Shown one piece after another: positions 1 through 64,000 of a stretch of DNA of 64,000 nt (within the stretch, counting starts at the first letter, position 1; every line of letters starts with the position of its first letter). The position numbers and the translations under genes were made by a program. The notes beneath the pieces are model-generated. The model was not told the origin of the DNA and made no database searches. It saw nothing but the letters and a program-made list of their open reading frames with translations. Location of the stretch: the IMG/VR virus record IMGVR_UViG_3300017763_000002, positions 1-64,000 of that record; one strand, 5' to 3'.

Positions 1-174
1 GCAGATCCAATGTCCAAGGTTTGCCTTGACCAACACGAACTCCATCCCGACAAGTTTCCGCTCGGCAGTACTTTTGAGTCATTCGATGAAGTCTTAGATG
101 ACATCATTTCAGACTTGACAAGATTGCAAGATGAGCGTAGAATAGAGGCATCTTTTCAATCAGCACAACTATAA
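1..174 (+). CDS. partial hypothetical protein (5' end outside window)
   Basis: Frame 1 is open from base 1 to TAA at 172-174 (ADPMSKVCLDQHELHPDKFPLG...QSAQL) and is co-oriented with the next gene. Confidence 0.5.
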   Translation, partial: ADPMSKVCLDQHELHPDKFPLGSTFESFDEVLDDIISDLTRLQDERRIEASFQSAQL

Positions 175-185
175 CACAAAAAATT

Positions 186-389
186 ATGCAAGTATACGAC
201 ACACCCGAAGCAATTGATATGTTCAGATTAACCGCTCTTAAAGGAGCTTTAAAGATGGAGGTTCTTGGTATGACTCGAAGAGGTCAATCAGCTTATTCAA
301 TTGTAAAACAAGAGCTTGGACTTAAAGGCAACAAGAAATCTGTACTCACAAAACTAGAACAAATCATAGAGAACGCCAAAAATGGGTAA
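186..389 (+). CDS. small hypothetical phage protein, 67 aa
   Basis: ORF track; plausible amphipathic helical sequence within the early gene block. Confidence 0.7.
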   Translation: MQVYDTPEAIDMFRLTALKGALKMEVLGMTRRGQSAYSIVKQELGLKGNKKSVLTKLEQIIENAKNG

Positions 390-561
390 GAAAAACAGAG
401 AACGAGGAGTCCCAAGTCAAGAACAGCACTTGGATTTATATAAAAAAGCAAAGTTAAATTCTCACACAGGAGCTAAGCCCCTTGTGGCACACATTAACAA
501 CCCCAATGTCATGGTCACACAAAAGGTGAGAAAAGCACAAGAGGCACGAAAAAAGTCTTGA
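382..561 (+). CDS. basic hypothetical protein, 59 aa (not in ORF track)
   Basis: ATG 382 to TGA 559-561, MGKKNRERGVPSQEQHLDLYKK...QEARKKS; fills the gap between two genes; the stop lies inside the next -35 box. Confidence 0.55.
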   Translation: MGKKNRERGVPSQEQHLDLYKKAKLNSHTGAKPLVAHINNPNVMVTQKVRKAQEARKKS

Positions 562-586
562 CTTTACATACCACATTTGAGATAAT
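558..586 (+). promoter_or_regulatory. sigma70-type early promoter (leaderless)
   Basis: TTGACT-17nt-GATAAT with TG extension; ATG 593 is 6 nt downstream. Confidence 0.8.
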
Positions 587-592
587 TATATC

Positions 593-862
593 ATGTTAGA
601 TTATATTAGAGCAAACTGCGAGTTACCACCTCTTGAAGATCACCCCACTTACGACAAAGATTCTGATATGTGGGAGTTATACTTTGAAGAACTTTTACCT
701 TCTTGGTATGTAAAAAGTGAAGGAGAACATCCCGAACTAATTACCCTTCACTTTGAAACTGAGGGCGAAGCCGTAGAAATTTTACACCAACTACCAACAA
801 TCCAAAATGAAAGGATAGCTTATGAAACTACTGAGCAAAATCAAGAACCTGTTCTCTCCTAA
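593..862 (+). CDS. acidic hypothetical protein, 89 aa
   Basis: ORF track; own promoter; overlaps the next ORF. Confidence 0.7.
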   Translation: MLDYIRANCELPPLEDHPTYDKDSDMWELYFEELLPSWYVKSEGEHPELITLHFETEGEAVEILHQLPTIQNERIAYETTEQNQEPVLS

Positions 863-1052
863 GTACCAAGTGGTATATACCACTGAAGACGGAAGGACAG
901 AGCGTTATACCATCAATCGCCCGCAACACGATTACGAGTTTGGCAACAATACGGAAGGTCGTAATGTTGTTGGGTTTCGTGCTTTTTGTCATAACCGAGG
1001 AGGAATTCGTTCTTTTAGGTATGACCGAGTGAAAGCTTTAGCTAAGGTATAA
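822..1052 (+). CDS. stand-alone WYL-like domain protein, 76 aa
   Basis: C-terminal GFRAFCHNRGGIRSFRYDRV resembles the WYL signature (hxAhCxxRxxxRxFRhDRI). Confidence 0.55.
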   Translation: MKLLSKIKNLFSPKYQVVYTTEDGRTERYTINRPQHDYEFGNNTEGRNVVGFRAFCHNRGGIRSFRYDRVKALAKV

Positions 1053-1054
1053 CA

Positions 1055-1171
1055 ATGAAAACCACCGCACAAATCAAAGCTCGTATTCGTGAGCTAGGCT
1101 ATGAATTAATGCAAGCCGAAATTGCTGACAGCTATTGCGAAAATTTTGTATCGAAAAGACAGGAGCATAAC
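1055..1171 (+). CDS. 38-aa hypothetical protein (not in ORF track)
   Basis: ATG 2 nt after the upstream stop; MKTTAQIKARIRELGYELMQAEIADSYCEKFCIEKTGA. Confidence 0.45.
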
Positions 1172-1250
1172 TTGCTTCTCGAAAAGCTTTACAAGCTCGA
1201 AAAACGAGTGTTTTAAATACTTTCATAACTTGTTCGAACAAATGCAGCTC

Positions 1251-1289
1251 GCCCCCATCCTTATTGCTAGGGTGGGGGCTTTGTTGTTG
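1251..1289 (+). terminator. intrinsic terminator
   Basis: GCCCCCATCCT-7nt loop-AGGGTGGGGGC stem (one G-U pair) followed by TTTGTTGTT. Confidence 0.7.
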
Positions 1290-1356
1290 GTAGTCAAGGC
1301 TTTGTGAAATTTTCACCCTGCCGGATTTTTGCAAATCCTTGCCGGACAACGACTTA
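1280..1356. repeat. 77-bp double-dyad element, copy A
   Basis: Two YAA-N4-TTG-N5-CAA-N4-TTR dyads start at 1280 and 1332 (52 bp apart) around a 27-bp A-tract/GC core. Confidence 0.75.
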
Positions 1357-1393
1357 GGCACTGAAAAAAATGTATTTATTAGTCATTTTATGC

Positions 1394-1421
1394 TTGCACT
1401 TTGTTTGTCTTCTGTCATAAT
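1394..1421 (+). promoter_or_regulatory. sigma70-type early promoter (leaderless)
   Basis: TTGCAC-16nt-CATAAT with TG extension; ATG 1429 is 7 nt downstream. Confidence 0.7.
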
Positions 1422-1428
1422 TATATAC

Positions 1429-1662
1429 ATGAAGATTAATGATAACAATCCACCATTCGACCCAAACGCAGAAGATGCAGTGCATGCTATCTTGGATGTT
1501 CTTAACGAAATGTTTATTCAACCTGCCTACAACGCAGGCGAGATTGACTCAGAAGATGAAGAAGTTCTCTTCAACATTCTTGGTGCAATGAAGATCATCG
1601 GGCAAAAAGCAAGAGCTTACGAAATTATAGAAGATCAAGATTCTTCCCTTTATCGTAATTAA
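1429..1662 (+). CDS. acidic hypothetical protein, 77 aa (start refined from 1339)
   Basis: MKINDNNPPFDPNAEDAVHAIL...; the start fits the promoter position. Confidence 0.7.
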   Translation: MKINDNNPPFDPNAEDAVHAILDVLNEMFIQPAYNAGEIDSEDEEVLFNILGAMKIIGQKARAYEIIEDQDSSLYRN

Positions 1663-1666
1663 TTGC

Positions 1667-1695
1667 TTGACTTTTACTATATATTCACTTATACT
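1667..1695 (+). promoter_or_regulatory. sigma70-type promoter
   Basis: TTGACT-17nt-TATACT; A-rich leader without an SD to ATG 1735. Confidence 0.75.
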
Positions 1696-1734
1696 TATAT
1701 TATAACAATCGAAAATCCTAAACTTAAAAAAAAT

Positions 1735-2532
1735 ATGTTAGATACAACTCAAGAAACCCCTCGTCTTAACCTCCGCATTTGCGGTAATCGCTCATCCATT
1801 GTTGATATGGACGCTGTTCGCAGAGTACCAACTCCGCAACCAACCAACAGATGGAAACCAATCCCGCACTCAAAAGTTGTAGATGTTACTCGCAACAATC
1901 TTGAAGATAAAGGTTTTGAGATTCTCAATGAATGTCACAATGTCACCAAAGGCGGTGAGCATTACTTTGGAATGTTTCAAGTTAATCATGCAGACCTTTC
2001 CGACAATGGCGGTGAGCGTGGTTGTGTAGTTGGCATGAGAAATTCACATGACAAACTTTTCGCAGCAGGTTTGTGTGCAGGTGACGCTCCATTTATTTGC
2101 GACAATCTCATCTTTCACAATGAAGTTGTTTTCACTCGCAAGCATGTCGGAGATGTAAACAAAGAACTCGTAGATCGAGTGCAAAAGATCACCGAGTATC
2201 TCATCCCAATGTGGACTCGCCAAAACGATAGAGTTGCATCTTACAAAGAGGTGGCACTCAATGATCGTGAAGCCCAACATCTTATTTTCGATGTTTACGA
2301 GGCAGGAATCAAGACCAATCTTATTGGCAAATCCCTTCCTACCCAAGCGTGGGAGCAATGGAAAAGTTCCGATCACAAAGTCTTTCAAGATCGTAACCTC
2401 AATTCGCTTTACAACGCTTTTACCGAAGTGAGCAAAGGACGCAATGTCATGCACTTGCCCAAAAGATCAGAAATCTTTCACAATGCTTTTGATCCTGTAG
2501 CAGGAGTAGAGTCTTTCGAGCTTGTAGCTTAA
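1735..2532 (+). CDS. DUF932 family protein (start refined from 1663)
   Basis: PTPQPTNRWKPIPH and MRNSHDKLFAAGLCAGDAPFICDNL match the DUF932 NSHD...AG...VC.N pattern. Confidence 0.7.
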   Translation: MLDTTQETPRLNLRICGNRSSIVDMDAVRRVPTPQPTNRWKPIPHSKVVDVTRNNLEDKGFEILNECHNVTKGGEHYFGMFQVNHADLSDNGGERGCVVGMRNSHDKLFAAGLCAGDAPFICDNLIFHNEVVFTRKHVGDVNKELVDRVQKITEYLIPMWTRQNDRVASYKEVALNDREAQHLIFDVYEAGIKTNLIGKSLPTQAWEQWKSSDHKVFQDRNLNSLYNAFTEVSKGRNVMHLPKRSEIFHNAFDPVAGVESFELVA

Positions 2533-2562
2533 TTTTAACACTAAAAAAAGGAAATCATAATT

Positions 2563-2790
2563 ATGAAATGCCGTAATCTCAACGAAGTATTAGACTCACG
2601 CAAGGGACGATTTGTATCTGTCCTCCTTAAAAACGGACTAAAGCGAGAGCTTTATTCCGCTAAGGTTCACGATTACAACTCCAAGGTTGTCCGCTTCAAG
2701 GACACCAATGGAGGTGAGCGTAGGGTCAGCAGATCTAAGATTGTAAGGGTAAAGGTCGCAGAGCGTGCCTTTAAGCGTACAAGAGCTTAG
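2563..2790 (+). CDS. basic hypothetical protein, 75 aa (small beta-barrel-like)
   Basis: ORF track; followed by a terminator. Confidence 0.7.
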   Translation: MKCRNLNEVLDSRKGRFVSVLLKNGLKRELYSAKVHDYNSKVVRFKDTNGGERRVSRSKIVRVKVAERAFKRTRA

Positions 2791-2806
2791 GTCAAATACC
2801 TAACCT

Positions 2807-2839
2807 AAAAAGCCCCTTGTGAAAGCAAGGGGTTTTTTT
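2807..2839 (+). terminator. intrinsic terminator
   Basis: CCCCTTGT-GAAA-GCAAGGGG hairpin followed by T7, preceded by an A-run. Confidence 0.9.
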
Positions 2840-2840
2840 G

Positions 2841-2917
2841 TATCTTGTTGTCTTGGAGTGACTTGCGAAATTTCCGGCCCGTAAATTTTTCGCAAGTTAT
2901 TGATAGTGATAGGTTTA
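2841..2917. repeat. 77-bp double-dyad element, copy B
   Basis: Dyads start at 2841 and 2893 (52 bp apart); core CGAAATTTCCGGCCCGTAAATTTTTCG. Confidence 0.7.
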
Positions 2918-2934
2918 TGTGTGAAAAAAAAGTG

Positions 2935-2962
2935 TTGACACGCTCGGTCTATATGTTATTAT
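2935..2962 (+). promoter_or_regulatory. sigma70-type early promoter (leaderless)
   Basis: A-tract, then TTGACA-16nt-TATTAT with TG extension; ATG 2969 is 6 nt downstream. Confidence 0.8.
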
Positions 2963-2968
2963 ATAGAT

Positions 2969-3385
2969 ATGATTAGAACAAAACCAGACTCTCGCTACGA
3001 CATCGACTATGACCGAAAGGTGTTCGTATACAAAAACCTTCATAAGAATTGCTGGAGCGTTCGCCAGGACGGATTAGTCAAGGCTCATTCGGATGGATCT
3101 CCAATTTCTATATATTCAGCAACAATGAAGGTGAACCAAAAAGGTCGTGAGCGTGTGATTCGTGAAAAGAGCAAGAATGTTCATGCCGGTGTCTCAGGCT
3201 ATCTTCGCTTTTACCTAGACACTGTGTGGCACGGATGGGTTGACATGGTCGAGATAACATACAATCCTTACAAGTATGAGTCTTTTGTACATGTCCAAAA
3301 CAAAAAGCCAAGATGGTTTGCCAGTATTTGCAAACTTTATCAAGATAAAGTTCTAGTTGAGGCTATTCGGGGCTTGACAGATTAA
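2969..3385 (+). CDS. conserved phage hypothetical protein, 138 aa
   Basis: VYKNLHKNCWSVR...GRERVIREKSKNVHA, a motif I recall from a widespread uncharacterised phage family. Confidence 0.75.
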   Translation: MIRTKPDSRYDIDYDRKVFVYKNLHKNCWSVRQDGLVKAHSDGSPISIYSATMKVNQKGRERVIREKSKNVHAGVSGYLRFYLDTVWHGWVDMVEITYNPYKYESFVHVQNKKPRWFASICKLYQDKVLVEAIRGLTD

Positions 3386-3402
3386 TTTATTTTCATTAGT
3401 AT
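3374..3402 (+). promoter_or_regulatory. sigma70-type early promoter (leaderless)
   Basis: TTGACA-17nt-TAGTAT; ATG 3409 is 6 nt downstream; the -35 lies in the last codons of the upstream gene. Confidence 0.8.
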
Positions 3403-3408
3403 AGTATC

Positions 3409-4146
3409 ATGATTAAAACAACACTTCTCACATCAGGCAATCAAAAAATTCTCAAAGGAGAAAAAATGGGTTACATTACGAAAGGCATTCATCTTGCCCC
3501 AGCAAATCTTGCGGGCTACGAAGTTTGTCGTTGGCGTTCCAAAGGATGCACAATGTCTTGTCTTAACACAGCAGGTCGTGGTCAAATGAATAGCGTTCAG
3601 CAATCACGCATTGCAAAGACAAAGTTATTCTTTGAGCGTAAAGCTGAGTTTATGACTAAGCTATGCAAAGAGATTACAAGCACTTACCGCTCGGCTCTCA
3701 AGAAAGAAATGCAAGCTGTTTTCCGTCTCAATCTTACAAGTGACATTTCATGGGAAGATGTTCAGCTATTTAAAGGCTCAAACATTTTTAAGCACTTTGA
3801 GGGCATTCAGTTCTACGATTATACTAAGTCATTCAAAAGAATGTGTTCTTTCCTCGATAAGCCGTTCATCAAGGGCGAAGCAAAGTTTCCTTCCAATTAT
3901 CATTTAACCTTCTCTCGTAGTGAAAACAACGACAAGAAGTGTGAGATGGTTCTTGCTATGGGTGGCAATGTTGCGGTTGTATTTCGCAATCAGTTGCCTA
4001 AGACTTGGAAAGGTTACGAGGTTGTCAATGGTGATGATACTGACTTGCGTTTTCTTGACAGCCGTGGTGTTGTTGTTGGTCTTATTGAAAAGGGCATGGC
4101 AAAGAAAGATTCCACAGGCTTTGTGCAAGAAGGTATTGACTCCTAA
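3409..4146 (+). CDS. GP88 family phage protein (radical-SAM-like Cys triad)
   Basis: VCRWRSKGCTMSCLNTAGRG, FRLNLTSDI, FYDYTK, YHLTFS, GDDTDLRFLD and KGMAKKD motifs typical of GP88. Confidence 0.8.
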   Translation: MIKTTLLTSGNQKILKGEKMGYITKGIHLAPANLAGYEVCRWRSKGCTMSCLNTAGRGQMNSVQQSRIAKTKLFFERKAEFMTKLCKEITSTYRSALKKEMQAVFRLNLTSDISWEDVQLFKGSNIFKHFEGIQFYDYTKSFKRMCSFLDKPFIKGEAKFPSNYHLTFSRSENNDKKCEMVLAMGGNVAVVFRNQLPKTWKGYEVVNGDDTDLRFLDSRGVVVGLIEKGMAKKDSTGFVQEGIDS

Positions 4147-4163
4147 TCTCAATTTGATATAAT
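4136..4163 (+). promoter_or_regulatory. sigma70-type early promoter (leaderless)
   Basis: TTGACT-16nt-TATAAT; ATG 4170 is 6 nt downstream. Confidence 0.85.
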
Positions 4164-4169
4164 TAAGTT

Positions 4170-4379
4170 ATGAAAAAGACAAAATTTATCTTAACATTAT
4201 CTAACGATAGCATTCCCATCATAGCGGAGGTTTGTGCCTTGAGGGTATTAGAAAGTGATGAAAAAGTATTGGGAAGAGCTTGTGTTATGGAAAATGTAAA
4301 AAAGAAAAACTTTATCGACATAACAAGAAAAGCCAATTATAAAGAAGGAAAGTTATATGCCCAGGCAGACTATGTATAA
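4170..4379 (+). CDS. hypothetical protein, 69 aa
   Basis: ORF track; own promoter; last gene of the rightward early block. Confidence 0.7.
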   Translation: MKKTKFILTLSNDSIPIIAEVCALRVLESDEKVLGRACVMENVKKKNFIDITRKANYKEGKLYAQADYV

Positions 4380-4411
4380 ATAGCCAAATAGAGCAAATAA
4401 ATAGCCAAATA
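4378..4411. repeat. 13-bp direct repeat AAATAGCCAAATA x2
   Basis: Exact copies at 4378-4390 and 4399-4411, 21 bp apart. Confidence 0.7.
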
Positions 4412-4438
4412 CATTATTTTTTTAATCATATCAATCTG

Positions 4439-4515
4439 TAAGTCGTTGAAGTTCAATGGCTTGCAGATTTTTTGCCCCGTCAGTTTTTTGCAAACTGTTG
4501 GCTATCAGCGTTTTA
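4439..4515. repeat. 77-bp double-dyad element, copy C
   Basis: TAAGTCGTTG-AAGTT-CAATGGCTTG, 27-bp core, CAAACTGTTG-GCTAT-CAGCGTTTTA; sits at the convergence of the two early blocks. Confidence 0.8.
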
Positions 4516-4517
4516 GG

Positions 4518-4598
4518 TTAACGCTTTAGAGTAGGATAGAATAATTCTTTGATGCCACCGATCACGCACGAAACGAGAAAAATTGTAATCAATTCCAT
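4518..4598 (-). CDS. 26-aa hydrophobic micropeptide (not in ORF track)
   Basis: MELITIFLVSCVIGGIKELFYPTLKR; the start overlaps the upstream stop (TAATG). Confidence 0.55.
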   Translation of the reverse strand: MELITIFLVSCVIGGIKELFYPTLKR

Positions 4599-4813
4599 TA
4601 CTTAGATAGTTCTAGCTTGCGGTTGTCAAGGATGAATCCGATTACTTTATTGACTCTTTCGATTGACTTGTCAATGGTTCTTTGGGCGTGTTCGCTCGCT
4701 TCCATCTCCTGAAGTAGATTACGCAAGAACTTGAGTTCTCCGTTTGTCGTTGCTAATTCCATCGCTGTTTTGTCAACAAGCTTTGGATCTTCTAGTTTTT
4801 CGATTAATTCCAT
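4598..4813 (-). CDS. helical hypothetical protein, 71 aa
   Basis: ORF track; leaderless promoter upstream. Confidence 0.75.
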   Translation of the reverse strand: MELIEKLEDPKLVDKTAMELATTNGELKFLRNLLQEMEASEHAQRTIDKSIERVNKVIGFILDNRKLELSK

Positions 4814-4819
4814 GATATT

Positions 4820-4847
4820 ATTATGAATGAATGAGTTTAAAAGTCAA
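4820..4847 (-). promoter_or_regulatory. sigma70-type early promoter (leaderless)
   Basis: TTGACT-16nt-CATAAT; ATG 4813 is 6 nt downstream. Confidence 0.8.
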
Positions 4848-4850
4848 GAC

Positions 4851-5312
4851 TTATTTAAGCTCCCAAAGTTCGGGATGAGAATCCCAATGGAAGACAAACC
4901 TGCCTTGATTTTGTTGTGCAAAGTCAATCTCGAATTGAGAAGGCTCAACACCAAAACGCAAACGAAAGTTTGCTTCCGAAGCTGAAATGCCAAGCTCTTT
5001 TTTAAGCTTAACAACTTCGCCCATGCGTGGACGAGCAAGCTTATTTTTGAAAGTCTTTTCAAGCTTTGGAGCTTTTGGGGCAAAGGTTGTGGAGTCAACT
5101 TGGAAACGCTCAGGAGCAGATTCATTCCAAAGAGTAGCAACTTCGGCAGGGTCTTTGCCGTTTGCAACAAGCTTGTGAGCCATTGACTCAAGACGCTTTT
5201 GGGAGTCAACCCCACGAGTCCAAACTGAGTGGTCGTCAGCGTAGTTGTAGAACCAGTCATGTCCTTGCAAGGCGTTTATAAAGTTGGAGAGAGTATTATC
5301 AATTTTAATCAT
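4851..5312 (-). CDS. hypothetical protein, 153 aa
   Basis: ORF track; LQGHDWFYNYADDHSVWTRG resembles a recurrent phage motif (HDW.Y.YSDD..VW..G). Confidence 0.75.
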   Translation of the reverse strand: MIKIDNTLSNFINALQGHDWFYNYADDHSVWTRGVDSQKRLESMAHKLVANGKDPAEVATLWNESAPERFQVDSTTFAPKAPKLEKTFKNKLARPRMGEVVKLKKELGISASEANFRLRFGVEPSQFEIDFAQQNQGRFVFHWDSHPELWELK

Positions 5313-5318
5313 ATCTAT

Positions 5319-5346
5319 ATATTAACAAGTTAAGGGTGAAAGTCAA
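5319..5346 (-). promoter_or_regulatory. sigma70-type early promoter (leaderless)
   Basis: TTGACT-16nt-TAATAT; ATG 5312 is 6 nt downstream. Confidence 0.8.
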
Positions 5347-5420
5347 GCTTTATTTTTTAAAACAAAGGCTAAAAGTATTTTTTCTCTTTCTGTGAGTTGT
5401 GTTTTATTAATCTTAATCAT
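5343..5420 (-). CDS. 25-aa micropeptide, LTEREKIL family copy 1 (not in ORF track)
   Basis: MIKINKTQLTEREKILLAFVLKNKA; own leaderless promoter; paralog at 7442-7507. Confidence 0.65.
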   Translation of the reverse strand: MIKINKTQLTEREKILLAFVLKNKA

Positions 5421-5426
5421 ACATAC

Positions 5427-5455
5427 AATGTAGCACATAAAACCTCAAAAGTCAA
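5427..5455 (-). promoter_or_regulatory. sigma70-type early promoter (leaderless)
   Basis: TTGACT-17nt-TACATT; ATG 5420 is 6 nt downstream. Confidence 0.75.
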
Positions 5456-5468
5456 GAAAAACTTTAAA

Positions 5469-5537
5469 CTATTTTATTGCACAATCCTTTTTTTGACGGG
5501 GTATTTTTTTTGCAAACCCTTGCCAGTCAATGATTTA
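5469..5537. repeat. half element (one dyad) plus 29-bp repeat
   Basis: CTATTTTATTGCACAATCCTTTTTTTGAC at 5469-5497 is identical to 6641-6669; dyad CAAACCCTTG-CCAGT-CAATGATTTA at 5513-5537. Confidence 0.75.
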
Positions 5538-5621
5538 CCAAGGTTTTTCTTCGGTCATTATATCTTTCCACATGATGTAGAATACGATAATCCAAGGAGA
5601 GAATAGGATAAGTTCGATCAT
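5535..5621 (-). CDS. 28-aa single-TM micropeptide (not in ORF track)
   Basis: MIELILFSPWIIVFYIMWKDIMTEEKPW; starts 4 nt after the upstream stop; its TAA is the outer half-site of the dyad. Confidence 0.6.
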   Translation of the reverse strand: MIELILFSPWIIVFYIMWKDIMTEEKPW

Positions 5622-5625
5622 GATG

Positions 5626-5841
5626 TTATTTTTTGCGTTGTTCGTGCAGTATCACTTGAAACTTCTTGCGAGCTTCTTGCACTGCATTGAGAGCGTCAAG
5701 AATAGCCATTCCTTGCGTCATTGTGCCTTGCCATTCGGGCGAGTTTGATACTTCAGCTAAGAAGTTGAGGTTGCCCTCGGCTTTAGATAGAGCTAGACCC
5801 ATGTCTAGTTCTGGGAAGTCCATTGCTTTCGATTCGTTCAT
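5626..5841 (-). CDS. helical hypothetical protein, 71 aa
   Basis: ORF track; leaderless promoter upstream. Confidence 0.75.
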   Translation of the reverse strand: MNESKAMDFPELDMGLALSKAEGNLNFLAEVSNSPEWQGTMTQGMAILDALNAVQEARKKFQVILHEQRKK

Positions 5842-5847
5842 ATTATG

Positions 5848-5876
5848 AATATAGTTTAAAAGGTTTTAAAAGTCAA
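5848..5876 (-). promoter_or_regulatory. sigma70-type early promoter (leaderless)
   Basis: TTGACT-17nt-TATATT; ATG 5841 is 6 nt downstream. Confidence 0.75.
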
Positions 5877-6154
5877 GCTTTTATTTCTGTTATTCTGTTG
5901 ATGTACCATTCGGCATTATCGCCTTCTTTACCTATAACGCCACGCTTGAATTGGACTTTGGTTTGTAGCTTGTTTACGAGAGCCTTTACCTTTCTTCTTA
6001 CTTCGTGCTTGTCTTCAGCTTGAATTTCGAAGATGTTGTTTGTCATGTGCGTATCAATGAATGAATTTGTATTAGTGTTCCACAAAGGAAGTTTTTCCTC
6101 TCGTTCTATAGAGGAGACATGAACATTTGCGATGAATTTTTTATTCTTTAACAT
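5873..6154 (-). CDS. hypothetical protein, 93 aa (start refined from 6268)
   Basis: MLKNKKFIANVHV...EIKA; starts 4 nt after the stop of 6159-6359. Confidence 0.7.
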   Translation of the reverse strand: MLKNKKFIANVHVSSIEREEKLPLWNTNTNSFIDTHMTNNIFEIQAEDKHEVRRKVKALVNKLQTKVQFKRGVIGKEGDNAEWYINRITEIKA

Positions 6155-6158
6155 TTTA

Positions 6159-6359
6159 TTATTGAAAGATGACATTGAAACGAAACTGATTGAGACCTTC
6201 GTCTCGCATGATTCTATTGAGATGAGATTCGCTTGAAGCGGTGCGAACTCGTGGGCGATCGTTGCCATCTGAGTCGATGCCTTGATCGAAGATTTTGACA
6301 GCCCAATGGGTTGACCACTTTTTTATTCTTACTTGTGTAACTTTGTTATTCTTAATCAT
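6159..6359 (-). CDS. hypothetical protein, 66 aa
   Basis: ORF track; leaderless promoter upstream. Confidence 0.7.
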   Translation of the reverse strand: MIKNNKVTQVRIKKWSTHWAVKIFDQGIDSDGNDRPRVRTASSESHLNRIMRDEGLNQFRFNVIFQ

Positions 6360-6365
6360 ATTTAC

Positions 6366-6394
6366 AATCTAATCTATTTTTTACTAAAAGTCAA
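6366..6394 (-). promoter_or_regulatory. sigma70-type early promoter (leaderless)
   Basis: TTGACT-17nt-TAGATT; ATG 6359 is 6 nt downstream. Confidence 0.8.
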
Positions 6395-6582
6395 GCTTTT
6401 TTTACATTATTTTTCATTGCAATTTTGTTTTGCAAATCCCATTCGGAAAGCCATGCCTTATTTTGTTGCAACAAGCTTTCGGCTTGCTCGCGAACTACGG
6501 CATTTTTCTCGCTGAGAATGATATCAACTAGGTCGTTGATGTCGGCTTTAACTTTTTTGATGAGTTGAATTCCTTTATCCAT
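6391..6582 (-). CDS. hypothetical protein, 63 aa
   Basis: ORF track; own promoter; ends KKA-TGA inside the next -35 box. Confidence 0.65.
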   Translation of the reverse strand: MDKGIQLIKKVKADINDLVDIILSEKNAVVREQAESLLQQNKAWLSEWDLQNKIAMKNNVKKA

Positions 6583-6588
6583 ATATAT

Positions 6589-6617
6589 AATCTAAGGGAA
6601 AAACCGGAGTAAGTCAA
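6589..6617 (-). promoter_or_regulatory. sigma70-type early promoter (leaderless)
   Basis: TTGACT-17nt-TAGATT; ATG 6582 is 6 nt downstream. Confidence 0.8.
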
Positions 6618-6640
6618 CTTTTATTTCACTTACCTTTTAG

Positions 6641-6709
6641 CTATTTTATTGCACAATCCTTTTTTTGACCCTGTGGATTTTTTGCAAATCCTTGATTATG
6701 TGTTACTTA
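6641..6709. repeat. half element (one dyad) plus 29-bp repeat
   Basis: 29-bp exact repeat of 5469-5497; dyad CAAATCCTTG-ATTAT-GTGTTACTTA at 6685-6709, whose TTA is the stop of 6707-7015. Confidence 0.75.
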
Positions 6710-7015
6710 GAACACAAGTGATTCTATGTTTTGATTAGGCACGGCAAACCAGTCGGATGGTTGAATTTTATGACCATTTAAGACAGGCTCAAAGTTGACC
6801 TGATGAACTCCGGCATTGACTATTCCGTTTACTCGCTCGCGAGTGGTTGGTGTGTTCCAGCCAGCAAGTGACCATATGACGAAACCGCTTGCGTCTCGTT
6901 TCACAATGGCGTTGCCATGTAGCCAAACGGTGTTTCCGTCTGTGCGTGTGTTGCCAACGGTCAAAGGTTGGCGGGATTCAAAGGCTGATTTGATTTGTTG
7001 TGTTACTTTTCTCAT
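6707..7015 (-). CDS. conserved phage hypothetical protein, 102 aa
   Basis: VWLHGNAIV...SLAGWNTPTTRERVNGI resembles a recurrent phage early-protein motif (LHGN.IA...GW.T.TT..RLN). Confidence 0.75.
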   Translation of the reverse strand: MRKVTQQIKSAFESRQPLTVGNTRTDGNTVWLHGNAIVKRDASGFVIWSLAGWNTPTTRERVNGIVNAGVHQVNFEPVLNGHKIQPSDWFAVPNQNIESLVF

Positions 7016-7033
7016 TTTATATTTATTGAAGGT

Positions 7034-7219
7034 TTACATGTCGAATTGACTATGGTAGCCATAGTCGATATCCTCTTGATCGGGGAATTCATTTAAGGCA
7101 AGCAAATCGTCAAGTTCGATTTGGGCGTTTATTACTTCCTGCTGAGCTTGAACATGTCCAAGTTCGGCAATCGGCGTTTGAGTCTTGATGATCTCTTTTA
7201 GTTCTGTTATTCTATCCAT
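7034..7219 (-). CDS. hypothetical protein, 61 aa (start refined from 7279)
   Basis: MDRITELKEIIKTQTPIAELGHVQAQQEV...; the start overlaps the upstream stop. Confidence 0.65.
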   Translation of the reverse strand: MDRITELKEIIKTQTPIAELGHVQAQQEVINAQIELDDLLALNEFPDQEDIDYGYHSQFDM

Positions 7220-7409
7220 GATTTGAGATGATTGGCAATTCTGCTTGGCGAAGGTCGCTGGTCTTGTAATCCCAAACAACTTCGTTTTGTTGTATGTTGC
7301 GAGCGATCTCCATTGCTTGAGCGTGGGTCTTTGCGTTGTCTACGATTTTACCAAAGAGTCTTACATCGAACCAATTGGTAAAGTTTGGGTTTTTATCTAC
7401 ATTAATCAT
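7212..7409 (-). CDS. hypothetical protein, 65 aa
   Basis: ORF track; NPNFTNWFDVRLFGKIVDNAKT; promoter upstream. Confidence 0.7.
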   Translation of the reverse strand: MINVDKNPNFTNWFDVRLFGKIVDNAKTHAQAMEIARNIQQNEVVWDYKTSDLRQAELPIISNHG

Positions 7410-7417
7410 ATTAGTAT

Positions 7418-7445
7418 ATTCTATATATTAGAGGGTGAAAGTCAA
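7418..7445 (-). promoter_or_regulatory. sigma70-type early promoter (near-leaderless)
   Basis: TTGACT-16nt-TAGAAT; ATG 7409 is 8 nt downstream; shares TTGACTTTCACCCT with the promoter at 5346. Confidence 0.8.
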
Positions 7446-7507
7446 GCCTTTTTATTAAGGATTTTAGTGATGATGAGGATTTTTTCGCGTTCTGTGAGAT
7501 TTGTCAT
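7442..7507 (-). CDS. 21-aa micropeptide, LTEREKIL family copy 2 (not in ORF track)
   Basis: MTNLTEREKILIITKILNKKA; paralog of 5343-5420. Confidence 0.6.
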   Translation of the reverse strand: MTNLTEREKILIITKILNKKA

Positions 7508-7545
7508 TTTTATCTTTGTTATATTGTTTATCTTATTATGTATAC

Positions 7546-7574
7546 AACATACCACACCAATCGACAAAAGTCAA
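7546..7574 (-). promoter_or_regulatory. sigma70-type early promoter
   Basis: A-tracts, then TTGACT-17nt-TATGTT; A-rich leader to ATG 7507. Confidence 0.7.
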
Positions 7575-7613
7575 GTATTATTTTACTTTTTTTTACTTTT
7601 TTTTATTATTACC

Positions 7614-7690
7614 TAAGTCTTTGTGTATCCGGCACTTGTGGAAATTCGACAGGGCAAAAATCTTGCAAACTCTTGCCTATTAACGACTTA
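7614..7690. repeat. 77-bp double-dyad element, copy D
   Basis: TAAGTCTTTG-TGTAT-CCGGCACTTG, 27-bp core, CAAACTCTTG-CCTAT-TAACGACTTA; the terminal TTA is the stop of 7688-7912. Confidence 0.75.
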
Positions 7691-7912
7691 GAAGTCGTCC
7701 ATTAGTAGCTCGTCTAGTGCATAGGTGTCAAGCTCAGGGTCTTGGTAGTCTGCACCGTCGGGCGTGCTAGTAGTGCCGCATTCTACTAGATAGTTAGCTA
7801 GATCTTTATAGTGCACGAAACGCCTAGCAAGCTTGTATAAGCCTTCGTCGTTGCCTAGCCATAGGGCTACATTCCAAGTAACCCAGTTAGACCAACCATT
7901 ATACCCTTCCAT
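7688..7912 (-). CDS. conserved phage protein, 74 aa (YNGW.N..TWNVALW family)
   Basis: GYNGWSNWVTWNVALWLGNDEGLY is a recurrent phage motif. Confidence 0.8.
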   Translation of the reverse strand: MEGYNGWSNWVTWNVALWLGNDEGLYKLARRFVHYKDLANYLVECGTTSTPDGADYQDPELDTYALDELLMDDF

Positions 7913-8073
7913 TACTTCGAGGCGTTAACGGGGAAAAGACCATAACGACGAGAGCCGTCATTGTGTGCTATGCGAGAGCGTAGAAGTCGCTCGGCATCAC
8001 GCTGACGCATTGCTATGGATTCGACAACCCAAACGGCACCCGCTTGGTTGAGTATAGATTTAAGTATGTACAT
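7912..8073 (-). CDS. 53-aa hypothetical protein (not in ORF track)
   Basis: MYILKSILNQAGAVWVVESIAMRQRDAERLLRSRIAHNDGSRRYGLFPVNASK; TAATG coupling to the downstream gene. Confidence 0.55.
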   Translation of the reverse strand: MYILKSILNQAGAVWVVESIAMRQRDAERLLRSRIAHNDGSRRYGLFPVNASK

Positions 8074-8087
8074 TATTAGCCTTTCGT

Positions 8088-8384
8088 TTAGGATTCAAAG
8101 ATGTCACGCATTGCACCGCTTACGCAATTCATATCTGTTAGATTTTCGTCACTATCAAAGTCATCGTCTTCTTCTGCTTCGACTGCATCGAGAGATTCAA
8201 ACTCTCCTTCGATATCACGCTCGGATGCGTGTTGTATGCCATGCTCAAGAGTAAACTCCTCGTTTGCGATTTCTTCCTCAAGGTCATTGAGTAAGTCAGC
8301 AAACTTGCCTGTGAGTTTGTTGTTGTTCTCATTGGCGAGTTCAACGGCTTTAGCGATTAGAGAGATATTATTATCATTGTTCAT
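8088..8384 (-). CDS. very acidic hypothetical protein, 98 aa (start refined from 8420)
   Basis: D/E-rich (EAEEDDDFDSDE); the start fits the promoter at 8393-8420. Confidence 0.7.
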   Translation of the reverse strand: MNNDNNISLIAKAVELANENNNKLTGKFADLLNDLEEEIANEEFTLEHGIQHASERDIEGEFESLDAVEAEEDDDFDSDENLTDMNCVSGAMRDIFES

Positions 8385-8392
8385 AGTTATGT

Positions 8393-8420
8393 ATATTATA
8401 TTATATTGAAGTAATTGCAA
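8393..8420 (-). promoter_or_regulatory. sigma70-type early promoter (near-leaderless)
   Basis: TTGCAA-16nt-TAATAT; ATG 8384 is 8 nt downstream. Confidence 0.65.
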
Positions 8421-8433
8421 GAAAAAAGTGCGA

Positions 8434-8547
8434 TTATGCGAAAGTTTTTTTATGCTTTGCCTTGCGTGGAAGCATCTTATTCTTTAGCTTGTGAGGTCTT
8501 GCCTTAGTGAAGACCATCGGTATTCTAACTTTAATTTTCTTATTCAT
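8434..8547 (-). CDS. 37-aa very basic peptide (not in ORF track)
   Basis: MNKKIKVRIPMVFTKARPHKLKNKMLPRKAKHKKTFA; own leaderless promoter. Confidence 0.6.
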   Translation of the reverse strand: MNKKIKVRIPMVFTKARPHKLKNKMLPRKAKHKKTFA

Positions 8548-8553
8548 AGATAC

Positions 8554-8582
8554 AATCTATCAAACAAATGCCTAAAAGTCAA
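8554..8582 (-). promoter_or_regulatory. sigma70-type early promoter (leaderless)
   Basis: TTGACT-17nt-TAGATT; ATG 8547 is 6 nt downstream. Confidence 0.8.
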
Positions 8583-8613
8583 CAAAAACATTCAACTGTT
8601 TTACTGCACTATA

Positions 8614-8638
8614 CCCCCACCCCCGGTGACCCTACCCC
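8614..8638 (-). other. putative G-quadruplex motif at the early/late boundary
   Basis: The minus strand reads GGGG-TA-GGG-TCACC-GGGGG-T-GGGGG, four G-runs with short loops in an AT-rich genome. Confidence 0.6.
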
Positions 8639-8754
8639 TTTTGTGAATTAGAATCTCTAAACAGATCAGAAAATCCGGCGGGGGGTGGTATTTTTCAATA
8701 TCGAAAACAAAATTAAAATTATACAAATTAGCTTGGCCCAAAAAAATCCACGGG

Positions 8755-8759
8755 GTGTA
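8755..8759 (+). promoter_or_regulatory. GTGTA late-type promoter motif
   Basis: GTGTA-9nt-ATG 8769. Confidence 0.6.
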
Positions 8760-8768
8760 TTTACATAC

Positions 8769-9023
8769 ATGCCCGACGAACAAGACATGATATGGCTAAA
8801 AGGAATGCAATTAAAATTAAAAGGATGCGAGGCTAAAAACAGCGATATGAAATTTTTAATTAAATTAATGCAAGACGAATTAAACAAAACAAAACAATAC
8901 ATTCATTCAGAATGCCGCCGACCTGACTTTGAGTATTCAAAGCACGTTGACATGGCATTGTCGTGGACACCTAGAAAAAGAAAAAGAATAGTTACTCAAA
9001 TAAAAAATGAAATTAAAACGTAA
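8769..9023 (+). CDS. hypothetical protein, 84 aa (start refined from 8685)
   Basis: MPDEQDMIWLKG...; start placed by the GTGTA motif; overlaps the next gene. Confidence 0.55.
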   Translation: MPDEQDMIWLKGMQLKLKGCEAKNSDMKFLIKLMQDELNKTKQYIHSECRRPDFEYSKHVDMALSWTPRKRKRIVTQIKNEIKT

Positions 9024-9816
9024 AATATTGATTATGGGGTTGCCCGGTGCAGGTAAGACCTCTCTCGCTGAACTTTTAGTGCCTGCCTTAGGCGCTGTAT
9101 GGTTTAACGCTGACGCAATTCGTCAGGAAATACATAAAGATCTTGGATTTTCTGAGGAAGATAGAATAGAACACGCTCGTAGATTGGGAAAATTAAGTGA
9201 CTGGGCTGCCATGGGGGGTAACTTTGTGGTTTCAGATTTTTGCTGCCCAACAAAAGAAACTCGAGAAGTTTTTGAAGCTGATTTTACCATATGGGTGGAC
9301 AGGATTATGGAGGGCCGTTACGAAGATACAAACAAAATGTTTGAACGCCCTATGAATTACGACATTAGACTAACAGACGGCAGTCCAGAAGAATGGCTCG
9401 GAAAGGTTCTTAAAAAAATATACGAAACTGAAAAATGGGACAATCAAGCTCCGACAGCGCTTTTAATTGGAAGATACCAACCGTTTCACATTGGGCATAA
9501 AACGCTGGTTAATGAGGCTATTAAAAGAGTCGGTCAATGCTGTATTGCACTAAGAGATGTTGCAGGTACAGACGAAAGCAATCCTTATGATTTTGAAAAA
9601 GTTAAACTTGAAATCGAGAAAGCTTGCCTTGAGTTCGGAGATAAAATAAAAGTCGTTGAGCTTCCAAATATCACAGACGTATTTTATGGAAGGGGCGTAG
9701 GATATAATATCGAACAACTTGAACTTAGTAAAGAAATGCAGGATGTTTCAGCAACAAAGATTAGATCGGGACAAATTGGCCAAGACGGCAAACCTACTGG
9801 CAAGAGACCTGAGTAG
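9007..9816 (+). CDS. cysC: adenylylsulfate (APS) kinase fused to a HIGH-motif nucleotidyltransferase domain
   Basis: P-loop GLPGAGKT and DAIR...DLGFSEEDRIEHARR as in CysC; C-terminal IGRYQPFHIGH and VSATKIRS of the cytidylyltransferase/NMNAT-like fold. Confidence 0.85.
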   Translation: MKLKRKILIMGLPGAGKTSLAELLVPALGAVWFNADAIRQEIHKDLGFSEEDRIEHARRLGKLSDWAAMGGNFVVSDFCCPTKETREVFEADFTIWVDRIMEGRYEDTNKMFERPMNYDIRLTDGSPEEWLGKVLKKIYETEKWDNQAPTALLIGRYQPFHIGHKTLVNEAIKRVGQCCIALRDVAGTDESNPYDFEKVKLEIEKACLEFGDKIKVVELPNITDVFYGRGVGYNIEQLELSKEMQDVSATKIRSGQIGQDGKPTGKRPE

Positions 9817-9893
9817 TTTTGTCCCATTTTGGGCTGTAAGCCCTTTATTATTCATGTGTTTAATTGGCATAAAGATTGCAATACTATGTTTAT

Positions 9894-10265
9894 ATGAAAA
9901 ATTCACTAATAACTAACTTCTTGGGCGAGCCCAGCTTGCTCAGCGCGATGGATTCAATTATTGATTACAGTGTTGACTCCTATAAATATAGAACAACTCT
10001 AGAAAAAAAAGACAATGGGTATATCGTAACCGCTCAAGTTCCTGGAATGTCAAAAGAAGACATCTCTATTAAATTAGAAGATTCCGTGCTCAAAATAACT
10101 GGAGAAAAACAAGTTAATGAAAGCATGACTACATCTATTAATAAAGACTTCACTATAAGTAGTAGTATTAATACAAGCAAAATCGAAGCTAAGGTTGAAA
10201 ATGGTATACTTAACGTTTTTATTCCTCAAAAAGAAAATAAATCAAAAAAAATTCCAATTAATTGA
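9894..10265 (+). CDS. small heat shock protein (Hsp20/alpha-crystallin), start refined from 9876
   Basis: AQVPGMSKEDISIKLEDSVLKITGEK and IEAKVENGILNVFIP. Confidence 0.9.
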   Translation: MKNSLITNFLGEPSLLSAMDSIIDYSVDSYKYRTTLEKKDNGYIVTAQVPGMSKEDISIKLEDSVLKITGEKQVNESMTTSINKDFTISSSINTSKIEAKVENGILNVFIPQKENKSKKIPIN

Positions 10266-10398
10266 TCCAAGTATAGTTCTAGATCGTTATCTATCTCACT
10301 ATGCTATCTAATAAACAATGTTTGAATCTGGCCAAATTTATGGTTTCTGTAATTTTTACTGCAATCAGCTCAATGGTAACCTATTTGAATTCAATGGT

Positions 10399-11007
10399 TT
10401 AATCGTTTTTGTACATTAACGATTGATATTCAACCATAATTTCTCGATAACCATGCTTTTTTAGATAAGGAATACTGTAAGTACTCTTAGAATCTCCCTC
10501 TGGAGTGTGAACGTCGTCGTGAAGAATAAGCGATTCTTTAGAAAGTAAATCATTTTCTAAAGCGTACTTAACATCTTTCAAGTGTTCAAGGCAAGCTTCT
10601 TCTCCACTTTCTAGATGATCCATATATAACAAGTCAATCTGATTTGGTTTTGGAAGAGATTCAAGAAAAACTTCTGCTGTAGATTCATACAGAATAACAT
10701 TAGGATTATTTTCGCACATTTTTCTAGCAACAAATATTGCTTCAGGCAAAGGATCCACAGAATATATTGTGGCTTGAGGTAAATTGTCCGCAAAAACCTT
10801 AGTAAAGCATCCCGCGCCCCAGTCCCAAACTGAGGGATCTTCATCGTAATGCTCGATGTCGGTGGTAAATATTTGCTGTCTAAATGATCTCGTAGTCCCA
10901 AGTTCAACAATATTTAATTCCCCACGCGTATCCAATATTTCTTTGCATAATTCGAATGTCTTCTTAAATGTATTTCGTCTTCTTCCCAGAAACTCTTCGT
11001 ATTTCAT
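10399..11007 (-). CDS. class I SAM-dependent methyltransferase (Methyltransf_24-like)
   Basis: IVELGTTR, YSVDP, IDLLYMDH and LILHDD motifs. Confidence 0.7.
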   Translation of the reverse strand: MKYEEFLGRRRNTFKKTFELCKEILDTRGELNIVELGTTRSFRQQIFTTDIEHYDEDPSVWDWGAGCFTKVFADNLPQATIYSVDPLPEAIFVARKMCENNPNVILYESTAEVFLESLPKPNQIDLLYMDHLESGEEACLEHLKDVKYALENDLLSKESLILHDDVHTPEGDSKSTYSIPYLKKHGYREIMVEYQSLMYKND

Positions 11008-11009
11008 AA

Positions 11010-11591
11010 TTATTTTTTGTAGATTTGACCTATTCCTGTGTTTCTTGGGGTTTCCCAGGTTTCGCCATAAGGGTCACAAGCTTTTTTAACACCTGGGCAC
11101 TTATGAAAACCATAATCATGAGTCAATATCTTGCCTCCAGGAACTACTTTATCATAAAAATGATTTAAGCAAGCTTTAGTGGGTATATAATGATCTAAGT
11201 CTAACCATAAAACAGCAATATTATTTACGTTAACTGATTGTATTGTATTTTCATCTATAAACATTGGGTATGTTCGCGGCACTTTAATATTGTTTTTTGT
11301 AAAATTATCTATCCATTTATCCAGCCCTCCAGCGTTGAACTCTCCTGCAAAGCATGGGTTTTCACACATATCTTCTTCTGCTGGTGGCGCTAAACCTTCA
11401 AACGAATCAATAGCGTGGTATTCTCGTTCTGGAGAAGTTAAAGTCATTGACATTACATCTCCTCCTAAATATGTGCCAGCAATAACAACATTACCTTGAG
11501 GAGCGAAAGCAACAGTATTAATTAGATGATTGATTTCATATACAGTAAGAGCAGTATATTCTTTAATTTGATTATATATATTGTTTGTCAT
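11010..11591 (-). CDS. TylF/MycF-like sugar O-methyltransferase (start refined from 11624)
   Basis: GNVVIAGTYLGG, IDSFEGL, LWLDLDHYIPTK and PGGKILTHDYG motifs; ATGA overlap with the upstream gene. Confidence 0.8.
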   Translation of the reverse strand: MTNNIYNQIKEYTALTVYEINHLINTVAFAPQGNVVIAGTYLGGDVMSMTLTSPEREYHAIDSFEGLAPPAEEDMCENPCFAGEFNAGGLDKWIDNFTKNNIKVPRTYPMFIDENTIQSVNVNNIAVLWLDLDHYIPTKACLNHFYDKVVPGGKILTHDYGFHKCPGVKKACDPYGETWETPRNTGIGQIYKK

Positions 11592-12397
11592 AATTTTTCT
11601 ATAAAAATTCCTATTGAAGTGCATGTAAACCCTTCGAATGATAACTTTAGGTGTGGGTCTTGAGTATAAGGGGGTACATCTATGTATCCATCATAAACTA
11701 AATCGCCTGAAGAAAAATCCATTTCACAAGCTTTATATCCCATTTGATTTGCAGTGTTTATTAATCTTTCAATATCCTGGCGGCGGTATATACAGGTTGA
11801 TGGATGTTCTAAAGTTTCTTGATTTGATGAAACGTTGTACTCTGTTGTATGTACAGCTATACCTCCTTTTTTTAAAGTTTTCATGCTATTAAGTATAAAA
11901 TCTATACCTTTCTGTAATGATCCTAAATGCTCTAGACTACATGCACTCCAATTAAAGTCAAAACTATCATTAAATTCATCTTGTATATTATTCATATCTA
12001 TACATCTATATTGTACATAATTATAAAAAGTGTCTCTATCGCAGAACTTTGGCAGCCATTTCTCAAAGGAGCTCAATGAATCAGAGTGTTGATCTGTGGC
12101 TATCCACCCACTTTTCTCGGCGGCTTCTTTATCCTGATCACTAGCAACTATATCCACTCCCTCAGTAGCTAATGCAGGAACTAAATATTCTTCTCCACAT
12201 CCAAACCCCAACCCTTTCTTACCAGGCTTCAGCATTCCCTTTTGTTCTAATACATTATATATCCATATCATCTCCCATACTTTACGATGATAATATACTT
12301 CTTGATCAAACTTATTTCTATTTATTCTTACAGAAGATACTGAATCTAAATGTGACTGCTTACATAAACTACCAATTAAATCAATATTTTTATTCAT
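11588..12397 (-). CDS. class I SAM-dependent methyltransferase
   Basis: KGLGFGCGEE, VASD, SFDFNWSACSLEHLG and LKKGGIAVHTTEY motifs. Confidence 0.8.
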   Translation of the reverse strand: MNKNIDLIGSLCKQSHLDSVSSVRINRNKFDQEVYYHRKVWEMIWIYNVLEQKGMLKPGKKGLGFGCGEEYLVPALATEGVDIVASDQDKEAAEKSGWIATDQHSDSLSSFEKWLPKFCDRDTFYNYVQYRCIDMNNIQDEFNDSFDFNWSACSLEHLGSLQKGIDFILNSMKTLKKGGIAVHTTEYNVSSNQETLEHPSTCIYRRQDIERLINTANQMGYKACEMDFSSGDLVYDGYIDVPPYTQDPHLKLSFEGFTCTSIGIFIEKL

Positions 12398-12570
12398 TGC
12401 TTATTATAATAACTTTCGGGGCTCTGTCGTAGACTGTAAAAACGTTGTTTTACATACTTCAAACCCCCACAACTTACTTATTTTATTCTGCCTTTTATGC
12501 ATATAGTATAATAACATTTTTTTAACAAAACAGCTAATATAATTTTTTTTATTTTGCTATAATGCCCTTC

Positions 12571-12644
12571 AGGCGATTCCGGCGTCAGCCGATACTATTA
12601 TAATTATTTATAAATTAATATTATTTATTGAATTGATATCGCCT
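12571..12644 (+). ncRNA. candidate small structured RNA
   Basis: TG-extended TATAAT at 12555-12563; 7-bp terminal stem AGGCGAT/ATCGCCT; internal CGGC-GTCA-GCCG hairpin; no ORF. Confidence 0.3.
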
Positions 12645-12665
12645 CAAACTGATAGGCATATAATT

Positions 12666-13394
12666 TTATAACATTCGCTTTATGACGTCCTCATTATCTA
12701 TTAAAATATAGTCTTGGGCTTTATTTCTTTCTGCAGTATTTGGTAGAAATTGTCCAAGAACTTCCAAAAACCTTCCGTTCCATTCTGCTCCCATGTTTTT
12801 CTTAGCCAAAAATTCCATATGATTTTTTACATCATGAATACTGTAACCCATGAAATGAATCAAGAAGTCCCCAGCTTTAAATTCAGATGGGTATTGATTG
12901 AACATTTTCCTAGGCCACGCCTCAAAGGGGTCTTCTTCTTTTTGAAGCAAGTTGATTAAAGGCGTTTGATCTCCGCCGTTCACCCTCCATTCTGGATCTA
13001 AGGTTTTAGGTAAAGAATCCCACCACTTCCAGAGAAGGTCGATTCCTCGGTATGAATTCTTCCAAATTAAAACTCCAGCATTTAGAGGCCAACTTCCTAC
13101 ATCATCAGCATAGTATACGTCTTTTGATAAGTCTTTTCTAATTATATCTTCAAGCAAAATATCATCATTTACAAAACAAGCATCTAAATCCATAAACACC
13201 ACGTAATCATATTTGTAAATATGTTTTAAAACAATGTATGGCTTTTGATTTGTTGGATTTACATCTGGAAAAGCAGATTCTTCTGCGATGTGATCGTATC
13301 CATGCTTCTCGCAATATAAAGAATTCATGTGCATGCACCCTATCATATTATTAGCGAAAGCTTTATCTCCTAATTGAACTACAGCAATTTTCAT
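12666..13394 (-). CDS. GT34/MNN10-like glycosyltransferase (start refined from 13487)
   Basis: YDYVVFMDLDA (DxD), LNAGVLIW, GDQT and FLIHFMG motifs. Confidence 0.8.
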   Translation of the reverse strand: MKIAVVQLGDKAFANNMIGCMHMNSLYCEKHGYDHIAEESAFPDVNPTNQKPYIVLKHIYKYDYVVFMDLDACFVNDDILLEDIIRKDLSKDVYYADDVGSWPLNAGVLIWKNSYRGIDLLWKWWDSLPKTLDPEWRVNGGDQTPLINLLQKEEDPFEAWPRKMFNQYPSEFKAGDFLIHFMGYSIHDVKNHMEFLAKKNMGAEWNGRFLEVLGQFLPNTAERNKAQDYILIDNEDVIKRML

Positions 13395-13404
13395 TACTAT
13401 AATA

Positions 13405-13428
13405 TACACATGCAAAATTAATAGTGTA
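13405..13428. promoter_or_regulatory. divergent pair of GTGTA motifs
   Basis: Minus strand GTGTA(13409-13405)-10nt-ATG 13394; plus strand GTGTA(13424-13428)-11nt-ATG 13440. Confidence 0.65.
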
Positions 13429-13439
13429 AAATATATTAT

Positions 13440-14495
13440 ATGCAAGTACCGTCTATTGATATACTTACTGTGGTTTGCGGTAAGCAAGCAGTCTTAAGTA
13501 TGTGGGCAAAATTTTTATTTACCGCAGGAAATTCTGTGCTTAATGTAAATCTTAAAATCGTAGACAATAGTAACAGCGAAATATTTAGAAAAACTTTAAT
13601 TTCCACCCTTAAGCTCAATAATGTATATAGCGCATTTAATGACGTGCAAATTATAGAATGTCACGCAGGGGTGCCTTCATTATTCGAAACGGCTAGAGAG
13701 AGCGCTAACGCTCAAAAGAAGCATCAATCTACTGCAGACGCATTTACTGCAGGGTTCAGACAATGCAATGCAGATTATATATTTACTGTAGACGATGATG
13801 TAGTCTGCCCATCTCACATTGTTAGCTCTTTTGCGGAAAAGATGTCAGCAGACCAATCAATAGGTTGCGTTACAGGGTATTATTTTACAAATCCGAATTG
13901 GGCGCATAATCCAGAAAAAGCCAACCAAAGAGAAACCTCTGTAGCTAAAGATATGGATAACCGCGCGCTCTCGGGAGTATATGAAATATGGGGAGAACCA
14001 AACTGTAAAATTAGGCATTGTGGTACTGGCTGCGCCCTCTGGAGGGCCAGCGATGTCAAGCAATGTCTACCTCTTAGAGTAGAGTCTCCTAGCGATTCAG
14101 ATTTATTTTTTTTAGGCCCAGATGTTTGTCTTTGTGATGATATAAATAAATTAGGTAAATCAATTATTTTAGATACAAAAATGATATGTCAACATTTAGA
14201 TCATAACGGCAATGAGGTTGGATTAGGTGTAAAAAACTTTTTTGAAGAATATCAAAAGCAAACACAACGTATGAGTCAAGCAGAAATAGCATATTATCTA
14301 CAAGTTAAATTAAATAATTTAAATTCTTTAATGCTAGAATCTATAACGGAATTAATTGAGGGCAAACCGACATCAATAGCACTACAGCATAAAATTAAGA
14401 CCGACCTAGAAAATCTTTTTGAGAAAAGTCAGGATCCAAATAGGCAAAAAATAATCAAAAATATTATCAAATACATATTAATCACCGATAATTAA
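13440..14495 (+). CDS. GT-A fold (GT2-like) glycosyltransferase
   Basis: IVDNS, YIFTVDDDVV, GTGCALWR and DVCLC..INKLGKSIILDTKMICQHL motifs. Confidence 0.75.
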   Translation: MQVPSIDILTVVCGKQAVLSMWAKFLFTAGNSVLNVNLKIVDNSNSEIFRKTLISTLKLNNVYSAFNDVQIIECHAGVPSLFETARESANAQKKHQSTADAFTAGFRQCNADYIFTVDDDVVCPSHIVSSFAEKMSADQSIGCVTGYYFTNPNWAHNPEKANQRETSVAKDMDNRALSGVYEIWGEPNCKIRHCGTGCALWRASDVKQCLPLRVESPSDSDLFFLGPDVCLCDDINKLGKSIILDTKMICQHLDHNGNEVGLGVKNFFEEYQKQTQRMSQAEIAYYLQVKLNNLNSLMLESITELIEGKPTSIALQHKIKTDLENLFEKSQDPNRQKIIKNIIKYILITDN

Positions 14496-14496
14496 A

Positions 14497-15309
14497 ATGA
14501 GACTTCCAGACTTTATTATTCCAGGGTTTCAAAAATGTGGAACTACAGCTCTAAGGCAAAATTTAAATCAACATCCCGAAATATATATGCCTAAGTGCGA
14601 TGACATACTCTGCAATACCGACCAAGAAATGAATTTTTTTGTAAAACACGCAAACTTTCACAAAATGCCGGCGGACGAAGCCTTGCTTTGGTATAAATCT
14701 CGATTCAAAACCGACGCTAAGTTTTGCGGAGAAAAATCTCCTAATTATACTCTAATTCCTGAATTTTCTGCGGCAAGAATGCACGAAATAGTACCTAATA
14801 TAAAGTTAATATTTAGTTTCAGAAACCCAATAGATAGATGTTATTCTGCATACAATCACTACTCCCAAGCTTTTAACGATAAACAAGACTGGGTTGATAA
14901 CGTGGATTGGAGTCCAGATAAAAGTTTTTTATGGAATTTAGAAAATAAAAAAGGCATAAAAGAAAATACAAATTACGCTGAAACTCTAAAAACCTATGCA
15001 AAGTTTTTTAGTTCGGATAAAACGCTGCTTATTATCCAAGAAAGATTGCAAAAACCAGCGTATGAAATAAAGTCGGACTATAAAAACAATGAGATAATAA
15101 ATGAAGGTCAAGAAGAGTACGATAGGATATTTAATTTTCTTGGAGCGTCAAGTTTTAAAATTAAAAATAGAATCGTCCACGCCCGCTCAAAAAAGCAACT
15201 ATCTTCAATAGAGCGTGAGGCCGCTTACCGAATTTTATCGAAAGAGTTTGAGGCATTTTTTGAGATATACGGCCAGACTGTTCCGGAATGGAAGCAAGAC
15301 TTAAATTAA
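14497..15309 (+). CDS. PAPS-dependent sulfotransferase (heparan sulfate 3-O-sulfotransferase-like)
   Basis: LPDFIIPGFQKCGTTAL (5'-PSB loop), GEKSPNY and FRNPIDRCYSAYNH (3'-PB motif). Confidence 0.9.
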   Translation: MRLPDFIIPGFQKCGTTALRQNLNQHPEIYMPKCDDILCNTDQEMNFFVKHANFHKMPADEALLWYKSRFKTDAKFCGEKSPNYTLIPEFSAARMHEIVPNIKLIFSFRNPIDRCYSAYNHYSQAFNDKQDWVDNVDWSPDKSFLWNLENKKGIKENTNYAETLKTYAKFFSSDKTLLIIQERLQKPAYEIKSDYKNNEIINEGQEEYDRIFNFLGASSFKIKNRIVHARSKKQLSSIEREAAYRILSKEFEAFFEIYGQTVPEWKQDLN

Positions 15310-16254
15310 TTTATAGATCTCTGAATTTTTAATTTGTTTAAATAAATTACCCCTGTGTACGGCGAGCCTCCTTCTTTCGATCAAGTATCTGTGCGCTCTA
15401 GCAATTATATAATCTCTCTTGATGAGTTTATTGGCCTCTTGCATGCTTGAATAATATAATGGATAGTTATGCCCTAAATATTCGCACGCCGACTCGCTTT
15501 TATTAATTAATATAGGAGTACAGCAATCTATACAATCTAGTATAGTATTATTAGCAACACAATCAAATAAACATAAAAAGAATATATTATTCTCGTATAA
15601 TTTATAATAATTTTCATTACTTAATTTATTTATTTTATTTATATTATCTAGCGTGCCTTTATTAAATTGATTATACATTGATTCTGTTACCTCGTTCCAT
15701 GGTATAATATTTTTTGTATAGTTTGTTGGAGTCTCTAGCTCTAGTAGGCCGGCGGGATTTCGGAGGTGCATGCCTGGAGAGTATATATTTCTATTTTTAG
15801 ATTTATTAAAAGATTTTAAATCAAAAACTAATGGTAAATATTTTATTGGATGGTATATAGTTTCACAGGGCACATTAATACCTTTCGATTCAAAAAACGT
15901 TTTAAATTTATTAGCTTCATATTGAGACATAAAATATAAACCCAAACATTGGTTTTGTATAATTTCTAGAACGCAATCAGGATAAGGTTGTATTTTATTT
16001 ATGTATAAATGAGCATCAAATGGATCGTGAATAATTGCAATAAATGGTTCTACAGGAATGCTTTTGAGGGCTTCGTCGATGTGTTTAAGATTATTCTGAG
16101 TAAACCAACCAAAATGCGACTCAAAGAAAGTTAAAAGATTGACGTTGCCCCTGTAAAGCTTACTCTGCGCCTCAAGATATTTACAGGCCAAGTCCCAGCC
16201 TTCGTGAATCATTTCATGGTTTGGGGATATAATGTGTTTAAATTTCACACCCAA
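15301..16254 (-). CDS. putative GT-B-like glycosyltransferase
   Basis: C-terminal FLCLFDCVANNTILDCIDCCTPILIN...EYLGHNYPLYY resembles GT-B C-lobes seen in large-virus glyco clusters; cluster context. Confidence 0.5.
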   Translation of the reverse strand: MGVKFKHIISPNHEMIHEGWDLACKYLEAQSKLYRGNVNLLTFFESHFGWFTQNNLKHIDEALKSIPVEPFIAIIHDPFDAHLYINKIQPYPDCVLEIIQNQCLGLYFMSQYEANKFKTFFESKGINVPCETIYHPIKYLPLVFDLKSFNKSKNRNIYSPGMHLRNPAGLLELETPTNYTKNIIPWNEVTESMYNQFNKGTLDNINKINKLSNENYYKLYENNIFFLCLFDCVANNTILDCIDCCTPILINKSESACEYLGHNYPLYYSSMQEANKLIKRDYIIARAHRYLIERRRLAVHRGNLFKQIKNSEIYKLI

Positions 16255-17063
16255 GTCCTTGATGATTCATGAGTAAAATAAGAGTCTGGCAGTAAAGATT
16301 CTACGAGATATTGCTTAGGAATGTGTTGCCATGGCCCGTCAGTTGTATTGCTTTTTTCGAACAAACTTGATACGTTAAATTTATTAAACAAAACCAACTC
16401 CCCCTCGTTTTTTCCTGGCAATGATGTTGGGTTAGTATAAAAATAAGGTAACACGCACAATGAATGATTACTGCTCGCCTGAATTTGACTAGCAACTGCA
16501 GCGCTAATTAGTTGAGGTCCAGTGCTCCAAAATACTTTAGACTGTTTTTGCATATCGCGCTTACATTTTAATTCAAGAGCTCTTTGCTGCATCATGTATG
16601 CCGCAAGAATCCAAAATCTTGAGTTAGGCTCTGAGGCCATAATGGCATTGTATATGGAGTTTTGTAGATTATAAGCATTTGGGTACTCTTCGAATAAGAG
16701 CACCTGTCGATTATGCGAGCAATTTAACAGAAACTGACAATCATTATGCTCAATTTGGTCTATCATTTCGTCCATAGGCTTCAGCGACAACATGTCTAGA
16801 TCTAAGTAAACTCCGCCGTATTTGTGCATATAAAACACTCTGGACGCGTCTGCACGCTGTATTGGCCACTCGTACGACTCGTAAGTATCTAAAAACCAAG
16901 GGTAATAGTCTGCGATTAAATTAAAGTTATCTTCGTCGGTCCAGTACTTATATTCCCATTCTGGATGGTTTTTTAATAGCACATTTCTGATGCTACTCTC
17001 TTTGGCTGGCAAGTCTTTTGCCTTGCTTTTCCAGCTTTGATGGATTATTTTAGGGATTTTCAT
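16245..17063 (-). CDS. GT32 (Och1/Sur1-like) DxD glycosyltransferase
   Basis: IPKIIHQSWKS, HPEWEYKYWTDED and RADASRVFYMHKYGGVYLDLD motifs. Confidence 0.9.
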   Translation of the reverse strand: MKIPKIIHQSWKSKAKDLPAKESSIRNVLLKNHPEWEYKYWTDEDNFNLIADYYPWFLDTYESYEWPIQRADASRVFYMHKYGGVYLDLDMLSLKPMDEMIDQIEHNDCQFLLNCSHNRQVLLFEEYPNAYNLQNSIYNAIMASEPNSRFWILAAYMMQQRALELKCKRDMQKQSKVFWSTGPQLISAAVASQIQASSNHSLCVLPYFYTNPTSLPGKNEGELVLFNKFNVSSLFEKSNTTDGPWQHIPKQYLVESLLPDSYFTHESSRTWV

Positions 17064-17069
17064 AGCTCC

Positions 17070-17090
17070 TGTGTAAATCTATATTACACA
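17070..17090. promoter_or_regulatory. overlapping face-to-face GTGTA motifs (palindrome TGTGTAA-N7-TTACACA)
   Basis: Sits in the 31-bp gap between divergent starts 17063(-) and 17095(+). Confidence 0.6.
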
Positions 17091-17094
17091 AGAC

Positions 17095-18150
17095 ATGAGA
17101 ATTTTTATTACTTCCGATTTATCAAAATCACCCTGGAAAGATTCTTCAGTTCAAGCCTCGATTTTTCTATATGAATCTATACAATCTACTGGAGCTGAGG
17201 TGTTTATGCTAAACGTTGCTAGTTCAGAGGCTTTTACTGAAAGAAAAAATAAATTTTATAATATGAGTCAGATTGGTGACCCAAATTTTCCCTCGATAGA
17301 CGTTTTAATTATATGCGGCGCAAAAGTTTCTTTAACCCAACAAGAGTCTATCAAAAGCAGGTTTGGCGCTAAAATTATACTTTATCAACATTACTTTGTT
17401 TCTGCAATACATCAGGAAAATTTTGCCCACAACAAGCCGCTCCCTTGCTCGGAGCCTTTGGTTGACGAAATTTGGGTCCCCGAGCATCATAGCAAAAGCA
17501 TGCAGTATGTTAGTTTATTCTATAACCCGAAAGCATCAATTAAGTCGGTTCCTTATTTGTGGGATTCAAGTTTTATAAATTCTGAAAACAAAAGGGGTAG
17601 AATAAATTTTGAAAAAGAAGAAAAAAAGTCTATTGTGATATTTGAGGATAATAAATATTCTTTCAAAACTTGCTTGATGCCGATTATGATCTGCGAAAAA
17701 GCTAATCAATTAAATCCAAAAGCCATTGACGCAGTGAGCGCAATGAATACGTCTAATGCAAAAAAGAATCTATCTTTCATGAACTTTTCTAGCGATTTAA
17801 CTTTAAATAAACAAAACAAATTACATCTGAGCGGCGCATGGAACTTTAGTAGTGCTATATCTAAAATTGGTAAATATATATTATCATATCAAGAGAATAA
17901 TCATTTAAATTATTTATTTTTGGAAGCTTTGTATTTAGGGCTACCTCTTATACATAATTCCGAATACATTAAGGAGTATGGTTATTACTTTAATAGTATG
18001 GATTTAAATTGGGCTGCGAATCAAGTTTTAAATGCTCTCTCTAATCACGAAGAAAATTTAGAAGTTTATAGAGAACAGAATAAATTTCTAATCAAAAGCT
18101 ATCACCCTAAAAATCATAAAAATAAAGCCTTTTTTAATTCTTGCTTTTAA
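17095..18150 (+). CDS. DUF2827 family protein (putative glycosyltransferase-like)
   Basis: VPYLWDSSFI, KTCLMPIMICE and QENNHLNYLFLEALYLGLPLIHNSEYIKEYGYYF motifs. Confidence 0.75.
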   Translation: MRIFITSDLSKSPWKDSSVQASIFLYESIQSTGAEVFMLNVASSEAFTERKNKFYNMSQIGDPNFPSIDVLIICGAKVSLTQQESIKSRFGAKIILYQHYFVSAIHQENFAHNKPLPCSEPLVDEIWVPEHHSKSMQYVSLFYNPKASIKSVPYLWDSSFINSENKRGRINFEKEEKKSIVIFEDNKYSFKTCLMPIMICEKANQLNPKAIDAVSAMNTSNAKKNLSFMNFSSDLTLNKQNKLHLSGAWNFSSAISKIGKYILSYQENNHLNYLFLEALYLGLPLIHNSEYIKEYGYYFNSMDLNWAANQVLNALSNHEENLEVYREQNKFLIKSYHPKNHKNKAFFNSCF

Positions 18151-18189
18151 CTACTAGTGTTTGGTGTATATAATATGTAAGGTTAAAGG

Positions 18190-18726
18190 ATGAAAATTTT
18201 AGGCAAAAACGGTTATGTTAGAGATGTTACGGACGCTGATGTTTTAGAGCTTTCGGCTCATCCACGAGACGTAGACCAAAGGCATTCTCAGTATTTAGGC
18301 TGGGAAAATTACCACGAGCACATAATTAATACTTTTCATTCTTCTAAGCGGAGTTTAGCCTTTTGTTTCAGCGATGGAACTTTAGTCGGATGTACAGGAG
18401 TGCACGACTCCCCACACGCCCGAGTCGGAGGCGTCTGGGCATTAGGAACTAAAAACTCTTTAGATATTCTAGACTTCAAAGGCAGCTTAAAAAAAAGTTA
18501 TGGCAATTTAAAGTCTATTTTAGGTGTTTATGAATTTATGAAAATATCCAGGGAGCATTTCGATTGGCTTTTCGGAGAAGATTTTGATGTTTTGTTAAAC
18601 ATTGTTGAAAAAAATAACAAATTAGGACAGAGATGGTTGCGTTTTTTGGGAGCAGAAATCACGCCTAAAGACGACCGCTTTTGTCAAGTAACATTTTATA
18701 AAAATGGGCGGCGGAGTACATATTGA
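18190..18726 (+). CDS. GNAT-fold protein similar to T7 gp13/DUF2833
   Basis: LLNIVEKNNKLGQRWLRFLGAEI matches the N.V...N....RWL..LG.F pattern; GTGTA at 18164. Confidence 0.55.
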   Translation: MKILGKNGYVRDVTDADVLELSAHPRDVDQRHSQYLGWENYHEHIINTFHSSKRSLAFCFSDGTLVGCTGVHDSPHARVGGVWALGTKNSLDILDFKGSLKKSYGNLKSILGVYEFMKISREHFDWLFGEDFDVLLNIVEKNNKLGQRWLRFLGAEITPKDDRFCQVTFYKNGRRSTY

Positions 18727-21700
18727 TTTTAATCTAGATTTCTTATCTGCAGATCCTACATCCAACTCTGCCAAAAGAACATTATTCGGACACTCCAGGG
18801 CTGCCATGCCAGGAGCAATGCCGACATGGTACGGCCGTTTCAGGCAGTATGCGGTTTACGAAGTTGGGCATTTAGTTTTGCACGCGGATGACGCTGATGA
18901 TTTCTTGGCAAGAAATGAGAGGTCAGCGCCTTCTTTATCTAATTTATATGTATGCGTAAATACTAATAGAGCCGGAGATTTTCCGCCTCCTTCCTCAACC
19001 TCATGGAGATCATTGGCGGATTTGTCTAATGATTATGATACCGGAGCAAGATCAGTTCCTAGGGCTACTTTTTTAACTTCAGGAAGAATGTCTGATAATG
19101 AAATATGTTTAAATTTATTTGAATTTATTGATTTAAATTTTGTAATTTGTAATTCTACTTTCACCCCACTAAATAGCGGTTTAGACCCTATTGCTATTAA
19201 GCCTAGGGTTGGAGCCTCATTTGGAGGAGGGGTTACAAGGACTAGAAGAGAAGTGGATTTAAATTCATCGCAAGGCGGAAACTTAGAAAGGTTTACCGTG
19301 GATTATCCAGAGTATGCTATTTCGGGCACAGGGCAGATTCCCTTGCCTAGTAGAAAATTTGGTTTTGCGGCAACTTCTTTAAATGCACAAATGGGTTCAG
19401 AAATTGAAGCTCTTAATCCAACGAATGACCCGCTAGATCCAGATTTGACTGCAAATTCTTTTGACTCTTCTGTGGTTTATGAAGTTGGAAGCGTAGTGAA
19501 TTATTTTCCAATAGCTGATAATCAAAGCTTAGAGTCTGAAGTTTTTGATACGACTAACCACCCAAAGCTATCTGTGTGTATTAAAAATCTAGAATCTCCA
19601 GCAAGAGATCAAAACGGAACTTATGATACAAGCAAGCTCCCCTGGAATCAAAATTCGACTTACTGGAGGTCATATACATCTGCGGCGAACCGACCAAATT
19701 CATCATTAAGTTCTGTTTATGAATATTTAGTTAATAAAAAAAATAGATTTCCTGCATTTACAGTTAATCCTGACCCGGTAAAAAATCTATCTAACCAAAC
19801 AGTTATCAGGAATAAATCTAGAATTCGTATGAATGATTTTGGTGGCACCTCAAATATTTATGGGCACTTTTTTGTGCATTGGGCTACCGCATTACAACCT
19901 TATAGCAGGAGTAAATGCAGAACCTGGTACTCTGGGGCGTCATCGCAATCTGGCCCACATCAAGATGGGCAATATGATATTTTTATATATACTAAAAATT
20001 TGAAAAAAGACCACGGCGGCCAACCCAGGTTAGCTGTAACTTTCGGAAAAACTACTGCTATTAAATTTTTATCTGTTAGCGGAGTCTCTACATTTTCTAC
20101 AGGCACTATAAGTTCAAATACAATAAATAAATATTTAAAAGATGATAATTTTAACTCGTCAATGATTCAAGAGGTTAGTTCTGAGGCAGATATAATGCAT
20201 TATCAATATAGTAATCTCGTTCCCTCTTACTACATGGGAAGAGGTTACGTTCATGCAAGAAGAAGGGGCGGAGTTCATCCTGGCTCTAGCAAGGGCGATC
20301 GAAATTTAGGTAAATTTATATTGTTTATCGAAGATTTATTGTCTCGCCAAAGAATTGAAATGGTAACTCCTCAAATATTTTCTAATGGGAATCCCAGGCT
20401 TGGTCTTCATGGCCACTCAATTCCAACTCAAGACTGGGGAGAAACTGGGGCCACAAGAAATTATCAATATACAAAAGAAATTGTAGATGGCGGGGGTTTA
20501 ACAGATTTATTATCCACAAAAACAACTGCCACGACAGCGGCACAACCAATGCATTACTTAATAGTAGGCAACGCTTTAAGCGCAACAGACCAAGTAGCGA
20601 ATCAAGGAATAAGCTTTCAAAATCGTTTCGTAGATAGGGCTTTCAGGCCAATTATGCTGAGGACTGATGCGTTAAGCGAAGAAAGATTTTTTCATATACT
20701 TGGCTTGATGCAAACTGGATTCGTCGGGGTTGACGCCGAACTTTTTAAAAATATTACGGACCAAAATATCGACAACTTATCTGGTATAGAGAACAAAATA
20801 TGGATGGATCTTGGGGAGACGTTCCATGGCTCCCAAGGGAACCCTTTATTTAAATCAATCGCCTCTAAAATAGGCTCTTTTAAAGAAAACACACTTACGA
20901 ATCTAAACGATTTAGCTAGCTGGAGTTCATCTTCACAGTACTCTCCGCAGCAAATCACTAAAATTACCCATTCAGATTATTGGACTGCAGGAGGTGACCA
21001 GGGGAGTGCTAATTTTGTCGGACCTTGGTATTATGATGTGCAATATAATTCTGGGAGCGTTGTTTATTTGTGGCAAGACGGACAAAAAACTTATTATACC
21101 GCAGCAGCGAGTTCTAAGTCTGTTTCTCCAAAAGAATTTTTTACTTTTTACAGGGCGTCAGTGGCAAACTCAAATAAAACTCCTATCTACAATTCCAGTA
21201 TCTGGAAAAGAGTGTCAATACCTAAGGGTAATATCGGTTTCCTTAAAGGTTTTGTTTCGACTATAAACCCTTATACTTCATTGCAAGTTTTAGCTAATTC
21301 TAACCTATGGCCTCCAAGCGGAAGGCGCGCATCTAAAATTGGATTTGGCTGGAAGAGGACTTTATCTGAAGAGGGAATATTAAATCAAATCACAGAAAGC
21401 AATCAAGAGTCATATTTATCAAGCTGGACTGAAGGCGCAGAATACCAAGCGGGAGATATTATTACCGTGCAATCTGGTCCAATCGTCGCCCTTGCTCCAG
21501 ACGGAGAATACTATACTTACGAACAGTGGGTGTCTCGTTTTAATTTAAGCTCCCAAGAAGAAGAGGAAGTTTCTTTGCTGTTTTCAGAAGCAGAGGCAGT
21601 TAACCCGCTTTATGCTTTTAAGTGCTTAAAAAATACGTCTGAGGCGGATGTCAACGACCCTAAATCTTATGTAGGATTAATTCCTGGTTTTATTCCAAAT

Positions 21701-24700
21701 GAGACTTCGTCTGAAGTTTATTACTTACTGTCAAACCTAGACTCCGAGCAAGATTCAAACGATGTTATTTCAGAAAACATTGTATCTCAAACAATGTGGA
21801 AAGATATTTCAGCAGCTGAATGGAATAACGGTTCAATAACAACCAGTAAACTGGCGCACTATGGCCTGCTCCCTACGGGTCAATTTAATAAAAGAGACGT
21901 TTTCGGCGCAGGAACATATGCTTATGACCTTTCTTTTGAACCTTATTACAAAGTTGGTGATGCAGTTGTAATGAGGCAATCTGGCGTTGATGTATATAGG
22001 CTTAAAATCAAAGCATTTCACTTGATTGATTTTTCTTTAATTCCTGCCAGCTATACTGATGGAGGTAGTCTAGAATCTGCTAGCAGGATAAAACCAGATT
22101 ATTATTATTCTTCAAACATAAATTTAACAGGATCTTCGGTGCAAAACTATAGTTCTACCACCAGCTTCCACGGGCTAATTAGATCTCAGTGGTGGCAGCC
22201 TGTCGCGAAAAGAACAGGGGCTTTAGAAAGGGGATACCCCGATATATACGGAAACACAGGCTCTTACTTCGTGGTTCCAAAAAGCTTTGATTTCCTTCAT
22301 CTAGAAGATGGAATTGCCGAAGTGGCTCAACAAGCCACAGTCGACTCTACTATTAAAGTATACTTTGATGAGGTTAAAACTTTCGACTTGAGGGGTACGC
22401 AATACTACTGGACAAATGAAGTTAAAAATATTAGCTCAAATATGATTAATGCTTTGCCAAGTTATGGAAACGAAACGGAATTAGAGCCAAATTTAGTCGC
22501 AGAGCTTGAGCACCCTTATATTGATTTTGATGTTTTTGGGGCAAGTTGGGATGACGGCGGAACGACATCTCCGAATTTACTACAAACATCCACAACTGGG
22601 CATGAAGCTGTAGAGTATTTTAAAAGCTGGCTATATTCAAGTTTTGACGTTCAGCTAGCCAGAGACTTTGGAGAGCCTAAAGGTAGCAGCGTGAACCTTG
22701 ACGCTATATTGTCAAGTAAGTTTGAATTTGTAAAATACTACAGTTTTTATAATCCCACAGTTACTTTAAAGTATCAAATATGCGACGCATCTAATAATCC
22801 TATTGGTAGCGAAATTGATTATGTTGAAGGGAGTGAAATAGAAATCGAAAAGGGGCAGAGGATAAAATTAATCCCAAAATTAATTAAAGATGATAATAGT
22901 GAAATTAGTACTTTTTCATTGATGTGCAATTCTTTTGCAAAAAATAATACTATTGGACTTTTTCTAAGAACCCCTTTGGATAGCAATTATAAAGAAGTAG
23001 ATTTTTCTTATACTCATGTATCATCTTCTGTATCCGAGCCGCCTATTGATTCTGATGGAATAAGGGTTCCATATTATACGAACAAAGAAATTACTAGTGG
23101 GCAATTGGCTTTTCCCGCGCAAACCGGAGGCGCATATAGCGTTACTGCAGACCAAGCTAAAACCTATGCGAATGGAAATATTGTATCTTATGGGGCAAAA
23201 ACTTATGAATTTTATGTAGATGATGCTGATTGGCAATTTGACGCAGACATTGAAAATAATCCTGAAATAGCTCCAGGCAGATGGCACAGAAGATCCTGGA
23301 AAAATCCAGTGACATTGACCTACGGGGGAATTGCTCCTGAAAATACTCACTATAGAAGTTCTGGAGAATTTTTCCGCACGACAGAACAAGGCGGGGTGCG
23401 GGCTTCGGCGGAAACAATAACCCCCACATTTTCCAGTTCAGCTTTCACCCTAACTACCAACTTGCAAAATCTACTATTCGATTCTGCTATTGCATTTGGA
23501 CCTTATGGTCAAAATCTTTTACTATCTACCATAGATCAAGCTTATGAGGAAGTGGCCATAAAAGAAACTCTATTGAGTAGGTTTTATAAGTCTCAAACAT
23601 TGCACGATCAATACGGAGAAACTGGATCTGCAGAAGAAAAACTATTATCATCCGCACCAAAATGGAGGAACGTTTCAGGGCCAGAAGGCTCAATCACTGA
23701 GAACGAGATTCTTGGAATTGAGTGGTCTGCAAATAATGTTTACGCTCAGGGAGAAATTGTTGAATTTGGAAATAAATTATATATTTCTACCAAAATTAAT
23801 TCGTCTGTAGACCCTGCTTCTGAGCCGTCAGAGTGGAAAATTGTTCAACCTTGGCACCAAGACAACCATTACATTCCCGGGGATTTTGTTTATATATTTG
23901 AAGATGAGCTTGTTTTATCTTCTGATTCTAACGGAAACCCTCTTCCAACCTTAAGAGAAAACATTCAATTAAAAGGCCCTAGCTCAGGAGGAAATAATTC
24001 CTTTATTTATCCTTCTTGGTCAAAACACAAATACTATCATATAGGAGAAAAAGTTATTAAAAATTCAGCAATATACATATGTATCGCTGCAGGTATTGCG
24101 TCAACAGAATTAGAATTTAATCAAACTTTTCAATTAACTGCGGAAGCGGTTCCTGCACATCCTAATTATGGAGGTAAATATGCTTTCTTCGTTTGTGAAA
24201 AAAATATTTCTCCTGGGAGCGGAGGGCATGACCCGAGAAGATTGAACGTTCTAACTTCCATGCACGGAGATGATGACATTTTAATTAGGGCTAGCGATAA
24301 TTTATCTAAAGCTTTTAATCAAAATGACGATATATATTTAGATTTTACATATCAGAACGGGGATGCATTTAAGGTTAGCACAAAAAATATTAGCCTGTCT
24401 TTGTTCGGTTATAATTCTGCATCAAATATAGACGAAAGAGATTTTTTAACTCAAATTAATGCAAAACCAGAAATTGCAGAAGCGCATGCATCAACCTTAT
24501 CTGCGTGGTCTACTGGGTCTGAGGGGGAGGGTTTTATTTCAACTGGAACATTGAATATAAAAATAAAAGTTACTAATCCAAATCCATCAAGCGTAATTGA
24601 TAGAACTTTTACTCCCGCTACGCCACCTTCAGATTCTACCTGTCAAACATTTACTTCATATTCTAACTTGTTATGTAGTAATAAATTTTTCATTAATAAT

Positions 24701-27700
24701 GGAAAATTATATGCTTCTGGTTTAGATAGTGGTGAGTTAGGTTTTATTGGATTAATGGATAATTCAGAATTTCAAAATACGGTGTTAGGTAATAGTACCG
24801 AAGGTTCTCAGCACAGATCGTATAATAAATTTTGGGCGCTGGAAGGAATAGGAACTGATACTGAAAATCATAGGGTAAAGATTTTTGAAAATGGTAGTGG
24901 CGGCATTAGTAGTTCAGACCAAAATGAAACCATATCTAATGATCAATCAACTTTTGTAAATTCTGAAGGAGGAAACACAGTATTTATTTGCGGAGGAAAA
25001 CTTTATGGAATGGGTCACAATCAGGGTTATTCTTTAGGGTTGTGCGCTACTTCATCAAGCACATTTGGATTAGGTAACCGATCTCAAGGCTACAGAAAAG
25101 ACGGTAATGATGATCTTGATAAACAGAGAAAGAGCGAAGCTGTGCAAGACTTTTTTGAAGCATCCTTGCATTTCGATTCAGATTATTATATTAATCTACA
25201 AGTCAATCCTGGCAGCACAATCTATAGCCTTGGAGACAGTCAGCAACAATTTAGTACAGATATGAGCACAGATCTTGTTGCGTGGAACCATTTCACTAAA
25301 AAAGGTTTTTATCAATCAATTAATGACGAATGGTCTTTAATAGGATATACTAAAAAAGATGCGAACTTCTGGGGTAGTACGTCAAATCAAATATCCCAAC
25401 TTACAAGCGATTGGTATTTTGTTGAACCTTATAATTCTAGCTCTTGGATATCTCATCCAGGATCAATGGAAGCGACAGCTTTATTTACTCCTAATTATAT
25501 GCCTTCTGATTTTTGGCAGACAGGAGGAATACACGCATACAATTTAGACCAAAAGACACCTGCAGGTAGTTGGGGCGTAATGAATCTAGCAAACCTTGAC
25601 GCTTACTTTGAGTCGAGTATTTTTGAAAGGATGGATAAGCTTATTGAAGACGAAGATTATTTTAATGCCTGGAAGAACAATATGGCTCAATATAAATATG
25701 TTGAAAATTCAAGCGTTTATCATGGAACAGTTGATACATCTTCTGGATCTCAACCTAGGCTGGGCTGGAACGGTATACTCATAAATGAAAATTCTTTAAA
25801 ACGTTTTTATGACATGGGCGACTTCGTGACTTCATCAACATGGATGAGCCAAATGAGGATCGGAAGAACAGTTGCTATTTCTGGTGAAATTGATGGATCT
25901 GATTCGGGCTTTAAGCTGGCTACGTCTCATGAAAATGGAGTTGCTAGCCTAAATCCAGTATCAAGCCCAGATTATAGTTACTATAATAATTCCCAAACTT
26001 ATGGTTATGACGGGAGCATGGGAAAATGGGCTAAGGTATTCACTCATAATAAATCACTTTATATTAACGGCAAACCCTTTTGGGATCCAGTGCTGGGAGA
26101 ATCAGAGCACATCGTGATTGATACTATAACTGGAGAATATAATGCAGGAAATTCTGGTTCCGATAACCGAGCGACTCCCCTAGGTATTTATAAATTAAAT
26201 TCTGAAAAAAATATTTCGTTCGGGAATTACCCTAGAAATACCAGGCTAGAATCAGATTTACAAATAATTATTCCAAACAATTTAGGAATTAGTAATTTAC
26301 CTGGAGGAAAAAGAAATATTGATGGTCTTGGTAACGCAAGCAAGGAAATTATTCCTGCGAGAACATATGTTCCGTACGCGACTAAATTAACGGACGAAGA
26401 TGTAACTTGGGCTGCGACAAACAAGTATTCTACATTTTACATTAACCCCCAAGGGCAAGTAAAAGCTTTAGGTTCAGTCTGCGCTTGTCCTTTTTATAAA
26501 ATACAAGGATTAAGCGTTCCGCAATCTTTTGAGTTAACTCCTGGCGGAGACTTCGGCGGTTTGATGGGCGTAGAGGGTAACTATTCGTCTCCAGCTGTAT
26601 CTATAAATTCATTTGATGCTTTTGGCTCACTTACAATTACTGCAGATGACGCAAGCCCTGTGTTTAAAAATGATAATTGGGCTTTAATTCTTTCTGCGGC
26701 GGGAACTACCTCTAGTAGTAATTTACAAACTCATGCAGCTGATGTATTTAGTGGAGATGACATTTATTTCGGATCAGATTCTAGCGAATATATATTTAGA
26801 GATCAAATATCCCAGGAAATTATTATTGAATCTCAAATTACTGCGTCTTTATATGGTCAAAATTTGCTAAAAGTTATGTATGATGATAGCAGCTATAAAG
26901 TTGCAGCCAATAGTTGGATGATAAGATTTACAGAGAAAGGGGCGGGATTAAATGGCAGTGATATAGTTTCAGACTTGAGATGGTACGCAACTAGTTACAA
27001 TCATTCTATTTTAGTTAGAGCTGTTTATTTATTAGTATTAAGGAGAGAGGCTGATTCTCTTGGACTCAGTCATTTTTCTGGACAAAACCACTATGGAGTT
27101 AATATGACTCTTTATCAGCTGATTGGAGCATTAATGTTAAGCGAAGAATTTATAAGTAATGATGCTGCTAGTTTAACTAAACGATATGTAATAGATGCTA
27201 ACCCAGAATCTCCGCAGATTTCAAACGATCCCAGGGATTGTTTTCCGGCAATGAAAAAAATGATGAAGATATGGAATCATTATGGAAATACTTCGTTTCA
27301 ATATTGGGATGGAGATTCAAACATGAGCACTTCTCACATGCTGCGGATTTCTAGTGAATACATAGGAGCTATCGTAATTAATAACTGCGAACGAGAAGAA
27401 GTCAACGGTATATATCGCCCGTCAAAAGGATGGGATGATAATGATTTTAATAGTACTGCAGATAGATCTTGGTACGAGCACGCTCATAATCAAGGAGGTA
27501 GGGATGATGATAAAGGTATATACGTAAGCGATAAAAACACTCAATACGGAAAAATCTTAATTTATTGGGATGCTAATCTTGATATTTGGAGAATGCAGTA
27601 CTCTGATTTTTGGCTGCAGGATACTACAGGAGATGGACTCAGGGCTCAAAGATTAATTGGAATGCAAAAACATTATTACAACGCCAATGGAGATTTGGTT

Positions 27701-30700
27701 AGATCCATTAAGAGTAATATCGGAACCCCGCAAGATGTTGATGAATGGTACATCGGCACAGGAGAATGGCTTACATCTACAGAGCCTGAAACTGTTGATG
27801 TATTTAGTCAACCTAATGATTTCATTGATTCAACCAGGGTAATCTATGCGCCACCAGAAAACTCATTTATTAATAATCTCCATGGGCCTACCAGAATGTC
27901 TATTGTGCCTAAGCTACTAAATAAAACTCCAGGATCTGCGGATCCAGATGCAATTTTCGACAACATGAATTACGCTCAACAATTCAATAATTTTGGATCT
28001 CAAATTCCTGATCGAAACGGCGGGCCTAGCGCTTTCGTTAACGATGATTTATACCAACTGGACCAACAGATTTATCGCTTAGTAAAAAGGTTTACTGATG
28101 ATGGCCGAGCATTTTCTCCAGTTCATTTTGCAGATAGATTTGCATCAAGGACTAGGCCTGGGGGGTTAGAAGCTCTAAGGCCTGATAATAACGAAGTTTA
28201 TCCACGCATCGGTGCGGGGCTTGATTGGAATTTGTGGCCAGAAGATGTAGATTTTGTAAACGAATTTTCTCTTAATGAACAAGCTATAGGTGATCTACTG
28301 CACTTTCAAGGCGGAGCGCTAAAAGAAACTTTAATATATACTTCTTTAGATACAAAAGCCGACGCAAATATTACTAACGATGGATTAGATCTATGGCGAT
28401 TAAATTTAACACAAAATTCCAATATAACTTTTAAATCTAAAATATTAAAAAATTCTGGAAATTTTAGTGATCCTTCAAAAGTAAAATTTGGAATGTATAT
28501 ATTTAAGGACATGGGTTATGGTTACGTTAATGTTGCTGATTTTCAGATGCAGTGGCCCAATAATGGGCTGCCTAGTGGAGGTTATGGCGAATGGGCTCCT
28601 GTGAACACATATATAACACCTGATAGGTATTCTACTTTTATTGGCGGTGGAGAAACCGCAGCGCTAGCTGACTATTCAGATTTATTTACCGATCAATACT
28701 CTCTAGTAAAAGCTTTTTTTGCAAGATATTATAGGCCTGATAATTATGTATATTCCGACGCAGATCCTAATTACAATGCAACTGGGACCAGTGGGTCACT
28801 ATGGACGATTAATGGAGATATAATAACAAATCGCGGCTTGAATTGGACTCAGATGATCGACGTCCGAACTACTCTGAGAAACGCAGATGATCATTTTTTC
28901 GATAGGGTTATGAGTAGAAGTTTTGAAAACAGACCTATATTTCCAGGAGTGTCAGCTAACAGTTTTAACATGGGAACGCAAAATCCTTCTGGTGGATCGT
29001 ACGTAAGTCTTGATGCAAATAGTTTTGTAGATAACGAGCTAGTTTTAGATGTTAGCATTAACAACGCAGCCGCTGGAGGATATTATGTTTTACTTGTAGC
29101 TGAACATGCTTTTGATGCACCTGTACAAGATTTGCAATTAATTCAATCACAATACAATATTAATACAACTGCTGTGGCTACTTCAGGAACTTCAGAGCCA
29201 ATGTTTGTTAGCGAAGCAACAACCGAACATATCAACGGACAAGATGCTGAAACTAATGAACCTATAACTAATGGAGATACCCAGGCATTCACTAAAGATC
29301 CTTTGAAATATATAGCGAGAAATTCTTGGAGTTATAACGATTATAGTGCCTTTGTTAGTATGCTGGACGTTTACGATTGGCACGCAGACTTAACAGATTG
29401 GCAGTACTATTTTGATACTCAAGAAGCAGGCCTAGAGCAAGCTTTGAGAGATCGTCCCAGCAGGTTAAATATGAACCAAGCTAATCTTGGCCTGGCGCAT
29501 TGGAATAGTACTCTTAGTCTCGAGGACCGAAAAAAAAGATCAGAGCACATAAGGGGCTTGTTTGAGAAAAGGTTTAGCGCTAAAGCTACTTACTTTAGAG
29601 GTTTTGAGTCGATGAATCATAATGCAGATTGGGTTTACGATGAAATATTTGGATGGTCTACAAAAGCAATAGGAACTCATTCTCCTGCTAATAATGGCGT
29701 TTCTAACATTTATACAAGCTCTGCTGGATATTATTTTAGTAGTAGATATAATAATTGGTTTGAATTATCTAGTGCAGATAAAACAAAAAGAGATAATGGA
29801 GAGGCATTTGCTGTTAAATTTCTTAATCATGATTTTAATTTTAATTTATTTATTGAAGGGCAATCTGAATTTAATTTAGTATGGCCAGAGTCAAATTCTG
29901 CGACCTTTACTTATTTTGGTGCAAACGGACAAATGAACACTACTACAGGATTACGAAAGCCAGTAAGTAATACATATTCTCAATTAGATCAATATTCATA
30001 CAATACAGGTGATGTTGCAAAAATTGAATTAGCAGAAGGTAATGATCTCTTTAGGACTTTATATTTTGTGTCATTAAAAGATAATAACACTTCTTCATTA
30101 GGTTTCCTGGACAGTTTAGTTCAAGACGAAATCAAGGAGATGAATATTCCCGCGAGAAAAGGATTGTGCCAGAGATATGCTGTAGAGACTCATACGCTGT
30201 CTAGCGACTCCAGCTTGTCTGGGCCAATAACTATTTACAATCCAGCAGATTACAGCAACGACAAAGCTGTAAGGGTGGATATGGGTGAGTCTCACGCAAT
30301 AATTCTCACAGAGTCAGGAAAAGCGTACGGGGTTGGAGATAATTCCCAAAAACAAATAGACAAAATTTTTGAAAGATCAGATCAATTTAGCGGCGTCAAC
30401 CAAGACTCAGCTTTTGGTCCCAGTGATTATGATAATTGCTTATATCTCGTAGCAAATAAATCTAATCCAATTAGCCCTTATTTATCAAGAAGTGATTGGG
30501 ATGCAATCGAAAAGCCTGCGTTTCCTCTGGAGCGTTGGAAATACGGTCAGTCTTATAGTAGTGGAGAGAAAGTTTTCATTAAAAACGAAACATATAGTGC
30601 TATTTCAGCAGATGATTATGAAGTTTCAGAATCAAAGAAATCAAATGTTTTATTAAATGGCTTTTCTGGGTCTCCTTATTTAATCGACCATGAAAGATTT

Positions 30701-33700
30701 TTTGATTCTGGTGAATCTAGAATAAGAAATGAAACTATCTTTGCAAATACAATAGGAGAGCTATTTAAAAGAAATTGGAAAAATGGAAGAAATGCAGTGG
30801 GCGGCGGGGGCAACAGGGTGGCGGTTTATTGCGGGAAAATTGACGGAATAACTCACGACACATCTTTAAAAAATCATTACAGAGAATCGAGGGGAGACGG
30901 TTTCTTTTTAACTCAAGACTGTTACCTAAAGCCTCATGAAATTAAAAGCTTTTTTAAACAAGGCTCTGTGGTAAATAATTTATTTATAAAAAATATTAAA
31001 TGCTCTGGATATGGTTCGTTATTCCTTGACGCCTCAAATAATATGTATGGAATTGGAAACAATGAAATATCAAAATCAAATCAATCTCAATATACTGGAG
31101 GAGAAAGTATTGGGACTGTTTTTGGTTTAAATTCAGACTTTGATTACGGCCCTGAGTTTATTAAAGAGTCAGTATCTTTTATGCATAAGGCTGGAGATTT
31201 AGTTTCGTATATTTCACATGGATATTCTTACAAAGCTGGAGGTCAAAATTTATATCCCTACTTCGAAAATTATCAAAACGCGGGAGCAGAAGCGATCATG
31301 CTAGATTCTAGTGGGAATCCTATTTCGGCAAAAATGGTTTTCCTAGAAGGCCCTAGGTTTTGGGATAATAGGGACTGGTTTTTAAAAAGAAGTTTGTCTC
31401 AAAAAATAAATAATAATTTTTATTTAAAGGATGAACACTATCGGCCCGTGGACCTAGAAAGATGCACCCCGCACACAAGAAAAGGGCAGTTTACATCTAA
31501 TGTATTTGGATTACCTGTAATTAATGATTTTATACCTGAATGGAAAGACGAAGGGCAGTACCACGAGCTTATAAAAGGGGGTCAAATTATGGGCTCAGAT
31601 AAAAATTATTTACAAAATGACCGAGAAGATGATCCAACTTGGTTTAAATCTGTAGAAACTTACGGAGCTTTGTCTAGCGCTTTTGAATCCAAGCAACCAA
31701 GCCTTGTGACTTATCAAGGCAAAATATATCAATGTATACAAAGACACGGTCACGTATTTGGAGACGAAGCAAGCGACAAAATTCCATACGATAAAAACTT
31801 AAGCAAAAAATTTACTGTTGATTCTGAAGGAGTTTATACCGCAAGAGGCAGAGTCGGGGCGGGAATAATCCCTGGAGAATCGGGATCTGAACTTTATTGG
31901 CAGGAGGTATCTGATTTATCAAATAAAAATATGATTCAATTTTTAACTCAAAGATTAAAAATATTTAACTTAAGTTCAATGATTGTTGTTTCAGAAGATA
32001 ACAGTTTATACATCAAGGGGTTTAATTTTGGTTTATCTAAAGAGGCTGACGGAACTTGTTCTGGTATAAAAGATAACTCTGAATTAATTGCTTTTGAAAG
32101 AGGCGCGGATGTAGGCTCTAATTCTCCGGAGCAAAGACTGATTATAGAAAAATATTTTAAGGATAAGTATTTATATACAGATTTAACTCCGTTCAATACG
32201 TCTATAGATACTAGGCCCACCGTGCCAAAATGGAAAAGTTTTATAAATTTGATGTCTGAAAAAATTGAAGGATGGACGCATCCGAATCCAGTAAATGAAA
32301 CAGGACAATCTACTTTGTCAGGGGGAAGATCTTTGTCCCCTTTTGACTTTTTAGGCAATAATAGAAAAAGAGGTCAGTATTTTGTGGGGATTGATCCCAG
32401 CGAATATATCGATGTAGAAAATTTATCTTTAGAATTAAATCCCACATCTCCAATGCTATCCTGGGGAGAAACAAATTCAGCGCTGAATAATTTATTGTCA
32501 AATAATGTATTCGGGTTTCTCGAAAGTTGGACAGAGATTTTTAGAGCGATGGAAGATTGGAAACAAGGCGTTTCCGCCCACTATAGACAACCAAGACCGT
32601 TTATGTTTGACGGCTCTTTCTCTGAGTGTTTGAATCTTTCCTGGACAACTGTTGACCCATTTGCAAACTCTTTATTTTTAGCATACAGAGGGGCTTATCA
32701 GCCACCTGTAGAAATATCAGGAACCGAGACTGATTGGCTTTATCATCATTCTATAGTATTACCAAGTTCAATTGATTTGTCGACCTTATCAATTAATGTT
32801 AATACCAGGAATAGTATAACAAGTTTGGAACCAAATCAAAGAAACGGCGGATCTATAATGGAAATAAACACAGATTTATCTGACGCGCGTTACAACAGTT
32901 TTTATCCAGAACTTTTAAGATCTCCAAACCCAACATTATTTAATTGGTGGGACTTAATCAGAGACGCTGGGTCAAAAATAAAATACACAGCTTCATTTAA
33001 TACGGACGAAGCAGTAGAAAATCCATCTGCAGAATTTTCATTCATGGAGTTATTTTTCTCTCAACATAGCCCTAGCTCATTTCCCGTAAGTGATTCGGCC
33101 GAATTCTCCGCAAAACCACATATATCTGAGTCGGACAACCCTTGGAACGATAGAAACTCTAGTTCGTTTTACAATCCCTGGGGAAGCTGTAATTTTGTGA
33201 ACAATATATCAAATCAAACCCAGTGGCACATACAAGACGACGCGCCTACTCTTCAATCTTTTTCTGTATGGAATGCCAGGACAAATAGCATTCATACTCC
33301 GACTCTTAGGGCAGATGCAGATTCTCTTCAGAGCATTCTTAATTACAACTACAATCAAAGTTTATACGTTGATTTCTACAGTACTTACCTTAATGCGGCA
33401 AATAATAATAGCACTGATCCTGAGCTACCTAAATTCGTAGAGCTTACCGAAGCTTTCAAGCAGTTACAGTTTTTTGATACCGCGTCGCATTACGCTTTCT
33501 TTGTTAATTCTTATTTGCTAGATCCAGCGTCTTTACCTTTTGGAGGCACAATACCTAAATTTGGATATCAGAATAACAGCGGGTCAATAACATCCGCAGC
33601 ATCGTATAATACTGGAGAAAGAGTGTTCCATAAGGGATTCGCTTTTACGTCTTTAATAGATTCAAATAACTCAACGCCATCTTTTGGTGACGTATATTGC

Positions 33701-36391
33701 GCAAATCCTATTAGTGACAATAATTGGAAATACGAAGAGCCCATGGATTTACACAGATTTAGATCGCAAATTGGCATTGCACACGGAATTTCTATATCTA
33801 GATTAATCATGAACAAAAGAAACGATGAAGACCCTTACTTTCGGGCCGGATTTATATCGCAGCAAACAATAGGTCATTCTCAGATTGATTTTAGCTTTGT
33901 ATCTAAAAACCCTTCAATGACAAATTTTCATAATTTTAAAAATTTAAATTTATTAAGAAGGGCAGATTGGGAGCAAACAGATGAAAACAATAAACTTCCG
34001 TACGAGCATTTAGAAAACAAAACTCATCCGCTTGCAGAAGGAGAAGACGTAAATGCAGATCCTTTATTATCTCAATCTGCAAATAAAAAAGGTTTTAATT
34101 TACCCGACTGGTTTAGGGTAAGGTCCGAGCATATTAGTGATCAAGTAGCGGTTTTACAGGCGGCAATCGACGCAGCCGAAGCCAGCCAAGGAGGAAGTTG
34201 GGCAGGCAACTTTTACTTGAAACTATGGGTTAATACTGTAATAGAAAAGTTCATGAAGGCCTACGGATATAAAGACCAACGCTTAATTAGTAGACCCGAT
34301 CTTTCATTATCTGGAGTCGGAGAAAGCATTAATTGGGATTCAAGCCAAGCAACATCTGATGATCATTTTGATTTTGTAACAGACGAGGTTGGGCCATATC
34401 CTGTTTTTGATTTTACTCCAGATTTAGCCAACGGGGAGCTCGGGGGCTTTGCTATACCCGATGGGTTTGGAGACATTCCTTTCATTATTGACGGCAATCT
34501 TCGTCGAGGAATTGCGTCCACAGAAGACAACTTAGCTAATAGCGTTAGCTCTGTGGTTCCAACCTCAAATGGCGTAGATTATGGAACCTTGGGTCAAGCT
34601 TATAACGCTGCCTTTAAGGGTTATGACGAGGCTAACAATTTTTATGAAACCTCGGTGCCAAATACAGTTATAAAAAATGTATACTATAAGTTTGCTAAGC
34701 CTGCGTTTCCAGCTTTATATGGAAACGTAACAGACTACATGGAAGCAATATCTGAAATGCATAAATACGGATTTTCAAACTTTACAAGCGGATCAGAATT
34801 AACAAATACAATATGGGGAAGGGAAATTAATCATGATTTTTATTGTTCGTCAAAAATAAATTCTCAATTTTATGCTTCAAATATACCAAACTATTTAGAA
34901 GACAAAACTCCTTCAGGAGGCGCCTCGAGATTTGACTGTGATGACAATTATATTACTGAGAGCGAAGATGATTATGATGCTGCTTTTGAGGCTGGAAAGT
35001 GTTATTTTAGTATTAACGCTAATTATAGTGGATTTTCTTTAGTAAGTGATGCTGGTGGCAATGATAATTCAATATATATTAGAAATAGAAAAGAGTTTTT
35101 TGAGAGCACATCTTCGGCTTCTTCATACAATTCGAACGGAGAACCCGAAAGAAGTACTCACTTAGAAGTTCCTTACAAATACTTTAATTGGTTAGGAATA
35201 ATTTATGAAATCGGCGGCGTAAAACAGCAAAAAATAGTATTCCACATTGATGACATGAATTCTTATTCATTTGAAGCTGGATACCCATATTTAATCTTTA
35301 ATCAAATTTATTTTTGCAAAAAGGATTTTGACGCAGGATCGAGCACGACGCCAATAAACGAAAGGGTGCCCCGCCCTGGAGAGAGTAATGATGCATTTGA
35401 ATTTGTCGTCTCACTTCAACCCACTTCGCCGACGGTTCCTTCTCAGAAATTGTATGATAAGAATTTAAATGAAATTAACGACAAATGGTATTACTTTGAA
35501 GACTTCCCTCATGCAGTAAAAAACTTAAGGCATTTAAGATTTGAGGTTAGGAAAATTTACCCAACTTCTACAAATATTCATGGTGAAGATCAATTATTCC
35601 CTGATGTTAATACTCCAGATGCCAACGGCAATCCTATATCTATTCTTCACCAAGGTTTTTTAAATCATGGATCAAACGAAACTTTGGGTAATCACGCATA
35701 TGTTTTAAGCGGTGGGTTAGCGGGGCTTGTATTTAGCGACTATTTTGACGCTTTTAAAGAAGGTTCTTCTTTTTATGGAAACAGAGCTTATCGTAGTAAA
35801 TTTAAATTAGGAGATGAAAATACTTCTGTTCATACATCTGCTATACCTTTTTCAATACCGCTACAAGACGAAGATGCTTACTTTGTTTCAGAGCAACAAG
35901 CGAAAGATGCCGCAGAAAAATATGTAATTTATTTAGCAAAAGAAAGAGAAGGTTTAGATTATGTTTGGTTTGACCTGCGAAGTGAGCGCTGGGTAGTCGG
36001 AAGAAATTGGATTCATGAAAAAATAGAAACAAATTTTGACTCTGAATCTGAGGCAAGATCCCGAGCACAGGTCCTAGGTTATTCAGATCAAAGTTTAATA
36101 TGCTGGGAAAAAGAATATTTTCCGTGCGTATACAAGGAGGCTGGTGGGGCAATAAATAAAGATCTAGATAAATTTATAGAACATGATGTAATATACATTG
36201 GCGGAAAGGAGCACCATCAGTGCTTAGCGAGAATTCATGGCGTTACTGAAAAATGGAAACAAGAGATTGAATCCAACAATCCAGGTTTTATAGAAATTAA
36301 TAATGGACAATTATTTTTCGCTTTGTTAGGAACTCTTACTCCTGTGAGTGATTGGACTATATTGACAAATATTACTTTCGATATAAGTTAG
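18704..36391 (+). CDS. giant 5,895-aa putative virion fibre/adhesin with CBM5/12-like, RCC1-like and DUF4214-like segments
   Basis: Uninterrupted 17.7-kb ORF; about ten W-x4-Y-xx-G-x2-V repeats; RCC1-like VDMGESHAIILTESGKAYGVGDNSQKQ; DUF4214-like VRAVYLLVLRREADSLGLSHF. Confidence 0.8.
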   Translation: MGGGVHIDFNLDFLSADPTSNSAKRTLFGHSRAAMPGAMPTWYGRFRQYAVYEVGHLVLHADDADDFLARNERSAPSLSNLYVCVNTNRAGDFPPPSSTSWRSLADLSNDYDTGARSVPRATFLTSGRMSDNEICLNLFEFIDLNFVICNSTFTPLNSGLDPIAIKPRVGASFGGGVTRTRREVDLNSSQGGNLERFTVDYPEYAISGTGQIPLPSRKFGFAATSLNAQMGSEIEALNPTNDPLDPDLTANSFDSSVVYEVGSVVNYFPIADNQSLESEVFDTTNHPKLSVCIKNLESPARDQNGTYDTSKLPWNQNSTYWRSYTSAANRPNSSLSSVYEYLVNKKNRFPAFTVNPDPVKNLSNQTVIRNKSRIRMNDFGGTSNIYGHFFVHWATALQPYSRSKCRTWYSGASSQSGPHQDGQYDIFIYTKNLKKDHGGQPRLAVTFGKTTAIKFLSVSGVSTFSTGTISSNTINKYLKDDNFNSSMIQEVSSEADIMHYQYSNLVPSYYMGRGYVHARRRGGVHPGSSKGDRNLGKFILFIEDLLSRQRIEMVTPQIFSNGNPRLGLHGHSIPTQDWGETGATRNYQYTKEIVDGGGLTDLLSTKTTATTAAQPMHYLIVGNALSATDQVANQGISFQNRFVDRAFRPIMLRTDALSEERFFHILGLMQTGFVGVDAELFKNITDQNIDNLSGIENKIWMDLGETFHGSQGNPLFKSIASKIGSFKENTLTNLNDLASWSSSSQYSPQQITKITHSDYWTAGGDQGSANFVGPWYYDVQYNSGSVVYLWQDGQKTYYTAAASSKSVSPKEFFTFYRASVANSNKTPIYNSSIWKRVSIPKGNIGFLKGFVSTINPYTSLQVLANSNLWPPSGRRASKIGFGWKRTLSEEGILNQITESNQESYLSSWTEGAEYQAGDIITVQSGPIVALAPDGEYYTYEQWVSRFNLSSQEEEEVSLLFSEAEAVNPLYAFKCLKNTSEADVNDPKSYVGLIPGFIPNETSSEVYYLLSNLDSEQDSNDVISENIVSQTMWKDISAAEWNNGSITTSKLAHYGLLPTGQFNKRDVFGAGTYAYDLSFEPYYKVGDAVVMRQSGVDVYRLKIKAFHLIDFSLIPASYTDGGSLESASRIKPDYYYSSNINLTGSSVQNYSSTTSFHGLIRSQWWQPVAKRTGALERGYPDIYGNTGSYFVVPKSFDFLHLEDGIAEVAQQATVDSTIKVYFDEVKTFDLRGTQYYWTNEVKNISSNMINALPSYGNETELEPNLVAELEHPYIDFDVFGASWDDGGTTSPNLLQTSTTGHEAVEYFKSWLYSSFDVQLARDFGEPKGSSVNLDAILSSKFEFVKYYSFYNPTVTLKYQICDASNNPIGSEIDYVEGSEIEIEKGQRIKLIPKLIKDDNSEISTFSLMCNSFAKNNTIGLFLRTPLDSNYKEVDFSYTHVSSSVSEPPIDSDGIRVPYYTNKEITSGQLAFPAQTGGAYSVTADQAKTYANGNIVSYGAKTYEFYVDDADWQFDADIENNPEIAPGRWHRRSWKNPVTLTYGGIAPENTHYRSSGEFFRTTEQGGVRASAETITPTFSSSAFTLTTNLQNLLFDSAIAFGPYGQNLLLSTIDQAYEEVAIKETLLSRFYKSQTLHDQYGETGSAEEKLLSSAPKWRNVSGPEGSITENEILGIEWSANNVYAQGEIVEFGNKLYISTKINSSVDPASEPSEWKIVQPWHQDNHYIPGDFVYIFEDELVLSSDSNGNPLPTLRENIQLKGPSSGGNNSFIYPSWSKHKYYHIGEKVIKNSAIYICIAAGIASTELEFNQTFQLTAEAVPAHPNYGGKYAFFVCEKNISPGSGGHDPRRLNVLTSMHGDDDILIRASDNLSKAFNQNDDIYLDFTYQNGDAFKVSTKNISLSLFGYNSASNIDERDFLTQINAKPEIAEAHASTLSAWSTGSEGEGFISTGTLNIKIKVTNPNPSSVIDRTFTPATPPSDSTCQTFTSYSNLLCSNKFFINNGKLYASGLDSGELGFIGLMDNSEFQNTVLGNSTEGSQHRSYNKFWALEGIGTDTENHRVKIFENGSGGISSSDQNETISNDQSTFVNSEGGNTVFICGGKLYGMGHNQGYSLGLCATSSSTFGLGNRSQGYRKDGNDDLDKQRKSEAVQDFFEASLHFDSDYYINLQVNPGSTIYSLGDSQQQFSTDMSTDLVAWNHFTKKGFYQSINDEWSLIGYTKKDANFWGSTSNQISQLTSDWYFVEPYNSSSWISHPGSMEATALFTPNYMPSDFWQTGGIHAYNLDQKTPAGSWGVMNLANLDAYFESSIFERMDKLIEDEDYFNAWKNNMAQYKYVENSSVYHGTVDTSSGSQPRLGWNGILINENSLKRFYDMGDFVTSSTWMSQMRIGRTVAISGEIDGSDSGFKLATSHENGVASLNPVSSPDYSYYNNSQTYGYDGSMGKWAKVFTHNKSLYINGKPFWDPVLGESEHIVIDTITGEYNAGNSGSDNRATPLGIYKLNSEKNISFGNYPRNTRLESDLQIIIPNNLGISNLPGGKRNIDGLGNASKEIIPARTYVPYATKLTDEDVTWAATNKYSTFYINPQGQVKALGSVCACPFYKIQGLSVPQSFELTPGGDFGGLMGVEGNYSSPAVSINSFDAFGSLTITADDASPVFKNDNWALILSAAGTTSSSNLQTHAADVFSGDDIYFGSDSSEYIFRDQISQEIIIESQITASLYGQNLLKVMYDDSSYKVAANSWMIRFTEKGAGLNGSDIVSDLRWYATSYNHSILVRAVYLLVLRREADSLGLSHFSGQNHYGVNMTLYQLIGALMLSEEFISNDAASLTKRYVIDANPESPQISNDPRDCFPAMKKMMKIWNHYGNTSFQYWDGDSNMSTSHMLRISSEYIGAIVINNCEREEVNGIYRPSKGWDDNDFNSTADRSWYEHAHNQGGRDDDKGIYVSDKNTQYGKILIYWDANLDIWRMQYSDFWLQDTTGDGLRAQRLIGMQKHYYNANGDLVRSIKSNIGTPQDVDEWYIGTGEWLTSTEPETVDVFSQPNDFIDSTRVIYAPPENSFINNLHGPTRMSIVPKLLNKTPGSADPDAIFDNMNYAQQFNNFGSQIPDRNGGPSAFVNDDLYQLDQQIYRLVKRFTDDGRAFSPVHFADRFASRTRPGGLEALRPDNNEVYPRIGAGLDWNLWPEDVDFVNEFSLNEQAIGDLLHFQGGALKETLIYTSLDTKADANITNDGLDLWRLNLTQNSNITFKSKILKNSGNFSDPSKVKFGMYIFKDMGYGYVNVADFQMQWPNNGLPSGGYGEWAPVNTYITPDRYSTFIGGGETAALADYSDLFTDQYSLVKAFFARYYRPDNYVYSDADPNYNATGTSGSLWTINGDIITNRGLNWTQMIDVRTTLRNADDHFFDRVMSRSFENRPIFPGVSANSFNMGTQNPSGGSYVSLDANSFVDNELVLDVSINNAAAGGYYVLLVAEHAFDAPVQDLQLIQSQYNINTTAVATSGTSEPMFVSEATTEHINGQDAETNEPITNGDTQAFTKDPLKYIARNSWSYNDYSAFVSMLDVYDWHADLTDWQYYFDTQEAGLEQALRDRPSRLNMNQANLGLAHWNSTLSLEDRKKRSEHIRGLFEKRFSAKATYFRGFESMNHNADWVYDEIFGWSTKAIGTHSPANNGVSNIYTSSAGYYFSSRYNNWFELSSADKTKRDNGEAFAVKFLNHDFNFNLFIEGQSEFNLVWPESNSATFTYFGANGQMNTTTGLRKPVSNTYSQLDQYSYNTGDVAKIELAEGNDLFRTLYFVSLKDNNTSSLGFLDSLVQDEIKEMNIPARKGLCQRYAVETHTLSSDSSLSGPITIYNPADYSNDKAVRVDMGESHAIILTESGKAYGVGDNSQKQIDKIFERSDQFSGVNQDSAFGPSDYDNCLYLVANKSNPISPYLSRSDWDAIEKPAFPLERWKYGQSYSSGEKVFIKNETYSAISADDYEVSESKKSNVLLNGFSGSPYLIDHERFFDSGESRIRNETIFANTIGELFKRNWKNGRNAVGGGGNRVAVYCGKIDGITHDTSLKNHYRESRGDGFFLTQDCYLKPHEIKSFFKQGSVVNNLFIKNIKCSGYGSLFLDASNNMYGIGNNEISKSNQSQYTGGESIGTVFGLNSDFDYGPEFIKESVSFMHKAGDLVSYISHGYSYKAGGQNLYPYFENYQNAGAEAIMLDSSGNPISAKMVFLEGPRFWDNRDWFLKRSLSQKINNNFYLKDEHYRPVDLERCTPHTRKGQFTSNVFGLPVINDFIPEWKDEGQYHELIKGGQIMGSDKNYLQNDREDDPTWFKSVETYGALSSAFESKQPSLVTYQGKIYQCIQRHGHVFGDEASDKIPYDKNLSKKFTVDSEGVYTARGRVGAGIIPGESGSELYWQEVSDLSNKNMIQFLTQRLKIFNLSSMIVVSEDNSLYIKGFNFGLSKEADGTCSGIKDNSELIAFERGADVGSNSPEQRLIIEKYFKDKYLYTDLTPFNTSIDTRPTVPKWKSFINLMSEKIEGWTHPNPVNETGQSTLSGGRSLSPFDFLGNNRKRGQYFVGIDPSEYIDVENLSLELNPTSPMLSWGETNSALNNLLSNNVFGFLESWTEIFRAMEDWKQGVSAHYRQPRPFMFDGSFSECLNLSWTTVDPFANSLFLAYRGAYQPPVEISGTETDWLYHHSIVLPSSIDLSTLSINVNTRNSITSLEPNQRNGGSIMEINTDLSDARYNSFYPELLRSPNPTLFNWWDLIRDAGSKIKYTASFNTDEAVENPSAEFSFMELFFSQHSPSSFPVSDSAEFSAKPHISESDNPWNDRNSSSFYNPWGSCNFVNNISNQTQWHIQDDAPTLQSFSVWNARTNSIHTPTLRADADSLQSILNYNYNQSLYVDFYSTYLNAANNNSTDPELPKFVELTEAFKQLQFFDTASHYAFFVNSYLLDPASLPFGGTIPKFGYQNNSGSITSAASYNTGERVFHKGFAFTSLIDSNNSTPSFGDVYCANPISDNNWKYEEPMDLHRFRSQIGIAHGISISRLIMNKRNDEDPYFRAGFISQQTIGHSQIDFSFVSKNPSMTNFHNFKNLNLLRRADWEQTDENNKLPYEHLENKTHPLAEGEDVNADPLLSQSANKKGFNLPDWFRVRSEHISDQVAVLQAAIDAAEASQGGSWAGNFYLKLWVNTVIEKFMKAYGYKDQRLISRPDLSLSGVGESINWDSSQATSDDHFDFVTDEVGPYPVFDFTPDLANGELGGFAIPDGFGDIPFIIDGNLRRGIASTEDNLANSVSSVVPTSNGVDYGTLGQAYNAAFKGYDEANNFYETSVPNTVIKNVYYKFAKPAFPALYGNVTDYMEAISEMHKYGFSNFTSGSELTNTIWGREINHDFYCSSKINSQFYASNIPNYLEDKTPSGGASRFDCDDNYITESEDDYDAAFEAGKCYFSINANYSGFSLVSDAGGNDNSIYIRNRKEFFESTSSASSYNSNGEPERSTHLEVPYKYFNWLGIIYEIGGVKQQKIVFHIDDMNSYSFEAGYPYLIFNQIYFCKKDFDAGSSTTPINERVPRPGESNDAFEFVVSLQPTSPTVPSQKLYDKNLNEINDKWYYFEDFPHAVKNLRHLRFEVRKIYPTSTNIHGEDQLFPDVNTPDANGNPISILHQGFLNHGSNETLGNHAYVLSGGLAGLVFSDYFDAFKEGSSFYGNRAYRSKFKLGDENTSVHTSAIPFSIPLQDEDAYFVSEQQAKDAAEKYVIYLAKEREGLDYVWFDLRSERWVVGRNWIHEKIETNFDSESEARSRAQVLGYSDQSLICWEKEYFPCVYKEAGGAINKDLDKFIEHDVIYIGGKEHHQCLARIHGVTEKWKQEIESNNPGFIEINNGQLFFALLGTLTPVSDWTILTNITFDIS

Positions 36392-36410
36392 TTTTTAATA
36401 TAATTAAGTT

Positions 36411-37151
36411 ATGGATGATGTATTATATGGCGCAGTATGTAATAATGTTGTAGTTATAAAGTATTTGTCTGACGCAGGATTTATTACAAGAGGATTGTTT
36501 TCTAATAATAGAGCCTATATACCAGATAAATTTTTAATTTATAAACCTAACTTTTATTTTGAATGTTATGAATTTTTTAGAAATAAAAAAGTCAGAATTA
36601 AAGATCAGTCTAAGGTACTCTCAGCCTCTTTTGATTCTCCGCAAAATGTTCGCGCTGGGCAAATAATATATGGAGAATGCCAGCCAACAAAAAACTTTAT
36701 AGAAGAAAAAATTAAACAATTTCCAGAACTAAGACTTCCTTTTGAACGTGGAAACATTAAAAATATATCACCTCAGGCTAAAGCTAACGCCCTAGGGTTC
36801 TTTACGGGTTGCGAATTTAAAGAAAAAGATAGGAACTTGAATAAATTTATAGATGATTTAATATGTAGTGAAATTTTTACAAGAGTTCCAATGGAAGAAA
36901 TGTTTGTTGAATTTATATCTAAAGGAGATTCTCCTCAGTCTCAATGGAAAAAAATAATAGATTTATATATAGAGCTCTCTATACAGGAGATTAAGTCTGA
37001 TAAAAAAATGCGTCAATCAGAGAAAGAAAGTTTAGTCTCATCGGTTCGGAGCGCTCGAGACGTAAGAATAGAAAATATGTCTTCTTTGAGTTCTGCTACC
37101 TGGCCAAAGCAATTGATGCCCCGCCCTAATTGGTTTTCTTACGAGATTTAA
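36411..37151 (+). CDS. hypothetical protein, possible fibre assembly chaperone
   Basis: Directly follows the giant gene; C-terminal LSSATWPKQLMPRPNW recalls the WP..P ends of tail-fibre assembly proteins; TATAAT-6nt-ATG. Confidence 0.5.
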   Translation: MDDVLYGAVCNNVVVIKYLSDAGFITRGLFSNNRAYIPDKFLIYKPNFYFECYEFFRNKKVRIKDQSKVLSASFDSPQNVRAGQIIYGECQPTKNFIEEKIKQFPELRLPFERGNIKNISPQAKANALGFFTGCEFKEKDRNLNKFIDDLICSEIFTRVPMEEMFVEFISKGDSPQSQWKKIIDLYIELSIQEIKSDKKMRQSEKESLVSSVRSARDVRIENMSSLSSATWPKQLMPRPNWFSYEI

Positions 37152-37326
37152 TTCTTTTAATTTCTTCAGGCAAAATCCTTTGAACGTCAGAAGCTTTACC
37201 TTCTAACATGCATTCTGCAGGAGTCTGACCGTTTAACAATTTATTCTCTGACTTCAACCAACAGGTTGATTCGTATCCGTTGAGGCTTTTACTTAATGTT
37301 CTAAGTATATTATGGCTATTTTTCAT
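37126..37326 (-). CDS. MbcA/ParS/Xre antitoxin C-terminal domain-like protein (start refined from 37398)
   Basis: CWLKSENKLLNGQTPAECMLEGKASDVQRIL matches W-L-xx-(P)N-xx-L-x-G-x-TP...G...V; GTGTA 15 nt upstream. Confidence 0.7.
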   Translation of the reverse strand: MKNSHNILRTLSKSLNGYESTCWLKSENKLLNGQTPAECMLEGKASDVQRILPEEIKRIKSRKKTN

Positions 37327-37341
37327 ATTATATATTATATA

Positions 37342-37360
37342 TACACTTAATTGACGTGTA
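37342..37360. promoter_or_regulatory. divergent pair of GTGTA motifs
   Basis: Each GTGTA lies 15 nt before its start codon (37326 minus, 37376 plus). Confidence 0.6.
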
Positions 37361-37375
37361 TAATACATTATAGAC

Positions 37376-38098
37376 ATGACCTTAAAAAAGTCCAACAAAG
37401 AGCGGGGTGATTTTGTAATCCCTCAGTTAAAACAAAAAATTGCAGTAAATTCGTTGAAATTAACAGACAAGCAAAAGAAATTTTTGTCTTTAGCGTTTGA
37501 CAGTAAAACAAAAATTATGTTTATCGCTGGCCCCGCTGGTTCAACTAAAACCTATATGGCAGTTTATTCTGCTCTTAGACTACTGAGCGCGTACGACGAA
37601 CTAGACTTGCTTTATGTTCGAACTGTCATTGAAAGTGCAGAAAAAGGATTGGGGGCACTGCCAGGAGATATAGATGAAAAGTTTAATCCTTATATGGCTC
37701 CCTTAGAAGATAAGCTTTATGAAATGTTGCCAAAAACAAATACGGCAAAAAAAGAGATGTTGGATAGCGGAAGAATTTCTGCCATGCCAATAAATTACTT
37801 ACGGGGATCAAGCTGGAAGGATAAAATTGTAGTGGCGGACGAAGCTCAAAATTTTACATATAAAGAGTTAACGACACTAATAACTCGGATCGGAGAAAAC
37901 TGTAAGCTTTTTATCTGTGGAGACTTTATGCAAAGCGATATAAACGGCAAAAGCGGATTCGCTCCAATGTTTGATCTATTTAAAGATCAAGCAAGCAGGG
38001 ACAATGGAATACATTCATTTAAATTCAACAAGGACGATATCCTTCGCAGTGAAATTTTGAAATTTATTATATCTAAACTCGACACAAAAAACGTGTAA
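37376..38098 (+). CDS. phoH: PhoH family ATPase
   Basis: GPAGSTKTYMAV, LGALPGDIDEK, PINYLRG, DEAQN and GDFMQSDI motifs. Confidence 0.95.
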   Translation: MTLKKSNKERGDFVIPQLKQKIAVNSLKLTDKQKKFLSLAFDSKTKIMFIAGPAGSTKTYMAVYSALRLLSAYDELDLLYVRTVIESAEKGLGALPGDIDEKFNPYMAPLEDKLYEMLPKTNTAKKEMLDSGRISAMPINYLRGSSWKDKIVVADEAQNFTYKELTTLITRIGENCKLFICGDFMQSDINGKSGFAPMFDLFKDQASRDNGIHSFKFNKDDILRSEILKFIISKLDTKNV

Positions 38099-38106
38099 TA
38101 TATTTT

Positions 38107-39246
38107 ATGGACGGAAAAATTTATTTACCTAAAATAGAAATTAATGAAACTTTAAACTCGTTAAGTCAAGTTGTAGACTGGGGCCTTAGACAGTCTAACG
38201 TTCCTGAAACATGGAAGGTTACCAGGGGAGAGGGCATTAGCGTTTTAGTGATCGATACAGGCTATCCTGAGCATAAAGACATTGGAGATAACGCTACCCG
38301 TGGCAAAAATTTTATTTCAGGAGAGCCTATAGAAGATGAAAATGGGCATCAAACACACTGCGTGGGAATAATATGCGCAAAAGATAATGGGATTGGAATG
38401 GTTGGCGTTGCTCCAAAAGCTAAGGCCATATGCGTAAAAGCTTTGTCAAAATCTGGATCTGGCAGTTATATTGGTTTGGCTAAAGCTTTGGATTATGCTA
38501 TTGAGGTTAAGCCAGATATTGTGTCGATGAGCTTGGGAGGTTCTGTTGCCAGTCCAATACTTGAATCTAAGATTAAAAAATTATATGAAATGAATATTCC
38601 AGTAATATGCGCTGCAGGAAACACAGGAGAAGGAGGGGTTAATTGGCCAGCCGCTTACGATCAAACTATAGCTGTTGCAGCTCACGATAAGTATGGTAAA
38701 ATAGCAAAATTCTCTTCTCGCGGAAACAAAGTAGAATGGGCTGCGCCAGGAGTAAACATATATAGCTCCTTCTTAGGCAACACCTACGCCAGTTTAAACG
38801 GAACTTCTATGGCATGTCCTTTTATCGCTGGAGTGGTAGCTCTCATGCTGGCTAAACACAAAAAACAAGAAAGAGAAACGGGGAAAAATGACTGTAAGAC
38901 AGTAGCTCAAATTAGAGAACACTTACTTAAGTATACTAAAGATCGAGGCTCTTTAGGAAAGGATAACGACTGGGGTTACGGGGTGATCGACGTAGAAAAA
39001 TTGATCGGGACAGAGCCAGAGCCTACGCCAGAGCCTAAGCCTGAGCCTAAGCCTGAGCCTACGCCAGAGCCTAAGCCTGAGCCTGATACTCCCGAAGAAG
39101 ATGCAGAGCAGTGGAGAAAAGTTTTAATTGGAGTAGGGGTTATATTAATGGCTGTGCTAAGCTTTTTCTCTCTGGGTGAGTGCTCAGAAGAAGAGGTTGA
39201 CTGGGATGATAAATATCAAAAAGAAATAAATGGAGAAAATATGTGA
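38107..39246 (+). CDS. subtilisin-family (S8) serine protease with Pro-rich linker and C-terminal TM helix
   Basis: Catalytic triad motifs VIDTG, NGHQTHCVGII and GTSMACP; PEPK repeats; VLIGVGVILMAVLSFFSL; GTGTA-9nt-ATG. Confidence 0.92.
   Translation: MDGKIYLPKIEINETLNSLSQVVDWGLRQSNVPETWKVTRGEGISVLVIDTGYPEHKDIGDNATRGKNFISGEPIEDENGHQTHCVGIICAKDNGIGMVGVAPKAKAICVKALSKSGSGSYIGLAKALDYAIEVKPDIVSMSLGGSVASPILESKIKKLYEMNIPVICAAGNTGEGGVNWPAAYDQTIAVAAHDKYGKIAKFSSRGNKVEWAAPGVNIYSSFLGNTYASLNGTSMACPFIAGVVALMLAKHKKQERETGKNDCKTVAQIREHLLKYTKDRGSLGKDNDWGYGVIDVEKLIGTEPEPTPEPKPEPKPEPTPEPKPEPDTPEEDAEQWRKVLIGVGVILMAVLSFFSLGECSEEEVDWDDKYQKEINGENM
39013..39085 (+). repeat. coding tandem repeat (EP[T/K]P)n
   Basis: 12-nt units GAGCCTAAGCCT/GAGCCTACGCCA; one 30-nt block repeated at 39019 and 39055. 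Confidence 0.9.
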
Positions 39247-39434
39247 TGGAAGAAAAACAATTTTGGAAAAGCAAAAAATTCTGGGCTGCGTGCATTGCAG
39301 TTATGGTTCCAATGATGAATCATTTTATGAATTGGAATATGGATCATGAAGCCGTAACAACCATGATGACTCCAATGTTGGCTTATGTAGTCGGGCAAGG
39401 CATGGCGGATCTTGGGAAAAACTCTAAAAAATGA
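39243..39434 (+). CDS. small two-TM holin-like protein
   Basis: FWKSKKFWAACIAV...MLAYVVGQGMADLGK matches the KSRKFW...AYI.G.G.AD holin-like pattern. Confidence 0.6.
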   Translation: MMEEKQFWKSKKFWAACIAVMVPMMNHFMNWNMDHEAVTTMMTPMLAYVVGQGMADLGKNSKK

Positions 39435-39868
39435 TGGGCCCAATATTAAATACAATACTTGGCGCGGGAATAAAGATAGGGGCTAACTTGGTAAATGCTT
39501 GGCTTGAGCAAAAAAGACAAGATCAGCTGGCATTAGCCGCAAGAGATCAGGAGACGTTAAGGGCCTTGATAGAGAATCAAAAAGCTCAAGCTTCGGACGG
39601 CTTTGTTCAGGCAACTAGAAGAGTTCTGTTTCTTTCTATTACTTTCACTTTATGCTACCTTATGATTTACTACGCACATAATCCGGAGGTCAGCTATGAT
39701 ATGATTGTGCCTAAGGGAGATAATTCTAGGTGGGGTATATTTTCTTGGTTTCTAGGGGGCACAGACTTTCATGTGGTTACTCTTACTGGAGGGCTTATGC
39801 TTTCTTCTTTTATGGATTTATGCTTTATGGTCGTAGGGTTCTATGCAATACCAAGTAAAAAACGATGA
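39431..39868 (+). CDS. membrane protein, 3TM-holin-like
   Basis: N-terminal amphipathic helix, coiled segment, then two hydrophobic helices ending VVGFY...KKR. Confidence 0.5.
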   Translation: MMGPILNTILGAGIKIGANLVNAWLEQKRQDQLALAARDQETLRALIENQKAQASDGFVQATRRVLFLSITFTLCYLMIYYAHNPEVSYDMIVPKGDNSRWGIFSWFLGGTDFHVVTLTGGLMLSSFMDLCFMVVGFYAIPSKKR

Positions 39869-40131
39869 GGGTTTTATTTATATTAATATTCTTTTTATCT
39901 GGGTGCGTTTCAACTAAAATAAGTACAAAAGATAAAACTGGTCAGACTAACATTTTACAAAATGATTTTAATAGTATTGATGTTGATTCTACAGGCACAA
40001 TAGACAGGGTGGAGTTTTATGAGTCTGTATCAGAAATAAATGCTCAAGAGCCTATTTTCGTATTAATGATAATTATTTTTGCTGTGTTCTTATGCTGCGC
40101 GGTAACTTTTAAATTTTCAAGAAAAAAATAA
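39865..40131 (+). CDS. lipoprotein with EF-hand-like loop and C-terminal TM helix
   Basis: Lipobox FLSG-C; DVDSTGTIDRVE fits the 12-residue EF-hand loop; hydrophobic C-terminus. Confidence 0.65.
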   Translation: MRVLFILIFFLSGCVSTKISTKDKTGQTNILQNDFNSIDVDSTGTIDRVEFYESVSEINAQEPIFVLMIIIFAVFLCCAVTFKFSRKK

Positions 40132-40146
40132 CGTGTACTATAAGTT

Positions 40147-40743
40147 ATGAATGATCCTTTTGCCGTATTAATTGCATCAGCAGTTTCCATTCTGGGAACT
40201 CTAGCCAGCGTTTGGTTAAAAAATAAATTGGAATACAAAAAAGAAAACTGCCTAGAATCTAGGTCGAAGGCGGGCTCAAATGTATACCAAGCTTTAAAAT
40301 TTGTACAATCACAAACAGACTGCGATAGAGCTTATGTTTTTGAATTTCATAACGGAGAACATTTTTTCTCAGGAAAAGGGCAGCAAAAGTTTAGTTGCAC
40401 TTATGAATTTGTTAAACCTGGCGTGAGTAGTGAAGCTTCAAATTCTCAAAACCATCGAGTCTCTAACTTTAGCGTCTTCATGGACAGCATAATTTGTCAA
40501 GAGGTGTTTGACTGCTTGGACACATCTTTGTTGGAAGATCCAGCCTTTCAAAGCATACTTCGCAGTAAAGGTGTGGAGTCTGTTGTGAACGTTCCTTTGA
40601 AAACTTTAAATGGAAATATTATCGGGATTTTAGGTATTGAGTATCTAGATAAAGTTGATGATATCCGAGTTGATAATAAAGAAACAAATTATATAGAATT
40701 TTTAAAACGACAATCAAGGCTAGTCGCTGGATATTTAGCTTAG
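40147..40743 (+). CDS. N-terminal TM plus GAF domain protein
   Basis: TM residues 5-24; DRAYVFEFHNG, TYEFVKPGVS and SVVNVPLKTLNGNIIGILGIEY are GAF-like; GTGTA-9nt-ATG. Confidence 0.7.
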   Translation: MNDPFAVLIASAVSILGTLASVWLKNKLEYKKENCLESRSKAGSNVYQALKFVQSQTDCDRAYVFEFHNGEHFFSGKGQQKFSCTYEFVKPGVSSEASNSQNHRVSNFSVFMDSIICQEVFDCLDTSLLEDPAFQSILRSKGVESVVNVPLKTLNGNIIGILGIEYLDKVDDIRVDNKETNYIEFLKRQSRLVAGYLA

Positions 40744-40772
40744 TTGATATTCTGTAAATATTTATATATAAT
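40744..40772 (+). promoter_or_regulatory. sigma70-type promoter for the Zn-ribbon/sigma-factor operon
   Basis: TTGATA-17nt-TATAAT; ATG 40781 is 8 nt downstream. Confidence 0.8.
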
Positions 40773-40780
40773 ACGTTTGT

Positions 40781-41161
40781 ATGCTATATAATTATTGTAA
40801 ATGCTGCGGCGCTAAAAATTATTACGCTTTATCACCGCCTCAGTTTTGCTCCAACTGCGGGAGCTCATTTGGGGCTAATTCGGTTGCAAGTGAAGCTCAA
40901 GTCAAAAAATCTGAAGTAGCTTCTAAAAAAACAACAAGAGTGCGTAGGAGAAGGTTGCATGATGAACCTGAAGAAGATGGTTTGGATATAGACTCTATTC
41001 CAAAGGTAAGCAAATTAAAATATAATACCTCTCAGGGAGGAATCGGGGGCAGAGTTATGTCCTTGGAATCTCTTTTGCCTGAGCCGGAGAAAGAAAATAT
41101 TGAAAAAACCAAAACAGCAAAACCCAAAAGAAAAAGAGGAAGACCAAGAAAAGAAAAGTAA
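40781..41161 (+). CDS. zinc-ribbon protein with basic tail
   Basis: CKCCG...PQFCSNCG; C-terminal KRKRGRPRK (AT-hook-like GRP). Confidence 0.75.
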   Translation: MLYNYCKCCGAKNYYALSPPQFCSNCGSSFGANSVASEAQVKKSEVASKKTTRVRRRRLHDEPEEDGLDIDSIPKVSKLKYNTSQGGIGGRVMSLESLLPEPEKENIEKTKTAKPKRKRGRPRKEK

Positions 41162-41909
41162 TTACTCTTTTGAGGAACAGTATGAAACAATAAATAAAGA
41201 AGTCAAAAAACGCAGAAATAAATGGTTTTTAGACTCTCTGGCGTGGTTTGATTTTGAAGATGTTGAGCAAATAATAAAAGCTCACATATATAAAAAATGG
41301 GATCAATGGGATCAATCCCGACCTTTGGGGCCGTGGATAAATAAAATTATTACTAACCAGATGAAGAATATCTTGCGTAATAATTATAGTAATTTTGTCA
41401 GACCCTGCTTGAACTGTCCTTTTAATCAATCTAAAACAAGTATGGATCCTGGAATTAGCTCCGGGTCTTTGTGTGGATTCACTAGAACGGGTTTGCAAGA
41501 TTCAGAATGCCCTTTATATGCGAAATGGGAAAAAACTAAAAAATCAGCTTATGATATTAAAATGGCCGTTACAATGGAAAACCATACAGGAGAAGTTTCA
41601 GTAATGGAGAATTCTCAATTAGACATTGATGAAGCGATCAAAAAATTATCAAAAGAAATGAAAAAACATCTTCCTGAAAAACAATACAAAGTATACAAAA
41701 TGCTTTATGTAGAACACAAAAGCGAAGAAGAGGTTGCTAAAATCATGGGGTATAAAACTAGTGAGACGGGGCGCAAGGCTGGATACAAGCAATTAAAAAA
41801 TTTAACGAAAATTTTTAAAGAAAAAGCAGTATCAATCTTAAAGAAAGGAGAAATAATCGCTTATGAAGAAGCTACTTCAGCTTACACAAGAGCAAAAAGA
41901 TCTTATTGA
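41100..41909 (+). CDS. phage sigma70/ECF-like sigma factor with Cys4 insertion
   Basis: Region 2-like EDVEQII..HIYKKWDQWDQSRPLGPWINKIITNQMKNILRN; CLNC...C...C insert; region 4 HTH LPEKQYKVYKMLYVEHKSEEEVAKIMG. Confidence 0.8.
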   Translation: MKKPKQQNPKEKEEDQEKKSNYSFEEQYETINKEVKKRRNKWFLDSLAWFDFEDVEQIIKAHIYKKWDQWDQSRPLGPWINKIITNQMKNILRNNYSNFVRPCLNCPFNQSKTSMDPGISSGSLCGFTRTGLQDSECPLYAKWEKTKKSAYDIKMAVTMENHTGEVSVMENSQLDIDEAIKKLSKEMKKHLPEKQYKVYKMLYVEHKSEEEVAKIMGYKTSETGRKAGYKQLKNLTKIFKEKAVSILKKGEIIAYEEATSAYTRAKRSY

Positions 41910-42921
41910 TTCTAAGGGAATTAACATTACCGATCTCTCAGCTTTAACTCGAGAGGTTTTTGGTGATGAAAAGTTAGACGGAAGAACAAAAGAAGGGCGA
42001 GCGGTAAGAGAATATCTTGCTGAAAAAGAAATCGCATACCAAACAAAACATATAGACAAAAAAGAAGATGTTGAGTTGACTGAAGAGCAAAAGGAATTTA
42101 TAGCTAATAACTGCTCACCCACAATTAGTAGTTTAGAGCTAGCTAAATTAGTTTTTTCTGACGGCTCAATCAAAAATATGAGCAAAGAGTTTTGGGCGGT
42201 ACATGATTATATTAAGAATAATAAGTTAAATATATTCTCCGAAGAAACAGCTTTAAACGTAAAATACACACCACCTAGAGCAGATAGTAAGGTTGTTAAG
42301 AAAATTAATGACTGTGTCGGCGAGGATATTGACTTAGAAAAATTAAATGTACAACAAAAACGATGCATAGAATCATTAAAAAAATTTATGTCGGCGCCTA
42401 GATTTTTACAGGTAATATCTACATACTGCAATCTCGAAGATAGGGATTTGTTTGAAGCTGAATTTGTGCGCGCAAGCTGGGATAAACCCGACTTAACTAC
42501 AGATGAAATTAATTTATATATTAATGTTTGCATGGATTATATTCACCTTAAGAGGATTCAGAGCGCTATGGATAAACTAAATAGAATGTTCGATGAGGCT
42601 CAAGACCAGCAAGACCTCACTGTTAGGCTGGCTGAGTTATTAAAAACAAAAAGCGAAGAATACAATCAATGCGAAAAAAGAATGGAATCTTTAATATCAA
42701 AACTACAAGGAGACCGCTCAAAAAGAATAGCCTCCCAGGTCGAAAAAAACGCCAGCATACTCAACCTGGTTCAATTATTCCAAGAAGAAGAGGAGCGAAA
42801 AATAATGGTAAAAATGGCGGAAATGCAAAAAAAATTAATCGCAGAAGAGGTGGATGTTTTAGAAAAAATGCCAGACTGGAAGTCTAGGGTTTTAGGCATA
42901 TCCAAAAGAGATGTTATTTAA
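41863..42921 (+). CDS. hypothetical helical/coiled-coil protein (possible packaging accessory)
   Basis: ORF track; C-terminal coiled coil; three genes upstream of TerL. Confidence 0.7.
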   Translation: MKKLLQLTQEQKDLIDSKGINITDLSALTREVFGDEKLDGRTKEGRAVREYLAEKEIAYQTKHIDKKEDVELTEEQKEFIANNCSPTISSLELAKLVFSDGSIKNMSKEFWAVHDYIKNNKLNIFSEETALNVKYTPPRADSKVVKKINDCVGEDIDLEKLNVQQKRCIESLKKFMSAPRFLQVISTYCNLEDRDLFEAEFVRASWDKPDLTTDEINLYINVCMDYIHLKRIQSAMDKLNRMFDEAQDQQDLTVRLAELLKTKSEEYNQCEKRMESLISKLQGDRSKRIASQVEKNASILNLVQLFQEEEERKIMVKMAEMQKKLIAEEVDVLEKMPDWKSRVLGISKRDVI

Positions 42922-43589
42922 TGCAAGAAATATTAATAGAAAATCAAAACTTTATTGCGAAAGAAAAGTATCAAGATAAATTCAAAGGCTCTTGTGCGCT
43001 AGGAATATCTTGGAGACCAGGGCAGGAAGAGAAGTCTTATGAAATTAAAAATTGCATTATAGACGGAGCAGGATCTTCAGAGGGCTTAAAGATGTCTTTT
43101 TGTTATAATGTACATGTCGAGTCTTGTAAAATTTATGGAGGCGTAGAGGACTGCGTTGATATTGTAAGAGGCGGAAATATAACTTTCGCGAACTGCTCTT
43201 TTATATCTAACAATACTAAGCAACATATTACCATAAAGGGTGGCGCAAAAAACATTAAAATCATTAACTGTAATTTTATTAAACCTTATAAGAGCAGGTT
43301 CAACGGAGCTTGCATAGACCTTGGAAATTGGACGGACTATGATGATGTAAATAGGCCTCGAGTAAGAAACGTTGAAATTAAAAACTGCAGGATTATAGAC
43401 TCTGAAAGGTCTATTCTTTGTAGGGTTCTTTATTCCGATGATCCTGCTTTAGATTTTTCATTCGGTAAAGTCTTTAAAGTCCCGCGTTTTTTACTAGCTA
43501 TCTTTTGGCTTGGACAAAGACTGGGGGTGCTTGGCAAGCGCAGGAGATTTACAAAAGATCTTTTAGAGATATATGATATAGAGTTATGA
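42921..43589 (+). CDS. right-handed beta-helix (pectin lyase-like) protein
   Basis: Repeated I-x-N/S-C-x-I/F units (IKNCII, VESCKI, FANCSF, IINCNF, IKNCRI) and EDCVDIVRG. Confidence 0.75.
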   Translation: MQEILIENQNFIAKEKYQDKFKGSCALGISWRPGQEEKSYEIKNCIIDGAGSSEGLKMSFCYNVHVESCKIYGGVEDCVDIVRGGNITFANCSFISNNTKQHITIKGGAKNIKIINCNFIKPYKSRFNGACIDLGNWTDYDDVNRPRVRNVEIKNCRIIDSERSILCRVLYSDDPALDFSFGKVFKVPRFLLAIFWLGQRLGVLGKRRRFTKDLLEIYDIEL

Positions 43590-44542
43590 ATTATAATAAA
43601 TGTAAAGTATGCGGAAAAGAATTCGAAAGCAAGCGGGGTTTACACTGCCACCTTAAAGAGCACGGAATTTACGTGGCGGAATATTACACGACATATTATC
43701 CAAAATTAAGCAAGCTTAATCAAACTCCAATACCTTTTAAAAAAGGAATGAATAGGGATGAATATTTTAATCAAGACTTTATAGATAAAAAGGAAATGAA
43801 CCAATGGCTCAGTCAGGGCCAAAAAGACGAGGTAAAAGAATATATTCTTAAGTCATTTAAAAAAAGAATAAAAGAAAAATCTCTCAAAGTTATGCCAAGC
43901 CATGTCGAGGGCTTAATACATAGGCTTCCATCAATAGATTACTGCATTGAACATTTTGGGTCATACTCCGCGTTAGCCGAAATCTTAAACGTTGAGCCTA
44001 TGTTTTCCAAACGATTGCCTAAAGCTTTCTGGGAAAAGGAGCCAGATATTAAAATTTTCATAGACACGAGAGAGCAACAGCCGCTATCCTTTAGTAAACA
44101 AGAAAGTATGAAGCTTGATTTTGGAGATTATACAGCCGCAGGAGAAAACTATTCTTATACTTATGTTGACAGAAAAAGCGCAAACGACTTTATCGGTACT
44201 CTAAGTTTAAAAAGTCTGGATAGATTCAAGAGAGAAATTGAAAGGGCTAGACAAGCAGACTCTTATATTTTTATTGTTATTGAGTCTGATCTAGTAGGAT
44301 TAGAGGCTTACATGCGATCTGCTAAAAGAAATAATTTTGGACCAAGTAAAACAAATCTTAATTTTATATATCACAACATGAGAGAAATATCTCATGAGTT
44401 TAGCGACGTTTGCCAGTTCGTGTTTACTGGTAGCAGGGAAAATTCAGAAAGAATAATAGAAAAAATATTGTACTTTGGCGAGTCTCTTTGGAATGTAGAT
44501 TTACAATATTACTTAGATAACTATGAGCTGGGAAAAAGGTAA
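43586..44542 (+). CDS. C2H2 zinc finger plus ERCC4/XPF-family nuclease
   Basis: CKVCGKEFESKRGLHCHLKEH; IFIDTREQQP, LDFGDY, VDRKSANDF and RFKREIERA motifs. Confidence 0.85.
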   Translation: MNYNKCKVCGKEFESKRGLHCHLKEHGIYVAEYYTTYYPKLSKLNQTPIPFKKGMNRDEYFNQDFIDKKEMNQWLSQGQKDEVKEYILKSFKKRIKEKSLKVMPSHVEGLIHRLPSIDYCIEHFGSYSALAEILNVEPMFSKRLPKAFWEKEPDIKIFIDTREQQPLSFSKQESMKLDFGDYTAAGENYSYTYVDRKSANDFIGTLSLKSLDRFKREIERARQADSYIFIVIESDLVGLEAYMRSAKRNNFGPSKTNLNFIYHNMREISHEFSDVCQFVFTGSRENSERIIEKILYFGESLWNVDLQYYLDNYELGKR

Positions 44543-46391
44543 TCAAAATAATAAAAATATAGAAGATATAAATTCATATATCATGAGTTTAGAAGGTTTT
44601 GTAGACGAACGAGAATCTAAGCTTTTATTGTATAAATTTTTAAGAGAGAATCCGACTTTTACAACAGAATTAATATCAGGTATAAAGTTATTTCCATTTC
44701 AACACATGGCTATTAAGTCGATGTTTAATACAGATTACTTTATGGGGGTGTGGAGTCGGGGTATGTCAAAATCATTCACTACTGGAATTTATGCTTTCCT
44801 GGACGCTATACTTCATCAAGGTGTTGAGATAGGTATATTGTCTAAGTCTTTTCGTCAAGCAAAAATGATATTTAAAAAAATTGAAGATATTGCCGCCAAA
44901 CCAGAAGCTGCATTCTTGGCTCAATGTATAACAAAAAAATCCAAGAGCAATGATGAATGGCTGATGGAGATCGGGCAATCAAGGATTCGAGCCCTACCTC
45001 TTGGTGACGGCGAAAAGCTTCGTGGTTTCAGATTTCATAGAATTATTATCGATGAGTTTTTATTGATGCCTGAAAGAATTTATAATGAGGTTATTGTACC
45101 CTTCTTGTCTGTTGTGGAAAATCCAACCCAACGAGAAGATTTATATAATCTAGAAACTAAGTTAATTGCAGAAGGCAAAATGACAGAAGAAGAAAGATAT
45201 AAATGGCCAAATAATAAATTGATAATGCTATCTTCTGCTAGTTATAAATTCGAATATATGTATAAGCTGTATAGTCAGTTCGAAGGTTTGATCGTTAATC
45301 CAAGCGAAAAACAAGATGATGCAAACAGGGTGATCATGCAATTTAGCTACGACTGCGCTCCTAGGCAACTTTATGATCAGAATCTTATAGATCAAGCTAA
45401 AGCCACTATGAGCCAAAGCCAGTTTGAGCGAGAGTTTGGGGCAATATTTACAGATGATAGTAGTGGGTATTTTAAGACTTCCAGAATGGCAGCATGCTCA
45501 ATTCAGCCTGGAGAAGGTCAGTCTGTGGAAGTAAAAGGAGAAGTGGGAGCCAAATATATATTGGCTTTTGATCCGAGTTGGGCAGAGTCAGAAAGCTCAG
45601 ATGATTTTGCCATGTCTGTTTTTAAAATCGCAGAAAAAACTGGACAAGGGATACTAGTTCACTCTTACGCTATGTCAGGAACTAACTTAAGACATCATAT
45701 GGATTATTTTTATTATTTATTAACTAATTTTAATATTGTATCTATAGTTGGCGATTATAATGGCGGTGTTCAATTCATTAACGCTGTAAATCAAAGCGCA
45801 TTATTCAAGAAAAATAATATAAAAATAGAGACTATAACCTCAGCGTTTGATAAGCCAGAAGACTATAAAAAAGATTTACTAACAGCTAGAAGAGAGTACG
45901 ACAGGAACACTTGGAAGATATGCATACTAAGGAAGCCTACTTCTTCTTGGATTAGAATTGCAAATGAATTACTACAAGCTAATTTCGATCATAAGAGAAT
46001 TTGGTTTGCCTCTAGGGCTACGAATGATGAATATAAGGAACAGACTAAAAAGAAAATACCGATTGAAAAATTAAAATTCTTAAGGACCGTGGAATCGTAC
46101 CATAAGGAATCTAAGACAGCCAAAATGATTGACTTTGTGGAAAATCAATATGATTTAATAGAGTCAACCAAAGGTCAATGTGCTTTAATACAAATTAAAA
46201 CATCTCCTCAAGGAACTCAAACTTTTGATCTCCCGGATAATTTAAAAAGACAAACCGGCCCAGACAAAGCAAGAAAAGATAGTTATTCTGCATTAGTACT
46301 TGGTAATTGGATGATTAAGATACATAATGATATGATGAACGTTAATTTAGATAATGTACAAACCACTTTTACTCCGATGTTTATAGGATAA
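44523..46391 (+). CDS. terL: terminase large subunit
   Basis: Walker A SRGMSKS, Walker B IIIDEF, QFEREFGAIF, and RNase H-like AFDPS...DDFA...DSYSAL motifs. Confidence 0.9.
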   Translation: MSWEKGNQNNKNIEDINSYIMSLEGFVDERESKLLLYKFLRENPTFTTELISGIKLFPFQHMAIKSMFNTDYFMGVWSRGMSKSFTTGIYAFLDAILHQGVEIGILSKSFRQAKMIFKKIEDIAAKPEAAFLAQCITKKSKSNDEWLMEIGQSRIRALPLGDGEKLRGFRFHRIIIDEFLLMPERIYNEVIVPFLSVVENPTQREDLYNLETKLIAEGKMTEEERYKWPNNKLIMLSSASYKFEYMYKLYSQFEGLIVNPSEKQDDANRVIMQFSYDCAPRQLYDQNLIDQAKATMSQSQFEREFGAIFTDDSSGYFKTSRMAACSIQPGEGQSVEVKGEVGAKYILAFDPSWAESESSDDFAMSVFKIAEKTGQGILVHSYAMSGTNLRHHMDYFYYLLTNFNIVSIVGDYNGGVQFINAVNQSALFKKNNIKIETITSAFDKPEDYKKDLLTARREYDRNTWKICILRKPTSSWIRIANELLQANFDHKRIWFASRATNDEYKEQTKKKIPIEKLKFLRTVESYHKESKTAKMIDFVENQYDLIESTKGQCALIQIKTSPQGTQTFDLPDNLKRQTGPDKARKDSYSALVLGNWMIKIHNDMMNVNLDNVQTTFTPMFIG

Positions 46392-46404
46392 ACAATTGTT
46401 TTGT

Positions 46405-46409
46405 GTGTA
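46405..46409 (+). promoter_or_regulatory. GTGTA motif for the head operon
   Basis: GTGTA-15nt-GTG 46425. Confidence 0.6.
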
Positions 46410-46424
46410 CTCTAAAATAGTATT

Positions 46425-47981
46425 GTGAAAAAATATAAATATACCGCAACATTTGCAAGCGAAGTTAAAGCCTCAGAAGAGGCCACAAATTCTATGTTTT
46501 CTGCAGCGTCCCTTGACTCTCTTAAGGATTTAGTTCCTGATGAAATAGATCTAGATAAAAACATTGACTTAATAGGCGTAGCTTTTAACGCTGCTGTTGC
46601 AAATACATTTAACAAAAATGGAGATGGAATAAATACAGAATCTGCTCTTGCTATTTCAGATTACTTTATTCATAAACCTTGCAATGTAGAGCACCAAAAG
46701 AGTAATATTGTAGGACACGTTGTTTCCGCTGGGTTTTCAGAGTACGGACACAACAATCAATTTAAAAAAATAAATGCTGACTATAAAGAACCTTTTAATA
46801 TATGTCTAGGTGCTGTAGTTTATAGAACAGTCGCTCAAGAGTTTTCAGAAATGCTTCTTGATTCATCTGACCCAGATTCTGAAAATTATAATTCAATATC
46901 TGCTAGCTGGGAAGTTGGGTTTAATGATTATAATGTTGCTGTTGGCTCTGGAGAAAACATGCGCATTGTAACCGACAAAGAAGAAATTAAATCCATGGCA
47001 AAAGATCTTAAAGCTTTTGGAGGTGAAGGGGTTAACGATGAAGGCGAACCTGTTAATAGATTAATCGTTGGAGATATTTTTCCTTTGGGAATAGGCTTCA
47101 CAAATAATCCCGCTGCAGATGTTCAGGGTATAACAATAAAAGAAAAAGCAGGTCACAACGAATCAAAAACAACTGAAGGTCAAGGCATTAAAACAAATAA
47201 AACTTCAAAAGAAAAAAGTTCTCATTTAGATAATGAGGCTGTAATACAAGAAGAAGAACAATTTTTCTCTCAAATTATGGAAAAAACAGAAATACTAAAA
47301 GATATCGAACAGCTCCTTTCTGAAAAGGCGGCTGCGAAAGACTTTTCGGATGAAGCCATCGCTAACATTACTAAGGTTTTTCATGACGCTATTCGTGAAA
47401 AGAGCGAAGAGTATGTCAATGAAATCGAAAAAGTGAAGGCAGAGAAATCCGAGGCGCAAAGCGCGAAAGAAGAGTTAACTCAAACACTCTCCGATTTACA
47501 AGAAAAACTAAACGACGCAGAATCAAAACTTGAAGGTCTTGAAGAAGAAAAATCCGAAAGACAAGCTCAAGCTAGATTTAATGCACGCATGAGTTTGCTT
47601 GAAGATTCTTATGAGTTTGATGAAGATGATCGTAAAATCATCGCTACAGAAATTTCTGAGCTAGACGAAACCGAAGAGGCTTTCGCCCAGTATCAAGAAA
47701 AAGTTTCTGTTGTTTTCAAAAACAAAAATAAAGAATTCTTACAAAAATTGGCAGATGAAATGGAAGCTAAAATTCAGGAAGAAGTAGAAAAACGTCTATC
47801 TGATACTGCTGAAGCAAGTGCAACCGAGACTACGGAAGAAGTAGAATCCACAGATCTTGGTGAAACTGTTGAAGAAGAAGCTACAATTTCTAACAACAAT
47901 GGAGAAACTATTGAAACCGAACAGAGTCTTAAGGAGCGTTTTGAACAAGCGTTTAAGGATTCTGTAAAAGTTAACTACTAA
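46425..47981 (+). CDS. prohead protease with C-terminal coiled-coil scaffold
   Basis: N-domain with KPCNVEH, IVGHV, SASWEVGF and GIGFTNNPAADV (HK97-type protease-like); acidic coiled-coil C-half; directly upstream of the capsid genes. Confidence 0.75.
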   Translation: MKKYKYTATFASEVKASEEATNSMFSAASLDSLKDLVPDEIDLDKNIDLIGVAFNAAVANTFNKNGDGINTESALAISDYFIHKPCNVEHQKSNIVGHVVSAGFSEYGHNNQFKKINADYKEPFNICLGAVVYRTVAQEFSEMLLDSSDPDSENYNSISASWEVGFNDYNVAVGSGENMRIVTDKEEIKSMAKDLKAFGGEGVNDEGEPVNRLIVGDIFPLGIGFTNNPAADVQGITIKEKAGHNESKTTEGQGIKTNKTSKEKSSHLDNEAVIQEEEQFFSQIMEKTEILKDIEQLLSEKAAAKDFSDEAIANITKVFHDAIREKSEEYVNEIEKVKAEKSEAQSAKEELTQTLSDLQEKLNDAESKLEGLEEEKSERQAQARFNARMSLLEDSYEFDEDDRKIIATEISELDETEEAFAQYQEKVSVVFKNKNKEFLQKLADEMEAKIQEEVEKRLSDTAEASATETTEEVESTDLGETVEEEATISNNNGETIETEQSLKERFEQAFKDSVKVNY

Positions 47982-47993
47982 GGAATTTATATT

Positions 47994-48635
47994 ATGGCTA
48001 CAAGATTAGAACCATATAGAGATTACAGTGAGCACGAAGTTATTAATTTGTACTCGCTGAAGGTTGAAGCTGCAGATGTTCTTACGAGCATGAAAGCTGG
48101 AACCTCCGGTAAATATGATGCAGGGTGCGTCGTTGCTCTAGGTGACACTACGTTACCGGGTGATCTCCCTGGATTTGCTGCCGCAGGATCAAACCTAAGG
48201 AAATACTTAGGAGCAGAAATTACATCCGGTCACGTCGGAGTAAATGCTATGCCCTTTGTAGAAACAACTGTCGTGCCAGCATTGGATGGAACATCTGGAG
48301 CTGCTATCGGCATTACATTGAAGCAAACACTTGCTTATGATGAAAACGATGAAAATCTTCTTCGTTACCCTCTTAAGAAAGACGAGCTTCAGTGCGTAAC
48401 ACCAGGTCAAGCAGTACCAATTTTGACACGAGGACTTGTACTTCTTAATACAAGCGCGTTTGAAACCGATCCTGCTGCAGGAGATGTTATTACAGTCGCT
48501 GGGACAGCAGGTTCCGAAGGACTTCTTGACAAAGACGATGCTTCGGGAAATCAAGTTGTTGGGCGATGCCTTGCAACTGGTAGTTCCGATGGAGGAACAA
48601 CAACAGATAAGTTTCTTTGCAAACTTTCATTCTAA
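47994..48635 (+). CDS. capsid decoration/cement-like protein
   Basis: Ala/Gly/Thr-rich, between scaffold and MCP; GQAVPILTRG and VVGRCLATG beta motifs. Confidence 0.6.
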   Translation: MATRLEPYRDYSEHEVINLYSLKVEAADVLTSMKAGTSGKYDAGCVVALGDTTLPGDLPGFAAAGSNLRKYLGAEITSGHVGVNAMPFVETTVVPALDGTSGAAIGITLKQTLAYDENDENLLRYPLKKDELQCVTPGQAVPILTRGLVLLNTSAFETDPAAGDVITVAGTAGSEGLLDKDDASGNQVVGRCLATGSSDGGTTTDKFLCKLSF

Positions 48636-48652
48636 TAGGAGAATAAACGAAA

Positions 48653-49792
48653 ATGGAAATTAAAATTGAAAGAACTCCAGAGCAGGTCGAGCTAGTAAAA
48701 GCTATGGCCTCAAAGAACCGTGAAGTTGCTTATGAAGCTCAAGCTGCGCTTGGGGATTTCATCGGACCAGTATTGGCCGAAGTTGTTAATCAAGCTCCTA
48801 CGGTAAGTAACTTGTTTACTAGCCTTCAGTTTAACTCTGAAGATAACGCAAGCATTCCTTTGGACCTTTATCACGATATTACTGATGAAGATTACGTTCA
48901 AATTTGGAGTCAGAACACCCCAGGTGGCCTGCCTACCAATCATGTTGCACCAGTACAACAAGAAATGAAATTTACCACCTATCGCCTTGATAGCGCTGTT
49001 TCCTTTGATAAAAGGTTCGCATCGCGCTCTCGCATGGACGTGGTAAGTAAAACTTTCACAAGAATTGCACAAGAGATTCTTTTGAAACAAGAAAAAACAT
49101 CCGCTACAATGATTATGACAGCATTAGCTAACGCCAGCACAAATGGCAAAGAGCATGTTGTTCGTTCTCATACAGCAGATCGTTTTCTTTTGGCTGACCT
49201 TAATGCTTTGTTTACTCTTGCAAAAAGAGTCAACAGCGCCTGGACAGGTGGAACACCTACCGAGCGTCGTGGACGAGGCATCACAGACCTTCTTGTTTCT
49301 CCGGAAATCGTAGAAGAACTTAGAGGTATGGCTTATAACCCAATCAATACTAAGGCTAGCCCTATCGCTGCTAACTCAACTGGAGAAGGAATTCCTGCTA
49401 CGGACGAACTTCGTAACTCAGTTTTTAATAGCGCTGGTATTCCTGAATTTTATGGAGTTTCTATTATGGAGCTCAATGAAATGGGTATTGGTCAAAAATT
49501 CAACAAGGTTTTTGACACTGTCGCTAGCGGAACAAGCTTTGCCAATCACGTTGGCGCTGCTGCCGGAACAGCTGGATTCACAGAAACTGATGAAGAAATT
49601 ATAGTGGGTGCAGATCTCTCTAGAGAGTCTCTGCTTCGCGCTGTTGCTACAGATTCAGAATCTGGTTCAGAATTCGACTTGGTTGTTGATGATCAGTGGG
49701 TTAGCCGTTCCGCAAAGATTGGCTACTATGGATCTCTTGAAGAAGGACGAATGATCGTTGACGATCGCGTTCTTACAGGAATTATTGTTTAA
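48653..49792 (+). CDS. major capsid protein (HK97 fold, inferred)
   Basis: 379 aa after protease and decoration genes; AGGAG SD; ITDLLVSPE...LR and PEFYGVSIMEL motifs; strong terminator follows. Confidence 0.8.
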   Translation: MEIKIERTPEQVELVKAMASKNREVAYEAQAALGDFIGPVLAEVVNQAPTVSNLFTSLQFNSEDNASIPLDLYHDITDEDYVQIWSQNTPGGLPTNHVAPVQQEMKFTTYRLDSAVSFDKRFASRSRMDVVSKTFTRIAQEILLKQEKTSATMIMTALANASTNGKEHVVRSHTADRFLLADLNALFTLAKRVNSAWTGGTPTERRGRGITDLLVSPEIVEELRGMAYNPINTKASPIAANSTGEGIPATDELRNSVFNSAGIPEFYGVSIMELNEMGIGQKFNKVFDTVASGTSFANHVGAAAGTAGFTETDEEIIVGADLSRESLLRAVATDSESGSEFDLVVDDQWVSRSAKIGYYGSLEEGRMIVDDRVLTGIIV

Positions 49793-49813
49793 GATTTAAT
49801 CTTAAGTAAATTT

Positions 49814-49846
49814 AAAAAAATCCACCATTTGGTGGATTTTTTTTTG
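49814..49846. terminator. bidirectional intrinsic terminator
   Basis: AAAAAATCCACC-ATTT-GGTGGATTTTTTTT. Confidence 0.9.
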
Positions 49847-49883
49847 TTCTAGTACATAATATATGTGTGTACCATATAAAGAT

Positions 49884-50306
49884 ATGAGTCAAAAAAAAGT
49901 AACTAAAAAGAGCGCTCGAACTCGTAAGCCTAAGACTTCAAAAGCTAAAAAATTAGATCAATTAAGTCAGACGAACGGAAAGGCATACGATAATGAAGAC
50001 ACCTCCCAAGTGAGGAAACTAGAAGAAATTTTAGAAGTTTCTGTAACAAATCCTTTTGGAACTTCTAGCGGTAAGGTTTTTGAAGAAAATCTTGCAGAAA
50101 TGAATTTATCTCAAATGCAAGAAGTTGCAGTAAGAGCTGGAATATTTCCCTCAGGAAATCAAACAATGCTTAAAAATAAATTAAAAAAAGCTTTTAAATC
50201 ATCATACCCAGATCAACTACAAGTGATTGTTGACAAAGGATCTCCAATTGAATTAGACCCTGCCAACCCAAAGCATAAAGAATTAATTGATTATTTAAAT
50301 AGTTAA
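49884..50306 (+). CDS. hypothetical protein, 140 aa (start refined from 49863)
   Basis: GTGTA(49867)-12nt-ATG; basic N-terminus. Confidence 0.7.
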   Translation: MSQKKVTKKSARTRKPKTSKAKKLDQLSQTNGKAYDNEDTSQVRKLEEILEVSVTNPFGTSSGKVFEENLAEMNLSQMQEVAVRAGIFPSGNQTMLKNKLKKAFKSSYPDQLQVIVDKGSPIELDPANPKHKELIDYLNS

Positions 50307-50307
50307 A

Positions 50308-50784
50308 ATGCACGCCAATTACAGTCTAACTAATTTAGCTTCTCAAATATATGACTCAGAGTTAGATATTGGCGGTACTGCTGCTGAGCGGGATGCTGAA
50401 ATAATTATCATAAGATCTTGGTTGGCCGCGCATGTTGGTGAAGTTAATACGCTCCTTAATACTTCGTTTGAGGTAAGCGGAGAAGATGTTGTTGGGTTTC
50501 ACGAAGAAGAGGCTGGAATATTAAGAGAGTTGTATGTAATACAATATTATAAAAAACAAACCAGAAGCGTTCTAAAGCAAGCTGATAATTCTGCTAATTC
50601 TCTAGACTTTTCTGAGTTACGAGAAGGAGACTCGGTTGTGAAAAGATCTTCTAAGCGAGATCATCTAAAAGATTACAAAAGTTTAATTATGCATTCTCAG
50701 CAGATTCTAGATAAATTAATAGCTAATTATAATACCTATCAATCTCCACCTTCTCAGGTTGTAGAAAAAGATTCTTATAACTAA
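50308..50784 (+). CDS. hypothetical protein, possible head-tail adaptor
   Basis: 158 aa helical protein after the MCP; SELREGDSVVKR recalls the C-terminal beta hairpin of adaptor proteins. Confidence 0.5.
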   Translation: MHANYSLTNLASQIYDSELDIGGTAAERDAEIIIIRSWLAAHVGEVNTLLNTSFEVSGEDVVGFHEEEAGILRELYVIQYYKKQTRSVLKQADNSANSLDFSELREGDSVVKRSSKRDHLKDYKSLIMHSQQILDKLIANYNTYQSPPSQVVEKDSYN

Positions 50785-50808
50785 AGTTTGAGTGTAAATA
50801 ATTTAATC

Positions 50809-51345
50809 ATGGATGAGTACAAAGATTTAAAATTTATTAACGACGCGCAAGACACAAGCGAAGCGTTAAGAATGTATAAGTCACAATTATATAAAATGGC
50901 GCAATGCGCTCAAAAAATATTCGAATCCTTGAATTCTGGAGATGAAATTGAAGAATGGATGAAATCGTCGATTCTACGCGCATACAATGGCCTAGAAGAG
51001 GTTTCTAGTTATATAGACTATAATTCATCATTTCCTAAGGTAGAAGACCCTCTAGAGCCCTTAGAGGACGATCCAAGGAAAAACAATAATTATTTAACCA
51101 ACGAAGACAAGCGTTTTCCTGTGCCCCAAGAAGCTGAAGGTGGCGATGATTTTGTTGGAAGGTGTATCTCAGACCCAGCAATGAAGGGAAGATACCCCCA
51201 ACAATCTGATAGATTTATGGCGTGCTTGTTAATATATAATAAAAATATTGAAAACGCAGCAGATAATCCTGGAGTTCCTTTTGAAGATCCAATGGAAAAG
51301 AAAGATGAAACTCAAATGGATCCAGAAAAGCCTATTTTACCTTAA
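50809..51345 (+). CDS. hypothetical protein (start refined from 50788)
   Basis: GTGTA(50792)-12nt-ATG; MYKSQL...EEWMKS and P.P...E..DDFVGRC motifs recurrent in phage head-region proteins. Confidence 0.65.
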   Translation: MDEYKDLKFINDAQDTSEALRMYKSQLYKMAQCAQKIFESLNSGDEIEEWMKSSILRAYNGLEEVSSYIDYNSSFPKVEDPLEPLEDDPRKNNNYLTNEDKRFPVPQEAEGGDDFVGRCISDPAMKGRYPQQSDRFMACLLIYNKNIENAADNPGVPFEDPMEKKDETQMDPEKPILP

Positions 51346-53791
51346 GTTTTAATTTTCCTTTTTCAAAAACTAGCGAAGTCTTTGTTCCGTCGCCAATTTC
51401 TTTTTTAATAATTAATTCAGATAGAGGGTCTTCAATTTCTTTTTCAATCATTCTTGCTACCGGCCTAGCTCCAAAATTTTGATTGGCAATATGCTCACTG
51501 ATATATTTCTTAGCAGAAGCTGATAATGAAAAGGATATGTTCATTTCTTTTAATTTATTTTTTAAAGGTCTAAGTTCAATATTAAATATTTTAATTATAT
51601 CTTCCTCATTCAAGTTTTGATATACTAATACTTCTGATATTCTGTTCACGAATTCTGGACGAAGCATTTCGCAAGCTTTTTGTATAATTTTTTCTTTCTT
51701 CTTATCTTCATTGTCTACCGAGTTAAATCCAATGCCACCTCCTTTGTGAGATATTTCAGATCCTATATTGCCTGTGATAATTATTACAGAGTTAGAAAAG
51801 TCTCCAACTCTTCCTAGTCCGTCGGTCAATCTACCTTCATCCATAATTTGCAGTAAACATTGAATTGCATCAGGGTGAGACTTTTCTATTTCATCAAATA
51901 ATATAACGCTATATGGATTTTTACTTATTTTATCTATTAAAAAAGAACCCTCTTCATACCCTACATAACCCGGCGAAGCTCCAGACAATTTATTGCTGGA
52001 AGTTTTATCTGAAAACTCTGACATATCAACTCTAATAATTTCTGAGTTTTTGCCAACCAAGAATTGAGAGAGTATTTTCGCTGTATGTGTTTTGCCAAGT
52101 CCTGTTTGCCCTAGTATTAGGAAACTAGCAATTGGCTTTCGCCTTTCTCTTAAACCAGATTTTGATCTTAATATGGCTTTCGAAATAGATTCTACAGCAT
52201 CGTCTTGTCCTACAATATGGTTTTTGAGTTTTTTCTCCAGAGATAAATATATTTCTGCATCACTTTTAGATAGCTCCGACATCGGTATTTTTGTGGATTG
52301 CGACACCGTTCTGTAAATGTCTTGAGGGGTTATTTTCTTTTTGTTGCTGAATTTTCTTTTTGCCCAAGAGTTTAAACTTTTTTTATACTTGTCTAATAGC
52401 TCGTCTTGAGCTCGTAATATTTCTTTTGTATCCTTAAAGTTACTAGTCAGTTCGTCTTCTTGGTTCATTAAAATTTCAAGCTGCTTTTCCATCTCTACAG
52501 TAGACTTCGGTCTTTTGAAAGATTTGATTTTTACTTTTGCGCCTGTCTGGTCTAATATATCTATAGCTTTATCCGGAAAGTTTTTAGAAGGTATATATCT
52601 TGCGGATAGCTCTACAATAATTTCAAGGCATTCATCTGGGAATTCTACATAATGAAACTCTTGGTACTTATCTTTTATACCTTTTAATATTTCTAATGTT
52701 TCTTCTTTTGAAGGGGCTCTGCAGCGCACAGCTTGAAATCTGCGATCAAGGGCTCCATCTTTGAGTATAGTCTTTTTATATTCTCCATCTGTAGTCGCCC
52801 CTATGCATCTGATATTGCCTCTTGCTAAGGCAGGCTTTAGCATGTTAGCTGCGTCCATGCTACCCTCCGCGCTACCCGCTCCAACCAAAGTGTGAATTTC
52901 ATCTATGAAAAGTATCTTATTATCATCTTGAGAAACTTCTTCAATAACCGATTTTAGACGCTCTTCAAATTGCCCCCTATACTTTGTTCCAGCAATCATA
53001 GACCCAAGATCTAAGCCGAAAATAATTTTATTTAAGAGCGGTTCTGGGCAATGCCCTGAATATATAGAGTTGGCCAAGCCTTCAATAATAGCCGTTTTTC
53101 CAACTCCTGGGTCACCAATAAGAACCGGGTTATTCTTGGTTCTTCTTGATAAAATCTCGCAAACCTCTAAAATCTCTTCGTCTTTGCCTATGATTTTATC
53201 TAGTTTTTCTTGTTGAGCTAAATCATTATAGTTAATGCAGAACTTTTCTATTGATGATGATTTTTTAGAAGGAGCTTGCTGCGCTTCTCTCGGAGTTTCT
53301 TGTGACGGAGAGATAAAAAATGGAGTGAAATTGGGAGAACTTACATTTTCTGAAGACAACTGAAAGTAGTTCTTGATTTCATCAATAATTAAATCTTCTG
53401 GAATTTGCATTGATTTAAAATATTTTGATACAGGAGATCCATCATACTTAAGTAGAGACAGTAGTATGTGTTCTATACCTACATAATCGTGCCCAAAGTT
53501 GGCGCTAATTACGGAAGAGATTTCAAGCACCTGCTTGAACTTAGAAGAAAACTCTAATTTGGGATCTTTACTATTGTTTTTTTTGCTAGGAGGTTTCATG
53601 GAGGAGGTTAATTTTAATGGGTCAATTCCCATAGAAGTTAAAACTTCATGAACGATTCCAGCTTTCAACTGCAATATGCCTAGGAATAACTCCTCTAAAC
53701 AAACTTTTGACTTTTTATTTTCCTTAGCTATTTTTCTTGAAATTTCTATTGCTCTTTGAGCTCTTGGTGTAAAATTTGGTTTTGGTTGCAT
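51332..53791 (-). CDS. clpC: ClpC/ClpA-type AAA+ unfoldase (start refined from 53806)
   Basis: Clp-N repeats (FTPRAQRAI, YVGIEHILLSLL); NBD1 GDPGVGKT/FIDEIH; NBD2 GQTGLGKT/FDEIEK; ClpP-docking IGF loop (GGIGFN); GTGTA-10nt-ATG. Confidence 0.9.
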   Translation of the reverse strand: MQPKPNFTPRAQRAIEISRKIAKENKKSKVCLEELFLGILQLKAGIVHEVLTSMGIDPLKLTSSMKPPSKKNNSKDPKLEFSSKFKQVLEISSVISANFGHDYVGIEHILLSLLKYDGSPVSKYFKSMQIPEDLIIDEIKNYFQLSSENVSSPNFTPFFISPSQETPREAQQAPSKKSSSIEKFCINYNDLAQQEKLDKIIGKDEEILEVCEILSRRTKNNPVLIGDPGVGKTAIIEGLANSIYSGHCPEPLLNKIIFGLDLGSMIAGTKYRGQFEERLKSVIEEVSQDDNKILFIDEIHTLVGAGSAEGSMDAANMLKPALARGNIRCIGATTDGEYKKTILKDGALDRRFQAVRCRAPSKEETLEILKGIKDKYQEFHYVEFPDECLEIIVELSARYIPSKNFPDKAIDILDQTGAKVKIKSFKRPKSTVEMEKQLEILMNQEDELTSNFKDTKEILRAQDELLDKYKKSLNSWAKRKFSNKKKITPQDIYRTVSQSTKIPMSELSKSDAEIYLSLEKKLKNHIVGQDDAVESISKAILRSKSGLRERRKPIASFLILGQTGLGKTHTAKILSQFLVGKNSEIIRVDMSEFSDKTSSNKLSGASPGYVGYEEGSFLIDKISKNPYSVILFDEIEKSHPDAIQCLLQIMDEGRLTDGLGRVGDFSNSVIIITGNIGSEISHKGGGIGFNSVDNEDKKKEKIIQKACEMLRPEFVNRISEVLVYQNLNEEDIIKIFNIELRPLKNKLKEMNISFSLSASAKKYISEHIANQNFGARPVARMIEKEIEDPLSELIIKKEIGDGTKTSLVFEKGKLKLKVK

Positions 53792-53805
53792 CATAGTAAT
53801 ATACA

Positions 53806-56385
53806 CTACTTTAGGTCAGCGAGTTTCATATATATATTCTCCTTTAAAACATTAATGTTGTTCACAAAGAATATATCGTCAGCTTTAGACCCATAGGTCA
53901 CAATTATTGAGTTTTTTTCTGGAGCTTCATTTATATTTAAAAATTCATCAAGTTTGTTTTCTTTTGAATTATTGCAAAGCATGCAGTTTAGAGATCCAAA
54001 TTCATCTGCTATTTCTAGTTTCATGTATTTATTTCCAGATCTACTAATTCTAGTAAAGCAATCTAATACAATTCCTATCACGCTAAGGTTTGAGTTTTTT
54101 CTTTTTTCTTTATATTCTTTTAGATTTGTTAGTTTTAGCCCAGGCTTGCCAAATATATTTCTTAAGTCTTCGCTATAAGAATAGCCTAGCAGTTGATTCT
54201 CGAAGTACCAATTAGCAAAGCTGCTGGATTTGCTATTTTGCATATATATATTTTTATAAGGTTCGTATTTTTTCTTAAAGGTTTGAAATCTAGATTCCTT
54301 GAATAAAGGCCTTCCATCATCTCCCACTAAATTATTATCTCTAGCACTAACAATCGCATCTAGCAACTTGTAATTAAACTTTTCGCCCAACTGAATAAAA
54401 TTTCTTTTCTCGCGATCCGTAAGAACATTAAACACTTGAGCCTCTAGAACTAACAAGGGTCTGCTGCCTTCAAAATTAGAAAGCGCTCCTGCTTGTATTA
54501 AAGCGCACAGTGTGCCGATGTGTAATCCAGCTTGCTTGGCAGATATAAACATTTCATATTTTGTGTCTCCTGATTGAGATCTGAATTCTATTAATGATTT
54601 TAAAGCTTTTTCAGAAATACCTTTGATGGAGTTTAATCCGTACCTGATGTCGTTGCCTTCAATGGAGAAATCCATCTCTGATTTAGATAAATTGGGGGGC
54701 AAAAGTTTTATTCCGAAATAAGATAATTCTTTACTTATTTTACCCACTTCTTCTTGAGGAGAAGGTTCAAACTTTGTCATATTAAGCAAGGATAAGAAAA
54801 AATGTATTGGATACTTAAATTTTAGATAAGTTGTCCACGCGGCTAATGTAGAATACGCAATAGAATGGCTTTTATTGAAAGAGTAGTTAGCGCTATCCTC
54901 CGCCACCCTCCAAAGCACTTCTCCGGCATCCGCTCCTTCTCTGTTCAAGTCTTTGTTGGTTAGCTTGTTGTCTTCAATTTTTTGGAATATTCTCTGCTTC
55001 CATTCTGCCATTTTTTCTACTTTCTTCTTGCCAACAATTCTTCTGAGCTGTTCAGACTCATCTAAGGTGAAACCTACTTTAACGGCCATCTTCATCAGCT
55101 GTTCTTGGTACAAAGGAATACCTCCAGTATAGTCTAATATGTCATCAAAGATGGGATGAACACTCTGGAAATTTCCTGTTTCAACATAAGTCTCATAGTT
55201 AGATAAAAAATCTAAAGCTCCAGGTCTGGCGATAGCTAGCACGGCGCTTAGCTCTTCTATATTTTTAGGCTTGATTTTTCTGCATACTTTAAAATCTGTT
55301 TCCGCTTCAATTTGGAACAATCCTCTAGGACAAATAAGGTTTTGTAGGTTTGAGTATATATCACCAGAATGAACATCTATCTCTTCTAAATCAATGCCTA
55401 CTAAATTTGCGGTATTATGTAGCACGCTTAAAGTTCTTAAACCTAAAATGTCGAACTTCACCATTAGCTCCGCAACCCAATTCATATCATACCCTGTGAT
55501 TTTTTGCCCGTCTGAATTTATAGAAACAGGACAAACTTCAGATATAGGTCTATGTGAAATAGCTATACCAGAAGGATGCACACCAGTGTTTTTGTTAAGG
55601 TTTTGAATTTTTTTGGCGATTAGTACGATTTCTTCGTTATCTTTACTCCACTCTCTGAAGTCTTCGCTTTCTTCTAGAGAGACCTCTATAGACGCAACCT
55701 TTCCAAATTTCTTTGGAATCATGTCGCTAACCCTGTTTGCATCTTGCTCGCTTTGGTCTCCTACTATTTTAATGCATTCTTTTAGGCATAGCTTACTGCT
55801 TAAGGTGTTCAGTGTTAGTATTTTAGCTGTTCTTCCGGGGTGTTTTTTCTCAATATAATCTACAACTAAGTGGCGATATTCATAAGCTATATCGTTATCA
55901 ACGTCAGCAAGTAAACTTCCGTCTAGGTATGTTTCTCCTTCGCTTTCTATTTTTCTCGCTCTACTTTTAGACACAAACCTTTCAAAGAACAATTCATTTT
56001 CAATAGGGTCTATCTTAGTTACATTGATTAAGAATAAAACTAAAGAGCCTGCAGCACTGCCTCTTCCTGGCCCTGTTGGTATTCCGTTTTCATGACAGAA
56101 ATTAATAATATCCCAATTTAATAAAATATAATCTGTAAATCCTAATTCTTCTAATATGTTTAATTCATCATTTAGTCTTTTGATATATTGTTTATGATTA
56201 TCTTTTTTATTTAATTCTTTAGACAGTAAGCCTTTGTTACATATTTTAGTTAGAAATTCAAAATTAGATACATCGTTTTCTATTCCTAGCTCTCTGTAAA
56301 ATCTAGAATCTATTTTAAGCTGAGGCAGTTTTACGCCAGGCTCCATAGCTTTATTATAAGTGGAGAAAGAATCTAAAAAACTCAT
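53806..56385 (-). CDS. dnaE: DNA polymerase III alpha catalytic core, lacking the PHP domain
   Basis: GPGRGSAAGSLV, LLADVDNDI, HPSGI, KFDILGL, YQEQLM, YSFNKSHS, IRYGLNSIKGI and a C-terminal OB fold. Confidence 0.95.
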   Translation of the reverse strand: MSFLDSFSTYNKAMEPGVKLPQLKIDSRFYRELGIENDVSNFEFLTKICNKGLLSKELNKKDNHKQYIKRLNDELNILEELGFTDYILLNWDIINFCHENGIPTGPGRGSAAGSLVLFLINVTKIDPIENELFFERFVSKSRARKIESEGETYLDGSLLADVDNDIAYEYRHLVVDYIEKKHPGRTAKILTLNTLSSKLCLKECIKIVGDQSEQDANRVSDMIPKKFGKVASIEVSLEESEDFREWSKDNEEIVLIAKKIQNLNKNTGVHPSGIAISHRPISEVCPVSINSDGQKITGYDMNWVAELMVKFDILGLRTLSVLHNTANLVGIDLEEIDVHSGDIYSNLQNLICPRGLFQIEAETDFKVCRKIKPKNIEELSAVLAIARPGALDFLSNYETYVETGNFQSVHPIFDDILDYTGGIPLYQEQLMKMAVKVGFTLDESEQLRRIVGKKKVEKMAEWKQRIFQKIEDNKLTNKDLNREGADAGEVLWRVAEDSANYSFNKSHSIAYSTLAAWTTYLKFKYPIHFFLSLLNMTKFEPSPQEEVGKISKELSYFGIKLLPPNLSKSEMDFSIEGNDIRYGLNSIKGISEKALKSLIEFRSQSGDTKYEMFISAKQAGLHIGTLCALIQAGALSNFEGSRPLLVLEAQVFNVLTDREKRNFIQLGEKFNYKLLDAIVSARDNNLVGDDGRPLFKESRFQTFKKKYEPYKNIYMQNSKSSSFANWYFENQLLGYSYSEDLRNIFGKPGLKLTNLKEYKEKRKNSNLSVIGIVLDCFTRISRSGNKYMKLEIADEFGSLNCMLCNNSKENKLDEFLNINEAPEKNSIIVTYGSKADDIFFVNNINVLKENIYMKLADLK

Positions 56386-57023
56386 ACTTCTACCTCCCAG
56401 AGCATTTTTTGAAAAACATCCATATTCTTTTGAATATCATACATTGCGTCATGCAGTTTACTGGGGTCAAAATCTATATCGTAATCCCTGCAGCATTGCT
56501 GCAGATTTACTTTTAAGCCTTTTTCCCTGAAATTTAAAAGCTTATACATCCACGCGATCCTTTCAGAGTTATTCTTCTTTTTAATATCTTTTTTAATTGA
56601 CCTTGCTAGGCAAACTGTGTCTATTGATCTATTAATGTAAGAGTAATCTGCGCTTTTATTTAAAAGCTTTCTGTGGATATTATGTATATAAACATCAAAC
56701 CCTAAAATGTTGTGGCCTAAAGGTATGATTTTTTCATCATACAGGTATTTTTCAAAATGTTCCAAAGCTTTTTCTGGGCAAGATTTTCTTTTATTATACA
56801 TGGATTTTGTGAAACCAGTAATCCTGGCAGCTTCTTTCGAGACTTGTAAATTCTTCCAGTCTAATATATAATCCCCTTGATCTAATATTTTATCTCCCTG
56901 AAAAAGCATGAAGGCTAATTGCCAAGGTTTATTTTTGGTTGATATTAAATTCAGATTACATGTTTCATAATCAAATATTATATACTTTTGGTTTTTATTA
57001 AACCTTAATAATTCTTCTTTCAT
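56382..57023 (-). CDS. DEDDh 3'-5' exonuclease (DnaQ/epsilon-like)
   Basis: IIFDYET, GHNILGFDV and LHDAMYDI motifs. Confidence 0.9.
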   Translation of the reverse strand: MKEELLRFNKNQKYIIFDYETCNLNLISTKNKPWQLAFMLFQGDKILDQGDYILDWKNLQVSKEAARITGFTKSMYNKRKSCPEKALEHFEKYLYDEKIIPLGHNILGFDVYIHNIHRKLLNKSADYSYINRSIDTVCLARSIKKDIKKKNNSERIAWMYKLLNFREKGLKVNLQQCCRDYDIDFDPSKLHDAMYDIQKNMDVFQKMLWEVEV

Positions 57024-57026
57024 ATT

Positions 57027-57755
57027 TTAAAATGGTTGTTGTTGATGTTCTAGAAATGATTCGAAGCAAAATTCATCGCTGCCAAAATGGTCTAGACCTG
57101 GATTGCCTAAGTTTCTTTGTCCAAATTTTCTACTACAGATGCATTGATATGTTTGAAAAGCTTCGATGTCTTTCCTGCTTTTATATTTTACAGACTTAAC
57201 CTCTTGTGTTATATAGTTATTAATGTCACAGTATTCTAATAATTTAGACCTAATAACAGAATCAAAGGGTAGCCCGTTGTGTTCCATGAAAAAAGTAGGA
57301 TTAAAATGTTTTAGATTAGGAGTGCAGTTTTCAAACTCCATGAGATTTTTATGCAAAAAAGAATCGTAAAAAGGTATCACCATGGTTAAATCGTTCGACC
57401 AATACTTCTTTATTACTTCTAAACTTATTGAATTAGTTTCTGGGTCTTTTTGGCTAAAGATGATGTTTAGCTTTTTGCACCCCTGACTATTATTTGCAAA
57501 TATAACCAGTTTATGTTTTTGAGAATCACATAAAAAAGATAACCCAAAGACTAAGTCTATTTCATTTTCAATAGAAGTTGACAATGCTTGAGGAAAACCT
57601 GTTAAGCTGTTTTCAACTAAAACAATTTTATCTAAATTGTTTTCTTTTGCAATATCAAAAATACTATCCGAAGTATTTTCTTTTTCACCCCCAGGTGCGG
57701 CGAGCGTTAATATGCTTTTTCCAATGCTATAGTGAGAAGTGAATATAGGAATCAT
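57027..57755 (-). CDS. stand-alone PHP domain of DnaE, metal ligands degenerate (start refined from 57794)
   Basis: IFTSHYSIGKSIL, IVLVENSLTGF, LVFGLSF and KLVIFANNSQGCKKLN parallel the DnaE N-terminal PHP motifs (H.YS..D, DH, AKN..GY.NL). Confidence 0.8.
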   Translation of the reverse strand: MIPIFTSHYSIGKSILTLAAPGGEKENTSDSIFDIAKENNLDKIVLVENSLTGFPQALSTSIENEIDLVFGLSFLCDSQKHKLVIFANNSQGCKKLNIIFSQKDPETNSISLEVIKKYWSNDLTMVIPFYDSFLHKNLMEFENCTPNLKHFNPTFFMEHNGLPFDSVIRSKLLEYCDINNYITQEVKSVKYKSRKDIEAFQTYQCICSRKFGQRNLGNPGLDHFGSDEFCFESFLEHQQQPF

Positions 57756-57764
57756 TATGGTAGA

Positions 57765-57794
57765 AGTATACCATAATAATACGCATATTGTCAA
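57765..57794 (-). promoter_or_regulatory. sigma70-type promoter for the polymerase operon
   Basis: TTGACA-18nt-TATACT with TG extension; ATG 57755 is 9 nt downstream. Confidence 0.75.
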
Positions 57795-57802
57795 GAATTA
57801 AC

Positions 57803-58621
57803 TCAGTACTTTTTACTGGCTGCAGAAGGTTTTTTGTGGGTGTATCCCATTTTTTTATACTTCAAGTGATCGGAGTAAGTTTTAGCTTGGAAAGCCTTAC
57901 CCGACTTGTCGTACATAGTATGCGGTTTAAAATCTTTTTCGCCTTCTTCAGCTTTAGATTTTTTCTTTTTGTTTAAAATTGCTTTTTTGACAGCATCTGG
58001 TAATTTTTTTTGTTGATCAGTCAGCTTGGAATTATCTTCTTTCTTATCTTCTGCCTTTGATTTTTTCTTAGGCTTTTGAGCTTTTTTCCAAGATTTAGAA
58101 TCAGGTCGATCTTTATCTCCGGGTTTTGCTGGTCGGTAATTTTTACCTTCACGTTTTTTCTTGTCTCGTATGTTGTCCCAAAGTCCACGTTTGCTTTCTG
58201 AAACCTCCGACTCATCTAACATTTCAAGAATTTCCTCTTCAAAGTCAACGCTACTGGTAACTTTGCTAACTGGTTTCTTACTCCACATTTTACAAGACCA
58301 ATATTTAGCTTTGGTTTTTGGTCCTGGGCTGTCACAATTATGTCTAGCTCTAAAAGACTTTCTTCTTGAGGGGCTATCTCGTTTAATTTCCATGTTCGGG
58401 TCTCCGAAATTAACTTTAACAACGTTACCCTTTTCGTTTTTAACATAAACTGAAAACTTCTTCGGTCCCCCTGAAGTTCTAAATGGTTTATTTAACTTTT
58501 TGCCTTTATTTTTCTCCTCGGCAAAAACTTCTTCAGAAACAGCTTCCTCAAATCCCTGTTCGTCTAAGAGCGCAGCTCTAATTTCTTCTGTTAAATCAAT
58601 GTTTTTAATATATTTTTTCAT
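57803..58621 (-). CDS. Lys-rich mosaic hypothetical protein (possible virion core protein)
   Basis: LNKPFRTSGGPKKFSVYVK...VNFGDPNMEIKRD...RKSFRARHNC...YWSC, a module I recall from large-phage DUF6321-like proteins; GLWDNIRDKK module. Confidence 0.7.
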   Translation of the reverse strand: MKKYIKNIDLTEEIRAALLDEQGFEEAVSEEVFAEEKNKGKKLNKPFRTSGGPKKFSVYVKNEKGNVVKVNFGDPNMEIKRDSPSRRKSFRARHNCDSPGPKTKAKYWSCKMWSKKPVSKVTSSVDFEEEILEMLDESEVSESKRGLWDNIRDKKKREGKNYRPAKPGDKDRPDSKSWKKAQKPKKKSKAEDKKEDNSKLTDQQKKLPDAVKKAILNKKKKSKAEEGEKDFKPHTMYDKSGKAFQAKTYSDHLKYKKMGYTHKKPSAASKKY

Positions 58622-59889
58622 TATGATAAAAGTTCTCGTATAATTTTCCCATCGTGCGCAACCTTAAACGGTCTGCCGCTTGGAGAAAAAGTTATTTTTC
58701 TTGTGTCTAATCCCATCGCATATGCTATAGTTGCATTTAGATCTTCCATGCCAACCCCGCCTTCTTCTACGTAGTGGGCTCGTTCATCAGAGGCTCCATG
58801 TACAAACCCAGACTTAATCCCACCGCCTGCAAGTAGGGCGCTAAATGAAGAGGGGTGATGGTCTCTGCCAATTCTTCCAGGTTTTACTTCAGGAGTCCTG
58901 CCAAATTCACTTGCGACAACAACCATAGTTTCAGATAATAACCCTCTTACGTCTAGATCTTCTAGTAATGTAGAAAGCGCTTGGTCTAAAGTCGCTCCAC
59001 GAGTTTCCATAGCGCCAAAAACGTCATTATGCATATCCCAACCGCCGAGTATTACTTCAATAAATCTTACATTATTTTCAACTAATCTTCTAGCTAAAAG
59101 ACAACCCTGTCCAAAGTTGTTATCTCCATAAGATTCTCTAGTTTTTTCGTTTTCCTTTGTCAAGTCAAAAGCTTCTAAATCTTTGCTCTGCATTAACTTG
59201 ACTGCATCATCGTATAGATCTGTATAAGCTCTAACTCTTTTTTGTGGAAAGTCAGATAAAAAATCATCGTTAAATGCTTTAGCAACATCTAGTCTTTGGT
59301 TGTATAAGTTTTGATCTAAATAGTCAGATTTTTGTACATTTTGTATGCCTGCGCTAGGATTTCCTAGCGGAAGCGGCCCGTATCTTTTTTCGAAATATCC
59401 TGCGCCTAAAATATTGCTTCCACCATTAACTCTAACATTAGCTGGTAAATTGGCGTTTGCGTTCCCTCTCATTTTTGTAATCCAGCTTCCAAGAGTTGGG
59501 TGAATTATAGTTCCTCTTTTTTGGTAGCTTGTGTGAAGTAAATAATTAGCCTGTTCGTGAGCGCCCTGGTTTGTATTGAGAGATCGAAGCAAGGAAGCTC
59601 TATGCATTTGAGAAGCGGTTTTTGGCAGCCAATGCCCAAGCTGTATTCCATGAGCAGAAGAGTCGATTGCATTTGTTTCTCCCATAACATCTGAATTTTC
59701 GGGCTTAGGGTCAAAAGTGTCAATGTGCGTCATCCCTCCTCCCATATATAAGAATATTACGCTTTTCGCTTTGGGTATAACGTCAGGTGTATTTAGCGCT
59801 AATAGTTCTTTTGAGCCAATTATAGCATTAACACCTAACAAGCCTTTGGCGAGGCCAGCGACAAAACTTCTTCTACTTATATCGTTCAT
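58621..59889 (-). CDS. DUF1501 family protein with Tat-like signal
   Basis: ISRRSFVAGL, AKSVIFLYMGGGMTHIDTFDPKP, FGQGCLLARRLVENNVRFIEV, GWDMH, LLEDLDVRGLL, SEFGRTP, GRDHHP and GGIKSG motifs; GTGTA-11nt-ATG. Confidence 0.92.
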   Translation of the reverse strand: MNDISRRSFVAGLAKGLLGVNAIIGSKELLALNTPDVIPKAKSVIFLYMGGGMTHIDTFDPKPENSDVMGETNAIDSSAHGIQLGHWLPKTASQMHRASLLRSLNTNQGAHEQANYLLHTSYQKRGTIIHPTLGSWITKMRGNANANLPANVRVNGGSNILGAGYFEKRYGPLPLGNPSAGIQNVQKSDYLDQNLYNQRLDVAKAFNDDFLSDFPQKRVRAYTDLYDDAVKLMQSKDLEAFDLTKENEKTRESYGDNNFGQGCLLARRLVENNVRFIEVILGGWDMHNDVFGAMETRGATLDQALSTLLEDLDVRGLLSETMVVVASEFGRTPEVKPGRIGRDHHPSSFSALLAGGGIKSGFVHGASDERAHYVEEGGVGMEDLNATIAYAMGLDTRKITFSPSGRPFKVAHDGKIIRELLS

Positions 59890-59905
59890 AACATATTATA
59901 TACAC

Positions 59906-61948
59906 TTATTTAATAAAAATAAACTCATGAGAATTCAATAAAATCCAAGATACATGCTTGAATCCATCTGGTTTTTCAATGATATTTTTTAAAGCATTAA
60001 ATTCTCTAGTCGTTGGTTTTCTGGCTAATATCGAAAGAAAAACGCTTTCAATCTGTTTATTTTTTGATTTTTCTGATTGCATTTGCTCCATAAAATCTGC
60101 GTCTTTTTTACGTAAGATGTTTGTCTCCACGAAGCCATTCAGCAGACTTAAAACCTGCGGGGTATTTGGCTCTTTACTGCTATTATCTATCTGCTCTCTA
60201 TCTGAACCGCCAAACTGCCGTATAAGGTGCCCTCCTGGGGCTGGAGAGCTAAGGTAGCTACTTCTCACTAGCTGGCGGTCGGGGAATTTATTATTAGAAT
60301 ACTGATGTTCGTCTATTAGTTTTATAAAATTTCTTTCTCCGGGGTTTTCGTCAGCGAGTTTTTTGATATCTTGATAAATTTCTTGACCCGACATGTCTTT
60401 ATACCTATTGAATATTGGTGAATAGTCAGGTTGATTATGAAGGTAAAATCTTTTTTGACTGTCGATATCATTGTAAACTAGAGTAACTAAAGAGTCCCAT
60501 AACTGCTCTCCTGTCATGCGTCTGAGTATTGGCCCTTCAAAATTATATTCTTCTAGACTTTTGTAGTCAGCTTTTTTTGACTGTCTTTGGAAAAGTTTTG
60601 TATTAAGTAAAATTTTTTGGTATTCTCTGATGTCGTAGTTCACACTAACAAAAATGCGCTCTAAGTATTTCATGAGAGTTTCATTACTCGAAAGAGTTTT
60701 ATCTGACATTGTATCTATTGGTTCGATTAGTCCTGCGCCAAAAATTTGCTTCCATATTCTATTTGCAATCATGGTGGTGAACCTTGGGTTATCTTTGCTT
60801 GTTATCCATTCTGCTAAAATTTTTCTGCTTTTAGGGTCAGACGCTTTAGGGTCAAATATAGGTTTGGGGGTAAAAATCGCTTTAGCATAAACTGTATCAC
60901 CAGGTTTGCCATTTGATTCCGCAAAATCTCTGGGCAGTTTTATTTGGCCAGTGCCATTACTTTCTATCCCAAATATTAAAGAGTCTCTGATTTGGTTTCT
61001 CCAGTTATTGAATAAACCCGCCCTTGAATCTGCATCCTTATTGATCTCAGAACTTAACTTGCCGATTTCTCTACCAGCAGAATTAACTCTTACATTGCCA
61101 ATGCCAGAGGTGAATGCTGTCATTTCATAAAATTCTTTTTGTGTCCAGCGGTCAAAAGGATGGTCATGGCACATAGCACACTGCAGTCTTGTCCCTAAAA
61201 ATATTCTTATGGTGTGGGAAAGATTGTCGGCTTGCATGCCTCTATCTCTTAAGAAGTAACTAACTGCTGCGCTTTCTTTTGTTTCGAATATTCTACCTGT
61301 ACTTGACACTAATTCTGTAACAATTTGATCGTAGGTTTTGCCTTCTCTTAAAGATTCTCTTAACCATTTTCTATAAACCGCTCCAACGTTAATATTAGTT
61401 CCGTTTACTCTATCTTTTATCCTGAGCATGTCGCTCCACCAATTCATTTGATGGCTCACATAACCTTCAGAGTTAAGTAATTTTAAAACGAGGCTTTGTC
61501 GAGGATTAGGCGTTCTGTCGCTTTCAAATTCTTCTATCTCTTTTTGTGTGGGGATTCTACCTATTAAAGTAAGATAAGTACGTCTAATATATACCGAGTC
61601 TTCTATGTCTTTAGTTTTTTGAATTCTTTTTTCTCGTAAGTTTTGCTCGATTAAAGAGTCAATGTATGATGAATAAATTTTTAAAGTCTTATTATCTAAT
61701 GGGGTTTTAACTTGAGGTATTTGGCTGTACCTATTTTCTGAATGATAAAGCTCAATTTGTTTTTGAGTGTCTTGTGTTAACATTGACGTTTTGAATCTAA
61801 ATTGTTGAAGATCTTCAGCTCTCTGTATGATTACATGAGTTTCATTAGCTTCTAATATTTTTGCGTCAAGACTTTTGCCATTATTGAAATATAATTTATC
61901 AGCAAAACAAAAAGATGTAGATAGTAATAATAGTATTGATATTTTCAT
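59906..61948 (-). CDS. secreted SHD1-like + DUF1549 + DUF1553 (PSD1-type) protein
   Basis: Signal peptide; YIRRTYLTLIGRIPT, LQCAMCHDHPFDRWTQKEFY, LAEWITSKDNPRFTTMIANRIWKQIFGAGLIEPID, RRMTGEQLWDSL and SWILLNSHEFIF motifs. Confidence 0.9.
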   Translation of the reverse strand: MKISILLLLSTSFCFADKLYFNNGKSLDAKILEANETHVIIQRAEDLQQFRFKTSMLTQDTQKQIELYHSENRYSQIPQVKTPLDNKTLKIYSSYIDSLIEQNLREKRIQKTKDIEDSVYIRRTYLTLIGRIPTQKEIEEFESDRTPNPRQSLVLKLLNSEGYVSHQMNWWSDMLRIKDRVNGTNINVGAVYRKWLRESLREGKTYDQIVTELVSSTGRIFETKESAAVSYFLRDRGMQADNLSHTIRIFLGTRLQCAMCHDHPFDRWTQKEFYEMTAFTSGIGNVRVNSAGREIGKLSSEINKDADSRAGLFNNWRNQIRDSLIFGIESNGTGQIKLPRDFAESNGKPGDTVYAKAIFTPKPIFDPKASDPKSRKILAEWITSKDNPRFTTMIANRIWKQIFGAGLIEPIDTMSDKTLSSNETLMKYLERIFVSVNYDIREYQKILLNTKLFQRQSKKADYKSLEEYNFEGPILRRMTGEQLWDSLVTLVYNDIDSQKRFYLHNQPDYSPIFNRYKDMSGQEIYQDIKKLADENPGERNFIKLIDEHQYSNNKFPDRQLVRSSYLSSPAPGGHLIRQFGGSDREQIDNSSKEPNTPQVLSLLNGFVETNILRKKDADFMEQMQSEKSKNKQIESVFLSILARKPTTREFNALKNIIEKPDGFKHVSWILLNSHEFIFIK

Positions 61949-62397
61949 AGTTTTTTTATAATGTTTACGATCTCTTCATCCATTGGTGTTGGTAGGGTAT
62001 CTATGTATTGGCTTTTAAAATACCCGCATTCAGTGTGCTCGTAATCTAAATTGATAGTTTCCATTCTTTCTAGTGGATATTCAAATAGCGACAAGTCTCT
62101 AATTCTTGACAAAATTTTTAATTTATTTTCATCTATAATTAAACCTGTCTCTTCTAAAACTTCCCTGCATGCCGCTTTCTCGAGAGATTCTCCAGCTTCT
62201 ACTGCTCCACAAAATGGAGACCAGTAACCTCCGAATGGAACTTTAAAATTATTATGTGGGCATACTTCAATTCTCTTAGCTAAAACCACTAACTGACCAA
62301 GCCTTAGAATAACCCCTACATTAGTTGATGATCTAAAGTTCGAAGTCGTTATGTCTGCACTGGAATGATGGGCATCCGCTATATTGTCTTTTTTCAA
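61945..62397 (-). CDS. NUDIX hydrolase (start uncertain)
   Basis: Nudix box GAVEAGESLEKAACREVLEETGL. Confidence 0.9.
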   Translation of the reverse strand: MKKDNIADAHHSSADITTSNFRSSTNVGVILRLGQLVVLAKRIEVCPHNNFKVPFGGYWSPFCGAVEAGESLEKAACREVLEETGLIIDENKLKILSRIRDLSLFEYPLERMETINLDYEHTECGYFKSQYIDTLPTPMDEEIVNIIKKL

Positions 62398-63406
62398 TTG
62401 TAAATCCTTTCTCTAATTTTTGATCTAATGAATCTTTGTCTTCTGGGTATACACTTTTTTTGATGCTTCCCTCTTCATCCAAAAGCACATAGTACTCAAA
62501 AGGTTTACGGAACTGACATATGTAGGCTTTGATTGGGCTTCCATCTTTATCTAAAACTTCCTTACCCTTAGACATCTTGTAGCCATCTTTACCGCAAGAC
62601 AAAGGCCCTCCAAATGTGCCGTCTTTAGGGTAAGACTGATCTGAAGCAAAATTGGATTTTGCATTATTTTCTGAAAAATTTTCTAAATAATTCTGTACGC
62701 CAGACAGCTCATACTCAAACCCCTCAAGAACATCATCTGATAATTCTTTCATTTTTATTACTCCTGGGCCAGATTCACCCAGCATATCTTTTTCTAGAAC
62801 AAATTTTAAAAACAAAAACTCACTAATACTTTTATACTTTGGGTATAATTTTTTAATCGCTAGACAATACATTAAGTCTTGCATGTTGTCGCTGATTTCC
62901 TTGCCTTTAAATTTTTGCTTGCTTGATTTGAAGTCTCTTATTATTGCGGATCCGTCTGCGTAAAGAAATAATTTATCGATAAACCCTCTTATGTTATATC
63001 TTTTTTCTCCTTCTTCAATCTGTAAATTAAACTCTTTTTCGGAGAAAGACTTGTCGAGTTTTCCTGGGTCTTTTCCGAAAAAATCGTAGTTTAAACCGTT
63101 GACTACCATTTTGTTTATGTCATCTAGGCTTTCTTGGTTAAAAACGCTTAAGCGCTTTGCATGTTTGTGTACCATTTTTTCGATAGAAGGAACGCACCAA
63201 ATAGTTTGCTCTTTGATTATTAAATCAAAATATTTTTTCCTTCTTACGTTTCCAAGCACTTCAAAAATAAGGTGACATATCCATCCTTTTGATGCGCCAT
63301 CATTGCTTTTGTCTGGAAGTTTTAATACGTACTTGGCCCAATATAACCAAGAACATTGTTGCGCAGTTTTAATTCTGCTGGCGGATAGGAAAATGGGTTT
63401 TTTCAT
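62333..63406 (-). CDS. PD-(D/E)xK nuclease (RecB/Cas4-like exonuclease)
   Basis: LSASRIKT...C, GWICH, RGFIDKL and IIRDFKSSK motifs; C-terminal cysteines. Confidence 0.85.
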   Translation of the reverse strand: MKKPIFLSASRIKTAQQCSWLYWAKYVLKLPDKSNDGASKGWICHLIFEVLGNVRRKKYFDLIIKEQTIWCVPSIEKMVHKHAKRLSVFNQESLDDINKMVVNGLNYDFFGKDPGKLDKSFSEKEFNLQIEEGEKRYNIRGFIDKLFLYADGSAIIRDFKSSKQKFKGKEISDNMQDLMYCLAIKKLYPKYKSISEFLFLKFVLEKDMLGESGPGVIKMKELSDDVLEGFEYELSGVQNYLENFSENNAKSNFASDQSYPKDGTFGGPLSCGKDGYKMSKGKEVLDKDGSPIKAYICQFRKPFEYYVLLDEEGSIKKSVYPEDKDSLDQKLEKGFTIEKRQYSGCPSFQCRHNDFEL

Positions 63407-63999
63407 AAAATTGATTTAATGTTTTTTGATAGATTAGCGCTAAGCTTTCCGCTTCGCGACATTTGTTTACAAGCAGATTTTATTTCAGACAAAGAATCGT
63501 ATTGAATACAAGATTGCAAGTTGTCTTTCCAGCTGATAAATTCATTAGAATTCATATCTCCAAAATCATTTTGTAATGGTTGGTGAATTTTAATTTTACT
63601 TGGCATAAATAAATGAGATATCATTTTTAAAAAATTCTTATAGGAGGCTTCTAGGCCTCGATTATCTTTAGATAAAGCGTCATTATTAAGCGATAATACT
63701 ATGTGGCTAGGGTTAATAAATGTTAGATAATTTAATAGTTTCTTAGAAAGATCTAGCCCGAAAGAAACTAAAACGTTATGTATTCCGTGCGTTTTTAAAT
63801 TTAATAAATCCCCAATACTTTCTACGATAATTACATGCCCGCAATCGCTGATTGATTGTTCTGTTAAAGGGTCTGCGAAAGCAGGATAAACCCAATTGCT
63901 TTTTCTACCTATGTGCTTCCATTTGGGTCTGCTGTCATTGTTATAAATATCTCTGCCAGAAAAACCATGTATTTGTTTATTTTCATTAAAAATTGGAAA
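63403..63999 (-). CDS. dnaG: DnaG-like primase, C-terminal part (5' end outside window)
   Basis: The frame is open to the window edge: PIFNENKQIHGFSGR, KWKHIG, TOPRIM IIVESIGD, LSLNND and NDFGDM; the ORF track shows only the last 73 aa. Confidence 0.85.
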   Translation of the reverse strand, partial: FPIFNENKQIHGFSGRDIYNNDSRPKWKHIGRKSNWVYPAFADPLTEQSISDCGHVIIVESIGDLLNLKTHGIHNVLVSFGLDLSKKLLNYLTFINPSHIVLSLNNDALSKDNRGLEASYKNFLKMISHLFMPSKIKIHQPLQNDFGDMNSNEFISWKDNLQSCIQYDSLSEIKSACKQMSRSGKLSANLSKNIKSIL

Positions 64000-64000
64000 C

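What the first reader, a model, noticed from the sequence alone, without database searches (positions are those of the whole stretch)
382..7507. Stop codons built into the next gene's -35 box
Seen in sequence: five early ORFs end at the TGA inside TTGACT of the downstream promoter (382-561, 5343-5420, 5873-6154, 6391-6582, 7442-7507). Four of them therefore end Lys-Ala-stop (AAR GCT TGA CT). Two more have the -35 inside their last codons (L-T-D at 3385, I-D-S at 4146). Inference: genes are inserted as promoter-to-promoter cassettes through the shared AAGCTTGACTTT sequence, with the promoter supplying the stop codon. This is a compact gene-capture logic that complements the dyad element.
Basis: partly seen in the sequence, partly recalled or inferred. 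Interest (0 to 1): 0.6.

Follow-up and report, generated by a model that had tools for sequence, protein, structure and literature searches.

The report
Stop codons inside downstream promoter boxes
In the early region of this marine jumbo phage, genes are packed so tightly against the promoter of the next gene that the TGA inside the promoter's TTGAC box often serves as their stop codon; this is real and family-wide, but it is a compact variant of a known way in which phages shuffle promoter-bounded genes.

Summary
All five ORFs stop at the TGA inside TTGACT. Four end Lys-Ala-stop and one ends Lys-Ser-stop. Two more ORFs read through the -35 box.

The larger pattern is a stereotyped module, TTGAC(T/A)-N16-18-TAnnnT-N6-ATG, which predicts leaderless mRNAs. 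There are about 15 such modules in window 1-8600 and about 25 more at 163-205 kb of the 204.9-kb genome. Relatives from marine viromes yield about 590 further distinct contexts.

Across the family, the -35 TGA is the single commonest stop position: 80 of 317 junctions, or 40 of 166 clusters. The Ala or Ser tail is simply the promoter consensus (A/T-rich, G-2, C-1) read in frame. Homologs elsewhere carry their own TAA 2-20 nt upstream, so the state is labile; in one case a 1-nt indel switches it.

Promoter junctions break synteny about three times more often than promoterless ones. Recombinant joints sit at the -35 edge, the -10, the ATG and the first codons. One conserved gene pair differs by an exact 35-nt promoter indel whose TGA replaces an ATGA stop.

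It works like the PeSL modules of T4-type phages but lacks their stem-loop and Shine-Dalgarno sequence. Transcription starts are predicted, not measured.

The parts
382..561 (+). ORF A, 59 aa, ends K-K-S then the TGA of TTGACT (558-563)
   Evidence: Family present in 9-11 relatives. L110 has the same TCT TGA. L107 reads through (G-L-T-S-TAG). Others have their own TAA/TGA without a promoter.
558..595 (+). Promoter module P558: -35 TTGACT 558-563, 17-nt spacer, -10 GATAAT 581-586, 6 nt, ATG 593 of the 89-aa gene
   Evidence: geometry. Conserved in L110 and L107.
5343..5420 (-). Small ORF B, 25 aa (MIKINKTQLTEREKILLAFVLKNKA), ends N-K-A then the TGA of TTGACT (5346-5341)
   Evidence: Member of a conserved 20-31-aa LTEREKIL family.
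5310..5346 (-). Promoter module P5346: -35 5346-5341, 16-nt spacer, -10 TAATAT 5324-5319, ATG 5312 of the 153-aa gene
   Evidence: In L081 the same gene has a different promoter. An X8 contig drives it from a module like the one at 2935.
5873..6154 (-). ORF C, 93 aa, ends I-K-A then the TGA of TTGACT (5876-5871). It has no promoter of its own and starts 4 nt after the stop of 6359-6159.
   Evidence: Of 29 homologs, L124 and L135 end K-N-S-TGA inside TTGACT before a different gene; most of the others shown carry their own TAA a few to about 16 nt before a -35 box. Absent from L081/L134 between 'caataataaa' and 'gcTTGAC'.
5839..5876 (-). Promoter module P5876: -35 5876-5871, 17-nt spacer, -10 TATATT 5853-5848, ATG 5841 of the 71-aa gene
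   Evidence: In L108 and L110 that ATG lies inside longer coding sequence with no promoter.
6391..6582 (-). ORF D, 63 aa, ends K-K-A then the TGA of TTGACT (6394-6389)
   Evidence: L110 has the same KKA-TGA but a different spacer and downstream gene. L155 has one extra T, giving a TAA at -6. L081 and L084 end KK-TAA.
6357..6394 (-). Promoter module P6394: -35 6394-6389, 17-nt spacer, -10 TAGATT 6371-6366, ATG 6359 of the 66-aa gene
   Evidence: L134 carries the same module and gene behind a different upstream gene.
7442..7507 (-). Small ORF E, 21 aa (MTNLTEREKILIITKILNKKA), ends K-K-A then the TGA of TTGACT (7445-7440)
   Evidence: L081 and L082 homologs end KKK-TAA / KRK-TAA. L107 ends KKA-TGA.
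7407..7445 (-). Promoter module P7445: -35 7445-7440, 18-nt spacer, -10 GAATAT 7421-7416, ATG 7409 of the 65-aa gene
   Evidence: Homologs of the gene occur with many different promoters or with none.
2969..3385 (+). 138-aa gene (Pfam Phage_L5_gp82) that reads through the -35 TTGACA (3374-3379) as G-L-T-D and stops at a TAA in the spacer
   Evidence: L108 and L110 stop at a TAA 3 nt before the box. L148, L116, L136 and L134 end I-A-TGA inside TTGACA.
3374..3411 (+). Promoter module P3374: -35 TTGACA, -10 TAGTAT 3397-3402, ATG 3409
3409..4146 (+). 245-aa gene (Pfam GP88). Its codons I-D-S (ATT GAC TCC) contain the -35 TTGACT 4136-4141; its stop is the TAA at 4144-4146.
   Evidence: Relatives end IDS-TGA inside a TTGACA 7 nt further on, or are coupled to the next gene by ATGA.
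4136..4172 (+). Promoter module P4136: -35 TTGACT, 16-nt spacer, -10 TATAAT 4158-4163, ATG 4170
4811..4847 (-). Promoter module P4847. The upstream gene 5312-4851 stops at a TAA 3 nt before the box.
5418..5455 (-). First promoter module of an operon, after a dyad repeat; no ORF ends in it. Sequence TTTTTCTTGACTTTT.
6580..6617 (-). First promoter module of an operon, after a dyad repeat. Sequence AAAAGTTGACTTAC.
8545..8582 (-). Promoter module in front of the 37-aa gene 8547-8434
1394..1431 (+). Promoter module (TTGCAC -35) after a terminator and dyad repeat; ATG at 1429
2935..2971 (+). Promoter module (TTGACA) after a terminator and dyad repeat; ATG at 2969

Best explanation
The early region of this roughly 205-kb marine phage is built from minimal promoter modules of about 35 bp: TTGAC(T/A), a 17-nt spacer, TAnnnT, 6 nt, then ATG. 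The predicted transcription start is the A of the start codon, so the mRNAs would be leaderless and need no ribosome-binding site. A module must sit at a fixed distance from its gene, and intergenic DNA has been squeezed to nothing, so the upstream ORF ends just before, on, or just inside the -35 box. TTGAC always contains TGA in one frame, so that TGA is the default, last-exit stop. The residues before it are the promoter's upstream consensus (A/T-rich tract, G at -2, C at -1) read as Lys/Asn/Ile followed by Ala or Ser. The state flips easily between a TAA a few nt upstream, the TGA in the box, and read-through into the spacer, by point mutations and 1-nt indels in A-runs. The modules are also the seams at which genes are gained, lost and re-paired between relatives, as with the PeSL elements of T4-type phages.

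Shown: the geometry, the family-wide frequency, the consensus, the lability, the excess of synteny breaks at promoters, and exact module indels.

Inferred: promoter activity with a host sigma-70-type polymerase, early timing, leaderless translation, and the recombination mechanism.
For: Geometry:
- 22 of 60 sites matching TTGAC[AT]-N16-18-TAnnnT in the genome have their first ATG 6-7 nt after the -10 box, against 3.4% expected.
- About 40 modules carrying ORFs were found in the genome. There are 593 unique contexts once the relatives are added.

Frequency:
- The stop offset relative to the -35 box peaks at +1 (80 of 317), followed by -6 (35) and -11 (24).
- The commonest distance between the last sense codon and the next ATG is 34 nt, the minimum possible with the stop inside the box (71 cases).

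Consensus: A/T-rich at -10 to -4, G at -2 and C at -1, also in 275 promoters with no ORF nearby.

Lability:
- D: W AAAAAAGCTTGA against L155 AAAATAAAGCTTG.
- 2969-3385: TAA at -6 in L108 and L110 against read-through in W and L107.
- 14 of 166 junction clusters hold more than one state.

Shuffling seams:
- Neighbour retention is 36% at promoterless junctions, 12% at promoter junctions and 6% at terminator-plus-promoter junctions.
- The spacer travels with the downstream gene in 16 pairs and with the upstream gene in 4. The left edge of similarity falls at the -35 box in 10 of 15 pairs.
- The D junction is a three-way chimera.
- An exact 35-nt module indel lies between a conserved gene pair, and its TGA replaces the ATGA stop in frame. 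Five gene pairs occur in both coupled and promoter-spaced states.
- Metagenome contigs carry alternative joints at 6389, 5327, 4816, 6350 and 5833.

TTGC-type boxes, which lack the TGA, rarely have an ORF running into them (7 of 74, none in the TGA frame), against 113 of 345 for TTGA-type boxes.
Against: - There are no transcription-start data. The RNA evidence is metatranscriptome contigs only, which cannot show 5' ends.
- The host is unknown.
- In this genome alone, TGA-frame use is not significantly above one third (8 of 17, p=0.17).
- The family counts include related junctions. Clustering reduces this pseudo-replication but does not remove it.
- Non-coding spacers diverge fast, so alignment ends pile up at the -35 box and the ATG even without recombination.
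- The shared identity at joints is short (6-15 nt), so the recombination mechanism is open.
- Metagenome contigs could be chimeric, although the shared words are shorter than an assembly k-mer.
Confidence: 0.68

Rival explanations
1. AAGCTTGACTTT is a dedicated recombination site through which promoter-to-promoter cassettes are captured, and the promoter-supplied stop is a designed part of the capture logic.
For: - Three exact copies and one near copy of AAGCTTGACT sit at gene ends in 5341-7449.
- The D gene plus AAAAAAGCTTGACT is joined to three different downstream parts.
- L119 and L150 share TAAAGCTTGACC... behind unrelated genes.
- The left edge of similarity falls at the -35 box in 10 of 15 pairs.
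Against: - The word is not conserved across modules or relatives: TTTTTCTTGACT, CTCTTGACA, AAAGTGTTGACA and others occur.
- Most homologs keep their own TAA.
- Gene C has no promoter of its own, and the same genes occur with and without promoters.
- Joints also lie at the -10 box, the ATG and the first codons.
- No site-specific recombinase was noticed among the early-region ORFs scanned.
Confidence: 0.12
2. This is chance plus compaction only. TTGAC contains TGA, AT-rich DNA is dense in stops, and ORFs packed against promoters hit the TGA one time in three. On this view there is no selection for it and promoters play no role in gene shuffling.
For: - Genome-wide, 8 of 17 is not different from one third.
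- A continuum of stop positions runs from -43 to +39.
- The excess of three-frame stops is trivially explained by the real stops.
Against: - After clustering, the family shows 40 of 81 (p=0.002).
- The modal inter-gene distance is exactly the minimum, 34 nt.
- TTGC-type boxes are almost never overlapped by an ORF.
- Promoter junctions lose their neighbour about three times more often than promoterless ones.
- There is an exact 35-nt module indel.
Confidence: 0.15
3. The overlap has a regulatory function. On read-through transcripts, ribosomes terminate 31 nt before an ATG that has no ribosome-binding site. The downstream gene is then translated only from its own leaderless mRNA, or termination there modulates the downstream promoter.
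For: - Module-proximal genes have no Shine-Dalgarno sequence, whereas promoterless internal genes have AAGGA-like ones, for example upstream of 822, 1055 and 2563.
- The geometry is fixed.
Against: - There is no direct evidence for it.
- The same genes work in relatives with stops at many other offsets, so no particular offset seems to be required.
Confidence: 0.05

Closest known systems
PeSL (promoter-early stem-loop) cassettes of T4-type phages (Arbiol et al. 2010, PMC2839356; Comeau et al. 2014, PMC4122927)
   Same: - Near-consensus sigma-70-type early promoters with an AT-rich tract upstream of the -35 box.
- Repeated many times in a hyperplastic region of small ORFans.
- The stop codon of the upstream gene lies in the AT-rich edge of the cassette.
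- The cassettes mark indels and replacements between relatives.
- In PeSLs, crossovers were mapped at several places inside the cassette (between the -10 box and the ATG, in the AT-rich tract, in the loop). Joints are scattered in the same way here.
   Different: - The five junction modules have no stem-loop (z-scores -0.9 to +1.0).
- There is no Shine-Dalgarno sequence: the ATG sits 6-7 nt after the -10 box.
- The module is about 35 bp rather than about 100 bp.
- The stop often lies inside the -35 hexamer rather than upstream of it.
- The phage is not T4-like by its terminase: the best hits in the phage collection are Bacillus, Clostridium and Microcystis phages at 24-27% identity.
- Mini-circles were not tested.
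ATGA-type overlapping stop/start (translational coupling) in phage operons (established knowledge)
   Same: One short word serves two genes with zero intergenic DNA. In this family the two solutions are interchangeable for the same gene pair.
   Different: Here the stop is shared with a transcription signal (the -35 box), not with the next start codon. The two genes are uncoupled by about 31 nt and by a new transcript.
Leaderless mRNAs from promoters placed 7 nt before the ATG (for example lambda cI from PRM; common in actinobacteria and their phages, and in Thermus phages). Recalled from my own knowledge, not tested here.
   Same: The -10 box lies 6-7 nt before the ATG and there is no ribosome-binding site.
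   Different: Here it is the rule for a whole early region and for a whole family of marine phages. It comes with a recurrent ATGATTAA (M-I-K) start.
Integron gene cassettes (attC/attI with an integrase)
   Same: Arrays of small, mostly unknown genes that are gained and lost as units at a repeated boundary sequence.
   Different: Integron cassettes are promoterless, are bounded by structured attC sites and are moved by a tyrosine recombinase. None of these features was seen here.

Membership tests
Sigma-70-type promoter | -35 TTGACA-like and -10 TATAAT-like hexamers 16-18 bp apart | tested here: met
   TTGAC(A/T), spacer of 17 nt (about 70%) or 16 nt, and TAnnnT.
Sigma-70-type promoter | Initiates transcription with the host holoenzyme | not testable with these tools
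   Only metatranscriptome contigs lie over the genes. They carry no 5'-end information.
Leaderless mRNA gene | Start codon at or within 1-2 nt of the transcription start, with no Shine-Dalgarno sequence | tested here: inconclusive
   The geometry is met: the ATG lies 6-7 nt after the -10 box in 22 of 60 sites against 3.4% expected. The transcription start itself was not measured.
PeSL cassette | Strong sigma-70-like early promoter with an AT-rich tract upstream of the -35 box | tested here: met
   (logo); definition from PMC2839356.
PeSL cassette | Stable stem-loop (terminator or attenuator) within or overlapping the promoter | tested here: not met
   eight internal modules fold no better than shuffled sequence. 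Strong hairpins exist only at operon ends (1250-1280, 2810-2836), separate from the modules.
PeSL cassette | Shine-Dalgarno sequence and start codon at the 3' end | tested here: not met
   only 6-7 nt lie between the -10 box and the ATG.
PeSL cassette | Concentrated in hyperplastic ORFan regions and associated with indels between relatives | tested here: met
   mostly unknown small proteins; breaks and indels at modules.
PeSL cassette | Recombination between cassettes yields mini-circles | not testable with these tools
   This needs PCR on phage DNA.
Integron cassette array | attC recombination sites and an integrase | tested here: not met
   Repeats found in 1-9000 are promoters and a dyad element. 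No integrase appeared among the early-region ORFs scanned.

The most novel reading that the evidence does not exclude
The roughly 35-bp module is a self-sufficient, portable unit: a stop codon for whatever lies upstream, a promoter, and a leaderless start for whatever lies downstream. This would let a widespread family of marine jumbo phages insert, delete and re-pair small genes, or express newly arisen ORFs, without needing a ribosome-binding site, a terminator or spare intergenic DNA. Exchange would be guided by the shared -35/-10/ATGATTAA words. The exact 35-nt indel, in which the box TGA replaces an ATGA stop in frame, would be its signature.
Probability: 0.3. Interest if true: 0.65.

Novelty: new variant of a known kind. 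Interest (0 to 1): 0.47.

Why it matters
It shows how far a phage can compress gene boundaries. One hexamer acts as an RNA-polymerase contact for one gene and as the stop codon for the previous one, and the promoter's upstream consensus is translated into that protein's tail.

It also extends promoter-bounded modular shuffling, so far described for T4-type phages, to an unrelated and abundant marine jumbo-phage family. The version seen here is stripped down and leaderless.

In practice, annotators of such genomes should expect three things: genes starting at the transcript's first base, real 20-30-aa ORFs, and C-terminal Ala or Ser residues that are promoter-encoded and not conserved.

Tried and rejected
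- Nucleotide searches of the phage collection with 1-8400 found nothing, in both near and distant modes.
- PHROGs and Pfam give no function for the five ORFs.
- I tested whether the module carries stops in all three frames by design. The result was 47% against 35% in shuffles, but the excess is explained by the real stops of the upstream genes, so I rejected it as evidence.
- Raw BLAST alignment ends pile up at +6 and +35 relative to the -35 box. I rejected this as evidence of recombination because unconstrained spacers diverge faster than the box and the coding DNA. Only pairs with different flanking genes were used.
- My automatic gene calling mis-called 6359-6159 and the 21-aa ORF. I replaced it with hand-curated junctions and tblastn.
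- A high-depth X4 contig joins 7357>6346, 6395>5411 and 5488>7324. It matches only short promoter or start pieces and was not interpreted.
- No alternative genetic code was needed or used.

Full report
**What the window is**

The window is the first 64 kb of a single 204,906-bp contig with 35.8% G+C. It encodes a large terminase, a DNA polymerase, a Lon-type protease and a 5,895-aa ORF. It is therefore a jumbo phage.

There is no nucleotide match in the phage collection, and the nearest terminases there are only 24-27% identical. Hundreds of relatives exist in IMG/VR contigs. Near-identical DNA is present in marine and seawater metagenomes from many studies.

**Observation**

- 382-561 ends AAG TCT TGA.
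- 5420-5343, 6154-5873, 6582-6391 and 7507-7442 end AAR GCT TGA.

The two read-through cases are also as described: G-L-T-D at 3385 and I-D-S at 4146. TGA is a genuine stop here, because homologs of 3409-4146 use TGA or TAA at the same codon.

**The larger pattern**

Each of these TTGACT boxes belongs to a stereotyped module: TTGAC(T/A), 16-18 nt, TAnnnT, 6 (sometimes 7) nt, ATG. With a sigma-70-type polymerase the transcript would start at the A of the ATG, giving a leaderless mRNA.

In the whole genome, 22 of 60 promoter-like sites have their first ATG 6-7 nt after the -10 box, against 3.4% expected. The modules cluster at 163-205 kb on the + strand, continue through 1-4.4 kb, and fill 4.4-8.6 kb on the - strand. 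Promoterless internal genes, by contrast, have AAGGA-like ribosome-binding sites. Relatives keep the same design. Pooling the genome with 57 relatives' loci gives 593 distinct module contexts, 171 of which start M-I-K.

**How often the box supplies the stop**

Stop positions were measured from the first T of TTGAC.
- The upstream ORF's stop is at +1 (the box TGA) in 80 of 317 junctions. This is the largest single class.
- 85 ORFs read on into the spacer.
- 35 stop at -6 and 24 at -11.

After clustering homologous junctions, the counts are 40 at +1, 41 reading through and 85 stopping before the box. So 40 of 81 ORFs that reach the box use its TGA, against one third expected (p=0.002). For the window alone the figure is 5 of 7 (p=0.045), and for the genome 8 of 17 (p=0.17).

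The commonest distance from a last sense codon to the next ATG is 34 nt, the minimum possible. Boxes of the TTGC type, which lack the TGA, almost never have an ORF running into them.

**Why Lys-Ala**

The promoter consensus upstream of the box is A/T-rich at -10 to -4, G at -2 and C at -1. It holds even for the 275 modules with no ORF nearby. Read in the TGA frame, this gives NCT, mainly Ala or Ser. The observed last residues are A 33, S 29, G 8 and V 7.

The Lys is native. Homologs of D end ...VKK-TAA or ...CKK-TAA, and the small ORFs end in runs of K. So only Ala-stop is promoter-derived.

**Lability**

- D in L155 reads GTA AAA TAA AGC TTG, while the window reads GTA AAA AAA GCT TGA. One base in an A-run moves the stop from -6 into the box.
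- C ends K-N-S-TGA in L124 and L135 in front of a different gene. Most of the other homologs shown end with their own TAA a few to about 16 nt before a box.
- A ends TCT TGA in L110, reads through as G-L-T-S-TAG in L107, and has its own stop and no promoter in the others.
- 2969-3385 has a TAA at -6 in L108 and L110, reads through in the window and L107, and ends I-A-TGA inside TTGACA in more distant relatives.
- Fourteen of 166 junction clusters contain more than one state.

**Are the modules the seams of gene shuffling?**

From the window's point of view, the downstream neighbour is retained in relatives as follows:
- 72 of 200 cases at promoterless junctions;
- 28 of 230 at promoter junctions;
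- 8 of 133 at terminator-dyad-promoter junctions.

Per junction, the difference between promoterless and promoter junctions gives Mann-Whitney p=0.007.

Where the promoter spacer is shared with only one flank, it travels with the downstream gene in 16 pairs and with the upstream gene in 4. In 10 of 15 true pairs the similarity begins at the -35 hexamer; in the others it begins 6-20 nt upstream.

The D junction is a three-way chimera. Its left part matches L110, which then has a different spacer and gene. Its right part matches L134, which has a different upstream gene. The overlap between the two is AAAAAAGCTTGACTT.

A metagenome contig in run X8 joins the same D end, up to the last base of TTGACT, to 28 new bases and the ATG of 7409-7212. 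Other contigs diverge in the -10 region (5327), 3 nt before an ATG (4816), or just after the first codons (6350, 5833).

The clearest case concerns 3409-4146 and the gene that follows it in relatives (N-terminus containing YY[DE]SAE). This pair is either coupled as ...ACTC-ATGA, or separated by an exact 35-nt insert that runs from the first T of TTGACA to the base before the ATG. The box TGA then takes over from the ATGA stop in the same frame. Five gene pairs occur in both coupled and promoter-spaced states.

**Limits**

- Non-coding spacers diverge faster than the box and the coding DNA, so raw alignment ends cluster at the box and the ATG anyway. Only comparisons in which a flanking gene differs are informative.
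- The shared words at joints are 6-15 nt long. Homology-guided exchange cannot be told apart from random breaks that survive only if they keep an intact module and are later trimmed.
- No transcription start has been measured. Metatranscriptome contigs overlie 5635-5814, 6155-6297, 6809-7016, 7238-7389 and 8084-8239, but they cannot show 5' ends and may include DNA.

**Comparison with what is known**

The closest concept is the PeSL cassette of T4-type phages. These are sigma-70-like early promoters with an AT-rich upstream tract that holds the upstream stop codon. They are repeated in hyperplastic ORFan regions and mediate indels, with crossovers at several places inside the cassette.

The present modules work like that, but they fail two defining features. 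They have no stem-loop and no Shine-Dalgarno sequence. The phage is also not T4-like. The finding is therefore a new, minimal, leaderless variant of a known kind, not a member of the PeSL family. Integron cassettes are only a loose analogy.

**Verdict**

The stop-in-box arrangement is best seen as the end point of compaction around fixed-distance leaderless promoters, with the box TGA acting as the default stop. The modules, rather than the particular word AAGCTTGACTTT, are the seams of gene exchange.

Noticed in passing
window 1-8600 and genome 163,000-204,906 (+ strand): The whole early region uses leaderless promoter-ATG modules. 171 of 593 module genes in the family begin M-I-K (ATGATTAA...), which suggests a preferred initial transcribed or translated sequence, or repeated reuse of one gene start.
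   Followed up: partly
window 5343-5420(-), 7442-7507(-); L081 4238-4297, L082 6519-6578, L083 about 2249, L084 641-691: A conserved family of 20-31-aa ORFs has the pattern M..LTEREKIL, a hydrophobic stretch, then a Lys-rich tail. It is always placed between two tandem promoters. In L134 the same motif is the N-terminus of an 80-aa protein homologous to 5841-5626. The window's copy of that gene lacks the motif, so it looks 5'-truncated with a new promoter.
   Followed up: partly
window 1310-1341, 4469-4500, 5491-5522, 6663-6694, about 7650-7690: A repeated element of about 32-60 nt (TTTT.ACCC.G..GGATTTTTTGCAAATCCTTG) contains a short hairpin (GGATTT/AAATCC). It lies 55-70 nt upstream of the first promoter of each gene block. 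Its function is unknown; it may be a regulator binding site.
   Followed up: partly
window 1242-1290 and 2805-2840 (+): Strong GC-rich hairpins followed by T-runs (intrinsic terminators) end the two + strand gene blocks, each just before a dyad element and a promoter. Folding z-scores are -3.1 and -4.7.
   Followed up: partly
window 6154-5873 against L081 about 4810-4830: The 93-aa gene is absent from L081/L134 exactly between 'caATAATAAA' and 'gcTTGAC'. In the window it is flanked by AATAAA(A) on both sides, which looks like a microhomology-bounded indel next to the -35 box.
   Followed up: partly
window 18704-36391 (+): A single ORF of 5,895 aa.
   Followed up: no
window 9007-9816, 9894-10265, 51332-53806: Three auxiliary genes: a fusion with APS-kinase-like and cytidylyltransferase-like domains, an Hsp20 small heat-shock protein, and a Lon-type ATP-dependent protease.
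   Followed up: no
window 3409-4146, 2969-3385, 6707-7015: Early genes shared with very different phages. GP88 / 'Gp37/Gp68-like' matches pelagiphages, mycobacteriophages and Xanthomonas jumbo phages at 38-46% identity. The other two hit the L5 gp82 family and a Kyanoviridae Gp96-like family.
   Followed up: no
runs X1-X14; window 3300-8700: The phage or very close strains occur in marine or seawater metagenomes from more than ten studies. One holder (X5) is labelled with an organism name (coded), which might point to a host or a culture. Population variants differ by whole gene modules.
   Followed up: partly

What the first reader, a model, noticed from the sequence alone, without database searches (positions are those of the whole stretch)
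558..8582. Near-universal leaderless early genes, each with its own sigma70 promoter
Seen in sequence: 14 early genes have TTGAC(T/A)/TTGCA-16/17nt-(-10), with the ATG exactly 6 nt after the -10 in 11 cases (593, 2969, 3409, 4170, 4813, 5312, 5420, 5841, 6359, 6582, 8547) and 7-8 nt in three (1429, 7409, 8384). None has an SD. Six begin ATGATTA (MIK/MIR/MIN). The same design recurs at 36411, 40781 and 57755. Established: transcription starts about 6-8 nt after the -10 hexamer, and leaderless mRNAs are translated by 70S ribosomes and tolerate stresses that block canonical initiation. Inference: the phage runs its takeover programme on leaderless mRNA, possibly to evade host translation shut-off or because the host favours it.
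Basis: partly seen in the sequence, partly recalled or inferred. Interest (0 to 1): 0.7.

Follow-up and report, generated by a model that had tools for sequence, protein, structure and literature searches.

The report
Promoter-fused start codons in a marine jumbo phage
In this 205-kb marine phage and its many uncultured relatives, most promoters sit so close to the first gene's ATG that transcription should begin on the start codon, giving leaderless mRNAs; this design is known from a few other phages and bacteria, and here it is very consistent but has not been confirmed by RNA mapping.

Summary
All 14 listed sites in 558-8582 have a TTGAC(T/A)- or TTGCA-type -35, a 16-17 nt spacer and a TAnnnT-type -10. 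The ATG follows 6 nt later in 11 cases and 7-8 nt later in three (8384 is ambiguous). Genome-wide, 18 and 10 such promoters have an ORF-opening ATG at 6 and 7 nt, against about 0.2 and 0.1 in shuffles. In 48 related IMG/VR loci there are 201 and 122 distinct cases. Orthologues keep the geometry while the upstream DNA turns over. Distant homologues in other phage groups carry GGAGG or AGGAG instead. The base before the ATG is a pyrimidine in 93-98% of cases, which is the preferred start-site context.

The design is not specific to early genes. A second promoter class, GTGTAnnAn with no -35, probably read by a phage sigma-like factor, also lies 5-6 nt before ATGs of genes outside the early region. 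Internal genes and several leadered genes outside the early region use Shine-Dalgarno sequences, so SD-dependent initiation is still used. That argues against evasion of a translation shut-off.

No transcription start site was mapped; the public RNA data were too sparse. The host is unknown and may be a verrucomicrobium. The closest precedents are Thermus phage phiYS40 and the Deinococcus-Thermus "-10 next to the ORF" pattern. This is a new member of a known kind.

The parts
558..595 (+). Class-1 promoter fused to ATG 593: -35 TTGACT 558-563, 17-nt spacer, TGn + -10 GATAAT 581-586, 6 nt, ATG (89-aa ORF 593-862)
1393..1431 (+). Class-1 promoter fused to ATG 1429: -35 (C)TTGCA(C) about 1393-1399, -10 CATAAT 1416-1421, 7 nt, ATG (77 aa, 1429-1662)
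1667..1737 (+). Exception with a leader: TTGACT-17-TATACT, then a 39-nt A-rich leader without SD to ATG 1735 (DUF932 protein, 265 aa)
2935..2971 (+). Class-1 promoter fused to ATG 2969: TTGACA-16-TGn-TATTAT-6-ATG (138 aa, Pfam Phage_L5_gp82; family model aligns from residue 14)
3374..3411 (+). Class-1 promoter fused to ATG 3409: TTGACA-17-TAGTAT-6-ATG (245 aa, Pfam GP88 aligned from residue 6). The promoter lies inside the 3' end of the preceding gene.
4136..4172 (+). Class-1 promoter fused to ATG 4170: TTGACT-16-TGn-TATAAT-6-ATG (69 aa)
4811..4847 (-). Class-1 promoter fused to ATG 4813: TTGACT-16-CATAAT-6-ATG (71 aa, 4813..4598)
5310..5346 (-). Class-1 promoter fused to ATG 5312: TTGACT-16-TGn-TAATAT-6-ATG (153 aa)
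5418..5455 (-). Class-1 promoter fused to ATG 5420: TTGACT-17-TGn-TACATT-6-ATG (25-aa micro-ORF)
5839..5876 (-). Class-1 promoter fused to ATG 5841: TTGACT-17-TATATT-6-ATG (71 aa)
6357..6394 (-). Class-1 promoter fused to ATG 6359: TTGACT-17-TAGATT-6-ATG (66 aa)
6580..6617 (-). Class-1 promoter fused to ATG 6582: TTGACT-17-TAGATT-6-ATG (63 aa)
7407..7445 (-). Class-1 promoter fused to ATG 7409: TTGACT-16-TAGAAT-8-ATG, or 18-nt spacer with GAATAT and 6 nt (65 aa)
7505..7574 (-). Exception with a leader: TTGACT-17-TGn-TATGTT, then a 38-nt leader to ATG 7507 (21-aa micro-ORF, paralogue of the 5420 peptide)
8382..8421 (-). Class-1 promoter near ATG 8384: TTGCAA -35, then -10 within a TATAATATAATATA run, 8-10 nt to the ATG (98 aa)
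8545..8582 (-). Class-1 promoter fused to ATG 8547: TTGACT-17-TGn-TAGATT-6-ATG (37 aa)
1251..1279 (+). Intrinsic terminator closing the 593 operon. Others lie at 2807-2838 and about 4433-4469, the latter between the converging + and - gene blocks.
36399..36413 (+). TATAAT-6-ATG (246 aa) with no credible -35; not the same design as the early sites
40744..40783 (+). Class-1-type promoter TTGATA-17-TATAAT-8-ATG 40781 (126 aa), upstream of the sigma-like ORF
41100..41909 (+). Phage sigma-factor-like ORF: Sigma70_r2 at 23-25 bits, r4_2 at 22 bits, PHROG sigma factor at 2.7e-7. Candidate reader of the class-2 promoters.
57753..57794 (-). Class-1 promoter TTGACA-18-TGn-TATACT-9-ATG 57755 (242 aa); predicted leader of 2-3 nt
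8755..8771 (+). Class-2 promoter GTGTATTTA, 5 nt, ATG 8769 (84 aa); marks the edge of the early block
13392..13442 (.). Divergent class-2 promoters: GTGTATATT-6-ATG 13394 (-) and GTGTAAAAT-7-ATG 13440 (+)
38093..38109 (+). Class-2 promoter GTGTAATAT-5-ATG 38107 (subtilase, 379 aa)
40133..40149 (+). Class-2 promoter GTGTACTAT-5-ATG 40147 (198 aa)
53789..53806 (-). Class-2 promoter GTGTATATT, then ATG at 53794 or 53791 (ClpB-like, about 820 aa)
59887..59905 (-). Class-2 promoter GTGTATATA-7-ATG 59889 (DUF1501, 422 aa)

Best explanation
The window is the first 64 kb of a complete 204.9-kb uncultured marine jumbo-phage genome.

**Class-1 promoters.** Its putative early region covers genome 163-205 kb plus 0-8.6 kb. 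It is divided into many short transcription units. Each unit is driven by a host-type sigma70 promoter with the consensus AAAAAnnC-TTGAC(A/T)-16/17-(TGn)TAnnnT. The promoter is placed so that the A of the first gene's ATG is the 7th or 8th base after the -10 and follows a pyrimidine, which is the position and context bacterial RNA polymerase prefers for initiation.

**Inferred consequences.** Transcripts therefore begin with AUG and have no 5' UTR and no Shine-Dalgarno sequence. Their first cistron is presumably initiated by ribosomes binding the 5'-terminal AUG. Downstream cistrons in the same unit use SD motifs, overlapping stop/start codons or A-rich spacers.

**Class-2 promoters.** A second promoter class, GTGTA(A/T)nA(T/A), has an A/T-rich upstream region and no -35. 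It sits 5-6 nt before the ATG of many genes outside the early region. It is probably read by host core polymerase carrying one of two phage sigma-like proteins, and both of those genes lie downstream of class-1 promoters. ATG-adjacent promoters are therefore a general expression architecture of this phage family in both promoter classes, maintained by selection. They are not a device peculiar to host takeover.

**Shown versus inferred.** Shown: the motifs, the spacing, the statistics and the conservation. Inferred: the start sites, leaderless translation, the early/late timing and which sigma reads which class.
For: - **Geometry of each site:**
- **Enrichment over shuffles:** d=6/7 occurs 18/10 times against 0.2/0.1 expected. 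A weight-matrix scan finds 46 sites at score >=14 against 3.2 in the null. Of the 57 sites listed at score >=13, 32 have the ATG at 5-8 nt and 4 at 9-10 nt.
- **Start-site context:** the -1 base is a pyrimidine in 41/46 leaderless candidates against 80/172 other genes, p=9e-8. Across 355 distinct family promoters it is 93% (d=6) and 98% (d=7).
- **Family-wide distances:** 48 related loci (586 kb) give 201 distinct cases at d=6 and 122 at d=7, with 13, 19 and 7 at d=5, 8 and 9 and at most 8 at any other distance.
- **Orthologues of gene 3409 (GP88):** 48/48 keep the ATG at the aligned start, with 32 distinct upstream 40-mers. All keep a -35 about 35 nt before the ATG and a -10 6-7 nt before it. 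Homologues of 43-45% identity in other phage groups have GGAGG, AGGAG or AAGGA at the SD position instead.
- **True N-termini:** the Pfam GP88 and L5_gp82 models align from residues 6 and 14. Orthologue alignments start at the same ATG for most genes.
- **Class 2:** 14 and 6 cases at the two preferred distances against about 0.35 and 0.3 expected. In relatives' terminase-region loci there are 67 and 44 distinct cases.
- **Class-1 sites are concentrated in the early region:** 12 distinct at d=6-7 in 1.03 Mb of terminase-region loci, against 323 in 0.59 Mb of early-region loci.
- **Sigma-like ORFs:**. No phage RNA polymerase domain was detected.
- **SD is used elsewhere in the genome:**
Against: - **No start site is mapped.** The only RNA data are sparse metatranscriptome contigs of about 150-370 nt, with no pile-up of 5' ends.
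- **Some contigs cross predicted promoters** (3372-3522, 6352-6503, 8543-8650+). That fits read-through transcription or DNA carry-over. If it is RNA, these ATGs also occur internally in longer transcripts.
- **Several units are not separated by terminators** (2969 to 3409 to 4170; 6582 to 6359), so polycistronic read-through is likely in addition to the unit transcripts.
- **With d=7-9 the true 5' UTR could be 1-3 nt** rather than zero.
- **The timing labels (early, middle/late) are inferred.**
- **Both sigma assignments rest on borderline domain scores.**
- **The family counts include related sequences** and are not independent events.
Confidence: 0.75

Rival explanations
1. One reading: leaderless mRNAs are a takeover device. 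Early genes are leaderless so that they are still translated while the phage, or stress, blocks canonical SD-dependent initiation of host mRNAs.
For: Class-1 ATG-adjacent promoters are concentrated in the putative early region. There is a precedent in Thermus phage phiYS40, which is reported to raise IF2 and lower IF3 and so favour its leaderless mRNAs (review PMC3594737).
Against: - The same geometry occurs in a second promoter class in front of genes outside the early region.
- The phage's own internal genes, and several leadered genes behind class-2 promoters, carry SD motifs.
- Orthologues switch between leaderless and SD-led forms.
- No IF3, S21 or S1 domain is encoded.

Nothing in the sequence points to an inhibitor of canonical initiation.
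Confidence: 0.12
2. The promoters are real but the zero-length leader is incidental. In a host that makes little use of SD, any unstructured A-rich AUG is translated. Most protein then comes from read-through polycistronic RNAs, and the tight spacing only reflects genome compaction.
For: - Some RNA-library contigs span promoters.
- Several units lack terminators between them.
- A candidate host relative shows no SD peak, and some Verrucomicrobia are classed as SD-scarce (PMC10783764).
- The first 40 nt of all genes in this genome fold weakly, not only those of the leaderless candidates: -2.4 against -1.4 kcal/mol.
Against: - Compaction alone does not explain a spacing fixed to one or two values (6-7 nt).
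- It does not explain the pyrimidine at -1, nor the retention of that spacing across at least 30 different upstream sequences per gene.
- It does not explain why the few promoters with longer leaders carry SD in some cases (AGGAG before genome 166480).
Confidence: 0.1
3. An artefact of composition or of start-codon choice: in an AT-rich genome TAnnnT hexamers fall near ATGs by chance, or the true starts lie downstream.
For: The genome is 35.8% G+C. The loose consensus scan also finds many promoter-like sites in shuffles (23 of 46).
Against: - Markov shuffles give 0.1-0.2 per distance bin against 18 and 10 observed.
- The -35 co-occurs at a fixed 16-17 nt.
- Protein-family models and orthologue alignments begin at these ATGs.
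- The upstream DNA diverges as non-coding sequence while the ATG and the spacing stay fixed.
Confidence: 0.02

Closest known systems
Thermus thermophilus phage phiYS40 (and P23-45): leaderless middle/late transcripts
   Same: A large lytic phage in which most transcripts of a temporal class start at the start codon, from promoters dominated by the -10 region. Class 2 here likewise has no -35. The phage depends on the host core RNA polymerase (review PMC3594737; my recollection of Sevostyanova et al. 2007, which I could not read).
   Different: Here the host-type -35/-10 promoters of the putative early class are leaderless as well. The host is marine and mesophilic, not Deinococcus-Thermus. No IF2/IF3 effect is known. 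The phages are unrelated: the terminase's best database hits are about 25% identical, to Bacillus and Clostridium phages.
'-10 region adjacent to ORF' expression pattern of Deinococcus-Thermus (PMC12340547)
   Same: A -10 motif a few bp upstream of the ORF drives transcription of leaderless genes, and adding a -35 increases strength.
   Different: That is a property of a bacterial phylum's own genes. Here it is a phage family's design, with a strong canonical -35, and the one candidate host relative sampled shows no such pattern.
Lambda cI from PRM and other single leaderless phage genes; leaderless genes of mycobacteria (PMC4633059)
   Same: A sigma70-type promoter with the start site on the A of the AUG, translation without SD, and a requirement for a 5'-terminal AUG (established knowledge; reviews PMC9031893 and PMC8459731, seen as titles and abstracts only).
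   Different: In lambda it is one regulatory gene. Here it is about 55-60 genes and roughly 70% of recognisable promoters.
Phage sigma cascades (T4 gp55 late promoters TATAAATA; SPO1 gp28/gp33-34)
   Same: Early genes are read by the host's primary sigma. Later classes use a short -10-like element without a -35, read by a phage sigma. This matches the class-1/class-2 split and the two sigma-like ORFs found here (the T4 and SPO1 facts are from my own knowledge).
   Different: The motif GTGTAnnAn differs. Assigning it to the phage sigma is inference. T4 and SPO1 transcripts have leaders with SD.

Membership tests
Leaderless mRNA genes | Transcription start coincides with, or lies within a few nt of, the first base of the start codon | tested here: inconclusive
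   The geometry predicts it: the ATG A is the 7th-8th base after the -10 and follows a pyrimidine. The RNA data were too sparse to show 5' ends.
Leaderless mRNA genes | AUG start codon at the 5' end | tested here: met
   All 14 sites and all but one genome-wide candidate start with ATG. The exception is a GTG at genome 68075.
Leaderless mRNA genes | No Shine-Dalgarno or other 5' UTR element | tested here: met
   The sequence upstream of the ATG is the promoter discriminator and -10. SD motifs are enriched only upstream of non-leaderless genes.
Leaderless mRNA genes | Translation initiated on the 5' AUG (70S or IF2-dependent pathway) | not testable with these tools
   Needs a biochemical or in vivo assay.
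Sigma70-type (housekeeping) promoters | -35 TTGACA-like, 17+/-1 spacer, -10 TATAAT-like, optional TGn and an A-rich UP region | tested here: met
   Consensus AAAAAnnC-TTGAC(A/T)-17-TAnnnT; TGn at 7 of the 14 sites; 46 sites at score >=14 against 3.2 in the null.
Sigma70-type (housekeeping) promoters | Recognised by host holoenzyme, and early timing | not testable with these tools
   The host is unknown and there are no expression time series.
Phage sigma-dependent late promoters (T4 or SPO1 type) | A phage-encoded sigma factor | tested here: inconclusive
   Two ORFs have borderline Sigma70_r2/r4_2 scores (23-25 bits against cut-offs of about 24-26) and PHROG sigma-factor hits at 2.7e-7 and 6.5e-7.
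Phage sigma-dependent late promoters (T4 or SPO1 type) | A short conserved -10-like element without a -35, upstream of late genes | tested here: met
   GTGTA(A/T)nA(T/A) lies upstream of the subtilase, ClpB-like and DUF1501 genes and of several large unannotated ORFs. It is enriched about 40-fold at a fixed distance and recurs in relatives.
phiYS40-like translational re-tuning (IF2 up, IF3 down) | Phage-induced change in initiation factors that favours leaderless mRNAs | not testable with these tools
   The genome encodes no IF3_C, S21 or S1 domain. An effect on host factors cannot be read from sequence.

The most novel reading that the evidence does not exclude
A cosmopolitan family of marine jumbo phages, with more than 590 terminase relatives in IMG/VR, expresses the first gene of nearly every transcription unit as a true 5'-AUG leaderless mRNA, in both the host-sigma and phage-sigma promoter classes. 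Like phiYS40, it actively shifts the host's initiation machinery towards 5'-AUG mRNAs. This would happen in a mesophilic, probably verrucomicrobial host in which leaderless translation has never been described. That would make promoter-to-ATG spacing a readable signature of translational takeover in uncultured phages.
Probability: 0.15. Interest if true: 0.75.

Novelty: new member of a known kind. Interest (0 to 1): 0.55.

Why it matters
- **Extent.** If the start sites are confirmed, this would be one of the most thorough uses of leaderless expression in any phage: roughly 55-60 genes and about 70% of recognisable promoters. It would also be in an abundant, uncultured marine lineage far from the Thermus, actinobacterial and archaeal systems where the mode is known.
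- **Annotation.** The fixed promoter-to-ATG spacing gives exact start codons and transcription-unit boundaries for hundreds of metagenomic phage contigs. It also corrects gene callers, which here extend ORFs into promoters (for example 1390 against 1429, 5438 against 5420, 180508 against 180520).
- **A natural experiment.** The same gene is leaderless in this family and SD-led in other phages, or when it is operon-internal in relatives.
- **A testable prediction about the host.** The unknown host's ribosomes should handle both 5'-AUG and SD-led mRNAs.

Tried and rejected
- **Phage identity.** Megablast against the phage collection found nothing. The terminase has only about 25% identity to Bacillus and Clostridium phages.
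- **Host identification.** The DUF1501 gene's nearest cellular homologues are Verrucomicrobiota MAGs at about 50% identity, which is only suggestive. The phage tmRNA matched 301 Verrucomicrobiota genomes only in the universal 3' ~30 nt.
- **Does the host favour leaderless genes?** The exact promoter-ATG pattern in three low-GC Opitutia/Puniceicoccaceae MAGs was no more frequent than its reversed control. A start-centred profile of 400 kb of one MAG showed no SD peak and no clear -10 peak. A cruder profile on 80 PVC loci was uninformative.
- **Phage translation or transcription factors.** No S21, IF3_C, S1, T7-type RNA polymerase or Rpb1 domain was found.
- **5' structure.** The first 40 nt of leaderless candidates fold weakly, but so do those of other genes (S70 against other, p=0.07), so this does not discriminate.
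- **Repeated intergenic element.** I considered it as a sigma54 promoter or a terminator. The GG-N10-GC spacing is inconsistent between copies and the folds are weak.
- **Literature.** I could not read the primary phiYS40 paper and relied on a review.
- **Gene calling.** My own dicodon gene caller misses several small early genes. Gene-level fractions are therefore approximate, and the main statistics were made independent of gene calls.

Full report
**What the window is.** The window is bases 1-64000 of a single 204,906-bp contig with 35.8% G+C. It is held as an IMG/VR virus record that CheckV rates 100% complete and classes as linear. The window encodes:
- a large terminase subunit;
- a DnaE-type DNA polymerase III alpha subunit;
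- a ClpB-like ATPase;
- a subtilase;
- a PD-(D/E)XK nuclease;
- a PSCyt2/PSD1 protein next to a DUF1501 protein;
- a 5,895-aa ORF.

There is no close relative among deposited phages. More than 590 terminase relatives exist in IMG/VR, and the sequence occurs nearly intact in many marine metagenomes. This is an uncultured, widespread marine jumbo phage.

**Checking the observation.** I read 1-9000 directly and recomputed each claimed site.
- The 11 sites said to have the ATG exactly 6 nt after the -10 do so: 593, 2969, 3409, 4170, 4813, 5312, 5420, 5841, 6359, 6582 and 8547.
- 1429 has 7 nt and 7409 has 8 nt. The 7409 site can also be read as 6 nt with an 18-nt spacer.
- 8384 sits in a TATAATATAATATA run, so its distance is 8-10 nt.
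- The -35 is TTGACT or TTGACA in 12 sites and TTGCA-type in two. Seven sites have an extended-10 TGn.
- Six genes begin ATGATTA.
- Of the three extra sites, 40781 and 57755 are of the same type, with 8 and 9 nt. 36411 has only TATAAT-6-ATG, with no credible -35.

**Is it more than chance?** I used a test that does not depend on gene calls. It takes every TTGACN, a 16-18 nt spacer, a -10 with at least 4/6 matches plus A2 and T6, and then any ATG that opens at least 40 codons. Over the whole genome this gives 18 hits at 6 nt, 10 at 7 nt, 4 at 8 nt and 6 at 9 nt. Almost nothing occurs at other distances. Thirty second-order Markov shuffles give about 0.1-0.2 per distance.

A weight matrix built from the seed sites has the consensus AAAAAnnC-TTGAC(A/T)-17-TAnnnT. 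It finds 46 sites at score >=14 against 3.2 expected. Of the 57 sites listed at score >=13:
- 32 have the ATG 5-8 nt after the -10;
- 4 have it at 9-10 nt;
- about 10 have leaders of 16-49 nt, one of them with a clear AGGAG;
- 7 have no ORF and are probably chance matches.

These promoters lie at 0.5-8.6 kb and at 163-205 kb, so the putative early region spans both ends of the contig. A few others sit at 57.8, 66.0, 68.1, 71.3 and 93.9/94.0 kb.

**Anatomy of 558-8582.** The region consists of short units of one to three genes.
- On the + strand there are promoters at 558, 1393, 1667 (leadered), 2935, 3374 and 4136, with terminators at 1251-1279, 2807-2838 and about 4433-4469.
- On the - strand, converging on that last terminator, there are promoters at 8582, 8421, 7574 (leadered), 7445, 6617, 6394, 5876, 5455, 5346 and 4847.
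- Fourteen of the 16 promoters are ATG-adjacent.
- Roughly 12 further genes are internal. Some have SD-like motifs (AAAGGA before 822, TAAGGT before 1055, AAGGAA before 2563, AAAGG before 8073). Others overlap stop and start codons.

'Near-universal' therefore holds for transcription units, not for genes. 'Early' is an inference.

**Evidence that the A of the ATG is the start site.** The -10 hexamer occupies -12 to -7. Six intervening bases therefore put the ATG's A at +1, and seven put it one base further. These are the two most used positions for bacterial RNA polymerase, which also prefers a pyrimidine at -1 and a purine at +1 (established knowledge).
- In this genome the base before the ATG is a pyrimidine in 23/26 class-1 and 18/20 class-2 candidates. 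For other genes it is 80/172 (Fisher p=9e-8).
- Among 355 distinct promoter-ATG junctions from this genome and its relatives it is a pyrimidine in 93% (d=6) and 98% (d=7). G is at about 1%.
- The initial coding sequence is A-rich (82-86% A at +4) and poor in G.
- It folds weakly, at -1.4 kcal/mol for the first 40 nt against -4.7 for internal segments of the same genes. Other genes' starts are also weakly folded, so this feature does not discriminate.

**Comparative evidence.** Gene 3409-4146 (Pfam GP88) has homologues in 80 IMG/VR loci.
- In the roughly 50 members of this phage family (69-89% protein identity) the upstream DNA has diverged into many unrelated sequences.
- Every one keeps a -35 about 35-36 nt before the ATG and a -10 6-7 nt before it.
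- In phage groups with 43-45% identity the same gene is preceded by GGAGG, AGGAG or AAGGA at the normal SD distance.
- Across 48 related early-region loci (586 kb) the distinct promoter-to-ATG distances are 13, 201, 122, 19 and 7 at 5, 6, 7, 8 and 9 nt. No other distance exceeds 8.

For each of the 14 genes I looked for orthologues in these loci.
- The ATG lies at the aligned N-terminus in most (43/43 for 2969, 48/48 for 3409, 42/42 for 7409, 35/35 for 593).
- The promoter signature is present in 40/43 and 42/48 for the first two. The apparent exceptions are CTTGTG/CTTGCG variants of the same design.
- For 593 only 12/35 orthologues are promoter-adjacent. The others are operon-internal, and several carry GGAGG or AAGGAG.

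The same protein is thus expressed leaderless or SD-led depending on its position. The Pfam models for GP88 and L5_gp82 align from residues 6 and 14, so these ATGs are the true N-termini.

**A second promoter class.** Listing the upstream regions of all called genes revealed a second recurrent motif, GTGTA(A/T)nA(T/A). It has an A/T-rich upstream region and no -35, and it ends 5-6 nt before the ATG.
- Genome-wide there are 14 and 6 cases at the two preferred distances, against about 0.35 and 0.3 in shuffles.
- In relatives' terminase-region loci there are 67 and 44 distinct cases.
- It precedes the subtilase (38107), the ClpB-like gene (53794), DUF1501 (59889) and large unannotated ORFs at genome positions 147126, 159134 and 159206.
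- Class-1 sites are rare outside the early region: 12 distinct at d=6-7 in 1.03 Mb.
- Some class-2 promoters have leaders of 17-22 nt carrying AAGG/AGGA motifs (18190, 120696, 135018, 137166).

The genome encodes two sigma-like proteins. One is at 41100-41909 (Sigma70_r2 23-25 bits, r4_2 22 bits, PHROG sigma factor 2.7e-7). The other is at genome 92414-93019 (PHROG sigma factor 6.5e-7). Each lies downstream of a class-1 promoter, at 40744 and 93877. No phage RNA polymerase domain was detected.

The most economical scheme is as follows. The host holoenzyme reads class 1. This produces the phage sigma(s), which redirect core polymerase to class 2. This is inference.

The physical claim, promoter-fused start codons predicting leaderless mRNAs, is well supported by sequence statistics and conservation. 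The functional story needs revision.
- ATG-adjacent promoters are found in both classes.
- SD motifs are enriched upstream of the remaining genes: 7-11 per offset at -15 to -11, against 2.0 expected.
- The phage therefore does not rely on a state in which canonical initiation is abolished.
- The genome encodes no S21, IF3 or S1 domain.
- The alternative, 'the host favours it', is untestable without a host.

On the host:
- The DUF1501 gene points weakly to Verrucomicrobiota, at about 50% identity.
- A low-GC Puniceicoccaceae MAG sampled over 400 kb shows no SD peak and no -10-adjacent peak.
- The strict promoter-ATG pattern is not enriched in three such MAGs.
- Some Verrucomicrobia have been classed as SD-scarce (PMC10783764).

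**RNA evidence.** Public metatranscriptomes contain fragments of the region. Laying four of them on 2850-8650 gave only 3-13 short low-depth contigs per run and no pile-up of ends. Some contigs cross predicted promoters (3372-3522, 6352-6503, 8543-8650+). This is compatible with read-through from upstream units that lack terminators, or with DNA in the libraries. Loose ends from relatives in run X18 show the same arrangement in a variant sequence (TAGAAT-ATAATC-ATG at 8532). Read-through probably coexists with unit transcripts.

**Comparison with what is known.**
- The closest precedent is Thermus phage phiYS40. It makes most middle and late transcripts without a leader and is reported to raise IF2 and lower IF3 (review PMC3594737).
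- A second is the '-10 adjacent to ORF' pattern of Deinococcus-Thermus (PMC12340547).
- Single leaderless genes such as lambda cI, and the leaderless-rich mycobacteria (PMC4633059, seen as title and abstract), work the same way.
- By contrast, mapped jumbo phages such as phiKZ (no leaderless transcript; PMC8244752) and AR9 (UTRs of 26-491 nt; PMC5312081) have leaders.
- I found no description of this phage family or its promoters.

The mechanism is known. What is new is its extent, its presence in host-type -35/-10 promoters, the second promoter class, and the lineage and habitat.

**Verdict.**
- Observation: confirmed.
- Interpretation: partly supported.
- Novelty: a new member of a known kind.
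- Interest: moderate (0.55).
- Probability that these genes are truly leaderless, with a UTR of 0-3 nt: about 0.75.
- Probability that this is a takeover-specific escape from translation shut-off: about 0.1.

Noticed in passing
window 1300-1352, 2858-2905, 4470-4515, 5480-5530, 6655-6700, 7630-7690: An intergenic element of about 55 bp with the core TTTTTGCAAA(T/C)CCTTGCC, often followed by ACGACTTAG. It occurs six times between early transcription units, always in + orientation whatever the strand of the flanking genes. It is confined to this 6.5-kb stretch, was not found as such in relatives, and folds only weakly. Its function is unknown; a DNA-level site is possible.
   Followed up: partly
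window 5343-5420 (-) and 7442-7507 (-): Two paralogous micro-ORFs share an LTER(E/K)KIL core: a 25-aa one (MIKINKTQLTERKKILLAFVLKNKA), which is leaderless, and a 21-aa one (MTNLTEREKILIITKILNK), which has a 38-nt leader. The 25-aa one has 9 orthologues in relatives, all with the promoter 6 nt before the ATG.
   Followed up: partly
genome 169776-170138 (+), outside the window (L264:377-739): A phage-encoded tmRNA (Rfam RF00023, 139.8 bits) with tag peptide AKNIVSFEDFVHSEELALAA, plus a tRNA-Thr(tgt) at 179633-179708. The tmRNA sits in the early region just downstream of the leaderless gene at 169474.
   Followed up: partly
window 18704-36391 (+): A single 5,895-aa ORF, about 9% of the genome, with no promoter directly upstream. 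It follows a class-2 promoter unit that starts at 18190. I did not characterise it.
   Followed up: no
window 58621-61948 (-): Adjacent PSCyt2/PSD1 (DUF1549/DUF1553, 680 aa) and DUF1501 (422 aa) genes, a pair typical of Planctomycetota and Verrucomicrobiota. The nearest cellular DUF1501 homologues are Verrucomicrobiota MAGs at about 50% identity. DUF1501 is preceded by a class-2 promoter.
   Followed up: partly
window 41100-41909 (+) and genome 92414-93019 (-): Two divergent sigma-factor-like ORFs, each downstream of a class-1 (host-type) promoter. This suggests a sigma cascade.
   Followed up: partly
window 1390/1429, 5438/5420; genome 180508/180520: Longest-ORF gene calling extends these genes into their own promoters, to an ATG inside the -35 or -10. 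The promoter geometry indicates the shorter start.
   Followed up: yes
genome 204743-204906 joined to window 1-180: A strong TTGACA-17-TATAAT promoter at 204743 is followed by no ORF before the contig end. The contig has no terminal repeat, and the ORF at window 10-174 begins just inside the left end.
   Followed up: no
genome 68075 (-): A strong class-1 promoter (TTGACA-17-TATACT) with GTG, not ATG, 6 nt after the -10 (110-aa ORF). This is a possible leaderless GTG start, which would be unusual.
   Followed up: no

What the first reader, a model, noticed from the sequence alone, without database searches (positions are those of the whole stretch)
1280..7690. A recurrent 77-bp double-dyad element punctuates the early region
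Seen in sequence: four full copies (1280, 2841, 4439, 7614) share exact geometry. Two 25-bp dyads YAA-N4-TTG-N5-CAA-N4-TTR start 52 bp apart (about 5 helical turns) and flank a 27-bp core of A/T-tract, GC patch, T-tract. All 16 plus-strand TTR positions are invariant, the first dyad always ends TTG, and the second always starts CAA and ends TTA. N positions diverge freely, so geometry is conserved rather than sequence. Half copies at 5513 and 6685 share a 29-bp exact flank. The element sits between transcription units: right after terminators (1251, 2807), at the convergence point (4439), or with its outer TAA serving as the upstream gene's stop (5535, 6707, 7688). Established: each half-site resembles the IHF consensus WATCAA-N4-TTR, and T4-type phages shuffle early genes through repeated promoter cassettes (PeSL elements). 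Inference: a DNA-bending/wrapping or recombination site that organises or shuffles early-gene cassettes. I do not recognise it as a named element.
Basis: partly seen in the sequence, partly recalled or inferred. Interest (0 to 1): 0.85.

Follow-up and report, generated by a model that had tools for sequence, protein, structure and literature searches.

The report
Paired-palindrome boundary element of phage early genes
A ~77-bp DNA element made of two 25-bp palindromes around a GC-rich core marks the borders between early transcription units in a large clade of uncultured aquatic phages. It looks like a docking site for an unidentified DNA-binding protein placed in helical register upstream of early promoters, and it occasionally serves as a cassette recombination point.

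Summary
The window holds four full copies (1280, 2841, 4439, 7614) and two right halves (5491-5537, 6663-6709). The four-triplet geometry occurs 4 times against 0.06 expected. No copies lie elsewhere in 108.6 kb of the contig.

Related phages carry 8-16 copies per early region. Their consensus is clearer: TAAGTCGTTG-N5-CAACGACTTA, a GC-rich core of lineage-specific length (16-35 nt), then the same palindrome again.

The arms show no compensatory changes, so the half-sites are kept as sequence. That fits a double-stranded protein-binding site, not a hairpin. Each palindrome equals two inverted IHF-consensus 13-mers sharing one base.

Copies are almost always intergenic. The usual order is stop codon or terminator, element, about 30 nt of A/T-rich DNA, then a sigma-70-like -35. 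Element-to-promoter distances peak at 20, 30, 40 and 51 nt, which indicates helical phasing. In one lineage the core is a correctly oriented intrinsic terminator.

At least six cassette indels end in elements, but most indels do not.

Best reading: a PeSL-like terminator/promoter boundary module with paired sites for an unidentified architectural or regulatory protein. Recombination is a by-product. The binder was not found.

The parts
1251..1279 (+). Intrinsic terminator of the upstream + unit. Its T-tail runs into the left dyad of copy 1.
   Evidence: 11-pair stem with 8 GC pairs, tail TTTGTTGTTG.
1280..1356 (.). Element copy 1: degenerate left dyad 1280-1304, core 1305-1331, right dyad 1332-1356.
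   Evidence: The matrix scores only the right dyad (22.7).
1394..1421 (+). Sigma-70-like promoter (TTGCAC, 16 nt, CATAAT) 37 nt after copy 1. The ATG at 1429 follows 7 nt after the -10.
   Evidence: Read directly. It falls below the threshold of the scan, so this is inferred.
2807..2838 (+). Intrinsic terminator in front of copy 2.
   Evidence: 14-pair stem followed by a T-run.
2841..2917 (.). Element copy 2, the most degenerate. Neither dyad reaches matrix score 12.
   Evidence: E = 4e-6.
2935..2962 (+). Promoter TTGACA, 16 nt, TATTAT, 17 nt after copy 2. It drives the leaderless gene 2969-3385.
   Evidence: 11 of 12 matches.
4439..4515 (.). Element copy 3 at the convergence of the + arm and the - arm. 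No promoter on either side.
   Evidence: (dyad scores 26.6 and 16.2).
5477..5485 (-). Second boundary motif 'B' (ATTGTGCAA on the - strand), 21 nt upstream of the - strand -35 at 5455. It sits where the left dyad would be.
   Evidence: promoter.
5491..5537 (.). Half copy: core plus right dyad 5513-5537.
   Evidence: model positions 33-81; score 19.0.
6649..6657 (-). Motif B, second copy. The - strand -35 is at 6617.
   Evidence: for the motif; for the promoter; shared 29-nt flank.
6663..6709 (.). Half copy: core plus right dyad 6685-6709. Its TTA is the stop codon of ORF 6707-7015 (-).
   Evidence: (score 12.1).
7546..7574 (-). - strand promoter TTGACT, 17 nt, TATGTT, 39 nt from the left end of copy 4.
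7614..7690 (.). Element copy 4. The outer TTA at 7688-7690 is the stop codon of ORF 7688-7912 (-).
   Evidence: (scores 15.4 and 18.2).

Best explanation
The element is the protein-docking part of a composite boundary module that separates early transcription units in this phage clade.

The module reads, in the direction of transcription: stop codon and/or intrinsic terminator, distal 25-bp palindrome, GC-rich core, proximal 25-bp palindrome, 20, 30 or 40 nt of A/T-rich DNA, then a sigma-70-type promoter.

Each palindrome offers two 10-bp half-sites (TAAGTCGTTG) to a sequence-specific, probably dimeric and DNA-bending protein. This protein could be IHF/HU-like or an unknown phage regulator.

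Bound on one face of the helix, about 68, 78 or 88 bp upstream of the transcription start, the protein would tune or insulate the next early promoter. It could act as an upstream activator or bender, as a roadblock against read-through, or later as a shut-off operator.

The GC core is a lineage-specific spacer. In some lineages it is itself the terminator hairpin.

Because the module is repeated every 0.6-1.5 kb, homologous recombination between copies sometimes deletes or inserts whole cassettes.

Shown: the anatomy, the conservation pattern, the position, the phasing and the indels. Inferred: that a protein binds, which protein it is, and the sign of its effect.
For: - Real and non-random in the window.
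- Conserved in a clade: 285 hits and 209 unique full copies in 40 related loci, plus further lineages.
- The half-site positions are nearly invariant (T11, T25, T26, A56, T63 and T77 in 209 of 209 copies). Arm-to-arm pairing is no better than independent columns predict, even at variable positions such as 6/24: 0.53 observed against 0.50 expected. No long-range Watson-Crick pair is among the top mutual-information pairs.
- The core does not fold better than shuffles: mean z = -0.43.
- 226 of 241 unique copies are intergenic, although about 75% of the DNA is coding.
- The distance from the outer dyad to the -35 peaks at 20, 30-31, 40-41 and 51 nt. After collapsing related flanks to 92 clusters, the circular statistic for a 10-11 bp period is 0.41-0.46. 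The 99.9th percentile of the null is 0.31.
- The order terminator, element, A/T spacer, promoter is seen directly.
- In the 33-nt-core lineage the core is a 7-bp GC hairpin plus TTTTG, oriented with transcription in 17 of 17 tandem contexts. Across all lineages the T-richer side lies downstream in 102 cases against 61.
- The dyad consensus equals two inverted IHF consensus 13-mers.
- The element is confined to the first 7.7 kb of the 108.6 kb of this contig that was read.
Against: - No binding protein was identified. Pfam found no HU/IHF, HTH, RHH or recombinase in the window ORFs, in 60 early-gene families of relatives, or among the called genes of contig 52-108.6 kb.
- About 80 of 209 copies have no recognisable promoter within 60 nt, and the copy at the convergence point has none. 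Promoter activation therefore cannot be the only role.
- Close relatives with the same early genes have almost no dyads and use another motif instead. The element is replaceable.
- Dyad-to-dyad spacing is not helically constant between lineages.
- The window's own copies are degenerate, and all six share one orientation whatever the gene direction.
- Promoters and genes were called by simple consensus rules, and copies in relatives are not phylogenetically independent.
Confidence: 0.5

Rival explanations
1. The element is mainly a recombination module. The 25-bp dyads would be crossover sites, site-specific or hot for homologous exchange, that excise, insert and shuffle early-gene cassettes. 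This would be integron- or PeSL-like, with any regulatory effect secondary.
For: - L012 and L044 carry a 264-bp one-gene cassette between two elements. L019 and L030 have dyad-core-dyad-core-dyad at the same place, joined in register inside a dyad.
- The same triple-dyad form occurs at the convergence point of other lineages.
- 10 of about 75 indels, at least six of them independent, end in elements on both sides with a 60-88 bp overlap. About 1% would be expected by chance.
- Cores are homogeneous within a genome and different between genomes, as gene conversion would produce.
- Gene order between elements differs among lineages.
Against: - 58 of about 75 indels do not touch elements, and many are bounded by other repeats.
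- Homology breakpoints are as common in other intergenic DNA: 24.8% against 25.4%.
- Genes also move within units.
- No integrase, resolvase or transposase was detected in 108.6 kb.
- The 5-bp spacer is short for tyrosine-recombinase core sites (own knowledge).
- Recombination alone explains neither the phasing to promoters nor the invariant half-site bases.
Confidence: 0.15
2. The element acts as RNA. The dyads and core would be hairpins in the 3' ends of early mRNAs, serving as terminators, stabilisers or processing sites.
For: - The element follows stop codons and lies at 3' ends. Convergent gaps carry it in 49 of 99 cases, divergent gaps in 11 of 70.
- The core is a true oriented terminator in the 33-nt lineage.
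- Consensus arms are self-complementary.
- In four of the six window copies (1280, 4439, 5513, 6685) the 3' end of the GC patch pairs with the start of the right dyad, for example GGATTT/AAATCC, CAGTTT/AAACTG and GGGT/ACCC (read).
Against: - No compensatory substitutions in any arm pairing.
- Cores do not fold better than shuffles.
- No Rfam match.
- Where a terminator lies in front of the element or inside its core, the proximal dyad lies beyond the RNA 3' end.
- The scan lists no terminator-like site within the spans of the window copies.
- The 16-22-nt cores have no T-tract.
Confidence: 0.1
3. The element is a non-autonomous mobile element (a MITE- or REP/BIME-like palindromic unit) that has spread through intergenic DNA without benefit to the phage.
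For: - Terminal inverted structure beginning TA and ending TA.
- Many copies.
- Within-genome homogeneity of cores.
- Similar single palindromes occur in many bacterial genomes, including a repeated element in a Treponema genome bin.
Against: - Copies within a genome differ at unconstrained positions while six positions are invariant in 209 of 209 copies.
- Positions are conserved between diverged phages.
- The element stands at a fixed, phased distance from promoters.
- It is restricted to one 8-12 kb region.
- No transposase was seen.
Confidence: 0.05

Closest known systems
PeSL (promoter-early stem-loop) regulatory cassettes of T4-type phages (PMC2839356, PMC4122927)
   Same: - Repeated intergenic modules in a region of small, variable early genes.
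- Each combines a stem-loop terminator (often polyG/polyC), an A/T-rich stretch and a strong sigma-70-like early promoter.
- Recombination between copies produces cassette indels (papers read).
   Different: - PeSLs have no conserved pair of 25-bp palindromes. Here the most conserved part is the four half-sites, not the stem-loop or the promoter.
- The phage is not T4-like: it has a DnaE-type polymerase and different head genes.
- Mini-circles were not tested.
IHF binding sites upstream of promoters, such as those upstream of the phage lambda and Mu early promoters. The consensus WATCAANNNNTTR and these examples are from my own knowledge.
   Same: - The right half of each dyad matches the 13-bp consensus.
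- The site is centred about 70-90 bp upstream of a sigma-70 promoter and is helically phased.
   Different: - The site is a perfect doubling of the consensus with only one base between the two TCAA cores. Extra conserved bases (G6, T7, A23) are not part of the IHF consensus.
- There is no A/T tract 5' of the consensus.
- Sites come in pairs around a GC core.
- Whether the unknown host has IHF is not known.
BIME-1 / RIB-RIP elements of E. coli: two inverted REP palindromes around an IHF site (own knowledge)
   Same: Roughly 80-100-bp composite of palindromic units plus an IHF-type motif, repeated, extragenic and preferentially at the 3' ends of transcription units.
   Different: - The arrangement is reversed: IHF-like palindromes outside, GC core inside.
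- REP stems covary as hairpins. Here they do not.
- This is a phage early region, not a chromosome.
Phage phi29 p4/p6 nucleoprotein switch (PMC3100819, abstract seen) and SPO1 TF1 (own knowledge)
   Same: Phage systems in which a small dimeric or HU-like protein binds inverted-repeat sites upstream of early promoters. Binding bends the DNA and switches early transcription.
   Different: - Those sites occur once or a few times per genome and their binders are known.
- Here there are 8-16 copies per genome, each tied to a unit boundary, and no binder is known.
Stoperators of cluster A mycobacteriophages (own knowledge)
   Same: Many copies of a short operator at the ends of genes in intergenic DNA. 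They are thought to block transcription through a bound phage protein. This phage also carries homologues of L5 gp82 and gp88.
   Different: - Stoperators are 13-bp, asymmetric and orientation-dependent. They are bound by the immunity repressor of a temperate phage.
- Here the sites are 25-bp palindromes in pairs, and no repressor or integrase was seen.

Membership tests
IHF binding site | Match to the 13-bp consensus WATCAANNNNTTR | tested here: met
   The matrix consensus TAAGTCGTTGATTATCAACGACTTA contains the 13-mer on both strands. 156 of 836 half-sites match exactly and 450 of 836 match TCAR-N4-TTR. In the window only 3 half-sites match exactly.
IHF binding site | A/T-rich tract on the 5' side of the consensus | tested here: not met
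   The 5' side is the other half-site (TAAGTCGTTG), which is not A/T-rich.
IHF binding site | Bound and sharply bent by the host IHF heterodimer | not testable with these tools
   The host is unknown and uncultured. No HU/IHF gene was seen in 108.6 kb of the phage.
PeSL regulatory cassette | Strong sigma-70-like early promoter with an A/T-rich upstream stretch | tested here: met
PeSL regulatory cassette | Stem-loop terminator just upstream of the promoter | tested here: met
   Separate terminators at 1251 and 2807. In the 33-nt lineage the core is the terminator. This feature is absent from the - arm copies of the window.
PeSL regulatory cassette | Indels and replacements bounded by copies | tested here: met
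   At least six independent events. They are a minority of all indels.
PeSL regulatory cassette | Occurs in T4-type myoviruses, and mini-circles are formed | tested here: not met
   The phage is not T4-like: no near DNA match in GenBank phages, and its replicative polymerase is a DnaE-type Pol III alpha. Mini-circles cannot be tested here.
Integron attC or other site-specific recombination site | A cognate recombinase encoded nearby | tested here: not met
   No integrase, resolvase or transposase family in the window, in the early regions of relatives, or in contig 52-108.6 kb. The remaining 96 kb were not read.
Integron attC or other site-specific recombination site | Structure rather than sequence is conserved; cassettes are promoterless and co-oriented | tested here: not met
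   Sequence is conserved without covariation. Units have their own promoters and run in two converging arms.
REP/BIME | Imperfect palindromes maintained as hairpins through compensatory change | tested here: not met
Intrinsic terminator | GC-rich hairpin followed by a T-run on the transcribed strand | tested here: inconclusive
   Met in the 33-nt-core lineage in 17 of 17 cases. There is weak polarity overall, 102 against 61. The scan lists no terminator-like site within the spans of the window copies, and the feature is absent from 16-22-nt cores.
Known RNA family (Rfam) | Covariance-model match above the gathering score | tested here: not met
   0 matches in the window.

The most novel reading that the evidence does not exclude
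The dyads are anchor sites of a dedicated phage system with no described counterpart. One possibility is an insulator or loop-anchor protein that partitions the early region into topologically separate transcription loops. The other is a recombinase-independent or novel-recombinase cassette system in which 25-bp dyads define mobile early-gene cassettes. In-register dyad fusions, the triple-dyad junctions and within-genome homogenised cores would be its footprints.
Probability: 0.12. Interest if true: 0.85.

Novelty: new variant of a known kind. Interest (0 to 1): 0.6.

Why it matters
The element defines the regulatory grammar of the early region in an abundant, uncultured clade of roughly 200-kb aquatic phages. 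One small early protein of this clade alone has 2291 metagenomic homologues.

It is a sharply defined, testable cis-element: a 25-bp palindrome, paired, and phased to promoters. Three uses follow.
- It can be used to fish for its binding protein.
- It can annotate transcription-unit borders in metagenomic phage contigs.
- It can flag phage contigs that were mis-binned into bacterial genome bins. Four such contigs were seen.

If the binder is a host nucleoid protein, the element would also be a host-range clue. If it is a phage protein, it is a candidate master switch of early transcription.

The element also extends the PeSL idea, that repeated terminator/promoter cassettes act as engines of gene shuffling, to a phage group unrelated to T4.

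Tried and rejected
- **Rfam** on the window: no match. tRNA scan: none. Megablast against GenBank phages: none. There is no cultured relative; the polymerase is below 35% identical to known phage DnaE proteins.
- **Hairpin or cruciform hypothesis:** rejected by the covariation tests. Core folding is not above shuffles. My own terminator classifier was too strict and returned almost nothing, so only the T-count comparison from that call is used.
- **Sigma-54, Bacteroidetes-type and N4-type hairpin-promoter readings:** considered by eye and dropped because spacing or consensus did not fit.
- **Search for the binder:** Pfam and PHROG on 64 window ORFs, 31 early ORFs and 60 early families of relatives found no DNA-binding or recombinase family. 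PDB sequence searches for the three conserved early proteins (gp82-like, GP88, DUF932) were uninformative.
- **Candidate small protein:** a small basic protein (186-389) co-occurs with dyads, in 23 of 37 dyad-rich loci against 1 of 19 dyad-poor loci. Its confident three-helix model has no fold match and its homologues are unannotated. This is inconclusive, and the protein is absent from the fetched stretch (the GP88 locus with up to 8 kb of flank, or the stretch around a pattern match) in 14 dyad-rich loci.
- **Scan of 185,579 bacterial genomes for the perfect dyad:** more than 120 loci. Apart from four probably mis-binned phage contigs these are single palindromes in mixed contexts: tRNA terminators, an IS, upstream of gidA/parA, and a Treponema repeat. 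Perfect hairpins inflate the chance expectation, so no host regulon can be claimed.
- **Breakpoint enrichment by BLAST HSP ends:** none relative to other intergenic DNA.
- **Literature search by sequence words:** nothing relevant.
- **Walking the contig** with the look-up of encoding contigs reached 108.6 kb. It then met a 3418-residue gene longer than the 10-kb flank, so the last 96 kb stay unread.

Full report
**1. What is in the window.**

The window is bases 1-64000 of a 204,906-bp IMG/VR contig. The contig has no close relative among GenBank phages.

The first 8.4 kb hold small genes in two converging arms. The + genes run to 4379 and the - genes run from about 4540 to 8420. The promoters are sigma-70-like, and their -10 lies 6-7 nt before the ATG.

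The triplet pattern TTG-N12-TTG-N34-TTG-N12-TTA occurs four times (1287, 2848, 4446, 7621), all on the + strand, against 0.06 expected. Two further copies (5491-5537 and 6663-6709) have only the core and the right dyad, and they share an exact 29-nt left flank.

Terminators at 1251 and 2807 directly precede copies 1 and 2. Copies at 6685 and 7666 end in the stop codon of the upstream - strand gene.

A dyad matrix and an HMM trained mainly on relatives find nothing else in the window. They also find nothing in contig positions 52-108.6 kb.

**2. The element in relatives.**

Using the GP88-like protein (3409-4146) as a handle, 80 related loci were fetched. Iterated nhmmer found 285 copies, 209 of them unique and full length, in 40 loci. 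The typical density is 8-15 copies per 16.7 kb.

A pattern scan added further lineages, one of which has 16 elements in 9.4 kb. These loci share PhoH, GP88, gp82-like and DUF932 genes, so all of them belong to one broad phage group.

The consensus is much clearer than in the window. It reads TAAGTCGTTG, N5, CAACGACTTA, then a GC-rich core, then the same 25-bp palindrome again. Six positions are invariant in all 209 copies.

The core is lineage-specific in both length and sequence. The lengths, with the number of copies counted, are:
- 16-17 nt: 40 copies
- 21-22 nt: 23 copies
- 24-25 nt: 19 copies
- 27 nt: 98 copies
- 30 nt: 12 copies
- 35 nt: 4 copies
- 33 nt in a further group found later

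Cores are nearly uniform within a genome. Centre-to-centre spacing of the dyads therefore ranges from about 41 to 60 bp. It is not a constant number of helical turns.

**3. DNA site or folded strand?**

For every possible pairing (within each dyad, between the inner arms, between the outer arms) the observed fraction of Watson-Crick or G-T pairs equals the expectation from independent columns. This holds even at positions that vary a lot, such as 6/24, 8/22 and 9/21.

The strongest mutual information is between neighbouring bases, not between complementary positions. Cores fold no better than shuffles. Rfam finds nothing.

The half-sites are therefore conserved as sequence. That is the signature of a double-stranded binding site.

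The symmetric consensus TAAGTCGTTGATTATCAACGACTTA is exactly two copies of the IHF consensus WATCAANNNNTTR (own knowledge) in inverted orientation, sharing the centre base (25 = 2 x 13 - 1). Of 836 half-sites, 19% match that consensus exactly and 54% match its core.

Extra conserved bases and the lack of a 5' A/T tract mean it cannot simply be filed as an IHF site.

**4. Where it sits.**

226 of 241 unique copies are intergenic. By a naive gene call the element is present in these gap types:
- convergent: 49 of 99
- divergent: 11 of 70
- tandem +: 109 of 451
- tandem -: 68 of 229

Gene maps show the elements delimiting multi-gene units along a + arm and a - arm that converge. One element is always at the convergence. 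None lie in the block of small genes upstream of the first element.

Reading flanks directly gives a consistent order:
- The upstream gene ends, often followed by a canonical terminator. In the - arm its stop codon is often the outer TAA of the element.
- Then comes the element.
- Then comes an A/T-rich stretch.
- Then come the -35 and -10.

The distance from the last conserved base of the outer dyad to the first base of the -35 peaks at 20, 30-31, 40-41 and 51 nt.

After collapsing similar flanks into 92 clusters, the peaks remain. The circular statistic for a 10-11 bp period is 0.41-0.46, against 0.31 for the 99.9th percentile of random spacings.

With a 17-bp spacer this puts the proximal dyad centre near -68, -78 or -88. 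This is the range used by upstream activators and bending proteins (own knowledge).

In several lineages the element is polar, with the promoter on the model-left side. The spacing there is 30 nt in the + arm and 40 nt in the - arm.

About 80 of 209 copies have no recognisable promoter nearby, including those at the convergence point.

**5. The core.**

In the lineage with 33-nt cores the core is a 7-bp GC hairpin with a variable 3-nt loop, followed by TTTTG. The T-run is downstream with respect to the flanking genes in 17 of 17 tandem contexts. There the core is an intrinsic terminator standing between the two dyads.

Over all lineages the T-richer side is downstream in 102 cases against 61. 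Cores of 16-22 nt have no T-run at all.

The scan lists no terminator-like site within the spans of the window copies. All six window copies carry their T-tracts on the + strand whatever the gene direction.

The universal part of the element is therefore the dyads. The core is a variable spacer that can double as a terminator.

**6. Recombination.**

L012 and L044 have a 264-bp cassette (promoter plus one small gene) between two elements. L019 and L030 lack it and show dyad-core-dyad-core-dyad, joined in register within a dyad.

A chain analysis of BLAST alignments found about 75 distinct indels inside element-bearing regions. Ten of them, at least six independent, end in elements at both sides with 60-88 bp of shared sequence. 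About 1% would be expected by chance. The other 58 do not touch an element at either end, and many are bounded by other repeats.

Ends of homology are enriched in intergenic DNA generally, but not in elements relative to other intergenic DNA. No recombinase family was detected.

The elements therefore do act as cassette borders now and then. The pattern is what homologous recombination between any nearby repeats gives, as described for PeSLs (PMC2839356, PMC4122927).

**7. Replaceability.**

Eleven close relatives have the same early genes but almost no dyads. One of them has a GP88 87% identical to the window's.

Several of their boundaries carry another motif instead, ATTGTGCAA. It lies exactly 21 nt upstream of the -35 in 27 of 48 cases and follows polyG/polyC or other GC hairpins.

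The window's two half copies are hybrids. Motif B (5477-5485 and 6649-6657) stands where the left dyad would be.

Turnover of the motif between near relatives favours a phage-encoded binder, or at least shows that the dyads are one of several interchangeable upstream modules.

**8. The binder.**

The binder was not found. Pfam and PHROG scans of window ORFs and of 60 early-gene families in relatives show no HU/IHF, HTH, RHH or recombinase. The called genes of contig 52-108.6 kb show none either. Those genes are replication, nucleotide-metabolism and tail-fibre-like genes.

The best statistical associate is a 67-residue basic protein (186-389). It is present in 23 of 37 dyad-rich loci and in 1 of 19 dyad-poor loci. 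Its confident three-helix model matches no known fold, and its 2291 homologues are unannotated.

The perfect dyad also occurs in many bacterial genomes. Apart from four probably mis-binned phage contigs, those are single palindromes in mixed contexts, and they cannot be separated from chance hairpins with the data in hand.

**9. Verdict.**

The most likely function is a paired protein-binding site embedded in a PeSL-like terminator/promoter boundary module. It would organise and insulate early transcription units and be phased to the next promoter. Recombination between copies is a side effect that shuffles cassettes.

My confidence is about 0.5 for the protein-binding boundary-module reading as a whole. 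It is lower for any particular binder. It is high (above 0.9) that the element is real and under selection.

Weak points:
- Promoters and genes were called by simple rules.
- Copies in relatives are not independent.
- The window's own copies are degenerate.
- 96 kb of the contig remain unread.
- Nothing here demonstrates binding.

Noticed in passing
window 18704-36391 (+): A single ORF of 5895 codons. A second giant gene of 3418 residues lies near contig positions 105.5-115.8 kb, with faint or weak CBM_5_12 and Peptidase_S74 hits.
   Followed up: no
window 2957-2971, 3397-3411, 1416-1431 and other early genes: The first genes of early units look leaderless. The -10 hexamer ends 6-7 nt before the ATG and no Shine-Dalgarno is present. 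Internal genes do have AGGA-like sites.
   Followed up: no
window 4381-4415; L012 about 4380-4480 and 10280-10380; L013 about 4100-4210; L020 about 3380-3480 and 11520-11570: Tracts of short AAATA / CAAATA(C/G) repeats flank the first element and the convergence point of the two early arms. They could be iterons or another protein array.
   Followed up: no
window 5477-5485 and 6649-6657 (degenerate copy near 8590); L029 4645, 7936 and two - strand copies: A second promoter-upstream motif, ATTGTGCAA, lies 21 nt before the -35. It is commoner in close relatives that lack the dyads, where it follows polyG/polyC hairpins.
   Followed up: partly
L021, L025-L027, L029, L031, L035, L037-L039, L041: These close relatives share the same early genes, but each has only 0-3 dyad matrix hits.
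   Followed up: partly
window 186-389 (+): A 67-residue basic protein whose presence tracks the dyads imperfectly. Its predicted three-helix fold has no structural match, and it has 2291 unannotated metagenomic homologues.
   Followed up: yes
window 58621-59889 (-) and 59906-61948 (-): DUF1501 and PSCyt2+PSD1 genes. This pair is typical of Planctomycetes and Verrucomicrobia and suggests a PVC host. The early promoters are nevertheless canonical TTGACA/TATAAT.
   Followed up: partly
L013 about 6205-6290, then element 6292-6371: A tRNA-like sequence (read by eye) is directly followed by an element. Several bacterial hits to the single dyad also lie just after tRNA genes.
   Followed up: no
L013 11980-12077, 13145-13241, 14790-14884; L012 11915-12010; L020 13640-13736: A conserved roughly 100-nt flank next to some - arm elements. 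It contains motif B and a TGGCACG-N4-CTGTA stretch that resembles a sigma-54 -24/-12 promoter pointing into the element.
   Followed up: no
L154/L183, L165, L166, L264 (contigs filed under bacterial genome bins): These short contigs carry arrays of full double-dyad elements (up to 9 in 8 kb). They are probably phage contigs mis-binned into Enterobacterales, Rhodobacteraceae and Bdellovibrionota bins; the bin behind L264 was not seen (its row was cut from the output).
   Followed up: partly
L149, L157, L160, L175, L177, L179, L181, L194, L195, L200-L202, L204, L205, L209, L212, L222, L224: The perfect 25-bp dyad is over-represented in GC-rich Gemmatimonadota genomes (about 18 of the 120 loci returned). 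Sites include ones upstream of parA/gidA and next to ssb. The meaning is unknown.
   Followed up: partly
element columns 24 and 58 (alignment): The two inner half-sites tend to carry the same base rather than complementary bases at these mirror positions (GAGTTA...TAAGTC or GACTTA...TAACTC). This gives the element a built-in polarity.
   Followed up: no
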